DNA of 39,159 bases, taken from an uncultured Halobacteria archaeon (GTDB lineage Archaea > Halobacteriota > Syntropharchaeia > Alkanophagales > Methanospirareceae). The translations under genes were made by a program, and so were the position numbers. The notes under the pieces are model-generated. The model had not been told where the DNA came from. It searched no databases and was given only the letters and a program-made list of their open reading frames with translations. Every line of letters begins with the position of its first letter. The first letter of the stretch is position 1. Of the stretch, positions 1 through 39,159 are shown piece after piece. The DNA lies in assembly GCA_964522635.1 (NCBI GenBank), contig CAZFWT010000004.1:11657-50815 (forward strand), given 5' to 3'.

Positions 1-737
1 GGTATGGCCAGGGTGGACTTCTCACGCCAGAAATCGAGCACGTTGATGAGCCCGGCCGGGATGACGATTGCGATTATGACGGCACGCATGACTGGCGTGA
101 TGCCCGAGAGGAGGTAGAACTCCAGGATTCCAAACCCCACGATCACGTGCGTGGCGAACACACTGGCAATGAAGGTGAGGCCGATGATCAGCACGCCACG
201 CTTCGACTTTACCATGAGCAGCGAGGCAAGCAGAACGATCAAAACGGCGAACCCACAGGGGTTGATGCCCTCGACCAGCGCCGTTCCGATAAGCATGAGA
301 AGCAAAGAAGGATCGTTCGTCTCCTGGTCGCCCGTTTCCCCGACCACTGCACGAGGATCAGGGCATTCGTGCTCCATGCAGTACGCGAGCTCAGCCGCAA
401 GCCGCTCCTTCGTCAACTCGTAGCCGATTAAGGCCGTCGTACCGACGAACGCCGCCGGTATATCCACCGCAGGGGGGTTGTACGCCAGAATGAACTTGTT
501 AAAGAGGTCGCTGTTGCTTTCATTACGTGAGATCTCAAACTTGTAAAGCTCAAGCTGTGGGTAGACCGCTTCAAGCTCTTCGATCTGCGGGGTTATCTCC
601 TTGCAGTGCGCACAATCCGCGCCGTAGAAGTAGTAGACCGGAACCGAGCCCTGTGCCGCTGCGCCGAAGGGAAAAACGAGCGCGGTAAGCAGAACGAGCG
701 CAAGAGCGAGTGCGTGGGGTAATCGTGATACTGCCAT
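1..737 (-). CDS. Thioredoxin-like CxxC domain fused to a CcdA/DsbD-type membrane thiol-disulfide transporter (3' end runs off the window)
   Basis: Absent from the ORF track because it has no stop inside the window. My reverse-strand translation from the ATG at 735-737 reads MAVSRLPHALALALVLLTALVFPFGAAAQGSVPVYYFYGADCAHCKEITPQIEELEAVYP..., i.e. a signal peptide and a CAHC thioredoxin motif. It continues ...LMLIGTALVEGINPCGFAVLIVLLASLLMV..., i.e. the CcdA NPC motif and hydrophobic helices. The + strand ORFs 147-431 and 151-423 are shadow ORFs. Confidence 0.7.
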   Translation of the reverse strand, partial: MAVSRLPHALALALVLLTALVFPFGAAAQGSVPVYYFYGADCAHCKEITPQIEELEAVYPQLELYKFEISRNESNSDLFNKFILAYNPPAVDIPAAFVGTTALIGYELTKERLAAELAYCMEHECPDPRAVVGETGDQETNDPSLLLMLIGTALVEGINPCGFAVLIVLLASLLMVKSKRGVLIIGLTFIASVFATHVIVGFGILEFYLLSGITPVMRAVIIAIVIPAGLINVLDFWREKSTLAI

Positions 738-814
738 TCCCGTGTTTCGCTGCAGCGTCTTTGCTGGTCTCATCGGGGATTCGCTCCGGCCTCGCACCTG
801 CCTCGCCCGGTAAG

Positions 815-828
815 TTCACTTATATCTT
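815..828 (+). promoter_or_regulatory. TATA-like box upstream of ycaO
   Basis: cacttatatc is centred about 32 nt upstream of the ATG at 855, consistent with an archaeal promoter giving a very short leader. Confidence 0.35.
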
Positions 829-854
829 GGAAGACTAAGTACCTATTAGGCAGC

Positions 855-2078
855 ATGGAACTTAAGTCCTGCATCAAGCGATACAAGCGGGGTACGCACC
901 GTGCAGTGCCACCTGCGGAGACTTTGAGCCGCGTGGAGCCGAAGTTGCCAGCTGCTGGTGTGACTGAGGTTACCGACATCACCGGACTTGATCGAATAGG
1001 GATACCGGTGTTTATCAGCCTCCGCCCGACTGCGGCGAGCAGCGCGGTGACCGTCCACAACGGTAAAGGGACAACACCAGAAGAAGCACAGGTCTCCGCA
1101 ATCATGGAAGCAATCGAGCGCTGCTCGGCGGAAGTGGGTGACCGTGAGCTGGTGGTGGAGAGCTATGCAAGCCTGCAGAAGCGTGAGCAGGTGATGAACC
1201 CCTACGACTTGATTCTTCCCGGTTATGTGCGAGACGTCGAGAGCATACGCATCCCGTGGGTGGAAGGGTACGATCTGCTGCAGGATGAATCGATCTACGT
1301 GCCGGCCAATGCGGTCTTTCACCCCTTATCGCCATACGACCGAAACAGACTGTTCCGCACGAATACGAACGGGTTGGCGGGAGGTAATGAGCTGGAAGAG
1401 GCGATTTTTCACGGGCTCGCGGAAGTGATCGAGCGTGATGCGTGGTCGCTGGTGGAGATTACACGGGATACGGGGCCCGCGGTGCGTGTAGCGGATTGCG
1501 AGATTAGCTCGCTTGTCGATAAATTCCTGAACGTTTCTGTTTCCGTGCTCATACGCGAGATCACGAGCGACGTTGGGGTGCCGACCTTCGCCGCAGTCTC
1601 TGACGATGAGCAGTTAAAAGACCCTACGCTGCTCACCATTGGGATGGGCACGCACACGGATGCGAGCGTGGCGATCAAGCGTGCGATCACGGAGGTGGCG
1701 CAGAGCAGACTGACGCAGATTCATGGTGCGCGCAGCGGATCGCCTGCAACGGCTATGAACAGGCTCATGGGTTACGAGTGGATGCGCAAGCAGAACCAGC
1801 ACTGGTTCGAGGTGGCGAGGGATGAGGATTTTGCCTCCGCTGCGGCGCGATCGCTGGACACCAACGATTTCCTCGAGGACATCAATCACGTGTTGACGCG
1901 GCTCAAAGAGCGGGGATTTGAACGTGTGATCGTGGTGAACTTGACGCAGGAGACAATTGGTGTACCGGTGGTGCGGGTCATTGTGCCGGGACTGGAGCTG
2001 TTTGGTGTCGACGGCGATCGGATCGGAGAGCGGTGCAAGGCGGCGCGAAGGGCTCGTTCGTCCGGTACATCATCTTAA
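855..2078 (+). CDS. ycaO: YcaO-family ATP-dependent amide activator (methanogenesis marker 1 type; McrA thioglycine formation)
   Basis: 407 aa. N-terminal region reads ...GLDRIGIPVFISLRP...VHNGKGTTPEEAQVSAIMEAIERCSAE.... Core reads ...NTNGLAGGNELEEAIFHGLAEVIERDAWSL.... Both are typical of stand-alone YcaO proteins of methanogens. Confidence 0.85.
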   Translation: MELKSCIKRYKRGTHRAVPPAETLSRVEPKLPAAGVTEVTDITGLDRIGIPVFISLRPTAASSAVTVHNGKGTTPEEAQVSAIMEAIERCSAEVGDRELVVESYASLQKREQVMNPYDLILPGYVRDVESIRIPWVEGYDLLQDESIYVPANAVFHPLSPYDRNRLFRTNTNGLAGGNELEEAIFHGLAEVIERDAWSLVEITRDTGPAVRVADCEISSLVDKFLNVSVSVLIREITSDVGVPTFAAVSDDEQLKDPTLLTIGMGTHTDASVAIKRAITEVAQSRLTQIHGARSGSPATAMNRLMGYEWMRKQNQHWFEVARDEDFASAAARSLDTNDFLEDINHVLTRLKERGFERVIVVNLTQETIGVPVVRVIVPGLELFGVDGDRIGERCKAARRARSSGTSS

Positions 2079-2150
2079 TTACTGGGCCAGGTAGCCAAAG
2101 AGGCCGTCCCGTCCCGAAGGAAGGCACGCGATCACTCACCTATTCTTTCC

Positions 2151-2741
2151 TCAGTCTATCAGGAGTAGCCCGAAGAAGGCGATTTTCTCGTCCGGTGAGG
2201 TAAGCACCTCGAGCTCGTAGCCGGCATCGCGCACCGTTGTGATGACGTCGATCCCACAGGCTTCCATCGCGGGCCGCACTTTGTCTTGGTGCTCGCAGAA
2301 TCGCTTTGCTACCTGATCCAGCTCAAAGCCTTCGCGTTCCGGCAAGCAGTCCTCGCAGTACGTACAGGGCAGTGCAACCATGGCAAACGCCTTGTAATAG
2401 CCGGACAGAAAGGCATACCGCTCCAATTCGAACATCGTGTCGTGCATGGTCCGAATTGCATCCCAGAGATAGTGATGGATGCGGATCGGTGGCACGTTAT
2501 AGTTTGGGGTCACCTCGAAGCGCGCGACGAGCGCGCGCTCATAGCACTGGATCAGCCGGCGCGTCTCCTCCACCGATGGCGTATACGGCGGGCAGCTCAG
2601 ATGTTTACCGTATGCCCTGCACCCATACTGGCACTTCCAGCGTACCCAGTCCGCGACCGCAATGATCTCGGTCGAGATGAGCTTGAAATCTGCATGTATG
2701 GCCTTTAACCCGTCCAGTAACGTAGCGAACTCTTTCTTCAT
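2151..2741 (-). CDS. DUF2284-type predicted metal-binding protein
   Basis: 196 aa with a Cys-rich pattern: WKCQYGCRAYGKHLSCPPYTP ... CTYCEDC ... recalled as the DUF2284 signature. Confidence 0.55.
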   Translation of the reverse strand: MKKEFATLLDGLKAIHADFKLISTEIIAVADWVRWKCQYGCRAYGKHLSCPPYTPSVEETRRLIQCYERALVARFEVTPNYNVPPIRIHHYLWDAIRTMHDTMFELERYAFLSGYYKAFAMVALPCTYCEDCLPEREGFELDQVAKRFCEHQDKVRPAMEACGIDVITTVRDAGYELEVLTSPDEKIAFFGLLLID

Positions 2742-2836
2742 CTTCGCGCTACCTGTAATGAGAAGAATAGACCAAGCTCAGCCAGAGCGTTTCGGCTGTT
2801 ACGGCTACTGCTCAGGCAGGCCTCCAAGGCCCTTCC

Positions 2837-2989
2837 TTATGCCTTCTCGACGTTCTCTGACATGCACGACGGGCAAACGACCTTCTCGCCTAGTGCATCG
2901 AACTTATTGCCGCAGTCGTTGCACTTGTACCGCTCGACCGGCAACTGCTCAATCTCGAGGTCGAAATCCCCGCCTCCTGCACTGCACAT
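2837..2989 (-). CDS. Small zinc-ribbon protein (50 aa, below ORF-track cutoff)
   Basis: My translation is MCSAGGGDFDLEIEQLPVERYKCNDCGNKFDALGEKVVCPSCMSENVEKA. It has two CxxC pairs. It sits in the 348-nt gap between hyuB and the DUF2284 gene on the same strand. In-frame GTG/TTG codons lie just upstream. Confidence 0.45.
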   Translation of the reverse strand: MCSAGGGDFDLEIEQLPVERYKCNDCGNKFDALGEKVVCPSCMSENVEKA

Positions 2990-3089
2990 TGCGATCACCA
3001 ACACCTTTTCCGGTACTTGCTCAATAGGGCGCTGCGGACATATAAGCTTGACGCTTTAGATTTGAGACTGCTCGCTCAGTGAGCGGTCT

Positions 3090-4661
3090 TCACTGAACTG
3101 CGCCATAGCCACCGCCGCCCGGCGTCTCAATCACCACCAGATCACCCTGCTCAAGCGGCATTGTTACCTTTGCTGGGAGATCCGATCGCGTCCCGTGTCG
3201 CAGTAGATAGTTCTGCCCTGCTCTCCCATCCGCGCCGCCGTCCAAGCCCTGAGGCGGATATTTACGACGATCTGATTGAATCGAGAGCGTCGCGTGATCG
3301 GTCATTATCCGTATAGCCCGTCGAATACCCTGACCACCGGTGAACCTGCCAGCTCCTCCGGATCCTGGGATGAGCTCGTATGCCTCGATCCGCAAGGGAT
3401 AGGAGAGCTCTAAGGCTTCAATCGGTGTATTCGCCGTGTTGGTCATGTGGGTGTGGATCCCGTCCTCGCCGTCTTTATAGGGCAACGCACCCTGACCACC
3501 AGCAATGGTCTCGTAATAGGTGAAGCACTTATCGGAATCTCCGATCCGGCCGCCGATGGCCACATTGTTCATCGTGCCCTGTGATTGCGCCGGTATCTTA
3601 TGGGGCAGCGCTTTGTGGAGGGCGAGGAGGAGAACGTCCACGATTCGTTGCGCGGTCTCGACATTCCCGCTGGCCACTGCTGCTGGGTGTACGGGATTCA
3701 GTACAGTTCCCACGGGCACGTGGACGGTTACCGGGAGATAGCAGCCATAATTCGGCGGAATTTCTGGATCGGTCACGGCGCGCAGAACATAATAGACTGC
3801 AGAGAGTGTTACCGCGTATGGTGCGTTAATATTCCCGGCTCGCTGGCGATCGGTGCCTTCAAAGTCGATCGCGATCGCGTCATCAGTGATGGTCACGGCC
3901 ACCGCGAGTTTTACCGGCGCTTCGATAATGCCATCGTCATCCAGAAGGTCCTCTGCCGTGAAGGTCCCTTTGGGCATCACTGCGATCGCGTGCCGCATCC
4001 GTCGCTCGCTGTACGCATTGATGCTTTTCGTGAACTCCTTATACGTAGCCATACTGTATTTACTGATGAGCTCGACCACGCGCCGATCGCCCAGGTTATT
4101 CGCCGCGATCTGCGCCCGTATATCACCAATACGTTCGGTCGGGGTGCGTGTATTCGAGCTGATAAGCGCGAAGACATCTCGATTCTCCTGGCCGCGGGCG
4201 ACCAGCATACAGGGCGGTATGATAAGGCCCTCCTGGAAGATATCTGTGCTCTTCCCCGGCATTGACCCGGGCGAGATGCCACCGATGTCCGCATGGTGCG
4301 CCCGGTTGACGACATACCCGGCGATCACTTCCGCAAAAAAGACCGGCTTGATCACCGTAAGATCAGGAAGGTGCGAGCCACCGTGATACGGATCGTTCAC
4401 CACGATCTGGTCCTCTTCCTGTAATTCCGGAAACTTGGGGATTGCGAGTTCGACGGTGAGCGGCATCGCACCGAGATGGACGGGGATATGCTCGGCCTGA
4501 GCCAGCATTCTCCCCTGCGCGTCAAAGATCGCGCAGGACGCGTCCATCCGCTCCTTGATGTTCGGTGAGTACGCCGTGCGCTTCAGCACAGCGCCCATCT
4601 CCTCGGGCACGGCGGACAAGGCATTCTTCACGAGCTCCAGCAGCACGGGGTTCATCGCCAT
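3090..4661 (-). CDS. hyuB: Hydantoinase B / oxoprolinase family, B subunit
   Basis: 523 aa. Begins MAMNPVLLELVKNALSAVPEEMGAVLKRTAYSPNIKERMDASCAIFDAQGRMLAQAEHIPVHLGAM..., a typical HyuB N-terminus. Confidence 0.85.
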   Translation of the reverse strand: MAMNPVLLELVKNALSAVPEEMGAVLKRTAYSPNIKERMDASCAIFDAQGRMLAQAEHIPVHLGAMPLTVELAIPKFPELQEEDQIVVNDPYHGGSHLPDLTVIKPVFFAEVIAGYVVNRAHHADIGGISPGSMPGKSTDIFQEGLIIPPCMLVARGQENRDVFALISSNTRTPTERIGDIRAQIAANNLGDRRVVELISKYSMATYKEFTKSINAYSERRMRHAIAVMPKGTFTAEDLLDDDGIIEAPVKLAVAVTITDDAIAIDFEGTDRQRAGNINAPYAVTLSAVYYVLRAVTDPEIPPNYGCYLPVTVHVPVGTVLNPVHPAAVASGNVETAQRIVDVLLLALHKALPHKIPAQSQGTMNNVAIGGRIGDSDKCFTYYETIAGGQGALPYKDGEDGIHTHMTNTANTPIEALELSYPLRIEAYELIPGSGGAGRFTGGQGIRRAIRIMTDHATLSIQSDRRKYPPQGLDGGADGRAGQNYLLRHGTRSDLPAKVTMPLEQGDLVVIETPGGGGYGAVQ

Positions 4662-4705
4662 TCACTTTCAGTCCGCGTATATCTTGGTCTTGGCTTGAAC
4701 ATCGT

Positions 4706-5356
4706 TCATTTCCGCGCACGTATCACGACAAAGCCGCCGGCTCCGTAGCCCGATCGTACAGGCTCTCGCTCATGTATCTCATCCAAGGGGTGATAAATCG
4801 TTTGGGTGAACTGGAAATCGGAAAACCCCGCAGCCTTCAGGTGGAGCACAATTTCGTCCACCGAATAAAAGGTCGCCAGCCGAAAATATGGATTTGCCTG
4901 TCGCTTCTGCTGATAGTGCCGCCCCAGCGCGCTTTGTCTATCGATAAGGCCAATGACCAGCCGTCCACCGGGTTGGAGAACCCGATAGGCCTCTTGGAGT
5001 GCTGTATCAAGCTCCTCGATGAAGCAGACAACGGTGACCATGAGCGCGCAGTCGAACTGCGCATCGCGAAAGGGAAGCGCCTCTGCGAGACCGATAATGA
5101 TCTCAAGTCCTCGCCGTCGCGCGAGCTTCCCCATCTCCCGTGACGGCTCCACGCCTAAAGGGATCTCCAACGGCGCAGCGAACCGCCCGGTGCCCACGCC
5201 GATTTCGAGCACCATGCTGCATTTGTCCAGCTGCTTCTGCACCGCCAAGAGCTCTGATTCGTAGACATACGGGTAACGCTCGAACCAGGTATCATAGCGT
5301 ACTGCATGCGCCTCAAACGGCGCTATCTTTGGCATCCTGCGTGTCGTACGGTTCAT
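4706..5356 (-). CDS. Class I SAM-dependent methyltransferase (Methyltransf_11/UbiE-like)
   Basis: 216 aa. Motif I reads VLEIGVGTGRFA, with post-I ...LPFRDAQFDCALMVTVVCFI... and ...LQPGGRLVIG.... An alternative start is M8 at 5335. Confidence 0.75.
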   Translation of the reverse strand: MNRTTRRMPKIAPFEAHAVRYDTWFERYPYVYESELLAVQKQLDKCSMVLEIGVGTGRFAAPLEIPLGVEPSREMGKLARRRGLEIIIGLAEALPFRDAQFDCALMVTVVCFIEELDTALQEAYRVLQPGGRLVIGLIDRQSALGRHYQQKRQANPYFRLATFYSVDEIVLHLKAAGFSDFQFTQTIYHPLDEIHEREPVRSGYGAGGFVVIRARK

Positions 5357-5458
5357 TCATTCATTCATCCCCGAAGAGAAGATTGGTCATGGATACGGAA
5401 CAACTTTTTGGTTCGAGCACTGAGCCGCCACGCATCACCCTAGAGCTTACCAGTCGCG

Positions 5459-6283
5459 CTACAGCTTCGCAATCACCGCTAAGAAGCGCTCCAGCACGGT
5501 TAATACCATTCCCCGCAGCTCTTCAAGTCGTCGCACAGAAACCTCAAGGGTCTGCGGCTCGAAATAGTGCTCTGAGAGATACAGGTTCCGGTTCAGCTCG
5601 ACCTGGATCCAGGGGGTACCACTGCTCCAGGAATGTGTCTGTGAGATGTAGCCACCGAGAAAGGGTGTGTTGAGCGCGACCCTGTCGTCGTCTTTCCCGT
5701 CAAAAACCTGTCGAAATGCGTCTGCGAGTATCTGCAGCCATTCTGGCGGGCACGTTATGGGGCCCTGTGTTGACGTTTGCCTGCCCCGGCCATCACCGCG
5801 GTTGCTCAAGCAGATGAGCGGTCTGCGTCTGCCGGGCTTATCGCTCGTCGGTGGCGACAACGGGAGCATACTGTGACAATCAAGCGCAAGGCGATGCTCG
5901 TGCTGATTCATGAGCAGCTCCAGGTTCCTATGGTAGGGGTAGTAATACTGCGCCAGCAAGTCGTTGATCAGTTCCTCTTCGGGGAACATCCCACGTTTGT
6001 AAACCTGCTTACCCAGGGCCGTTCTGATTTTGATGACGCCGTCCGGGTTCGCAGGTGGGCGGTCATCGGGCGCGCGGTTCACGTCAACGATTGCGCGTGC
6101 TATGGGGTTCTCGATAACCGCCGTGACATGCTCGCGGAGGTTGTAGATCTGGCGGGTAAAGGTGTCGGTGTCGAGAAAGATATCGCGCGACGTGAGCGCC
6201 ACGCGGTCATGCACCTCTGAAGGGATAGTATCACCTCCGTGCGGAATGGATATCAGGATAGGTAGTCGTGCGCGCATCAGCAT
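5459..6283 (-). CDS. N-formylglutamate amidohydrolase (FGase) family hydrolase
   Basis: The ORF extends to 6424, but that would overlap the hyuA 3' end. The internal start MLMRARLPILISIPHGGDTIPSEV... at 6283 fits the family N-terminus. Also has ...AIVDVNRAPDD... and ...LALDCHSM... motifs. Confidence 0.65.
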   Translation of the reverse strand: MLMRARLPILISIPHGGDTIPSEVHDRVALTSRDIFLDTDTFTRQIYNLREHVTAVIENPIARAIVDVNRAPDDRPPANPDGVIKIRTALGKQVYKRGMFPEEELINDLLAQYYYPYHRNLELLMNQHEHRLALDCHSMLPLSPPTSDKPGRRRPLICLSNRGDGRGRQTSTQGPITCPPEWLQILADAFRQVFDGKDDDRVALNTPFLGGYISQTHSWSSGTPWIQVELNRNLYLSEHYFEPQTLEVSVRRLEELRGMVLTVLERFLAVIAKL

Positions 6284-6416
6284 CCACCCTCTGTGACATT
6301 CTGCTTCGCGCCTGCTCGTCCACTGCGAAGCCCGCAAGATATGATAGATATGTATGTAGATAGCATAGCGTGTGCCAGCATATAGAGAGAGAACCACGGA
6401 GGATGGGAGCACTACT

Positions 6417-8393
6417 CTAGACACTAATGACGATATTCCCGTAGCCGTCCACCGCGAACCGCATGCCGGGCGGCACGACCGTGGTCGAATCCTTTGCAGC
6501 TATAATCGCTGGGCCTTCGAGCTCAACGTGCGCGGGCAACGCCGCTCGCCGGAAGATCGGCGTTCTCTGCCAGCCCTCTTCGAACAGAACAGCTCTATAT
6601 GCCTTGGGCTTCCCTGCTTTGCCCACAGGCACCGGAGGTGGTACCGGTTTCGAGCGGGGGACGAGCGCTCGCAATCGTATGGTCACCAGCTCAACGGCCT
6701 CAGCGGGCATCGCATAGCCGTAGCGCTTTTCATGCTCCTGATGATAGCGTGTCCGTGCGTCCGCAACGGTAGTGAAGTCCACGTTGAGCTCGTAGCTCTG
6801 GCCGAGATAGCGCATATCCACCGACGGTATCAGTGTTGCTTCGGTGAAGGCAATCCCCTGTTCCGCAAGCTCGTGCTCGGCGGCCACGGCAAATTCGCCC
6901 AGCGTCTCCTGCACCACTGCGTCCGCTTCTGTATCTCCCTCCTTCAGGCGCAGAAGGTGCGTGCGACTGTAATCCTGCTGCAGGTCAGAGACGAGGATAC
7001 CGTAGGCCGAGAAGACCCCGGAGGCGAAGGGGACGATTACTTTGGGTAGCCCTAATTCACGTGCCAGTGCCACCGCATGGACCGGGCCCGCACCGCCGAA
7101 CGCACACAAGGCGAAATCGCGCGTATCAAGCCCGCGCTCCACCGAGACCACGCGCAACGCCTTGATCATATTCGCGTTCACGATCTTCCAGACGCCCAGG
7201 ATTGTCTCCTCGAATGCGAGCCCGATCTCGTCTGCAAAGTGCTCCACGCGCCGTCTCGCCTTTCCCGCATCCAGGATCATCTCGCCGCCGAGAAAATATG
7301 ACGGATCGAGATAGCCGCACAAGAGATCGCAGTCGGTGACCGTGACATCGGTCCCGCCAAGATCGTAGCAGACGGGACCTGGAACAGCGCCCGCACTCCC
7401 GGGACCGACGCGTAACGCACCGCCTTCGTCGAGCCATGCAATGCTCCCGCCGCCCGCGCCAACTGTGACGATATCGACCATCGGCATCTTTATCGGGAGA
7501 CTGTTGATACTACCTTCTGACGTCCAGGATACTGACCCGTTGACGAGGGAAGAGACATCTGCACTCGTGCCGCCCATGTCAACGGTTATGACATTCTTCA
7601 GGCCGATGAGTGCGCTCAGGTAGCTTGCTGCCGCAACACCGCCCGCAGGACCTGAGAGCAGCATATTCACGGGTTTATGCTTCATCATCGCAGCCTTGAC
7701 GACCCCGCCATTAGATTGCATGATGTAAAACTGCTCCACGCCGTTCTGCCCCAACAGTCTTTCCATCCTGGTCAGGTAGCGTGCAACGATTCGCTTCAGG
7801 TACGCGTCCATGACCGTTGTGGACATCCGCTCGTACTCCCGGAATTCTGGTAAGACCTCCGAGGAGCAGGAGACAGAGAAGCCTTTTTCTACAAGAGCAT
7901 CACGTACCATCCACTCATTTCCCGGGTTCAGGAACGAGAACAAGAAGCAGATAGCGACTGAATCCAGTCCCCGCGCGCGCATCTGTTCAGCAACGGCCAC
8001 AATCTCCGCTTCAGCGGGCGCCATGAGGAGCTCTCCACACGATGAGACGCGCTCCGCGATCTCGAAGCACGCATCCGGAGCGACGAGCTGCGGTGAACGG
8101 CCCGCATCGAGCAGATACAGATCCGCACGCTGCTGTCGCCCGATCTGGAGCAGGGCGGCAAAACCCTTCGTTGTAAGCAGGCCGGTCTTCGCGCCCTTAC
8201 GTTCTAACACTGCATTCGTGGCCAGGGTCGTGCCATGCGAGAACACCGTAGCAGGTGCGCAGCGCGCCAACCCGGTCTCGATCGCGCGTTCAGGCTGGTC
8301 TGGCGTGGAGGGCACTTTACATGTCCGCATCCTGCCACCTTCGAGCACCACGAAATCCGTGAACGTCCCCCCGATATCAGTACTGATAGGCAT
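6417..8393 (-). CDS. hyuA: Hydantoinase A / oxoprolinase family, A subunit
   Basis: 658 aa. Begins MPISTDIGGTFTDFVVLEGG... (actin-fold phosphate-1 motif) and contains ...ITVDMGGTSADVS.... Confidence 0.85.
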   Translation of the reverse strand: MPISTDIGGTFTDFVVLEGGRMRTCKVPSTPDQPERAIETGLARCAPATVFSHGTTLATNAVLERKGAKTGLLTTKGFAALLQIGRQQRADLYLLDAGRSPQLVAPDACFEIAERVSSCGELLMAPAEAEIVAVAEQMRARGLDSVAICFLFSFLNPGNEWMVRDALVEKGFSVSCSSEVLPEFREYERMSTTVMDAYLKRIVARYLTRMERLLGQNGVEQFYIMQSNGGVVKAAMMKHKPVNMLLSGPAGGVAAASYLSALIGLKNVITVDMGGTSADVSSLVNGSVSWTSEGSINSLPIKMPMVDIVTVGAGGGSIAWLDEGGALRVGPGSAGAVPGPVCYDLGGTDVTVTDCDLLCGYLDPSYFLGGEMILDAGKARRRVEHFADEIGLAFEETILGVWKIVNANMIKALRVVSVERGLDTRDFALCAFGGAGPVHAVALARELGLPKVIVPFASGVFSAYGILVSDLQQDYSRTHLLRLKEGDTEADAVVQETLGEFAVAAEHELAEQGIAFTEATLIPSVDMRYLGQSYELNVDFTTVADARTRYHQEHEKRYGYAMPAEAVELVTIRLRALVPRSKPVPPPVPVGKAGKPKAYRAVLFEEGWQRTPIFRRAALPAHVELEGPAIIAAKDSTTVVPPGMRFAVDGYGNIVISV

Positions 8394-8516
8394 GGCATTC
8401 TGTCTCTAGGTAGGACCTCATACCATTTGAGGGTTACCACGCCACGCGCGCTGCCGGGAAGGCGGGAAAACGCGTAAAACGCCGAGATCAACCTCCACGC
8501 CCCGATTGCTGGCTCA

Positions 8517-8526
8517 TTTATATATA
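8517..8526 (+). promoter_or_regulatory. TATA box (tttatatata) for the small gene starting at 8554
   Basis: A strong TATA element centred about 32 nt upstream of the ATG at 8554. It supports that start over the track start at 8506. Confidence 0.4.
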
Positions 8527-8553
8527 CCATGCAGTTCTTACTATAACTACGGC

Positions 8554-8787
8554 ATGCGAGAGAAAGAGGAATCCACCAAAGAGCGGCGTAACCGGTGGAT
8601 GGAACGGGAAGCACGCAAAGCTGATGAGCAGAAGCCCAAGCAGGGTGTCTGTGCGATCTGTGGTAAAGAGGTTATTGAGGGAGAATACATTGAGTATCAA
8701 GGAAGAATTCTTTGCGCAGACTGTTATCTGGCTGAATTAGAAGAGAGTGTTGATATCGGCACAGAAGACGGTTGTGGCGCAGGCTGA
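8554..8787 (+). CDS. Small zinc-ribbon protein with a highly charged N-terminus
   Basis: MREKEESTKERRNRWMEREARKADEQKPKQGVCAICGKEV...ILCADCYLAELEE. It has two CxxC pairs. The start was chosen from TATA spacing. Confidence 0.5.
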   Translation: MREKEESTKERRNRWMEREARKADEQKPKQGVCAICGKEVIEGEYIEYQGRILCADCYLAELEESVDIGTEDGCGAG

Positions 8788-8808
8788 GTGAGGAGCACCT
8801 AAAAGAAG

Positions 8809-9114
8809 ATGGAAGAAAAGAAATATGCACTGCCGATCCCACGCGGGATCACTACGGGCATTATATTCGAGGCCGCCGAGCGATTCGGGCTGGAGGTCGA
8901 TCAGGAGAAGCCGCCGGAGGATGCTTTTGATATCCGAACCGATCTGCCGATCAAGGATTACGTGCCCCGGATCCTCATATGGGGAGATTCGCCCGATACC
9001 GTGATCGCGGCACAGGAATATATCCTCAAGCGGCATGAGGAATGGATCGCGAACCTGGAAGATTGGCGCAAGATGCGTCGTGAGCGCTTCTTGAAGAAGG
9101 TGAAGAAATACTGA
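8809..9114 (+). CDS. Hypothetical protein (101 aa)
   Basis: Clean ORF 21 nt after the previous gene on the same strand. I recognise no family. Confidence 0.5.
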   Translation: MEEKKYALPIPRGITTGIIFEAAERFGLEVDQEKPPEDAFDIRTDLPIKDYVPRILIWGDSPDTVIAAQEYILKRHEEWIANLEDWRKMRRERFLKKVKKY

Positions 9115-9153
9115 ATCGATCGCTTCGCTTCGCTTCGCTGTACCTTCAGTCAG

Positions 9154-10068
9154 TCAGTCCTTCACTGCGGCCATATAGAGCCACTGGTCAAAGTAGCCGT
9201 TGCTTGTTTCGTTCTCCTTGATCGTGGCATTGAAGGATTGGTGCAAGAGCTCTTTCAGGAGCTCCGCCTCCTCTTTGCTCGAGACCGTAAAGAGGACCAG
9301 TCCTTTGCTCTTCAGGACTTTTGGCACTTCTCTGAGGACGCGTTCCCACATAAAGTTATCGAACGGATTAAGCTTACCGACCATAAACCCGAAGACCACC
9401 TCGAACTCCCGTCCGAAGAATGAGGAGAGTTGCGAGCAGTCGAGGACGATGCTCCTCTTCGGGTCCAGCACGCCCTCTTCCAAGCCCTTGCAGATCTCGC
9501 ATTTCTCGATATCGAGGGTAAGTGGCGATAGCCCCAATTCATGAAGCGCCATGGTGGCACCACCGTCGCCACAGCCGATCTCGAGACTCCTGGTATGCTC
9601 TGGCGCATCGATGCCCATCGCCTCAAAGAACGCGGTAAGTACCGCTTTCAGGGACTCCACGCGATCACGCGGATAGAAGCTCGGGGCCTTCACCTCGCAC
9701 TCGCAAAAATACCGGTTCACCAGGCCGAGCGAGTAATATTCGATCACGCCTTCATGAAAGGCCGCACGATCGACCACCGCTTCGCGTTCCTCCGCGCCCT
9801 GTGTGCCTTCCGCCAGTGACTCAAACTCAGTCCTCAGTCTCGGGTCAGCGATTACGTCGGTGAAGATCATCCAGAACCCCAGCTCTCGGTCACGGAGTGC
9901 GAGACCGATGAGCGCACCATCAGTATCACGAATACGTATGGAGGATTCAAGGTCTGTATGCTCGATCTTGCCCAGATAGTCACGAGTCCGATCGAGCCAC
10001 TTTTGAGCCGCATAGCTCTCTTCCACCAGGACAAACGAGTCAATCCCCACAAGCTCATTGAGCTCCAT
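9154..10068 (-). CDS. Two-domain class I SAM-dependent methyltransferase (unknown N-terminal domain)
   Basis: Start taken at MELNELVGIDSF... (10068), 5 nt after the stop of the upstream gene; the track ORF extends to 10170. The C-terminal half has motif I RSLEIGCGDGGATMAL and ...VLKSKGLVLFTV.... Confidence 0.7.
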   Translation of the reverse strand: MELNELVGIDSFVLVEESYAAQKWLDRTRDYLGKIEHTDLESSIRIRDTDGALIGLALRDRELGFWMIFTDVIADPRLRTEFESLAEGTQGAEEREAVVDRAAFHEGVIEYYSLGLVNRYFCECEVKAPSFYPRDRVESLKAVLTAFFEAMGIDAPEHTRSLEIGCGDGGATMALHELGLSPLTLDIEKCEICKGLEEGVLDPKRSIVLDCSQLSSFFGREFEVVFGFMVGKLNPFDNFMWERVLREVPKVLKSKGLVLFTVSSKEEAELLKELLHQSFNATIKENETSNGYFDQWLYMAAVKD

Positions 10069-10073
10069 GTTCG

Positions 10074-10655
10074 TTAGCCCTTGCCCTCTCCTGAGCTTAA
10101 GCATGCCCGGAGAAACCGCTCGGACGGATATTCGTGTATAGAGGAGACAATGATCATTCCCGCGCCACACCGGGCAACAACCAGCACCGGGCGAGCACTC
10201 GAATCGGCCTTCACCGTTAAGACCACGTCCCAGTCATCATCCAGCGTCCCCAGATAGCCATCACAGAAACAGACCTCTTGCTCGACGATCCGTGCCGCCT
10301 TATCATCCTTCTTCCGCTCGAGCGGGGCCTGGATATCCTTGCGCACGTACTCAAGCTGCAGTGGCAGCCAATCATAGGCGGTGCTGTGTGCGAGCGCGCC
10401 GGAGACCAGCAGCGTGCCACCGGCCTTGACAAATGAGGTGAGTGCCTCACGGTTGGCTCTGAGCGCCGCGAGCATCCCTGAGAAATACGTGTTCCCAAAG
10501 CCCGCTGGTATAATCACCAATCGAAACGCTCGCCACGAGAAGAACGGTGCGGCGATGAGCTGCGGCTGCACCAGTTTGTACCTGAACCCGTGCTCTTGAA
10601 GATACTGCTCATACGGCGTGTCCCGGTCCCATAGCACTGCAATTTCTGCTTCCAT
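10074..10655 (-). CDS. Hypothetical protein, possibly GATase1-like fold (193 aa)
   Basis: ...FRLVIIPAGFGNTYFSGMLAALRANREALTSFVKAGGTLLVSGA... resembles class I glutamine-amidotransferase-like/ThuA-like folds. The assignment is weak. Confidence 0.5.
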   Translation of the reverse strand: MEAEIAVLWDRDTPYEQYLQEHGFRYKLVQPQLIAAPFFSWRAFRLVIIPAGFGNTYFSGMLAALRANREALTSFVKAGGTLLVSGALAHSTAYDWLPLQLEYVRKDIQAPLERKKDDKAARIVEQEVCFCDGYLGTLDDDWDVVLTVKADSSARPVLVVARCGAGMIIVSSIHEYPSERFLRACLSSGEGKG

Positions 10656-10671
10656 CGCTCTGCCTCGCCTC

Positions 10672-10699
10672 GCCGCGAGCCGCGAGCCGCGAGCCGCGA
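10672..10699. repeat. Perfect tandem heptamer (GCCGCGA)x4
   Basis: Read directly: gccgcga gccgcga gccgcga gccgcga. It lies in the 72-nt spacer between mcrC and the 193-aa gene. Confidence 0.9.
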
Positions 10700-10727
10700 G
10701 CGGTTTTATAGAAAGCTACTTACTACT

Positions 10728-11342
10728 TTATTCGTGCGCTTCTGCTGCAAGCTCGCGAAGCGCCGTTTTTACCTTGCTCACAATCTCGTTCAGCTTCGCC
10801 TGGGGCACGCTCTCATGCCGAACAATGCCATCCACGATGTCCATGACCTTACCCGCGGTCTCGCCCTTTTTATACTTCGTGCTTACCCCGATCTCTTCGA
10901 AATCCTCGAAGGATACGGGCGATTGGCAGAGCACAATGGCCGGCGCCTTCACCTTCCGCAAGACGAACCGGACCTTGTAGATGAAATGCACCTTCACGTT
11001 CCCGTGATGCAAGATGAGGAGCTTGTGCTGATTGATGATTTCCACTTCTCGCGGCTCGAGGCCGAAGGCAACTCCGTGGCCGCCACTCCGCGGCGCGTCT
11101 GCCGGGGTGCCGTCACCCGCGTTCAAGATCAGCTCACCCACATCGATCCCATGGCCCCGCAATTCGGTAGTAATCTCGCAGACCGGCTTGGGCACGTGTC
11201 GATATCCGGGCGACATCGCCACCGCGATCACGTCGTTCTTCCAGGCCCTGGCGAAGGTCCCGCGTTGCGCAATACCGCCACCTAATCCGAGCCCCTGCCC
11301 TTTTCTACACGCTACCAGCTGCGTCTCTCTTCCCACCGCCAT
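10728..11342 (-). CDS. mcrC: Methyl-coenzyme M reductase operon protein C (McrC), stand-alone copy
   Basis: 204 aa. MAVGRETQLVACRKGQGLGLGGGIAQRGTFA...VIAVAMSPGYRHVPKPVCEIT...HHGNVKVHFIYK...VLCQSPVSFEDF... matches my recollection of McrC almost motif for motif. Confidence 0.85.
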   Translation of the reverse strand: MAVGRETQLVACRKGQGLGLGGGIAQRGTFARAWKNDVIAVAMSPGYRHVPKPVCEITTELRGHGIDVGELILNAGDGTPADAPRSGGHGVAFGLEPREVEIINQHKLLILHHGNVKVHFIYKVRFVLRKVKAPAIVLCQSPVSFEDFEEIGVSTKYKKGETAGKVMDIVDGIVRHESVPQAKLNEIVSKVKTALRELAAEAHE

Positions 11343-11344
11343 TG

Positions 11345-12967
11345 CTAAGCTGCTACCTCGCTCTCCCCAGTGGTTGTCCTCAAATCCTCCAGCTTCTTGA
11401 CCTTACCTGCCTCCATGTGCGCGATTCGGTCACAGACGTCAGAGGCAAAGTCTATATCGTGGGTAACAATAATAAAGGTCATACCGAGGTTCTCACGGGC
11501 TGCACGTATGGAATCGGCGACGTATTTCTTTGTTATTGGATCCATTGTACCCGTCGGCTCATCGAGCACCGCGATCGCCGGCTCCTTCATCAGGACCTGC
11601 GCGAGCGCGATCCGCTGCCGCTCACCCACGCTCAGTTCGAGGTGCGTCTTGAGCAGTATCTCCTCCGCCTTATCTTCACTGAAGCCGACACTCTGGAGCA
11701 TGAATTTCGCCTTCATTCGCGCAAGCTCAGCCGGAATCCGCATGCCTATACAGGTCGTGAGATTCTCTAACACCGTCCGTTCGGGGTATAAGGAGTATTC
11801 CTGATGTAACATAGCGACCCGCGCGGCCGCCTGCTCGCCCACGCCCGGGGTCGTTGCGCCCCATGCGATCCACACACCGGTCTCCGCAACCCTGCTCACA
11901 TCGATCCACCGTTCCCCGACACGTATTTTAACAGTCCCGCCGGTGACCGGATCGATCTGACAGATAATGCGGGATAAGCTCGTCTTACCCGCGCCGCTCT
12001 TACCCAGCAGCCCGAAGATCTCGTTCTCATAGATGGTGAGCGTAACGTCATCCACCGCCTTGACCATGCCGCGCCAGATGGAGTAGTAGTACTTCTTGCA
12101 GTGCTCGATCTGTATCTTCGGCTCCCCGATCTTCTGGTACTCCTCGCGCTCGATCTCACTCACTTGCTTCTTGAATTCGGCCACGACTTCCTTCGCGTCG
12201 CCATACTGCACCACTTTGCCGTTATCGAGCCATAAGACCTTCTCACTCAGTTCCTCAACGACGTACGGCCAGTGCGAGGTTACGATCATGGTCATACCTT
12301 CTGCGGTGCTCTCTTTCAGTGCCCGGTGCACGAGCTTTGCGGTCTCAACGTCCAGAGTTCCGGTGGGCTCGTCGGCCAGGAGCAACATCGGATCGAGCGC
12401 CAGTTGCCGCGCGAGCACGACACGCTGCTTCTCGCCACCACTGAGGTTGATTGCGGGGAATGAGATTCGATGGATCATTCGTACCGCTTTGAGCAGCTCA
12501 TAAGCACGCCGGAACCGCTTATCGGCCGGGTATTGCCTGCTCTCCAGCGCCTGCAAGACGTTATACATAACGGTGTCGTCGCCGTAGAGCCCGAACGTGC
12601 GCTGGAGCATGATGGCCACCGATCGCTTCACCTTCTTCCGCGCTTCCGCGTCCTTCCAGTAATTCACTTCCTGTAACTCCAGAGCCCCCCCGCACTTTAT
12701 GCAGATCTGCCCAGCCTGGCTCGGTGCCGTTACCCACTCGCAGGAGGGGCACATCGCGACCCGGAAGATGACCTCGCCAGACGTAGGTGCGTATTCCTCA
12801 CTCCCGCGCAGCATATGGAGCAGCGTCGATTTCCCCGCGCCGCTCCTGCCCAGCAGGCCCATGGACACGCCCTCGTAAATATCAAAACTCACGTCCTCCA
12901 GGGCTTTCAAGCCCTCGAACTCCTTGCTTATTCCCCGGACCCTGACAAACGGTTCCTCTTTACCCAT
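11345..12967 (-). CDS. atwA: MCR activation component A2 (double-NBD ABC ATPase), copy 2
   Basis: 540 aa. It has two Walker A motifs (GLLGRSGAGKST, GLLGKSGAGKTS) and two Walker B motifs ([24 protein letters not shown]). It has the A2-typical Cys insertion CPSCEWV...CIKCGG. The stop lies 2 nt before the mcrC start. Confidence 0.85.
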   Translation of the reverse strand: MGKEEPFVRVRGISKEFEGLKALEDVSFDIYEGVSMGLLGRSGAGKSTLLHMLRGSEEYAPTSGEVIFRVAMCPSCEWVTAPSQAGQICIKCGGALELQEVNYWKDAEARKKVKRSVAIMLQRTFGLYGDDTVMYNVLQALESRQYPADKRFRRAYELLKAVRMIHRISFPAINLSGGEKQRVVLARQLALDPMLLLADEPTGTLDVETAKLVHRALKESTAEGMTMIVTSHWPYVVEELSEKVLWLDNGKVVQYGDAKEVVAEFKKQVSEIEREEYQKIGEPKIQIEHCKKYYYSIWRGMVKAVDDVTLTIYENEIFGLLGKSGAGKTSLSRIICQIDPVTGGTVKIRVGERWIDVSRVAETGVWIAWGATTPGVGEQAAARVAMLHQEYSLYPERTVLENLTTCIGMRIPAELARMKAKFMLQSVGFSEDKAEEILLKTHLELSVGERQRIALAQVLMKEPAIAVLDEPTGTMDPITKKYVADSIRAARENLGMTFIIVTHDIDFASDVCDRIAHMEAGKVKKLEDLRTTTGESEVAA

Positions 12968-13000
12968 TTTTCCTCGCCCTTTCTTTTTTCGTTTCGATTT

Positions 13001-13014
13001 GAGTTAAATATAGC
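13001..13014 (-). promoter_or_regulatory. TATA-like box (gctatatttaactc on the minus strand) upstream of atwA copy 2
   Basis: Located in the 72-nt spacer between the two atwA genes, about 40 nt upstream of the ATG at 12967. Confidence 0.3.
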
Positions 13015-13039
13015 GACAGTAACGTGACAAAAGGTGCTG

Positions 13040-14647
13040 CTATTCCTCTGCCCCCCTCAAATCTTCTATCTTCTCCAGTTTACCCTGGTTCATATATGCC
13101 ACTCGATCACACACGGCCTCGGCAAAATGGAGATCGTGCGTAACGATCACGAAGGTGATCCCCAAATTCTCGCGCGCCTTCTGGATGGTCTCGCCGACGT
13201 ACTTCTTCGTATGCGGATCCATCGTCCCGGTGGGCTCGTCGAGGACCGCGATCTCCGGCTCCTTCATCAACAATTGCGCGATGAGAACCCGCTGCCGCTC
13301 ACCCACGCTCAGTTCGAGGTGCGTCTTGGGCAGTATCTCCTCGATCTCGTCATCTGAGAAGCCCACACCCTGGAGCATGTAATGTACCTTCATCTTCGCA
13401 AGATCATCAGGCATATCCAACCCTATGCCGTGCGTGAGATTCGCCCAGACGGTCAATTTGGGGAATAAGGTATATTCTTGATGCAAGACCCCGACGAAAT
13501 AGTGCTTCCAATCGGTCGTGCCGCCGGTGATCACGCCGTCCTTGACGAAGGTCCCGAGATCGGCTTTTGAGGCTTCATACCACTGCTCACCGATGCGAAT
13601 CCAGGCGTAGCCCGCGGTGCTCGGCTCCAAATGACTGACGATCCGCATCAAGCTCGTCTTGCCCGCACCACTATGCCCGACCACACCGAAGATCTCATTC
13701 TCGTGGATGGTGAACGAGACGTCGTCCACGCCCTTAACAACACCACGGGACGCGGAGAGGTAATACTTCTTCACATGCTCGATGCGGATCTTCGGCTCGC
13801 CGAACTTCTTGTACTCGTCGCGCTCGATCGCACCCACTTCCCGCACGAAGTCGTCGATTACCGTCTTGGTATCGCCGTACTCGACTATTTCACCTTTATC
13901 GAGCCAGAGCGTCTTCTTCGCCAGTTCCTGGATCACGTACGGCCAGTGCGAGGTGACCACAAAGGTGGTGCCGCCCTTCGTGCTCTCGATCAGGGCTTTG
14001 TGCACGACCCGTGCCGTCTCATGATCGAGTGTCCCGGTGGGCTCGTCGGCCAGGAGGAGAATGGGCTGCAGCGCCATCTGCCTCGCAAGCACCATGCGCT
14101 GCTTCTCACCACCGCTGAGATCCCGTGTCGCGGGCATATTAGCACGGTGCAGCATCTTTACGGACTCCAGGATCTCATAGGCCCGTTTCATCTGTTTGCT
14201 CTTCGGGTAGCCCGCGCGCTCCAGGGCCTCGAGAACGTTCCAGACGACGCCCTCGTCACTGTAGAGTGCGAAGCTGCGCTGGAGCATGATCGCAATCGCG
14301 GACTTCAGCAGGCGCTGCATCTGATGATCTTGCCAGAAATTCACTTCCTGGAACTCAAAGACACCGCCGCACCGGCTGCAGGTCTTGCCGACGAAGCTCG
14401 GTCCTTCGACCCAGGAACAGGAGGGGCAGATAGCAATCCTGAAGATAATCTCACCGGTATCAGGTGCGTATTCCTTGCTGCCCCGCAACATACGTAGCAA
14501 CACCGATTTGCCCGAACCACTCTTCCCGAGCAGCCCCAGCGGCTCTCTCTCCAGTATATCGACATTGACATTATTCAGCGCAATTTTATCCTCAAAAGAC
14601 TTGCTCACACCGCGTATTTTAATAAAAACCTCACTCTCTTCGCCCAT
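13040..14647 (-). CDS. atwA: MCR activation component A2 (double-NBD ABC ATPase), copy 1
   Basis: Start set at [18 protein letters not shown] (14647), which aligns with the copy 2 N-terminus MGKEEPFVRVRGISKEF and follows a ggggcggagaa SD-like element. The track ORF extends to 14698. Same architecture as copy 2: CPSCSWV...CSRCGG, both Walker A and both Walker B motifs. Confidence 0.85.
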
Positions 14648-14795
14648 TTCTTCTCCGCCCCCTACCATCGCAGTTGCTATGCCTTTCACTCCCTGCACAG
14701 AGCATCACATACCTTTTGCCGCTCTTAGCATATTAAATTGGACTATTTTAGTTATAGCTACCTGTATTTTAGTACTGCTCAGCAGCCTTAAAGTT

Positions 14796-15164
14796 TTACC
14801 GCTTTTTCTTCAACACGATGATATCAGGTCGTGGGGGCGCTTTCGAGCCCGCAAATTCGCGCTTGCAGCGCTCACACAATTGCCGTGCGGTCAAGATCAC
14901 GACCTCCTCGCTCCCCGGTAACTTCCGCGCATAGATGAACTCCGGCTTCACATCCACCGACGCGCTGATCTCCTCGAGCAGTGCAGTGATCTTCTCCCTG
15001 AAGACCTCGACCGCATCGACCTGGAGACCCCGGAGATCAGCGGCAAACCCGGTGCACCCGCAGGCCATGCCGAAGACCTTCGCCTCTGGCACAAACACGT
15101 TCCCGACCAGTTTCCGCAGCTCAGACTCGAGCTTCGTCCTTCCTTCTGTTATCGTCTCCGTCAC
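14796..15164 (-). CDS. Small Cys-containing protein of unknown function (122 aa), coupled to the U32 pair
   Basis: Its start overlaps the upstream U32 gene stop by 4 nt (15161-15164). Contains MACGCTGF and CERC motifs. I recognise no family. Confidence 0.6.
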   Translation of the reverse strand: MTETITEGRTKLESELRKLVGNVFVPEAKVFGMACGCTGFAADLRGLQVDAVEVFREKITALLEEISASVDVKPEFIYARKLPGSEEVVILTARQLCERCKREFAGSKAPPRPDIIVLKKKR

Positions 15165-16177
15165 TTTTTCTGCACCTTCACCACGTTCGTAGTCAGGTCA
15201 TCACAATAATGGCAGGACTCACAGATCTTCTTGCACTTCTGCCACTGCTGGATGCACCCTTCCAAACGCTCGTTATCGATATAAAATGTATAGCTCAACT
15301 CTGCGGGGCAGTCAATGAGCTCGAGGATATTGCCCTGATACGACCGGTGGGCATAGGCGCGCATGCAGTTGACGATCCAGTTCACTGCGTTTGCCCTGCC
15401 CGTGATCTTGAAGTTATCGATCCCCAGCGTCTCGTACTCCTTCAGATCCTCAGGACGTATCCACGGCGACCGGATGAGTTGTGAGGGGTCGCGCACCCGA
15501 ATTGAGATGCACTTATCGAAGTAGTAGTCGCTGAAGATGTTGGCTGATTGCGCGCTCATGAGCGGTGAGCGCGAGGAGGTGATATGGGAGAAGAGGTTGA
15601 AGTGCGCGTGCCGGAAGGGGCATTTGTAGAGGCAACCCTCGTTCACGAGCACCTTGATCTTGCACCGAACCGCCTTCAGGATCGCCTCGAGCATCGCGAA
15701 GTTACGGTTGATGTTCGTATCCACCGCGATGGTGTCGGCACCGAGCTCCTCGAAGAACTCCGCACGCTGCGGTGAATCCACGTGCGCAATGCAGGATACT
15801 ACCGTCTCCATCGGATATTCGCGTAGCAGTTCAATGAAATATGGCTCTGCGACCGTCACGCCGTCGACCTCAGCCTTATTCAGCTCCTCGAAGTACCAGG
15901 TGAAGAGCTTGTAGCCCTCATGTGTCAGGTGATAGCCGCCCAGGCATGAGGGATTGATCACGATATTCAGCTTGATGTCGTGCTGGTGCGCGTACTCGGT
16001 CTGGGCTTTGATATCACTGATACGTGCGGAATGGAGCGTCGCCCGCCCGCTGCCGATCACTTCCGGCGCACCGGCCATATAGACCTCGCTGACCTCGTCG
16101 AGGCCTTCTGCCTCCTTCACCTCGATGATCTCCTGCAGCGCTTCGATATGCCCGGGGTGGGGCACATGGAATTTCAT
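15161..16177 (-). CDS. Peptidase U32-family protein (UbiU/UbiV/RlhA-like putative Fe-S hydroxylase), paralog 2
   Basis: Start taken at MKFHVPHPGH (16177), which gives an ATGA overlap with the paralog 1 stop. U32-like blocks: IKLNIVINPSC, VDGVTVAEPYFIELL, LGADTIAVDTNINRN, KVLVNEGCLYKCPFRH, FKITGRA. C-terminal motif CKKICESCHYC. Confidence 0.75.
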   Translation of the reverse strand: MKFHVPHPGHIEALQEIIEVKEAEGLDEVSEVYMAGAPEVIGSGRATLHSARISDIKAQTEYAHQHDIKLNIVINPSCLGGYHLTHEGYKLFTWYFEELNKAEVDGVTVAEPYFIELLREYPMETVVSCIAHVDSPQRAEFFEELGADTIAVDTNINRNFAMLEAILKAVRCKIKVLVNEGCLYKCPFRHAHFNLFSHITSSRSPLMSAQSANIFSDYYFDKCISIRVRDPSQLIRSPWIRPEDLKEYETLGIDNFKITGRANAVNWIVNCMRAYAHRSYQGNILELIDCPAELSYTFYIDNERLEGCIQQWQKCKKICESCHYCDDLTTNVVKVQKK

Positions 16178-17178
16178 TTGAGTATCGTCAACGCCTCCTG
16201 CGTAAGTCGCTCGCAGTAGCCACACTCGTTACAGATCTTCTTACAGGACTTCCAGTGACTGATGCTATCGTTGAGCTTCTTATTGTCGAGATACAGCAGG
16301 TAGCGCAGCATTTGGGGACAGTCGAGAAGATCGAGCACGTTGCCGTCGAACGAGCGATGGGCGTAGTACCGCATACAGTCAATGATCCAGTTCACCGTCT
16401 TCGTCCGTCCGGATAGCTTGAAGTCCGTAATGCCGATTGCTTCGTATACCGCGAGATCTTCGGGCCGAATCCATGCGGACTTCACGATCTGCACGGGGTC
16501 ACGCAGCCGGAGCGCGATGCATTTATCGAAATAGTAATCGGGCGCCCAGAGCGGTGTCCGCGGTTGATTGAGACTCGAGAGATGCGAAGCGAGATTGTAA
16601 TGCGAATATCTGAACGGACATCGGTAGATGCAGCCCTCGTTCACGATCAACCGCACACTACAGTTCACCGCATTCACGATCCCTTCCAGGAGGTCGAAGT
16701 GACGGTTGATGTTCGTATCAACGGTGATCATATCAGCCCCGAGCTCGTCGAAGAACCGGGCACGCTGTGGCGATTCGACGTACGCCAAGCAGGATACAAC
16801 GGTCTGCATGGGGTAGTCACGGAGCATATCCACGAGATAGGGCTCCGCAACCGTCACCGCATCAACGTTCGCTTTGTTCAGCTCCCTGAAGTACCAGGAG
16901 AACATCTTAAAGCCCTCGAACGAAAGATGGTGCCCGCCCGTGCAGGTGGCGTTCATCGTGAGGTTCATCTTGATCCCATGCTCGTGCGCGTAATCGGTCT
17001 GCTCGCGAATCTCATCGAGCAGAGGGGCATGGAGCACTCCGCGACCGCTCCCCATCACATCCGGCGAGCCGCCCATAAAGACCTCGTCCACCTCTTCCAG
17101 GCCCTCCGCCTCTTTCACCGCGATAATCTCCTGCAACGCGGCGAAATGCCCGGGATGCGGGATTTTTAAGCTCACCAT
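16174..17178 (-). CDS. Peptidase U32-family protein (UbiU/UbiV/RlhA-like putative Fe-S hydroxylase), paralog 1
   Basis: 334 aa, about 60% identical to paralog 2 by eye. Blocks: IKMNLTMNATC, VDAVTVAEPYLVDML, LGADMITVDTNINRH, RLIVNEGCIYRCPFRY, FKLSGRT. C-terminal motif CKKICNECGYC. Confidence 0.75.
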   Translation of the reverse strand: MVSLKIPHPGHFAALQEIIAVKEAEGLEEVDEVFMGGSPDVMGSGRGVLHAPLLDEIREQTDYAHEHGIKMNLTMNATCTGGHHLSFEGFKMFSWYFRELNKANVDAVTVAEPYLVDMLRDYPMQTVVSCLAYVESPQRARFFDELGADMITVDTNINRHFDLLEGIVNAVNCSVRLIVNEGCIYRCPFRYSHYNLASHLSSLNQPRTPLWAPDYYFDKCIALRLRDPVQIVKSAWIRPEDLAVYEAIGITDFKLSGRTKTVNWIIDCMRYYAHRSFDGNVLDLLDCPQMLRYLLYLDNKKLNDSISHWKSCKKICNECGYCERLTQEALTILK

Positions 17179-17205
17179 CGCGCTGATTACCAGTAAGCAC
17201 GCGCT

Positions 17206-17217
17206 CGTTAATAAGTG
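17206..17217 (-). promoter_or_regulatory. TATA-like box (cacttattaacg on the minus strand) for the U32 operon
   Basis: About 33 nt upstream of the ATG at 17178 and downstream of the mtr terminator. Confidence 0.3.
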
Positions 17218-17261
17218 TTTGACCTTCGTCTCGCTCCGCTGACGAGCACACGAAAAGCAAG

Positions 17262-17304
17262 AATACGAAAAAAAGAAAAAAGTGGGGAAAAAATAAATAC
17301 CCCA
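17262..17304 (-). terminator. mtr operon terminator: short hairpin plus oligo-U tracts
   Basis: Minus strand directly after the mtrH stop reads UAAAGUUGGGGUAUUUAUUUUUUCCCCACUUUUUUCUUUUUUUCG. The 5-bp stem is UGGGG/CCCCA and is followed by two U-runs. Archaeal termination uses oligo-T signals. Confidence 0.5.
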
Positions 17305-17307
17305 ACT

Positions 17308-18279
17308 TTAGGCCGTCATCCTTAGTATGGGATGCGGTTCCTCTGCCTCGATGTCGTGCTCTGCCTTCGCCGCCTCTGCAATGATCATGTCCGCCATACC
17401 GACCAGTGGGAACACTTTCGGGGCATTCTCGATAGGCCCATAGAGCACGAAATCGTGCCCTGCCATGATGGGCATGAGACTTGAGGCAATATCGCAGATC
17501 TTGAAGACCTCCTGGCCCAGACCTTCCCAGCCCTGGGGGCCTTTGGTCGCGTGCGCCTTCCGGAATTCCTTCAGCCAGGTCCACGCAGATGGTGCGTTGT
17601 GGATACCCAGGCCGACCGGAAGCCCGTACTTCGATTTGACGGCAAAGCCTGCGGCGACCGACATGCCGGCACCTGAGCCAATGGGAAGTGTTGCCGCGTC
17701 AATCAGCGGCTTCGTGATGCCCAGATCTCTTGAAAAAGCGACTAAGCCTTTCTCAAAAGTCCCAGGATTCTCCAGCAGATCGATCTTCCCTGCGACCGTC
17801 GAATCCTTCGGGTTGAACGCGAGCACGATCGATGCAGATACCGGTGAGTTCTTGATCGCTGCAATCTCTTCCTCCGTGCAGGAGATGTTGATCGAATTGT
17901 AGATCGCCTTCTCCGTCAGGCCGACTTCGTCCGCGTACTTGAGTCCGAACGTCTTCACCTCAGCGACCGTAGAGTCGATCAGGAAGGGCACGTCACTGAC
18001 TCCGGTACAGAATTCGATCTCCTTCTCCATCGCCTCGCCTGATTCCGAGAAGATCTGCATCACGCACGGATTGCCGGTTAAATCCGAGAACTCCTCCTGC
18101 TTCTTCAAGACGTCTTCCGCCGCTTTCTTGTCAAAGATGCCCTTATCCGGATCTTCAACCAGATAGTGCTTCGCATAGAAGATCGTGCCGCAGAGAACCG
18201 TTGCGTGTTGCCCTGGCTGGCCGCCTATCTTCATTCCCGCGATGTCAAATACCTTCTGGTCCTTATCAAATAGATACAT
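17308..18279 (-). CDS. mtrH: Tetrahydromethanopterin S-methyltransferase subunit H
   Basis: 323 aa. Begins MYLFDKDQKVFDIAGMKIGGQPGQHATVLCGTIFY.... Last gene in the canonical mtrEDCBAFGH order. Confidence 0.9.
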   Translation of the reverse strand: MYLFDKDQKVFDIAGMKIGGQPGQHATVLCGTIFYAKHYLVEDPDKGIFDKKAAEDVLKKQEEFSDLTGNPCVMQIFSESGEAMEKEIEFCTGVSDVPFLIDSTVAEVKTFGLKYADEVGLTEKAIYNSINISCTEEEIAAIKNSPVSASIVLAFNPKDSTVAGKIDLLENPGTFEKGLVAFSRDLGITKPLIDAATLPIGSGAGMSVAAGFAVKSKYGLPVGLGIHNAPSAWTWLKEFRKAHATKGPQGWEGLGQEVFKICDIASSLMPIMAGHDFVLYGPIENAPKVFPLVGMADMIIAEAAKAEHDIEAEEPHPILRMTA

Positions 18280-18303
18280 CCTTTCTTCTTCCTCCTTTTT
18301 GTG

Positions 18304-18570
18304 CTATAGCATGAACAACACATACGCGACTATTCCGATTAGTGCGCCGTACAATAGGCCCATAATCAAACCTAGCTTCTCTCCCTGTCGCTGCCACAGC
18401 TCGCCAGCGACGAATTCCACGCGATCGTCCATGTTGTTGATGCGGGCCATCAGCTTGGGGTACTCTGGAGAGGCTATGCTTACCGGAACAGACAATTCCT
18501 TCAGCTCCTCCTCGAGCTCAGCTAACAGTTCTGCTTCGAGCTCCTTTTCCCGTTCCTTCTCTTCACTCAT
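18304..18570 (-). CDS. mtrG: Tetrahydromethanopterin S-methyltransferase subunit G
   Basis: 88 aa with an acidic N-terminus, ...RVEFVAGELWQRQGEKLG... and a single C-terminal TM helix. Position is between mtrF and mtrH. Confidence 0.85.
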   Translation of the reverse strand: MSEEKEREKELEAELLAELEEELKELSVPVSIASPEYPKLMARINNMDDRVEFVAGELWQRQGEKLGLIMGLLYGALIGIVAYVLFML

Positions 18571-18585
18571 TTTTCTTCTCCTCTT

Positions 18586-18777
18586 TTACATCAGCAACTT
18601 CAGCCCGACTGAGAGAAAACTCAGGAATAGCCCGATGGCAAAGCCCTTGACGAAGCCGACCCAGAGTCCCGCTGCGAATCGATTATCACGACCAATCATG
18701 GTGATGAAATGCTTGAGCAGCTCGATTCGTGCCGTGATCAACGCAGTCTCAGGTGTATTTTGGATTACTTTCGCCAT
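18586..18777 (-). CDS. mtrF: Tetrahydromethanopterin S-methyltransferase subunit F
   Basis: 63 aa with a C-terminal TM helix. It immediately abuts the mtrA stop. Confidence 0.8.
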   Translation of the reverse strand: MAKVIQNTPETALITARIELLKHFITMIGRDNRFAAGLWVGFVKGFAIGLFLSFLSVGLKLLM

Positions 18778-19515
18778 TTAGATCACCCCCAGGATGAGCG
18801 GCATCAGAAAGATGAACGCACTGATCAGCCCTGCGATGAGCCCGAGGAACGCGTTTCTGGAGAGCCCTGAGGTCAACTTTTGATCACGCGCGATCAACTG
18901 TGCCTTGTAGGTACATGCCTGCGCGGCCCGGTTGACGGTATCCATCGATGGCGAGGCAGGTCTGGCCAGCGGCATCGCTAATGCAGCACCCACGACCGCT
19001 TCCTCGCCGCCCAGCTTTACGATCAGCGGATCCTCCGGAAAGGCGCCGGGATCTTTTGCCTGTAGCTCCTTTACCTTCGCATTCAGCTTGCCGTAGTCCT
19101 CCTCACCCATCATATCAATGACTTCCACGATCTGCTCTCTGAATCGCTCGATCGCCTTTGTCGGCAGGTTCTCGATGAACGGAATGGCGCCTTTGGTCCC
19201 AATGACCTTATGCGTTGCAGGATCGATCCCGTTCTTGTACAGCGCCATGTGCGTTTCGCCGCTCAGGTGCCCGGGAACTTCCGCCCCGGCACAAATGATG
19301 AATCGGATGTTCGGATTTGAGACGATATTCGCCATGATCTTCTCCAACCCGATGTTCTCCGTCTTATCCGGTCCCTGGATGGCGACTCCTTTCAAGTGCT
19401 CGATATGGAAATACGACCCGTTTGAGGAGATGGCAACGCAACTCATCGGATCACCAACCTCGTAGTCACCGGTGATAAAGGGCCATCCATCCGGAACTTC
19501 TTTCTTCTCTGCCAT
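18778..19515 (-). CDS. mtrA: Tetrahydromethanopterin S-methyltransferase subunit A (corrinoid-binding)
   Basis: 245 aa. Begins MAEKKEVPDGWPFITGDYEVGDP... and contains ...IRFIICAGAEVPGHLSGE.... Has a C-terminal TM anchor. Confidence 0.92.
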   Translation of the reverse strand: MAEKKEVPDGWPFITGDYEVGDPMSCVAISSNGSYFHIEHLKGVAIQGPDKTENIGLEKIMANIVSNPNIRFIICAGAEVPGHLSGETHMALYKNGIDPATHKVIGTKGAIPFIENLPTKAIERFREQIVEVIDMMGEEDYGKLNAKVKELQAKDPGAFPEDPLIVKLGGEEAVVGAALAMPLARPASPSMDTVNRAAQACTYKAQLIARDQKLTSGLSRNAFLGLIAGLISAFIFLMPLILGVI

Positions 19516-19516
19516 G

Positions 19517-19816
19517 TTATACGCCTCCTAATGCTAAGAAGATCAGGGCGATGGCAAGGATACCAAAGGTCACGCCGAGCATGAAGAAGGTCGTGAACCC
19601 CGCCTTTGACATCATGCCCTCCCTGTTCGGCTGTGCGATCTTGAAACTGCTGGTAGGATCAAGGGTGTTCAAGAGCTCATCCACGGCATCCTCGATGACA
19701 TCAAGCTGCTCCTCGAGCGGCGACATGCTCACCTTGTAGAACCCTGCTCGGGCCTCGCCGACCCGCATCAAGTCTGGATCCAGTACAACCCCACATTCAT
19801 CACAAATGGTTATCAT
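19517..19816 (-). CDS. mtrB: Tetrahydromethanopterin S-methyltransferase subunit B
   Basis: 99 aa with a C-terminal TM helix. Position is between mtrC and mtrA. Confidence 0.85.
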   Translation of the reverse strand: MITICDECGVVLDPDLMRVGEARAGFYKVSMSPLEEQLDVIEDAVDELLNTLDPTSSFKIAQPNREGMMSKAGFTTFFMLGVTFGILAIALIFLALGGV

Positions 19817-19835
19817 GTGTCTTCTTGTTCCTCCT

Positions 19836-20702
19836 TTAATCCAGCGTCGTGATCATTCCCGTGCCCACCGTCGCATAGCACTCGTTCATACAGGCTCTGA
19901 TGAACTTCACGTAGAAGTACGCCCATACGATCAGCCCGAAGATGATGAGAGAGATACCGTCCCACGCGCCCAGGCCTCGCCCGAGCACGAACATCGCTGC
20001 TCCCAGGATAATGCAGATCAAACCCGAAATCTCTATGGAGACCATCCGTGTGCGCTCGCGTTGCTCGTCAGGTCCGAGACAGGCGTTGTACGGATGGAAC
20101 ATCCCCATCGCGGTAAAGATGAAGATGAATGCCGCGACGCCGGTCTCGAATACCCAGGTCACCACCTCGCCGAACTCCAGGGTACCGGTGATGATGGAGA
20201 ATTGGAGTAAGACCGCCAGTGTGCCGGCTATGCCCAATTCGCCCATCGCTCGTATCAAATGCGGGATTTTCATCGCGATGTATTTCTCATCATTCCCGAA
20301 GTACCCGGAGACGAGGCCAATCACACCCATGACGATGGCCCCGATCAGGGCCGCGGGATAGATCCCTAATCGCGGGATCGCACCGTACTCGATGACCGCC
20401 AGGCCCATCAACGCCCCGATGAACCCATATCCCGTCCCCAGGACGCCGATAGAGGGCACGCCGGTGCCTAATCCGTACTTCGAGGTCTTCCGGACCGAGT
20501 CATTGCCCCAGAGTATCGCACAGACCAGCCCGATTCCCTTGATCACCGCGGGCAGTCCCGTGAAGATCACGACGATCGCGGCAATGACACCTAAGATGAT
20601 CGCCATCTCTGTCTCTTCGAAGGGGTATTTGAAGGACAACCTTTTCTTCGGTGCTACTGCTTCTTCCTCTTCTTCCTCTACTGCTGCTGGTGTTACTGTC
20701 AT
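19836..20702 (-). CDS. mtrC: Tetrahydromethanopterin S-methyltransferase subunit C
   Basis: 288 aa polytopic membrane protein. Position is between mtrD and mtrB. It has an acidic N-terminal extension (VEEEEEEAV). Confidence 0.88.
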   Translation of the reverse strand: MTVTPAAVEEEEEEAVAPKKRLSFKYPFEETEMAIILGVIAAIVVIFTGLPAVIKGIGLVCAILWGNDSVRKTSKYGLGTGVPSIGVLGTGYGFIGALMGLAVIEYGAIPRLGIYPAALIGAIVMGVIGLVSGYFGNDEKYIAMKIPHLIRAMGELGIAGTLAVLLQFSIITGTLEFGEVVTWVFETGVAAFIFIFTAMGMFHPYNACLGPDEQRERTRMVSIEISGLICIILGAAMFVLGRGLGAWDGISLIIFGLIVWAYFYVKFIRACMNECYATVGTGMITTLD

Positions 20703-20706
20703 ATTA

Positions 20707-21405
20707 TTATAGTCCTCCCAAACCTATCGTCGCAAGCACGACCACGATACCGGCGAGTAACGAGACGGCTAACGACGCGATGAGCGCTTTGGGCAGTCGC
20801 TTGAACTTCGGATCGTGGAATCCCTCGATCGTCCCGCGGATGTTGTAAGCTGCGAGAATCGCATTGGCCACGAAGATGGAGAGTGCAGCAATTGCCGCCG
20901 TGCCCGGTGTGAATTTGGAGTAGTTCAGCAGGGTCCAGTACATGAGTGCACCACCGAACCCACCGAAGAACCCACCCATAGTGCCCGAGACGAAGACCAC
21001 GTTCGGTACGCCGTGCCCATCGGTCTGTGGGGTTTTATACTCCTTCTGCGACTCCTTGGTCACAGGATCCACATCCACACGACCGGAGATCGGGAGCACG
21101 CCACAGCCAAACGCATACAGGATATTCGCCATGAACATCACCACGCAGATCATGATCGTCGCACCGACCGCGCCTGATAGCGCGACCAGCCAGAGGCTAT
21201 CGGTGAACGTCGCCACGTTTGCCGCGGTGAATAACCCGGTCAACGCCGCGCCGAGCATGATCTGAACGGTTCCCGTCGCAATCCCTGTTGCAGTGCCCAT
21301 GGCCGCGGGGGCACCGCCCACTGGTAAGAGGTGTGCACCTAAACTCGCCAGTAACCCACCAATCACCACATATACCACGATAAATATCGCTATTATTGGG
21401 TCCAT
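20707..21405 (-). CDS. mtrD: Tetrahydromethanopterin S-methyltransferase subunit D
   Basis: 232 aa polytopic membrane protein. The length matches MtrD, and it lies between mtrE and mtrC. Confidence 0.88.
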   Translation of the reverse strand: MDPIIAIFIVVYVVIGGLLASLGAHLLPVGGAPAAMGTATGIATGTVQIMLGAALTGLFTAANVATFTDSLWLVALSGAVGATIMICVVMFMANILYAFGCGVLPISGRVDVDPVTKESQKEYKTPQTDGHGVPNVVFVSGTMGGFFGGFGGALMYWTLLNYSKFTPGTAAIAALSIFVANAILAAYNIRGTIEGFHDPKFKRLPKALIASLAVSLLAGIVVVLATIGLGGL

Positions 21406-21412
21406 CTTCTTA

Positions 21413-22384
21413 TCACACTCCTACGAAAGGTCCACATTTCGCTCGTACCCACCTAACGAAGATCACGTTGCCCACGACGAACGCCGCCACTATCAGAAGT
21501 CCAACGACGATGCCGCCGATCGCTGCCATATCGCCGCCCATGGTCAGGTTCGGTAAGAAGCCGCCGAGCATCATTCCCACCAGCGTCCGCCAGTTCTCGA
21601 AGAGAATGATGAGCCCGAAGGTCATCCCCGTACAGGGGCCACCGAACTTCGCGCAGAAGCTTGCAATGTCCTTCTGTGTCCGTATCCCGCATTCCGCGTA
21701 TCGTGTGATCTTACCGTGGTACACCACACGTTTACCCTCACCGAACGGTCTGTCCTGGAACTCGCGCTCCGTTCCGTAATGCACATCACCGGTTGAGGAT
21801 CCGATTGAGCCGACCGTAATGCCCCAGATGAAGCCCAGCAAGGGTAAGGCAAACGGATGGTTCAGCGCCGGATTCCCTGAGAGTGTCCCCACGTTGCTCT
21901 GAATGTATGCAATACTGGTAATACAGAACGTCGTCATAAACCCGTGCGTGGCAATAGGTAGCAGGTGGCCATAGAACACATCGAGATAAATAGGCTGTGA
22001 GAATCGCTTCTGCGCCGCTGTCCTGCCGCAGTGCGCGGTCGTCGCGAAGATCATGTGGATAAGCGCGGCTCCTGCGACACCCAGAGGGATCGCAACGACC
22101 GCGGCCTTCCACGGAGCATCAGGAACCAGGGGTTCAAGCTTCAGCAAGAACATCCAGGCGATGGTCCCTGCGACCGCGCAATACATAGCATTCGATAGCG
22201 GCTCACCGGAAATCGCTTTGTTAAAGAATCGATGTACCTGACCGACCTGTGCTGCCAGTTGCACCTGCGAGTTTGGATTGCTCTGAGATCCAATATCTGA
22301 CTCGATGTCCTCGAACGTGCACGCAATGAACGCCAGGAACGCTATCACTAACATCCATGCAAAAAGCAACACTACTTGTAGCAT
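21413..22384 (-). CDS. mtrE: Tetrahydromethanopterin S-methyltransferase subunit E
   Basis: 323 aa. The N-terminal ...FEDIESDIGSQSNPNSQVQLAAQ... is the conserved MtrE motif. It is the first gene of the operon. Confidence 0.9.
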   Translation of the reverse strand: MLQVVLLFAWMLVIAFLAFIACTFEDIESDIGSQSNPNSQVQLAAQVGQVHRFFNKAISGEPLSNAMYCAVAGTIAWMFLLKLEPLVPDAPWKAAVVAIPLGVAGAALIHMIFATTAHCGRTAAQKRFSQPIYLDVFYGHLLPIATHGFMTTFCITSIAYIQSNVGTLSGNPALNHPFALPLLGFIWGITVGSIGSSTGDVHYGTEREFQDRPFGEGKRVVYHGKITRYAECGIRTQKDIASFCAKFGGPCTGMTFGLIILFENWRTLVGMMLGGFLPNLTMGGDMAAIGGIVVGLLIVAAFVVGNVIFVRWVRAKCGPFVGV

Positions 22385-22404
22385 GAATGAGAGATTGCGG
22401 GAGT

Positions 22405-22425
22405 CCTCTTAAAAAGGTTTCTCTT
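22405..22425 (-). promoter_or_regulatory. Candidate BRE/TATA for the mtr operon
   Basis: Minus strand reads agaaacctttttaagagg about 30 nt upstream of the mtrE ATG. This is a weak call. Confidence 0.25.
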
Positions 22426-22700
22426 TTTCGCTACGCCACGGTGAGCAAAGATGGAGGTAGAGACGAAGTACCTTTCGGTTTGGATGACGGGTGTTACCCA
22501 AACGGGTTTGCTATGGCCCGCACCGCACGCTCGCGCTCACGAATGGACATACAAAGCAAGCGAGCTCACGCCACGCCGCAACGCAGATAGTCACTCGCGG
22601 CGCGCGTGCGCACCGAGCAAAAACGAAAGGTTTATTTCGCAGCCGCGGTGTCTTATATGTTTTACTTACGTACACAGGGGTAGGGGATGACCAGTCAAGG

Positions 22701-24140
22701 ATGGGCCTTTTTAAGAAGAAGCACAAGCCAAAAGTGCTGAAATCCGAAAAGATCAGTTATTCTGATTTGTATTTCACTTTACGGCTGTCTCGTGGGGAGA
22801 TGTCCATCAAACCGCTCTTCATTGTGGCCAGTGTCGAACTGGGAAACAGCACGACGAAAGCGATCCTCACGGCCACGGACCTGGAATGTGGACGGACGTA
22901 TATTCTTGCGAAAGCGGTGCGGATGACGCGGGAGGCGCTATCGAAGCGTGAGGTTTTCTGCCATACCATCAGCCTGGTGGACCTCTCTGAGGACTCGATA
23001 GCGAACCTGGTGAAGGAGACCCTGCTGGAATGCACGCACTCCGCAGGGCTCAGCATCGAGGATGTGCAGTTCGTGGTGCGATCCACCGGCGTGACGGCCT
23101 GTTTCGAGACGATCAATGAGGTAGCAGGCGTGATAAAGGCTCTGGCAAGGGGCTGTCTGCTCGCGGGTGTGCCACCCCGGAAGATGGTCTCGCCCATGGG
23201 TATAGAGAATATCGTCCCTGAATTGCGGCCCTTCTCGCGCCTCGATCGCACCTACTTTGACGGCGCGGTGACCGGGAACATTCCACCTGGCGGTGAGTCG
23301 ATTGTGGGTAACGAGATGGAAGGCGAGCTCGTGACGGCGGGACTAAAGGAAGCGGCAAAATGGTTGGCGGTGGATTACCGCAACCCGGTGCTCTCACTGG
23401 ATTTCGGCACGACCCTCGCCGGTCGCATCACCGATGCAAACACGCCCTACGCGCGCGTGATCGGGAGTTATTGTGGTCTGGCGGGCGCCATTCCGGACGC
23501 CCTGGTCTCGAAGGTGATCGCTGTGGACTTCCCTTCGGTGCTCGATCTGGCGCTGAAAAGCGTGCCGGGGAAGCGGCTGAAAAAAAGTGAGAAGCAGCGT
23601 TATGTGGAGGAGATCCGCGAACAGCTCTGGATCGGTCGAGTGGCAAGCGGAGCTACCAGAGTTGGCGGCGTTCCCGTGAACGTGGATGCGGCAGAGCGGA
23701 ATAATGTCGTGCTCATCGGGGCCGACGCCGGGAAGAACCTCTCGAATCTACCAGCAATCGCGGATATTGGGGCTCGGCTCGTGACTGATGTTGGCGTACA
23801 AGCCCTGCTTCCGGTGATCGATGAGCTGGCCGCATGCGTCACCATGGATCTGGTGCGGATCGCGAAGGAGGAGGATTTGATCCTTAAGCATACTAAGATC
23901 GGGATCACCGGACGCGCAGGCATCACGGGCAGGAAGCCTGATCTCGTCGTGAAGCAGTTAAGCGATCTGTTTGGGCGCAGCATGGACTCGGAGGTCATCT
24001 TTGCCGACGATGCGCTGGCTCGCGGTGCTGCGGTCCTCGGCCGCTGCATGCATCAGTTCGGCACCATGAAGAATCCGATCGGGGGGGTTCAAGGTCATGG
24101 CTGCCTCTTCGGCCAGCGGGTGAAATTGCAGAGAAAGTAA
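22701..24140 (+). CDS. Methanogenesis-marker actin-fold ATPase (DdrA/EutA-like N-terminus; Mmp14/Mmp15-type, exact family needs an HMM)
   Basis: The track ORF starts at 22491, but that part reads through the promoter region. The in-frame ATG at 22701 (MGLFKKKH...) or 22800 (MSIKPLFIVASVELGNSTTKAILT...) is more likely. GNSTTK is a phosphate-1 motif like the GNSSTE of diol-dehydratase reactivase. The gene sits directly upstream of the Mmp17-like and Mmp7-like genes. Confidence 0.6.
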   Translation: MGLFKKKHKPKVLKSEKISYSDLYFTLRLSRGEMSIKPLFIVASVELGNSTTKAILTATDLECGRTYILAKAVRMTREALSKREVFCHTISLVDLSEDSIANLVKETLLECTHSAGLSIEDVQFVVRSTGVTACFETINEVAGVIKALARGCLLAGVPPRKMVSPMGIENIVPELRPFSRLDRTYFDGAVTGNIPPGGESIVGNEMEGELVTAGLKEAAKWLAVDYRNPVLSLDFGTTLAGRITDANTPYARVIGSYCGLAGAIPDALVSKVIAVDFPSVLDLALKSVPGKRLKKSEKQRYVEEIREQLWIGRVASGATRVGGVPVNVDAAERNNVVLIGADAGKNLSNLPAIADIGARLVTDVGVQALLPVIDELAACVTMDLVRIAKEEDLILKHTKIGITGRAGITGRKPDLVVKQLSDLFGRSMDSEVIFADDALARGAAVLGRCMHQFGTMKNPIGGVQGHGCLFGQRVKLQRK

Positions 24141-24143
24141 CTA

Positions 24144-24157
24144 TCTATATATAAATG
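24144..24157 (+). promoter_or_regulatory. TATA box (tctatatataaatg) upstream of the Mmp17-like gene
   Basis: Strong TATA element about 50 nt upstream of the ATG at 24201. A GAGG lies 5 nt before the ATG. Confidence 0.35.
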
Positions 24158-24200
24158 AGTCCTGCGAACATTAGGTTATTGTAGCACGGAGCATGAGGTC

Positions 24201-24749
24201 ATGGAGATAAAGGTGGAAGGTGGTGATGAATTTGCTAACGTCTCATATGAGAAGATCAGCAGGGATACGTTCCGGGATTTGGGTATCGGATCGAGCATCG
24301 ATAACGCTTATCTGTATTTAAATCCTGAAGAGCACGTGTTCATCATATCGATCACGATCGGACGGGTGGCAAGCCCGGTAAGAGTGGGCGATGTCGCCAG
24401 TATCGAGAAGAATACGCTCCGGATCGGCGATGAGAAATACGCGCCTAAGCTGCTCTCCTTGTTGTGGGACAGGTTCGGAAAGCGCGCACAGCAGTTGAGC
24501 AGACTGGTGATCGAGCTGGACGTGGAAGAGAAGGAGCTAACTGCGTTAACGGAGCTGGTGATCTACGATCCGCGCGAGGATCTCATCGCGCGCATACTGG
24601 ATGCCATCGATAGAATCCTGCCTGAAGGTGCCCGGGTTCGGTACCCCATACCCGCAGATCATGCCGTTGCGATCATTGCCTCGGAGGACGCGATCAGCGA
24701 GGAGTGGAAGCAGCGAGCGATGGAGCTTGTGGGGCCAAAGGTGAGCTAA
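24201..24749 (+). CDS. Methanogenesis marker protein 17-like
   Basis: 182 aa. Size and position, immediately upstream of the Mmp7-like gene, fit Mmp17. The assignment rests on context rather than motif. Confidence 0.5.
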   Translation: MEIKVEGGDEFANVSYEKISRDTFRDLGIGSSIDNAYLYLNPEEHVFIISITIGRVASPVRVGDVASIEKNTLRIGDEKYAPKLLSLLWDRFGKRAQQLSRLVIELDVEEKELTALTELVIYDPREDLIARILDAIDRILPEGARVRYPIPADHAVAIIASEDAISEEWKQRAMELVGPKVS

Positions 24750-24752
24750 TGA

Positions 24753-25646
24753 ATGTACAAGATCATGATGTTTGAGGGTGGCGTGTATAAATTCAACGAA
24801 CTCAAAGAGCTCGTCGAGGATATCGGCGGGTTCATACTTCAGGAATCGGTCATGCAGACCGAGACCATGCTGCACATGGCCTTCCCTGAGTATGAAGAGC
24901 GAACCATCAGGAACAAGATCAAGGATCTAGGCGGTAAATTCAAGGAGCTGCCGCTGGCCGGAACTGAGATCATGGTCGTTTCGCCCTCGCTCGGCAAGCA
25001 TCACGCGGTAAATCCGATGTGCGATGTCGCGGAATATCTGAGGCGGCAGGGCGCGATCACGATCGTCATGGGCCTGGCGCGGGGGGTAGGGAAGCGTATC
25101 GCGCAGATCACGGTGGAAGAGAAGAAGATCATTGAAGAATCTGATGGCGCCGTCTTTGTCTTCGGCAACTTTAAGGAATGTATCAGCGTGAAGGCTAAGC
25201 TCTGTGAGCAAGTAAACGTGCCCTACCTTATTGTGGGGGGGCCGCCAGATCTCGAGTTGCCACACTACTCGGGCGGTGTAGGCCGACGTACTGATCGGCT
25301 GCGAAGAGCAGAAGATATCGAATGCCTCGAGCGCATGACGACCGAACTCGATAAGAGACTCAATGAGAAGCGACAAGAGGTAGAAGAGGATCCATTGGCA
25401 GCTAATCCGCTCTTTGTGAAGGAGATGATCGAGATGATGGTGCCATCCAAAGCCGGGGAGGAACTGCCTATCACTGTCCAGCTGGACGGTTTACGCGTCA
25501 GTATCGACGAAGAAGAGCTCGGGAACATAAAAACCGTTGAGATAGGAACACGAAAGCTCTCTGAAATCGCGGAGATCAGGAAATCGCTTTTTAAGGGCTA
25601 TCTGGTGAAGATACGACCGGAGTCAGAGGTAGGGTGTATTTTCTAA
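24753..25646 (+). CDS. Methanogenesis marker protein 7-like (McrC paralog)
   Basis: 297 aa. The segment IMVVSPSLGKHHAVNPMCDVAEYLRRQG parallels McrC VIAVAMSPGYRHVPKPVCEITTELRGHG in this same window. Mmp7 is known as a McrC-related family of about 300 aa. Confidence 0.65.
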   Translation: MYKIMMFEGGVYKFNELKELVEDIGGFILQESVMQTETMLHMAFPEYEERTIRNKIKDLGGKFKELPLAGTEIMVVSPSLGKHHAVNPMCDVAEYLRRQGAITIVMGLARGVGKRIAQITVEEKKIIEESDGAVFVFGNFKECISVKAKLCEQVNVPYLIVGGPPDLELPHYSGGVGRRTDRLRRAEDIECLERMTTELDKRLNEKRQEVEEDPLAANPLFVKEMIEMMVPSKAGEELPITVQLDGLRVSIDEEELGNIKTVEIGTRKLSEIAEIRKSLFKGYLVKIRPESEVGCIF

Positions 25647-25694
25647 CCAGGGAGACCCCTGCCTTTCCACTGGAGTGGCTGCTTGTTGTACCTC

Positions 25695-26381
25695 TCAGGG
25701 GATAGTCTCGAGATACTGCTCAAAATCCTCGTATATGATGTTCCCCACGACAATAACGTCTGCATACCGCGACATCTCCTGAGTGGTCTCATGAGAGCTG
25801 ATGCCTCCGCCATAGAAGAGTGTTGCATGGGTTAAGACCTCGCCCACAGCCTTCACCACTGCTGGATCGCCGTATTTTCCGCTGTACTCCACGTAGACGA
25901 TGGGAATCCCGAGATAGTTCTCTGCGTACTGCGCGTAGGCAACCACCTCTTGAGGAGTGAGTATCGTCGTGGCCCTGGTGAGCTGCGCGACCGCTGAGTC
26001 AGGATTGAGCACAATGTATGCCTCAGCATAGACCTTCTCCCAGTTCACGGCATAATTCTGGATCCAGTCTTTGTGCTTCCCGACGATCCATTGTAAATCG
26101 CCGGTATTCAGCACCAGCGGTACGAAAATGAAATCAACATCGTCGTCAAGAACGGCCTCCGGGGTTGCAGGTTCCAGAATCTTCGGGATGTCAAATGCTC
26201 TGAGCTTCTCGATTAACCGAGCGACCTTCTTGTCGGTGATGTTCTGCGTGCCCGAGATCATAAGAGCATCTGTTCCGCTGTCCACGATCCGGCTCAACTG
26301 CGCGTCTGAGATATGCTTGTCAGGATCGAGCTTTGTAACGTGCTTCCACGTAGACCATGGCGGGATTTTTGCAGGACTCAT
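25695..26381 (-). CDS. Geranylgeranylglyceryl phosphate synthase (PcrB/GGGPS family)
   Basis: 228 aa. Contains WKHVTKLDPDK..., ...ALMISGTQ... and ...FYGGGISS...ADVIVVGN.... Confidence 0.8.
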   Translation of the reverse strand: MSPAKIPPWSTWKHVTKLDPDKHISDAQLSRIVDSGTDALMISGTQNITDKKVARLIEKLRAFDIPKILEPATPEAVLDDDVDFIFVPLVLNTGDLQWIVGKHKDWIQNYAVNWEKVYAEAYIVLNPDSAVAQLTRATTILTPQEVVAYAQYAENYLGIPIVYVEYSGKYGDPAVVKAVGEVLTHATLFYGGGISSHETTQEMSRYADVIVVGNIIYEDFEQYLETIP

Positions 26382-26416
26382 CTCTCGTTCACACTCACAC
26401 TGTAACGGTCGTTGGG

Positions 26417-26424
26417 TTATAAAT
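26417..26424 (-). promoter_or_regulatory. TATA box (atttataa on the minus strand) upstream of the GGGPS gene
   Basis: About 40 nt upstream of the ATG at 26381. Confidence 0.3.
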
Positions 26425-26557
26425 CACGCTGCTTCCTCTTGAGATCGAAGACCCGCGGATAGTGTCGATAATACAATACAATACAAACATTATACTCAAT
26501 AGCAGTCCAGGAGGGCTGCGCTTGTTAGGCCTGGGATAGTGATAGAGACGCTCTTTA

Positions 26558-27025
26558 TTACCGCATTTTTAGGAGCAGGACGTTTATCTTATCACCATGG
26601 TACCCCAGCACTCCACCTTCGGTATAGCTTCTCTTCACGCCTCTATGCCCTTTCCGGGGAGGATGCAGCCTGAATATGGGTTTTATGCCCTGAGCTGCCA
26701 GCTCCTTCATCGTTATTTGGCCGCTCCTCAAGGCCTGCGCAAGCTCAGTGAATGACGATACGGACGTCTTATCACGAATAATCTCTTCTGATAGCCTTTT
26801 ACCGCCTGTTACACGGCCGCGATTGCGCAGCAGGGTCTCAAGCATCTCTTCTGAGATCTCGCCCCAGGCCACATAATCCTTCACCTTTCGGATCATCCCG
26901 CGTGAATACTCGTTCTCTTCAGCTACCACACAGTGATTGACCCTGTGCAACCGGAGGAGCTCGAGCGTATACTTAATCTCAGGGCGGACATTCACATCTC
27001 CACGTATTCGAATAATTGCGAACAT
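26558..27025 (-). CDS. rpl30: 50S ribosomal protein L30 (uL30)
   Basis: 155 aa. Begins MFAIIRIRGDVNVRPEIKYTLELLRLHRVNHCVV.... Confidence 0.92.
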   Translation of the reverse strand: MFAIIRIRGDVNVRPEIKYTLELLRLHRVNHCVVAEENEYSRGMIRKVKDYVAWGEISEEMLETLLRNRGRVTGGKRLSEEIIRDKTSVSSFTELAQALRSGQITMKELAAQGIKPIFRLHPPRKGHRGVKRSYTEGGVLGYHGDKINVLLLKMR

Positions 27026-27038
27026 TGCTCTTTATCTA

Positions 27039-27689
27039 TCACTCCACAGTCTTCATGAGCGAGGTCTTGCGTAGCGCGTCGTAGGTGGCGTAGGCTTGAT
27101 TGAAGGTCGTCCTTGTCTGCCCTTTCGTTTGCCCCCAAACGTCCTTAACACCTGCGAATTCGAGGACGCGCTTAGGGACGTCCCCGGTGGCCAGGCCTAT
27201 GCCTTTTGGTGCAGGTTTCAGGGTAATCACGACGCTGCCCGCTTTCCCATCGATTTTAAAAGGAATCGAATGAGTCTCACCGCAGTTACACTCCCACGAG
27301 CCGCACCCACGTGTGATATGCGTAATCCCGAGCTTCGCGGCTCTCACCGCTTTTACTATTCCGTTTCGCACTAATGCGTCCTTTCCTAACCCGATCCCCA
27401 TATACCCATCGCGATCTCCTACGATGGCACATACCCGGAATTTGACACGGCGACCGGAATCGGTCATCCGCTGCACCAGATTGATATCCAGAACCTCCTC
27501 ACTCAGATCGGGCAGCAGTGTGTCTACAATCTGGTATTCTTTTACCGGATATTTTGATAAGAGCGCCGCTTCAATCGTGGTGATCTCGCCACTCTGGACG
27601 AGCATGCCCAGCCGTGTGGCAGGCTTCCACTCTTTTACTGCGCCCTCTTTATCATCATTGAATCGCTGTCTCGGTCTTCTCCCACTCAT
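27039..27689 (-). CDS. rps5: 30S ribosomal protein S5 (uS5)
   Basis: 216 aa. Contains ...[32 protein letters not shown].... Confidence 0.92.
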
Positions 27690-28228
27690 TCTGTATTTTT
27701 GTCCCCCTCGCTCTCACTAATAGCTTCTTTAACAGCTCTGACCTGCTCGATATATGATGCATCATCAGTGAATGCACCTATTTGCTGGCCTGAAACCCGC
27801 TCTTCAGACGGGAACACGACAGGGTCATGAGGGATATTCATCCCACTATCAATGGCTCCTTTCAATGCTGCGTAAACGTTGGATCCATGTATCGGTGTCT
27901 GGCGGCCTATATCGAGAATCCCGTGCTCGTAGCCCGTCTCGCGCGCACGTTTCCCAAACACGAGCCCGGTCAAGTAGGCGGCGGAGCAATTTGATAAGCT
28001 ACCTTTATAACCTAACCTCACCAATTCCGAGGAATTCACGGTGATGAGCGTATTATCCCCGACTGGCTCGGTCGAGATAAGTTGCATTCGTATGTATCGA
28101 TTACTCTTCCGCACGACGACACGAGGAATCCGGCTCAAGAGCAACCGAAGCCGGCGTCGATAATCGGTCTTCCCTTCCCGTCTGCGGCGGAAGGGCACGC
28201 GGTAGGTTGGACTCCCTGCTTTCACCAT
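27686..28228 (-). CDS. rpl18: 50S ribosomal protein L18 (uL18)
   Basis: 180 aa. Begins [30 protein letters not shown].... It has a 4-nt overlap with the rps5 start. Confidence 0.92.
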
Positions 28229-28236
28229 CTGTTATT

Positions 28237-28698
28237 TTATGCCTCCTCCCGGGCGAGCAGCTCATGGGCGGCTATATAATCGTTCAGGTGTGCAACGTTC
28301 CTGAAGTCTCCACCATTCGCCTTGTTATAGAGCATACGATACGCGGTTTTATCAATAGACTCATCAGCACGCAACTCCTTCAAGCGGCGCCTCAGCGCGC
28401 GGATCTTGGACATCCAATGCTCCTTCTTGTTTGTCCGTGCCCCCCGAGCACCCTTTCTGCTGCCATGACCTTTGCGCCGCCCCATAGACTTCTGCCGCGC
28501 TATTACCCGAGTCCTTCCTCTGCTAATACCTTGCTTCTGGATCTTCTGGATGACGCCATCTTCGATCAGGCCTCGGATATCGTCGCGTGTTATAGCCTCC
28601 GCTACGTCCCCCCCTGCTTCCGGGTCGATCCAGACACGGCCCAGCCCTACATGGAGGACCGTCGCTGCGATTCTCCGCTGCTTCGTGAGATTGACCAT
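28237..28698 (-). CDS. rpl19e: 50S ribosomal protein L19e (eL19)
   Basis: 153 aa. Begins MVNLTKQRRIAATVLHVGLGRVWIDPE.... Confidence 0.92.
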   Translation of the reverse strand: MVNLTKQRRIAATVLHVGLGRVWIDPEAGGDVAEAITRDDIRGLIEDGVIQKIQKQGISRGRTRVIARQKSMGRRKGHGSRKGARGARTNKKEHWMSKIRALRRRLKELRADESIDKTAYRMLYNKANGGDFRNVAHLNDYIAAHELLAREEA

Positions 28699-28740
28699 CA
28701 GTCTTATCCTATCACGCTTTTCAGACCTTTGCTACACCCG

Positions 28741-29991
28741 TCATGCCGTCGCGGGTGCCAAGAGGTTATCAAGACCCTTCTTTACTATTCCTACTTTACC
28801 TATATCTTTTTTTAATCCTGAGAGGGCAGACTCTAGGGACTGAAACCCCGTGATGTGCCACCGTTCGAGGAGCTCGATATCGAGCTCAGAGACCACTGCA
28901 AGGTCTATCTTCTCCATCACCTTACGAATATAAAACGCTTTGTGGCCCCCCAGCACAAATAGTGTTTGGATAGCTTTCTCAGCGGCGGCATAAGTAGGGT
29001 AGGTATCCATCCACCGGGCGAAGAGCTGATCGCCGACGCCTTCGGGGCATTCAGCGACGAGCAGCAGAGTTCCGCCGGGGGTGACGGCTCGGTAGCAGTT
29101 CTCAATCGCTTTGGCAGCTTGATAGAGATTTCTATCCTTTGGTGATCCGCCGGCGCTGACAATAAGCAGATCGTAGAGCGCGTCTGAGGTGCGGCAGAAG
29201 AGCGCGCGAGCATAAGCAACACCCTGCAGGAACGCTCGATCAAAGGAGCCTGCGTAGGCCTGATCAACATGATCAGGAGCTGAGCAGATCACGTTAAGGA
29301 TGAAATCGGGAGGTGCAAGGTGCGCTGCTTCCATCATATCGAGATGGACAGGGTTTCCTTCGAGGTTCGCCGTCCTGGCTTGCTCGTGGACAAGCAGTGC
29401 ATGGTTCGCCTGGATGGTCTCTCGCGCAGCAATCCCCGGGAGGATGCTCTTCCGCCCTCCCCCGAACCCCGCGTAATAATGCAGGGTAATATCACCCGTC
29501 AAAATCTTTATATCCGCGTTCATGTAGACGCTATTGAGCTTTACGGGTGTGCCCCGGCTGGTCGTTCCAACAGCGGTTAGATCAGGAGCATCACCGTCAT
29601 GAATGCTGAACGGCAGAAGCCCGAAGTAGTTGCCCAGTATGCGGTGCATATCAGCATCAGAGGGTGGCTGATGAGTCCCGCAGGCGACCAAGACCGTTAT
29701 ACGGTCCCCAGCATCTTCCCCCAGCTCTTCTATTAACGCAGAGAGCATGAGTTCCGTAGGTGCAGCTCGGGTATGATCATCGACCACGATAACGATCGAG
29801 GGCGCAGCCTTTCTGGCGGCAAGCTCGTGGAGCGGTAGCGTCCCAAGCGGATTTCTAAGTGCCGCTCTGAGGCACTCTAATGGCGGGAGCTTTCTCTTGT
29901 TGGGGTCGTCTTGAGCCTCGATGTCCAGCACGTCAGCCTCGAGCTCGAACTCAAGCGTGCCGTGTCCGTACGGTAGCTGGATGTGTGGCAT
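28741..29991 (-). CDS. larA: LarA-like nickel-dependent racemase/epimerase family protein (DUF2088)
   Basis: 416 aa. Contains ...IVIVVDDHTRAAP..., ...LVACGTHQP... and ...TLHYYAGFGGGRKSILPGIA.... Confidence 0.7.
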   Translation of the reverse strand: MPHIQLPYGHGTLEFELEADVLDIEAQDDPNKRKLPPLECLRAALRNPLGTLPLHELAARKAAPSIVIVVDDHTRAAPTELMLSALIEELGEDAGDRITVLVACGTHQPPSDADMHRILGNYFGLLPFSIHDGDAPDLTAVGTTSRGTPVKLNSVYMNADIKILTGDITLHYYAGFGGGRKSILPGIAARETIQANHALLVHEQARTANLEGNPVHLDMMEAAHLAPPDFILNVICSAPDHVDQAYAGSFDRAFLQGVAYARALFCRTSDALYDLLIVSAGGSPKDRNLYQAAKAIENCYRAVTPGGTLLLVAECPEGVGDQLFARWMDTYPTYAAAEKAIQTLFVLGGHKAFYIRKVMEKIDLAVVSELDIELLERWHITGFQSLESALSGLKKDIGKVGIVKKGLDNLLAPATA

Positions 29992-30213
29992 GGTATGGTA
30001 TAGTTATTCTATGGTTTTTGGGCATTAAATCGTTTTAGACACGCGCGGAGGGCCCCGCCAGGCAATCTCCTCGGGAGACGTCGATGATCCCAAACAGCAT
30101 GATCAGAGGAGAGCTCTTGGGTTACGAAAGCGTGTTCCAGTGGAAAAGTGGGGGTCTCCGGGTTGAGAGTTAGGCTGGGCGAGGGAAATAACTTCGTGTG
30201 AGGGGGCGGCAAC

Positions 30214-31059
30214 CTAAATAAGCGGTCGAGGTTGCTTCTCTTCCGGGAGCACGGGTATTCGCATGGTATTAACCACGAGTGGTGAATCAACCTCCTTCGC
30301 GCGCTCGAGCAGTACTTCTTTGCCCCTGGTGGTGAGTGCGAAGATCGGTATTGCGGTACCAGCCTGTAGCAGAGCTTTACGTGGCGCGAGCTCGCGAATA
30401 TGCGCCGAGGCGCACGCGGTGATCAGATCTACGGTCTCGCAGAGGGCTTCTGTGGCGTCGCGAGCGATACCCGTGAGATGCACGCCGAAGAGCAGGGCTG
30501 AGGAGCTGAGGGCACGGCAGCGCTGCGCGGTCGCCAGATCCGCAACGGTGACACCCACGCTTGTATGGCCGGAGTCAAGCGCGTTTTGCAACCCGGCGAC
30601 CTGATCTATTCGGGGCAGATCGAGTACCACGCCGCCATGCGCCTCGATCTTTTGGATAATGCCTTTTACCGGACAGGTCTCGATCACCCCGCTCAGGCGC
30701 GCACCGATGCCCTGGACCAGCGAGGGATTCGAGGTGATCACCGTCCCGGCCCCTTCGCAGACGGTAACGGTGCTATCGAGCAGGTGACGGCGGAGAGCGG
30801 TCATGAAGGTTTCGGAGGCGCCGAACCCAACAAACGTATCCAGCTCCACGATGCGGTCTTTGGTGCAGAGTCCGAAGTCCCGGATCCTGAAGGCAATATT
30901 TTCTCTTATACGCTCCTCTGTGAGCTCAGGAATACCACGCATCTTCTCCCACAACCGGCAATACCGGATCAGGGGCTCGCTGACCTCGACCACCTCGCCG
31001 TCTTCAACGACGATGCGAGCTCGACCCAGAGCTTCAAAGACGTGACGTTCCTTTGTCAT
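30214..31059 (-). CDS. Methanogenesis marker protein 8-like (DUF2099)
   Basis: 281 aa. MTKERHVFEALGRARIVVEDGEVVEVSEPLIRYCRLWEKMRGI...IAFRIRDFGLCT... matches my recollection of the DUF2099/Mmp8 N-terminus. Confidence 0.5.
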   Translation of the reverse strand: MTKERHVFEALGRARIVVEDGEVVEVSEPLIRYCRLWEKMRGIPELTEERIRENIAFRIRDFGLCTKDRIVELDTFVGFGASETFMTALRRHLLDSTVTVCEGAGTVITSNPSLVQGIGARLSGVIETCPVKGIIQKIEAHGGVVLDLPRIDQVAGLQNALDSGHTSVGVTVADLATAQRCRALSSSALLFGVHLTGIARDATEALCETVDLITACASAHIRELAPRKALLQAGTAIPIFALTTRGKEVLLERAKEVDSPLVVNTMRIPVLPEEKQPRPLI

Positions 31060-31163
31060 CGTTTTGTGTACGTAACTCTAACTCAGGCAGAAAAGTTAAA
31101 GGTAGAGTGGGCGCTTGAGTTACTTACCGCAGAGCTTTGATCTTTAAATCACCACGGTGCGCC

Positions 31164-32117
31164 ATGAGGTTGGACTTAACGGGGGAGGCAAGGGATGCGA
31201 TCGAGCGAGCAGGTGAGGTGCAGTATTCAGCTATTAATAGGGCTAATGGCATCTCGCCTGATGCGTTCTTCTCGCTTCTGGAAGAGCTCCTCCAGTTCAT
31301 CCTGACCTTTGAGGAAGCGATAGGGATGCAGGGTGCGCGCAGCCGCGTGGGTGAGCGACTTCACGAGGCGATCAGCTCGACCAGGACAACGGTGGAGCAG
31401 CATCTCGCAAATCAGTACTTCTCACTGTACCTGATCCCCACGGACACAGCCTACATCTTGATGGAGAACTACGAGCTGGAGCGGCTGCGCTTGCGGCTCA
31501 CGAGCAGCTATCGGGGGTACGATTTCACGGTGTTGCGATTCTTGCTGACCCGTGTGGTTCATGAAGACACGCATGCGCATCTCCACAGGACGGATTATGC
31601 GCGGTTGTTCGCGGAGCTGGTGGATCACACGCAGGCCAGGCTGGAGGATGCTCAGCTCCCCGCGCGGGTGACACTGCGAGAGGCCCCGGAGGACTTGACG
31701 GCGCCGATGTTTCTGAAGGAGCGTGAGGAGGTGGCGGCGCGAAACATGCAACGCTTTGCCTTGAACGCGTACTTAAAGGAGTTTTACGAGCGCAATCCCG
31801 CGCGGTATGGCTTGCTGGGCGTGCCGCTGTTTCTGCCGCCGCATCCCGTGGTCGTCGAGGAGATAAAGCGGGCAACGCATGGTAAGGTAGCGTTTAGGAG
31901 CGGATTCGTGAGCAGTTATCGTAAGGTCCTGGCTGAGTATGTAGGGGCTATAGCGTCGAGTAAGGACGGCATCTACGAAAGCGCGCGGAGGTACCTGCAA
32001 TCGCGTACCGAAGCGCTGAGAGCCCAGGCGCAGCAGTGTGTGGAGGGCGATTACAGCGGTGTGAAGGCTCAGGAGTGTGAGCTCGTCTGGCGGCCGGGGC
32101 GCGGCATGAAGGTATAG
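31164..32117 (+). CDS. Hypothetical protein (about 317 aa)
   Basis: Start at MRLDLTGEAR (31164) is favoured by a ctttaaat TATA-like element about 20 nt upstream; the track start is 31137. It ends 10 nt before ksgA. I recognise no family. Confidence 0.55.
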   Translation: MRLDLTGEARDAIERAGEVQYSAINRANGISPDAFFSLLEELLQFILTFEEAIGMQGARSRVGERLHEAISSTRTTVEQHLANQYFSLYLIPTDTAYILMENYELERLRLRLTSSYRGYDFTVLRFLLTRVVHEDTHAHLHRTDYARLFAELVDHTQARLEDAQLPARVTLREAPEDLTAPMFLKEREEVAARNMQRFALNAYLKEFYERNPARYGLLGVPLFLPPHPVVVEEIKRATHGKVAFRSGFVSSYRKVLAEYVGAIASSKDGIYESARRYLQSRTEALRAQAQQCVEGDYSGVKAQECELVWRPGRGMKV

Positions 32118-32127
32118 GAGCACGGAA

Positions 32128-32919
32128 ATGGACGTCAGGAACATGCTCAACGAGCGAGGGATACGACCTGAGCGACGTCTCGGCCAGTACTTCCTGGCGG
32201 ACGAGGGTGTTGCAACGCGAATGGTCACGTATGCCGCAGTGACGCGTAACGATATCGTTTTAGAGATCGGAGCAGGCGCGGGGAGTCTTACCGAGCACCT
32301 GAACCGGGCGGCGAAGAGGGTGTATGCGGTGGAGAAGGATCAGGCACTGGTGGCGCTACTCAGGGTGCGGTTTGAGACGGAAGCGAGTGTAACGGAGATA
32401 CTGGAAGGTGACGTGCTGGAGCTCCCATTACCGGTGTTCGACAAAGTGGTCTCCAGCATACCCTTCATGATCTCAGCGCGGCTCACGTACAAGCTCCTGT
32501 GCCGTGAGGCCGGTTTTGGGCTCGCTGTGCTGCTGGTGCAGCGGGAGTTTGCGGAGAAGTTGGTGGCGGCACCTCGGGCGAACGCATACGGCCGTCTCTC
32601 GGTACTGGCACAGGCGCTTACGGATGTGGCGATTTTGGAGACGGTACCACGTGGAGCGTTCTATCCGCCAGCACCGGTGATCGGGGCGGTGGTGCGGCTG
32701 CAGGAGAGCGAGGCGAAGAGGGATCGTATAGGAGATAAGGCGCAGTTCTTCGAGTTCGTGACGGCGGCATTTGCGCAGCGGCGGAAGAAGTTGAAGGCAA
32801 TTTTTACGGGCAGGTTGGGGGAAGAGCGCGCGACGTGGGGGGAATTACAGCAGCGGCCGGAGGAGCTGACGCCGGAGGCGTTTGTACGACTGGCGCAGTG
32901 GCTCACGAGTGAGCATTAG
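32128..32919 (+). CDS. ksgA: 16S rRNA (adenine-N6,N6)-dimethyltransferase (KsgA/RsmA/Dim1)
   Basis: 263 aa. Contains RRLGQYFLADEGVATRMV...VLEIGAGAGSLTEHL...VSSIPFMISARL.... Confidence 0.88.
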   Translation: MDVRNMLNERGIRPERRLGQYFLADEGVATRMVTYAAVTRNDIVLEIGAGAGSLTEHLNRAAKRVYAVEKDQALVALLRVRFETEASVTEILEGDVLELPLPVFDKVVSSIPFMISARLTYKLLCREAGFGLAVLLVQREFAEKLVAAPRANAYGRLSVLAQALTDVAILETVPRGAFYPPAPVIGAVVRLQESEAKRDRIGDKAQFFEFVTAAFAQRRKKLKAIFTGRLGEERATWGELQQRPEELTPEAFVRLAQWLTSEH

Positions 32920-33770
32920 ACCCCAAGCATCATTCTGAGCGTGTTTCTGACCGCAGGTGCCAGGCCGATCATGAGGAGCGCGAGCAGCACGAGATACCTG
33001 AGCGCTCCTTCCTCCTCTTCAGTGAACTCTGTATCGAGCACGTAGAGAACGGGGAGGAGAATCCCGAGCTTGAGGAGATACATGCCCGCGGCGGTGCCCG
33101 TATATTCGACAATCAGCCCTTCGATCACGTGCTTGCCTGCGTACCCGAGCAGATCGATCCCGATGTAGGATGACGTGGCGTCGAGCAGATGTGCAGCAAT
33201 AACGGCGAGATTCAGGCGATCGGAGAGGAATCGGATGTTATATTTCGAGGCGAGCGCATAGATCGCACCGGTGAGCGCGGTGGCGATGCCAATAACGGCG
33301 ACGGGCACCCACGGCACCTCGATGCTCGCGAACCAGATCAGGAGCGCGAGATTAGCAAGGCACCAGAGCAGCCCGAAGAGCCCGAACACGTGCGTGTATT
33401 GTATGTTCACGACGCGGCGTGCTTGCGCGATCTGCACGGCGAGGATGAGTAGGAAGAGGCAGCAGCCGAAGAGGAGGAAGAAGATGAGGGGCGTGATGAG
33501 CAGGTAGCTCAGTGGCGGCCTCACGAATTCCGCGTCCTCGATAACACGCAGTGTCGCACCGACCACGATATAGGGCACGACAGCAGCAATGAACCGCCTG
33601 TCGATCTGGATTTTGAGCAGCTGCAGCAGTTTCAAGGTGAGGAAGAGGAAGGCGACGAGGACGAGCGCCCATGTGATGGTGTTCACGGGATTATAGCCGG
33701 TATCGTGGGTGATGGGTTGGATGTAGTAGGTGGTGATAAACTCGCGGAGTGCGTCGATCATCCTCTTCAC
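32916..33770 (-). CDS. DUF63-family archaeal membrane protein
   Basis: 284 aa polytopic. N-terminal ...YYIQPITHDTGYNPVNTITWALVL... is recalled as DUF63. Confidence 0.55.
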   Translation of the reverse strand: MKRMIDALREFITTYYIQPITHDTGYNPVNTITWALVLVAFLFLTLKLLQLLKIQIDRRFIAAVVPYIVVGATLRVIEDAEFVRPPLSYLLITPLIFFLLFGCCLFLLILAVQIAQARRVVNIQYTHVFGLFGLLWCLANLALLIWFASIEVPWVPVAVIGIATALTGAIYALASKYNIRFLSDRLNLAVIAAHLLDATSSYIGIDLLGYAGKHVIEGLIVEYTGTAAGMYLLKLGILLPVLYVLDTEFTEEEEGALRYLVLLALLMIGLAPAVRNTLRMMLGV

Positions 33771-33862
33771 GGATGTAAAATATTGAGTAGCGAGATGGAA
33801 AAGGTTAGGGAAAGGTTAAATACGAACTCGGCCAGAACCTAACAGTGAGGTGGCGATAAAAG

Positions 33863-35659
33863 GTGAAGGATAAAATACCCGTCAATATCCCCACGCTCCA
33901 TGACCTCTTGCGGCTCACGGAAGAATCAAAAACAGTCAAGACCTTCAGCTTTTACGCGCCCGAGATTGCCGGGGGATGCCAGCCCGGGCAATTCGTGATG
34001 GTCTGGGTACCTGGCGTCGATGAGATACCGATCTCCATCGCGCTGGCTTCGAGGGACGGTACGCTCGAGCTGGCCATCGCGGATGTCGGGGACTGCTCGC
34101 ACCGCCTGCATGAGTTGCACGAGGGCGATCTCGTGGGTCTGCGCGGGCCTTATGGTAACGGCTTCACCATCACGGGCGATCGGATCTGCATGGTCGCGGG
34201 CGGCTATGGCGCCGCGCCACTGCGGTTCTCGGCCGCAAAGGCACGAGCACAAGGCCGGGCAGTTACGGTTATTCAGGGCGCGCGATGCGCTACCGATCTC
34301 CTTTATGTCCGAAGTTTTGGCGATCTGGGCTGTGACGTGCGTGTGGCGACGGAAGATGGCTCGCAGGGCCGGTGTGGTATGTGCACGGACGTGCTGGAAG
34401 CGATCTTGCATGCGGGTGCGGCGTTCGACTTAGTGCTCATCTGCGGGCCAGAGCGGATGATGCAGCGTGTGTGTGAGCTGACGCAGAAGGCACAGATACC
34501 CACGCAACTGTCAGTGGAGCGGATCGTGAAGTGCAGCTGCGGCGCCTGCGGTGCGTGTGACCTTGGTGGCTATCTGGTGTGTAAAGACGGGCCGGTGTTC
34601 ACGGCCGAGGTAATGGCGCAGACCGAGTTCGGGCGCTGGAAGCGTGCGAAGAGCGGCAAACGCGTCCCCCTCGTTCCGACGGTGGTAGCGGGATCCGAGC
34701 TTCTTTCATCACCTTTGCCTGATTTCAAACCCGTGGCGGAGCCGCTCCTGCAGACTATGGTATGTGGCATCGCCTTCTCCAACCCGTTGATGAACGCTGC
34801 GGGTTTCGGGTTCTCCGGTCGCTTATTATACCGGTACGCAGCAGCGGGTGCGGGCGCGGTGGTGACGAAATCGGTGGGCCTGGAAGAGCGCGAAGGCTAC
34901 CCCAACCCCACGTTCCTCGAGCTGGAGCCGCGGAGCTACGTGAACGCGATGGGGCTGCCGAATCCGGGCATCCGGAACTACGGGATCGAGCTGGAGGAGG
35001 CGCGGCAGTCGAACGTCCCGATCATTTTGAGCATCTTCGGCAAGAGTGTGGAGGAGTGTCGCGAGGTGGCGAAGATCGCGCGCGAGCGCGGGTATCCGGT
35101 GGCGATGTACGAGTTCGACGCCTCGTGCCCGCACTCGGAGTTCGCGGCGGTCGAGAACAACCCGCCACTGCTGAGTGCGATTGTGAAGGCGATAAAGAAG
35201 CTGGTGCGGCCGAAACCGCTGGCCGTGAAGATCTCGCCCAATATCGGCGCGCCGGTCGGTTTGGCGCTGATCGCGGAGCAGGCGGGCGCAGACGCGATCA
35301 CGGCGATCAACACGGTAATTGCTCGTCCGGTGGAGCAGAGGCGTGAGCTACCGTATTTAGGGAATCCACTGGGCTACGGCGGCAAATCGGGCAAGGATCT
35401 GACGGTGGGCGGGAAGCGGATCGTGTATGAGCTTTACCGGGAATTGAAGATACCGATCATTGCGGTGGGTGGGATCTTTAGCGCGCAGGACGTGCTCGAT
35501 TATGCGTGGAACGGTGCCTCTCTGTTCCAGATCGGGAGCGCGTTGGTGGGCGAAGGGCGGGAGGTTTTCGGACGAGTTAAGCAGGATTTAACGGCATATC
35601 TCCGCGCCAACGGCTATCAAAACATCAGCGAATTGGTGGGTGATGCGCATCGAAGGTGA
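33863..35659 (+). CDS. pyrD: Fused dihydroorotate dehydrogenase: PyrK-like electron-transfer domain plus class 1B PyrD catalytic domain
   Basis: 598 aa with a GTG start preceded by gaggtgg. The N-terminal half is PyrK-like: ...GQFVMVWVPGVDEIPISIA..., MVAGGYGAAP, and the 2Fe-2S motif KCSCGACGACDLGG. A linker of about 45 aa follows. The C-terminal half is PyrD-like: ...CGIAFSNPLMNAAGF..., TKSV, NAMGLPNPG, FDASCPH, AVKISPN, GGKSG, IIAVGGI, FQIGSAL. Confidence 0.85.
   Translation: MKDKIPVNIPTLHDLLRLTEESKTVKTFSFYAPEIAGGCQPGQFVMVWVPGVDEIPISIALASRDGTLELAIADVGDCSHRLHELHEGDLVGLRGPYGNGFTITGDRICMVAGGYGAAPLRFSAAKARAQGRAVTVIQGARCATDLLYVRSFGDLGCDVRVATEDGSQGRCGMCTDVLEAILHAGAAFDLVLICGPERMMQRVCELTQKAQIPTQLSVERIVKCSCGACGACDLGGYLVCKDGPVFTAEVMAQTEFGRWKRAKSGKRVPLVPTVVAGSELLSSPLPDFKPVAEPLLQTMVCGIAFSNPLMNAAGFGFSGRLLYRYAAAGAGAVVTKSVGLEEREGYPNPTFLELEPRSYVNAMGLPNPGIRNYGIELEEARQSNVPIILSIFGKSVEECREVAKIARERGYPVAMYEFDASCPHSEFAAVENNPPLLSAIVKAIKKLVRPKPLAVKISPNIGAPVGLALIAEQAGADAITAINTVIARPVEQRRELPYLGNPLGYGGKSGKDLTVGGKRIVYELYRELKIPIIAVGGIFSAQDVLDYAWNGASLFQIGSALVGEGREVFGRVKQDLTAYLRANGYQNISELVGDAHRR
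35562..35650 (+). repeat. 89-nt perfect direct repeat, copy 1 (inside the pyrD 3' end); putative att core
   Basis: aggttttcggacgagttaagcaggatttaacggcatatctccgcgccaacggctatcaaaacatcagcgaattggtgggtgatgcgcat is identical at 37022-37110. Confidence 0.9.
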
Positions 35660-35710
35660 ACAATGCCTGTGATGTGACTATACTGAAGCGGTAAAGCAAG
35701 GAAAGACGCT

Positions 35711-35914
35711 ATGGGAAAAGAGATAACCGTTTGGTTCGACATCGAGGGGGACTACCTCGAGGGTAATTTCGAGCGCAGAAAGGGATATTTCAGGGAGACG
35801 GAGAACGATGCGGTGATGGAGAAAGTTGATGAGGAAGGGACCGTTATTGGGTTCTCAATCCTCCGGGTGAGTGCGTTAAAGGAACGGAAGCCGATTTCAG
35901 TGCCTCTGCGGTGA
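35711..35914 (+). CDS. DUF2283-family small protein
   Basis: 67 aa. MGKEITVWFDIEGDYLEG...VDEEGTVIGFSILRVSAL fits the DUF2283 pattern. Confidence 0.6.
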   Translation: MGKEITVWFDIEGDYLEGNFERRKGYFRETENDAVMEKVDEEGTVIGFSILRVSALKERKPISVPLR

Positions 35915-35974
35915 GTCCTAACATATAGCTTATCATTTAAAGAAGGCAGGCAAACCTCAATTTTAGGAGCCCTC

Positions 35975-36211
35975 TTAGCGTTCCACGAGTTCTTCCGCGA
36001 GTTCTTTACACTCCTGCTCGAACTCCTTCACTGTCGTTTTCGCGAATTTCGGCAGCTTTAGTGCGGTGAGCAACTCGGGGATGTGCTCGGCGATCAGTTT
36101 TGCATCTCGCACCCGATAAATGACCTTGCCGCCGCTCTTCAAGCCGATGATCGCATCCATTTCTTTTGGAGGAACATTTTCCCCCTTATTGCTGGCATCA
36201 CCTTTTACCAT
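35975..36211 (-). CDS. vapB: AbrB/SpoVT-type antitoxin (VapB-like), orphan copy
   Basis: Start at MVKGDASNKGENVPPKEMDAIIGLKSGGKVIYRV (36211) aligns with the N-terminus of the vapB at 38830-39069. The C-terminal halves are nearly identical. No PIN gene lies downstream. Confidence 0.65.
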   Translation of the reverse strand: MVKGDASNKGENVPPKEMDAIIGLKSGGKVIYRVRDAKLIAEHIPELLTALKLPKFAKTTVKEFEQECKELAEELVER

Positions 36212-36309
36212 TTTTTCGCTTTGCGCCTCATTGGTTAGTTGATATTCTATACTATACATTTTGGTCGAAGTAGTGCAAGAGGCGGTTTTACGCTTTTAAG
36301 CATATCCCG

Positions 36310-36537
36310 TCATCCAATATGCTCTAGCAGTACGTCGATTTCCGCAGTCGAAAAGCCCAGTTGACGCAGTACGAGCTTCATGTACTTCGGGGTCAGTTCG
36401 CTTTTCGCCATTACTACGGGCGCTCGATAGACCCGTCCGTCTTTTTCGCGTTCAAAGATTGCGTGGCTGGTTCCGCGTTGTCTGATGAATCGTGCGCCGC
36501 CATATGTAAGAAGCTTGATGAACTTCTTACTGGACAT
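36310..36537 (-). CDS. hicA: HicA-family mRNA interferase toxin
   Basis: Start at MSSKKFIKLLTYGGARFIRQRGTSHAIFEREKDGRVYRAPVV (36537). This is the YcfA/HicA pattern (G.H......G......P.H). Confidence 0.7.
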   Translation of the reverse strand: MSSKKFIKLLTYGGARFIRQRGTSHAIFEREKDGRVYRAPVVMAKSELTPKYMKLVLRQLGFSTAEIDVLLEHIG

Positions 36538-36550
36538 CGGCGGGAATCGT

Positions 36551-36841
36551 TTAGACACCGGCACTAACCTCAAAGGCGATAGTTTCCGAGTACGTCCAAT
36601 CCTGCGCCGATCGCACCTGCTCGACACCCTCAAGGAGGAATTCGCGGAGAACGTCAGGAGTTACTGGTTGTATCTCGTGCTCGAGCTTCAGCTCTTTGAT
36701 GTACGCGAGGTATTCTTCACAGGCATCTCGCAGCATCTTTCGTGCATCCTCAATGCTCTCACCCTGACTCGCGACATTGAGTTCGAGACATAATGCCACG
36801 TAATAGTTTCCAGCTTTTTTGAGTAAACCCGTCAGGTGCAT
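36551..36841 (-). CDS. hicB: HicB-family antitoxin (UPF0150 fold)
   Basis: 96 aa. Contains ...YYVALCLELNVASQGESIEDARKMLRDACEEYL.... It lies 13 nt upstream of hicA. Confidence 0.65.
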   Translation of the reverse strand: MHLTGLLKKAGNYYVALCLELNVASQGESIEDARKMLRDACEEYLAYIKELKLEHEIQPVTPDVLREFLLEGVEQVRSAQDWTYSETIAFEVSAGV

Positions 36842-36944
36842 GGGATCGCTTTAACCTCTGTAATAATATTAAGACACGAGGATAGTAATATAGTTTTGAC
36901 TCCGGCGCGCCGCTTTTGGATATCTCACGCTGCTATCACTCAGC

Positions 36945-37116
36945 AAGGGACGTGCTCGACCATGCACGGAACGGCGCCGCTCTGTTCCAGATCGGGAGCG
37001 CGCTGGTGAGTGAAGGTTTTAAGGTTTTCGGACGAGTTAAGCAGGATTTAACGGCATATCTCCGCGCCAACGGCTATCAAAACATCAGCGAATTGGTGGG
37101 TGATGCGCATACATAG
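36945..37116 (+). pseudogene. pyrD: Displaced pyrD 3'-end fragment (copy 2)
   Basis: The track ORF 36916-37116 ends ...RDVLDHARNGAALFQIGSALVSEGFKVFGRVKQDLTAYLRANGYQNISELVGDAH, homologous to the last approximately 55 residues of PyrD. By my count 14 of the first 74 nt differ; the remaining 89/89 nt are identical. Confidence 0.8.
37022..37110 (+). repeat. 89-nt perfect direct repeat, copy 2
   Basis: Identical to 35562-35650. Confidence 0.9.
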
Positions 37117-37149
37117 ATAGCTAGGGCGGCCAAGGCTGCTAAGATATTT

Positions 37150-38046
37150 TCAGTTATACACGTGACGATAACGCTGTTCCGTTTCAACCTGGGGTTCAAC
37201 ATGAATGGTTGGCTCGACTTTCAGCTCCTTTCTAATAGCTTCTTCCACTGTAGTCACTAAGTCGTGCGCTTCTTTCAAATTCATTTCAGAGGGGAGTTTA
37301 CAATGAAGCGTTAATTCGACATGGTCGCCGTATCGATGTACATGTACGTGATGAATGCAGGATGCAGACGGCGCAATGTTCTGTACCAGGTTTCGTATTT
37401 TCGCTTCAATTGTCGGATCGGGTTTTTCGCCAAATATCGAGCTCACGGCACCTTTAAAAATCCCATACGTCGCGTACAGGATGAGTGCTGATACTGCTAT
37501 GCCCATAACGCCGTCAATCCACCACAGATGTGCACCGGCTAAGGCGCCAATGACAATCAAGCCCGAAGCGATGGCATCACTGCGGTGGTGCCAGCCATCT
37601 GCTATGAGCGCCTGCGAGTCGATTTTTTTACCCGCCCACAGTGAAAACTGCGCGAGGCTTTCCTTTACAATAACGGAGATGCCAAACACGATTATAGCCC
37701 GTAGGGTAAAATTAGCTGCCTGATAGATCAGCAATCTCATGATCGATTCCTTTAAAAACGTAAAGCCGACAACGGCGAGCAGTGTGCCAATAATGATTGC
37801 CCCGATTGATTCCGCCCGGCCATGGCCAAACGGATGGTGCTCATCTGCTGGTCGCGCCGCGATCCAGAAGCTCACCAGGATAATGAGTGAGGTGAACGTA
37901 TCTGACATGGTATGCCATGCATCGGCGATCATAGCTACAGAACCGGATTTTATACCCGCCCAGTACTTAAGCCCGAAGAGGAGTACGTTAATGCCGATAG
38001 AAAGCAAACCTTCAGTATAGCCAAAACGCTGCGGTTTAAGGCGCAT
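37150..38046 (-). CDS. Cation diffusion facilitator (CDF) family metal efflux transporter
   Basis: 298 aa with six TM helices. Contains the ADAWHTMSD and ADGWHHRSD motifs and a C-terminal cytoplasmic domain with HHVHVHRYG. Confidence 0.85.
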   Translation of the reverse strand: MRLKPQRFGYTEGLLSIGINVLLFGLKYWAGIKSGSVAMIADAWHTMSDTFTSLIILVSFWIAARPADEHHPFGHGRAESIGAIIIGTLLAVVGFTFLKESIMRLLIYQAANFTLRAIIVFGISVIVKESLAQFSLWAGKKIDSQALIADGWHHRSDAIASGLIVIGALAGAHLWWIDGVMGIAVSALILYATYGIFKGAVSSIFGEKPDPTIEAKIRNLVQNIAPSASCIHHVHVHRYGDHVELTLHCKLPSEMNLKEAHDLVTTVEEAIRKELKVEPTIHVEPQVETEQRYRHVYN

Positions 38047-38194
38047 CGAGTTCTACCTATCCTTCATCGGTATATTCTTCCTCATTAAGTAGTAAGCGCC
38101 TCATTTACCTGCCCTTTTCTCTCCCAACACCGTTTTCGATCGAAAATGGTACAAATGGCGTGACCACCCATCAGATGAATTCGATGCGCAACTA

Positions 38195-38366
38195 TTCCTT
38201 TTGCGCGACGTGGTAGATTACGGAACGGTGCGCAGCACTTCCAGGTCGGGAGCGCGCTGGTAAGCGAAGGGCTTGGGTTTTTTTAGAGGCGAAAAAAGAT
38301 TTGAAGGAGTATTCGGTTAACGGATACAAGAATCTAGGTGGCATTGGTGGGGACAGCGCACAGTAA
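38195..38366 (+). pseudogene. pyrD: Older, frameshifted pyrD 3'-end fragment (copy 3)
   Basis: ...ttccaggtcgggagcgcgctggtaagcgaaggg... translates to FQVGSALVSEG. After a frameshift and stops it continues KKDLKEYSVNGYKNLGGIGGDSAQ*. This parallels PyrD ...FQIGSALVGEG...VKQDLTAYLRANGYQNISELVGDAHRR*. Confidence 0.6.
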
Positions 38367-38407
38367 ATCAGCGTAAATTAGGATTACGAACAATTCCCGG
38401 ATTACCA

Positions 38408-38833
38408 TCACAGGTACCTTCGGACAAATTGATTTAAATCCATAACATCGAAATCTACGAGCTTAGGGATGTCTTTAGCCTCGGTTAATAGAACATCGGC
38501 ATACACCCTCGCGGTAGCCGCGATGATACAAGTGGGTAACTCCTTTATCTGCTCGTGCAACTCGCATACTACGGGCAAGGTATCAAGCGAAAAAATAGGT
38601 TTGAACTCGATTTTTGATGAAAGAATGCTCTTCATACCGGTATAAAACCGCTTTTTTGCTGTTTCATTACCCGCCATGTGCCTGCTCGCTTTGCCAAACA
38701 GCTCGAAGAGCGAAAGCTCGTTGAGAATGAATAGGTGGTTTGCTGAGAATAATTGCTCAAGCACCTCCCCGGGCACATCAATCTCAATGCCAACAGCGGG
38801 CAGTAAGTAGGTGGTATCCAGGAGCACTTTCAT
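38408..38833 (-). CDS. vapC: PIN-domain ribonuclease toxin (VapC-like)
   Basis: 141 aa. Begins MKVLLDTTYLL..., with the N-terminal acidic PIN residue. It has a 4-nt overlap with the upstream AbrB-type antitoxin. Confidence 0.7.
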   Translation of the reverse strand: MKVLLDTTYLLPAVGIEIDVPGEVLEQLFSANHLFILNELSLFELFGKASRHMAGNETAKKRFYTGMKSILSSKIEFKPIFSLDTLPVVCELHEQIKELPTCIIAATARVYADVLLTEAKDIPKLVDFDVMDLNQFVRRYL

Positions 38834-39069
38834 CGTTCCACGAGTTTCTCCGCGAGCTCTTTTCGCTCCTGCTCGAACTCCTTCACTGTCGTTTTCGCGA
38901 ATTTCGGCAGTTTTAGTGCGGTGAGCAGGTCGGGAACCGGCTCGACGATTAGCTTGGAGTCATCAACCCGATAAATGACCTTGCCGCCGCTCTTCAAGCC
39001 GAGCATCTTCCGAATCTCTTTAGGTGGGAAGAGCTCCCCCTTCTTGCCCACGATGCCCTCAGCGATCAT
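38830..39069 (-). CDS. vapB: AbrB/SpoVT-type antitoxin (VapB-like)
   Basis: 79 aa. Contains ...PPKEIRKMLGLKSGGKVIYRVDD..., the looped-hinge-helix motif. It is coupled to the PIN gene. Confidence 0.7.
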   Translation of the reverse strand: MIAEGIVGKKGELFPPKEIRKMLGLKSGGKVIYRVDDSKLIVEPVPDLLTALKLPKFAKTTVKEFEQERKELAEKLVER

Positions 39070-39159
39070 AGCAGCATCACCATGTAACTAATAAAGTATC
39101 GAGTATTAATATTTTTACCGGATTTAGGCCGCCTTGCCAGAATATTTGAGCACCGTCCG

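Follow-up and report, generated by a model that had tools for sequence, protein, structure and literature searches.

U32 proteins are known as O2-independent aromatic-ring hydroxylases that use prephenate as the oxygen donor (PMC10990095; PMC6747719). UbiU-UbiV, together with UbiT, hydroxylate ubiquinone in Proteobacteria without O2, while RlhA (23S rRNA ho5C2501) and TrhP (tRNA ho5U34) carry out Fe-S-dependent, prephenate-linked and O2-independent hydroxylation of pyrimidine rings. In the Fe-S hydroxylation factors of this family, the four-Cys [4Fe-4S] motif is typically CX6CX15CX3/4C (Pelosi 2019). The hydroxylase activity of UbiU/V has so far not been reconstituted in vitro (PMC10990095), and no U32 enzyme has been demonstrated to have a protein substrate.

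Another group of described systems comprises the McrA modification enzymes encoded near mcr, namely YcaO/TfuA, Mmp10, MgmA and McmA, whose patchy phyletic spread tracks non-essential modification. We know of no hydroxylase assigned to MCR so far, nor of any enzyme that installs the hydroxy-tryptophan of McrA. This residue has been described in the MCR of ANME-1, ANME-2c, ANME-2d and Methanotorris formicicus (PMC12413448; PMC7581889; PMC9118554), while the MCRs of Methanosarcina and of the M. marburgensis/thermautotrophicus group are without it.

A locus that resembles both groups in part is found in the window, the whole 39,159-nt stretch of DNA analysed here from an uncultured archaeon of the Alkanophagales. 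Three minus-strand genes, encoding two U32 proteins (U32A and U32B) and a DUF5402 protein, lie between mtrH and atwA-atwA-mcrC (Table 1) and are translationally coupled; the two short overlaps on which an initial annotation had based this coupling are both visible in the sequence. The ORFs are real, far beyond chance, since their homologues number in the hundreds. For U32B, a mechanical ORF list gives an upstream GTG start at 16225, and the length used here is counted from an ATG in line with the homologues; the GTG start of the DUF5402 gene likewise agrees with homologue N-termini. Within the mtrH spacer, a TATA-like element (ACTTATTAAC) lies about 30-38 nt 5' of the U32A ATG, and the spacer is compatible with an archaeal terminator followed by a TATA box. 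The MtrH encoded upstream of U32A matches TIGR01114 with 401 bits, and the mtr gene order of the window recurs in related loci. The AtwA pair scores 616 and 673 bits against TIGR03269 and McrC 252 bits against TIGR03264, and the two ORFs that follow mcrC are kept 3' of it in ANME-1. The window also encodes a YcaO McrA-glycine thioamidation protein, which is a known MCR modification enzyme.

Table 1. Features of the U32-DUF5402 locus and its surroundings in the window.
Feature	Coordinates	Strand	Basis	Remarks
U32A ORF	17178..16174	minus		334 aa, ATG start
U32B ORF	16177..15161	minus		338 aa from the ATG matching homologues
DUF5402 protein ORF	15164..14796	minus		122 aa, GTG start
ATGA stop/start overlap, U32A/U32B	16174..16177	minus	sequence	
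GTGA start/stop overlap, U32B/DUF5402	15161..15164	minus	sequence	
N-E-G-C183-x3-C187-P, U32A residues 180-188	16615..16641	minus		putative Fe-S ligand motif
U32A C79 and C220	16942-16944 and 16519-16521	minus		putative co-ligands of C183/C187
C-x3-C-x2-C-x2-C, U32A residues 312-322	16213..16245	minus		putative second four-Cys metal/[4Fe-4S] site
U32B equivalent of C-terminal CX3CX2CX2C	15203-15235	minus		
Spacer after mtrH stop	17179..17307	minus	sequence only	129 nt, oligo-T runs
mtrE-D-C-(B)-A-F-G-H operon	17308..22384	minus	Pfam + TIGR01114, ORFs	mtrH last (17308-18279)
Tandem component-A2 (atwA) pair and mcrC	10728..14698	minus	profiles	atwA 13040-14698 and 11345-12967; mcrC 10728-11342
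orf10074 and orf9154	9154..10655	minus		193 aa, no family; 338 aa, weak SAM-methyltransferase match
YcaO McrA-glycine thioamidation protein	855..2078	plus	TIGR03266, 457 bits	

U32A and U32B are members of the Peptidase_U32 superfamily and belong to a distinct archaeal clade within it, which is monophyletic with a bootstrap of 100 in an NJ tree. Against PF01136, whose curated cut-off is 22.4 bits, U32A scores 34.2 bits over profile positions 6-64 only and U32B 40.1 bits over positions 5-192 of 233, and hhalign to E. coli UbiU, UbiV, RlhA and TrhP gives a probability of 98.6% (E 8.5e-16) at about 13% identity, which bears out the assignment made from sequence blocks in the initial annotation. 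These blocks (VDxVTVAEPY, LGADxIxVDTNINR, VNEGCxYxCPFR and FKxxGR) and the C-terminal CX3CX2CX2C are found in both proteins as described there. Both are modelled as TIM barrels of the U32 kind. For the AF2 model of U32A (pLDDT 93.9, pTM 0.92), Foldseek returned 5d88 as the top match (E 1e-15, TM 0.76 on target) and below it generic TIM barrels with E > 1e-6; a sequence-profile search of the PDB likewise ranks 5d88 first (E 3.3e-31). This entry, MK0906 of M. kandleri, is the only solved U32 structure and the closest solved relative, and it shares the cysteine equivalent to C79. Unlike the window proteins, MK0906 lacks NEGCxxxCP and reads AITFRDP at that place; the M. kandleri U32 encoded beside DUF5402 (P0110) is another paralogue.

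The pair had been annotated as UbiU/UbiV-like, with the small protein in the place of UbiT. As in UbiU-UbiV-UbiT, the window has two adjacent U32 paralogues and a small third gene, with the superfamily and the TIM barrel in common; hhalign pairs C183, one of the barrel-face cysteines, with C169, a cluster ligand of UbiU, and the host is a strict anaerobe, where hydroxylation would have to be O2-independent. The likeness weakens beyond this, because the low identity noted above is joined by the lack of an NCBIfam equivalog match (no family at E <= 1 for U32A, two spurious weak matches for U32B) and by a non-canonical Cys spacing, C...CX3CX32C, as opposed to CX6CX16CX38C in UbiU and CXnCX12CX3C in UbiV. 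The invariant C-terminal CX3CX2CX2C is an addition relative to both, and the third protein is a DUF5402 member without UbiT/SCP2 similarity (BLASTP E 6.9 against E. coli UbiT), whereas UbiT is an SCP2 lipid binder. To our knowledge, the hosts of the module make no ubiquinone. Neither U32A nor U32B is orthologous to UbiU or UbiV, nor to RlhA or TrhP. The latter two share the U32 domain but are longer (653 and 453 aa, taken from gene coordinates), while U32A and U32B have PF01136 only, without the C-terminal extensions; a dedicated DUF5402 partner, linkage to mcr/mtr and sightings in MCR/ACR archaea only also set the module apart from them.

All 12 cysteines of U32A align with cysteines of U32B, which adds one (C308), in keeping with the earlier statement that every Cys is conserved between the two. 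Eight per protein are invariant across the family (76 sequences, bacterial relatives included) and make up two four-Cys sets. The set assigned to the catalytic face of the barrel consists of C79, C183, C187 and C220, and NEGC183x3C187P, itself invariant in the 76 sequences, sits in the AF2 model at the C-terminal tip of one of the barrel strands. The second set, CX3CX2CX2C, is equally invariant, bacterial relatives included, and the model places it between two helices at the very C-terminus. The canonical CX6CX15CX3/4C spacing is absent and four other invariant cysteines occupy the equivalent region; as the motif differs from the canonical one, the chemistry could differ as well. Each U32 subunit is predicted to bind Fe-S clusters, and the number is probably two. 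A radical SAM enzyme was considered and rejected, since there is no PF04055 match, the CX3CX2C stands at the C-terminus and not in the first barrel strand, and a fourth Cys is present.

The 122-aa protein matches DUF5402 (PF17393) with 132.3 bits over profile positions 6-119 of 120. It has exactly four cysteines, C35-G-C37 and C97-x-x-C100, as the initial annotation had noted of its CGC and CxxC motifs, and these are invariant in 25 diverse DUF5402 members and in 65 locus-derived sequences, which points to a putative metal site. Its AF2 model is confident (pLDDT 91.6), and a fold search of the PDB found no match. DUF5402 may be a partner that binds metal and serves either to transfer electrons or to present the substrate.

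DUF5402 adjoins U32 in 74 of the 86 informative loci, most lineages have a single U32 copy, and in some ANME-1 genomes U32A and U32B are at separate loci. The ancestral conserved unit is one U32 plus DUF5402, as opposed to a paralogue pair with an accessory protein. The pair, which is 57% identical by BLASTP (194/340, E 2e-165; about 60% in the initial annotation), arose by a recent, lineage-specific duplication inside ANME-1/Alkanophagales, in contrast to the ancient split of UbiU and UbiV. U32A forms a clade with an NJ bootstrap of 100, is 0-7 points below U32B in identity to archaeal single-copy orthologues, and is passed over in favour of U32B as the best match of single-copy loci from other lineages; it is the more derived paralogue, limited to ANME-1/Alkanophagales. 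Translational coupling of the two recurs in 31 loci, and all invariant residues are kept in both. As the paralogue pair is lineage-specific and split in some ANME-1, a heterodimer of the kind proposed earlier may not be obligate. The linkage to mtr/mcr recurs in other lineages, with U32 and DUF5402 as the conserved unit.

All taxonomically named carriers of U32+DUF5402 are MCR/ACR-encoding archaea (methane- or alkane-cycling), and the unit adjoins mcr, mtr, atwA or mcrC genes in several different layouts. In Methanoliparum, the order is mcrBDCGA, U32, DUF5402 and a B12-radical SAM gene, and in Methanoperedens it is U32, DUF5402, DUF2098 and mcrBDGA. In ANME-1, the module lies between mtrH and atwA/mcrC, while in one ANME-1 sub-lineage U32A without U32B is directly 5' of mcrBGA, beside YcaO and methyltransferases (as in locus L013). 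Four ANME-1 loci keep the order of a tandem rhodanese gene that overlaps the U32 start, U32A, a 187-aa SAM methyltransferase and mcrBGA. In Methanolobus, Methanococcoides and ANME-3, the unit is directly 5' of mtrE, so that about 20 Methanosarcinaceae loci neighbour mtr and not mcr, and a further Methanosarcinales MAG shows a loose linkage to mtrE. The initial annotation had placed the module among methane-metabolism genes, and this linkage is repeated in Methanoliparum, Methanoperedens, Methanosarcinaceae and ANME-1. The unit also occurs in M. kandleri, M. tenebrarum and M. jannaschii, where the U32 gene directly precedes that of the DUF5402 protein MJ1658; no mcr/mtr linkage was seen at the module loci of Methanocaldococcus, M. 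tenebrarum, M. kandleri and Syntrophoarchaeum. Homologue searches did not find the module in Methanosarcina or in the M. marburgensis/thermautotrophicus group. A gene for a 2x[4Fe-4S] ferredoxin, overlapping the U32 start in M. kandleri, is consistent with a redox enzyme, and bacterial 8-Cys U32 relatives, like the Methanoliparum copy, adjoin B12-binding radical SAM genes. Of the grounds for rejection named in the initial annotation, neither lack of a PF01136 match, nor unlinked orthologues in the RlhA/TrhP clades, nor a unit that is not conserved was found outright.

The explanation that we favour, held tentatively and at somewhat less than even confidence, is that U32+DUF5402 is an O2-independent McrA tryptophan hydroxylase. 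By analogy with characterised U32 enzymes, the complex would hydroxylate an electron-rich aromatic ring without O2, with prephenate presumably the oxygen donor, to give 6- or 7-hydroxy-tryptophan of McrA. For ANME-1, the ancestral enzyme would consist of U32B and DUF5402, and U32A would be a derived copy that joins U32B in a heteromer or else has acquired a second, related job. Hydroxy-Trp of McrA was among the targets suggested earlier, and it gains support because both the synteny and the published distribution of the modification fit. Of the hydroxy-Trp groups, the phyletic comparison covered ANME-1 and ANME-2d, and the module is present in both, as it is in Methanocaldococcus; M. thermolithotrophicus, M. 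shengliensis and Ca. Ethanoperedens may lack it. Methanocaldococcus and Methanotorris belong to the same family. Like the known McrA modification genes, the module is patchy and adjoins mcr or other modification genes (L013; Methanoliparum, where mcrA, the U32-DUF5402 pair and the B12-radical SAM gene follow one another); unlike them, it belongs to an unrelated enzyme family, and we infer its link to MCR. No link of U32 or DUF5402 to MCR modification was found in the literature searched, and a preprint in which the U32 superfamily is enriched in ANME-2/3 versus methanogenic Methanosarcinaceae offers no interpretation.

Several observations count against tryptophan as the substrate. M. kandleri has the module and its MCR structure has not been reported with hydroxy-Trp; at the 2.7 A resolution of that structure, a hydroxyl might have escaped notice. 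Linkage to mtr only, or to neither mcr nor mtr, in several lineages and the non-canonical Cys motif point the same way. The modified residue also differs in place, being alpha333 at C7 in ANME-1 and alpha429 at C6 in the others (PMC9118554).

The synteny indicates MCR in general and not tryptophan specifically, and a different MCR modification or substrate, such as didehydroaspartate (by beta-hydroxylation and dehydration), S-oxymethionine or a small molecule of the CoM/CoB pathway, has a small but appreciable chance. Didehydroaspartate and S-oxymethionine are likewise without known enzymes (PMC7581889), and the former accompanies hydroxy-Trp in the MCRs of ANME-2c and ANME-2d (PMC12413448). 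However, didehydroaspartate is found in the MCR of M. marburgensis and M. barkeri (PMC7581889), where the module was not seen, and is absent from that of M. formicicus, in which hydroxy-Trp is believed to take its place (PMC7581889; PMC9118554); the atoms concerned, Asp C-beta and Met S, are also not part of an aromatic ring such as U32 enzymes act on. There is a similarly small but appreciable chance that the module, or specifically U32A, functionalises a carbon of F430; in ANME-1, this would prime C17(2) to receive sulfur and then a methyl group, with 17(2)-methylthio-F430 as the product. The rhodanese-U32A-methyltransferase-mcrBGA order matches sulfur delivery, C-H activation and S-methylation. 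Modified F430s exist in Methanocaldococcus, which carries the module. U32A is confined to ANME-1/Alkanophagales, and methylthio-F430 is reported for ANME-1 only (PMC12413448; PMC9118554), yet ANME-2d uses ordinary F430 (PMC9118554) and has the pair beside mcr. Moreover, C17(2) is a non-aromatic carbon, the formation of McrA thioglycine and methyl-His/Cys would explain the rhodanese and methyltransferase equally well, one would more conventionally expect a radical SAM methylthiotransferase, and the window layout has no rhodanese or 187-aa methyltransferase homologue nearby. A combined scheme is rather unlikely, in which U32A was recruited from tryptophan hydroxylation to 17(2)-methylthio-F430 formation together with the rhodanese and the SAM methyltransferase, while U32B+DUF5402 stayed the McrA tryptophan hydroxylase.

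We also doubt that the module serves Mtr or other corrinoid enzymes as an Fe-S system, whether by reductive reactivation, cofactor tailoring, or [Fe8S9C] delivery or repair in Mtr and the MCR activation complex. Its two opposite mtr placements (after mtrH in ANME-1, before mtrE in Methanosarcinaceae), the looser mtrE linkage of the additional MAG, its place in the window, with mtr on one side and atwA and mcrC of the activation complex on the other, and the B12-binding radical SAM genes beside the bacterial 8-Cys relatives and the Methanoliparum copy would suit such a role, and an L-type cluster has been reported in Mtr (bioRxiv 10.64898/2026.07.03.736320) and in the activation complex (PMC12176620). 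Against this, nearly all methanogens have Mtr, its corrinoid and the L-cluster, but the module is patchily distributed, with no copy seen in M. mazei-type Methanosarcina or in M. marburgensis, from which those structures come. L-cluster synthesis is already explained by NifB, reported as essential (PMC12176620). The module has no similarity to known corrinoid activators, and the Syntropharchaeia and Methanoliparum copies show linkage to mcr or to neither, not to mtr. The hydroxybenzimidazolyl cobamide of MtrA and the methanophenazine head group, both once suggested as targets, are likewise disfavoured by the phyletic pattern. RNA, a further early suggestion, is improbable as the substrate, even though RNA hydroxylation accounts for two of the three U32 functions characterised so far (PMC10990095; PMC6747719), one database record labels an ANME-1 homologue 'RlhA/YrrN/YrrO', and the neighbours in M. 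tenebrarum and M. jannaschii include RNA methyltransferase-type genes and neither mcr nor mtr. For an enzyme acting on an rRNA or tRNA pyrimidine as RlhA and TrhP do, the methane-gene neighbourhood would be incidental, but at least four lineages show juxtaposition with mcr or mtr, in layouts independent of one another. All named organisms with the pair encode MCR/ACR, and there is no RlhA/TrhP equivalog match. We know of no ho5C- or ho5U-type nucleoside that is a hallmark of these archaea. A true peptidase is highly improbable, even though most database records name the homologues 'collagenase-like PrtC protease', in line with the family's historical name; eight invariant cysteines in two four-Cys sets, the conserved four-Cys partner and the ferredoxin overlap in M. 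kandleri all speak against it, as do the characterised U32 members, which are Fe-S hydroxylation factors (PMC10990095; PMC6747719).

If U32A does take part in F430 methylthiolation, U32 chemistry would widen from C-O to C-S bond formation. As for McrA tryptophan hydroxylation, the U32-DUF5402 module is a good candidate for the oxygen-free enzyme that hydroxylates an MCR tryptophan.

Between the mtr operon, whose last gene is mtrH, and the genes for component A2 (atwA) and mcrC, the initial annotation had placed a translationally coupled trio, and this is borne out by three minus-strand ORFs, where an ATGA overlap joins the U32 paralogues U32A and U32B and a GTGA overlap joins U32B to a small four-cysteine protein. 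The spacer between mtrH and U32A is 129 nt long, T-rich and carries a TATA-like element in its sequence. The paralogues, estimated earlier at about 60% identity, are 57% identical, and the cysteine conservation proposed between them also holds, with all 12 cysteines of U32A matched in U32B, which has one additional cysteine. Downstream of the trio are two tandem atwA genes and then mcrC, followed by an unassigned ORF (orf10074) and a weakly methyltransferase-like ORF (orf9154), and a YcaO thioamidation gene also lies inside the window. The nearest loci are those of Methanospirareceae/ANME-1 MAGs, with protein identities of 93-95%.

Features of the window and of the homologous loci (L) and protein records (P) compared with it
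Feature	Location	Strand	Remarks
U32A	17178..16174	minus	ORF, 334 aa
U32B	16177..15161	minus	ORF, 338 aa from homologue-matching ATG
DUF5402 ORF	15164..14796	minus	122 aa
Two tandem component-A2 (atwA) paralogues	11345-14698	minus	before mcrC
GCCGCGA tandem repeat	10672-10701		perfect, 7 nt, 4.3 copies; mcrC-orf10074 spacer
orf10074	10074-10655	minus	193 aa; no Pfam or NCBIfam match
orf9154	9154-10170	minus	338 aa; SAM-methyltransferase matches sub-threshold only
Hydantoinase/caprolactamase-like A and B pair, SAM methyltransferase, N-formylglutamate-amidohydrolase-like gene	3090-8393	minus
DUF2114, DUF2113, MCR_C-domain (Mmp-type) cluster	22491-25646	plus	divergent from mtrE
DHOD B-type NAD-binding/Fe-S electron-transfer module fused to DHO_dh catalytic domain	33863-35659	plus	single ORF, 598 aa
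Split-layout ANME-1 loci	L012, L013, L016, L020 (e.g. L013:8034-13513)		one ANME-1 sub-lineage; rhodanese 494 aa, SAM methyltransferase 187 aa
Second Methanoperedens U32 paralogue (orphan)	P0291; L097:8001-9044		adjacent DUF5402 absent
Double-DUF5402 proteins	P0334, P0337, P0339, P0341, P0342, P0344, P0349, P0351, P0353; L088:9044-9805
Bacterial-relative loci	L082, L083, L091, L092, L093		B12-binding radical SAM genes always beside

The window also holds a cluster of DUF2114, DUF2113 and MCR_C-domain genes, so that a large share of the genes for activating and maturing MCR is concentrated in one region. The tandem atwA pair before mcrC is common to many ANME-1 loci, and atwA is single or missing at that position in others (e.g. 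L004, L005, L032, L037). In ANME-1 loci orf10074 likewise follows mcrC, and a homologue with 29-32% identity follows mtrH in Methanolobus-type loci, making it a second uncharacterised protein with linkage to mcrC and mtr. Next to it, orf9154 is kept in ANME-1 and may be an MCR methyltransferase; a homologue also lies beside YcaO in L013, and an overlap with orf10074 of about 97 nt at the called start leaves its true start uncertain. The hydantoinase/caprolactamase-like region lies between the YcaO gene and the mcrC cluster, and the electron-transfer module of the 598-aa fusion is of the dihydroorotate dehydrogenase B type. Scans for tRNAs, Rfam families and tandem repeats returned nothing notable of relevance to the module.

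Both large proteins pass the Pfam cut-off for U32 (PF01136; 34 and 40 bits against 22.4), and a 20-sequence profile matches E. coli UbiU, UbiV, RlhA and TrhP with 98.6% probability over 227 columns at about 13% identity, with no NCBIfam equivalog match for either. Among relatives only MK0906, a U32 protein of M. kandleri, has a solved structure (5d88), which is matched at E 8.5e-20 by single sequence, 3.3e-31 by profile and 1e-15 by Foldseek, the AF2 model being a confident TIM barrel (pLDDT 93.9). Eight cysteines are invariant across 76 homologues. Four of these (C79, C183, C187 and C220 in U32A) form a first set, in which C183 is aligned to C169, a cluster ligand of UbiU, and C79, C183 and C187 are located at the C-terminal ends of the barrel strands in the AF2 model, and the others form the C-terminal motif C312-x3-C316-x2-C319-x2-C322. 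A radical SAM reading of this second motif was ruled out, as a PF04055 match is absent. Two clusters are probably bound by this U32 clade, whose cysteine spacing differs from the canonical U32 motif CX6CX15CX3/4C. Profile matches, fold and cysteine pattern thus place U32A and U32B in a distinct clade of the U32 superfamily and not among the orthologues of UbiU/V, RlhA or TrhP.

The third protein belongs to DUF5402 (PF17393; 132 bits), and its four cysteines, noticed earlier as CGC and CxxC motifs, are invariant among diverse members. It is without similarity to UbiT. The analogy with UbiU, UbiV and UbiT drawn by the initial annotation fails on orthology, cysteine motif and third protein alike. 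The AF2 model of DUF5402 is confident (pLDDT 91.6); Foldseek returned no fold relatives in the PDB (best E-value 0.07), and a sequence search of the PDB gave no match. The family is tiny: at 50% identity, 1.84 billion representatives include 32 clusters of it; a word-based homologue search gave close ANME-1 relatives only, and its wider range comes from the representative search and cluster look-ups. About 9 of the 32 clusters consist of 230-255-aa proteins from Syntropharchaeia and Alkanophaga in which DUF5402 occurs twice in tandem, with two matched stretches each, which suggests that DUF5402 works as a dimer. Syntrophoarchaeum carries several U32 copies, with a ThiS-like ORF placed before one of them and overlapping it.

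Scanning a single genome for each species gave at least 588 relatives, from which 78 loci were kept. DUF5402 stands directly 3' of a U32 gene in 74 of the 86 loci with enough downstream sequence, so that the conserved unit is one U32 gene plus DUF5402. The 12 exceptions include M. kandleri, where Pfam nevertheless detects DUF5402, together with bacterial relatives, the orphan Methanoperedens paralogue, which clusters with Methanosarcinales copies, four 'split' ANME-1 loci and the ANME-1 contigs L006 and L010. Paired U32 genes occur in 31 loci, every one ANME-1-like. In a neighbour-joining tree the U32A (bootstrap 100) and U32B (87) clades are sisters (99) nested in an archaeal clade (100), and archaeal single-copy orthologues are consistently closer to U32B than to U32A, which indicates a duplication within ANME-1/Alkanophagales with U32A as the derived copy. 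The putative heterodimer envisaged earlier builds, in this lineage alone, on a simpler unit, and it is U32 plus DUF5402, rather than the trio, that is conserved.

Carriers of the module that bear a name are ANME-1, Alkanophagales, Syntropharchaeia (in several copies), Methanoliparum, Methanoperedens (ANME-2d), Methanosarcinales MAGs, ANME-3, Methanolobus, Methanococcoides, Methanothermobacter tenebrarum, a Methanobacterium MAG, Methanocaldococcus and Methanopyrus, all of which encode MCR or its alkyl counterpart ACR; in M. jannaschii the DUF5402 protein is MJ1658, preceded by a U32 gene. The homologue searches returned no protein from Methanosarcina or the M. marburgensis/thermautotrophicus group, where close relatives would be expected to rank high. 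Contigs labelled Nitrosotalea or Desulfobacteria bear ANME-1 mtr or mcrC genes and are probably mis-binned public MAGs; ANME-1-type U32, DUF5402, mtr or mcrC genes are found under these and the Dehalococcoidia and Desulfuromonadales labels (L008, L009; P0129, P0176, P0220). Bacterial relatives, about 35% identical, keep the eight cysteines, lack DUF5402 and adjoin B12-radical SAM genes in lipid-like clusters, which suggests a lipid or natural-product role; LuxC/LuxE, MMPL and BcrAD/DUF2229 genes are also present in Dissulfurirhabdus, and a molybdopterin oxidoreductase lies near the U32 relative in L091 and L092.

The fused ANME-1 layout runs mtrE to mtrH, U32A, U32B, DUF5402, (atwA, atwA) and mcrC, and other ANME-1 loci have only U32B and DUF5402 after mtrH. 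In the split layout a PNPOx-like gene, a tandem rhodanese gene overlapping the U32 start, U32A and a SAM methyltransferase gene precede mcrB-G-A, with YcaO, a methyltransferase 60% identical to orf9154 and two small radical SAM genes upstream, and this region looks like an island of MCR-modification or cofactor-tailoring genes. In Methanoliparum mcrB-D-C-G-A is followed after an 83-nt gap by U32, DUF5402 and a B12-radical SAM gene, and in Methanoperedens U32, DUF5402, two small ORFs and DUF2098 precede mcrBDGA. In Methanolobus, Methanococcoides and ANME-3 (about 20 loci) mtrE lies directly downstream of U32 and DUF5402, and in another Methanosarcinales MAG the pair lies 7.7 kb upstream of mtrE. 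That these arrangements differ while all adjoining the methyl-CoM steps of the pathway favours a functional link over inherited gene order. Linkage to mcr or mtr recurs in several lineages but is absent from the M. tenebrarum, M. jannaschii, M. kandleri and Syntrophoarchaeum loci; the U32 gene of M. kandleri overlaps at its start with a gene for a 2x[4Fe-4S] ferredoxin. The initial annotation was right in its observation and partly right in its general idea: the locus holds a probable Fe-S module of the U32 type with ties to methane metabolism.

Nearly all biological methane is made or consumed by MCR, whose active-site region carries unusual modifications, several of which lack a known enzyme. 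Hydroxy-tryptophan was reportedly first seen in 2012, in an ANME-1 MCR. The modification is 7-hydroxy-tryptophan in ANME-1 and 6-hydroxy-tryptophan in the MCRs of ANME-2c, two ANME-2d strains and Methanotorris formicicus, and it is unreported for M. marburgensis, M. wolfeii, M. barkeri and several others (PMC12413448, PMC7581889, PMC9118554). According to reviews its enzyme is not known (PMC7581889), and a 2025 structural paper on ANME-2 proposes none. The U32 proteins characterised so far serve as Fe-S factors in hydroxylations of aromatic rings that need no O2 and draw their oxygen from prephenate (PMC10990095, PMC6747719). MCRs with hydroxy-tryptophan occur in kinds of organism that carry the module, which itself is seen in ANME-1 and ANME-2d. 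The best explanation, put forward tentatively and at somewhat less than even odds, is that U32 and DUF5402 constitute an O2-independent tryptophan hydroxylase of McrA, in which the Fe-S clusters and DUF5402 would provide an electron path or a substrate-presenting part. The analysis shows the family, the fold, the invariant cysteines, the partner, the restriction to certain taxa and the synteny; cluster binding, hydroxylase chemistry and substrate are inferred. Two caveats apply: the Methanosarcinaceae linkage is to mtr rather than mcr, and M. kandleri carries the module while its MCR is without reported hydroxy-tryptophan. The M. kandleri MCR structure is of low resolution. Our literature searches found no relevant work on DUF5402, MJ1657/MJ1658 or U32 with mcr or mtr, and none linking U32 or DUF5402 with MCR hydroxy-tryptophan; one preprint records, uninterpreted, an over-representation of U32 superfamily members in ANME-2/3 compared with methanogenic relatives.

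Of the targets suggested by the initial annotation, two are disfavoured by the distribution of the module. Hydroxylation of the methanophenazine head group was rejected since Methanocaldococcus, Methanopyrus, M. tenebrarum and ANME-1, none of which is known to contain methanophenazine, have the pair, and it is not seen in Methanosarcina. The 5-hydroxybenzimidazole of the MtrA cobamide, which derives from AIR via a ThiC-like enzyme and belongs to a cofactor that is, as far as we know, universal in methanogens, was set aside on the patchiness of the module. Didehydroaspartate was likewise rejected, being present in M. marburgensis and M. barkeri (PMC7581889), where the module is not seen.

Among the remaining readings, the split ANME-1 layout of rhodanese, U32A, methyltransferase and mcrBGA fits a part for U32A in making 17(2)-methylthio-F430, which we consider unlikely, and action on another MCR modification or substrate is unlikely to the same degree. 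A little below these comes a role in Mtr/corrinoid or Fe-S cluster handling, with which mtr adjacency and the L-type cluster newly reported in Mtr (bioRxiv 10.64898/2026.07.03.736320) agree, but which is weakened by the patchy module distribution and by NifB (PMC12176620). Biosynthesis of the L-cluster ([Fe8S9C]), considered on account of the placement between mtr and atwA/mcrC, was rejected on the same two grounds, NifB already covering it and the module not being universal, and survives within that low-probability role. RNA hydroxylation is improbable for these proteins, which fall outside the RlhA and TrhP orthologues, and a true peptidase is very improbable. The genes already carry the annotations 'U32 family peptidase' and 'DUF5402 family protein', with no assigned function found for them.

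A two-gene candidate for McrA tryptophan hydroxylation makes the origin of MCR hydroxy-tryptophan open to direct experiment, and it is relevant to making faithful recombinant ANME MCRs, which in current hosts come without their native modifications. If the reading is true, this enzyme would be the first of the U32 family to act in protein modification, and it would give a first function to DUF5402, a family apparently limited to MCR-bearing archaea.
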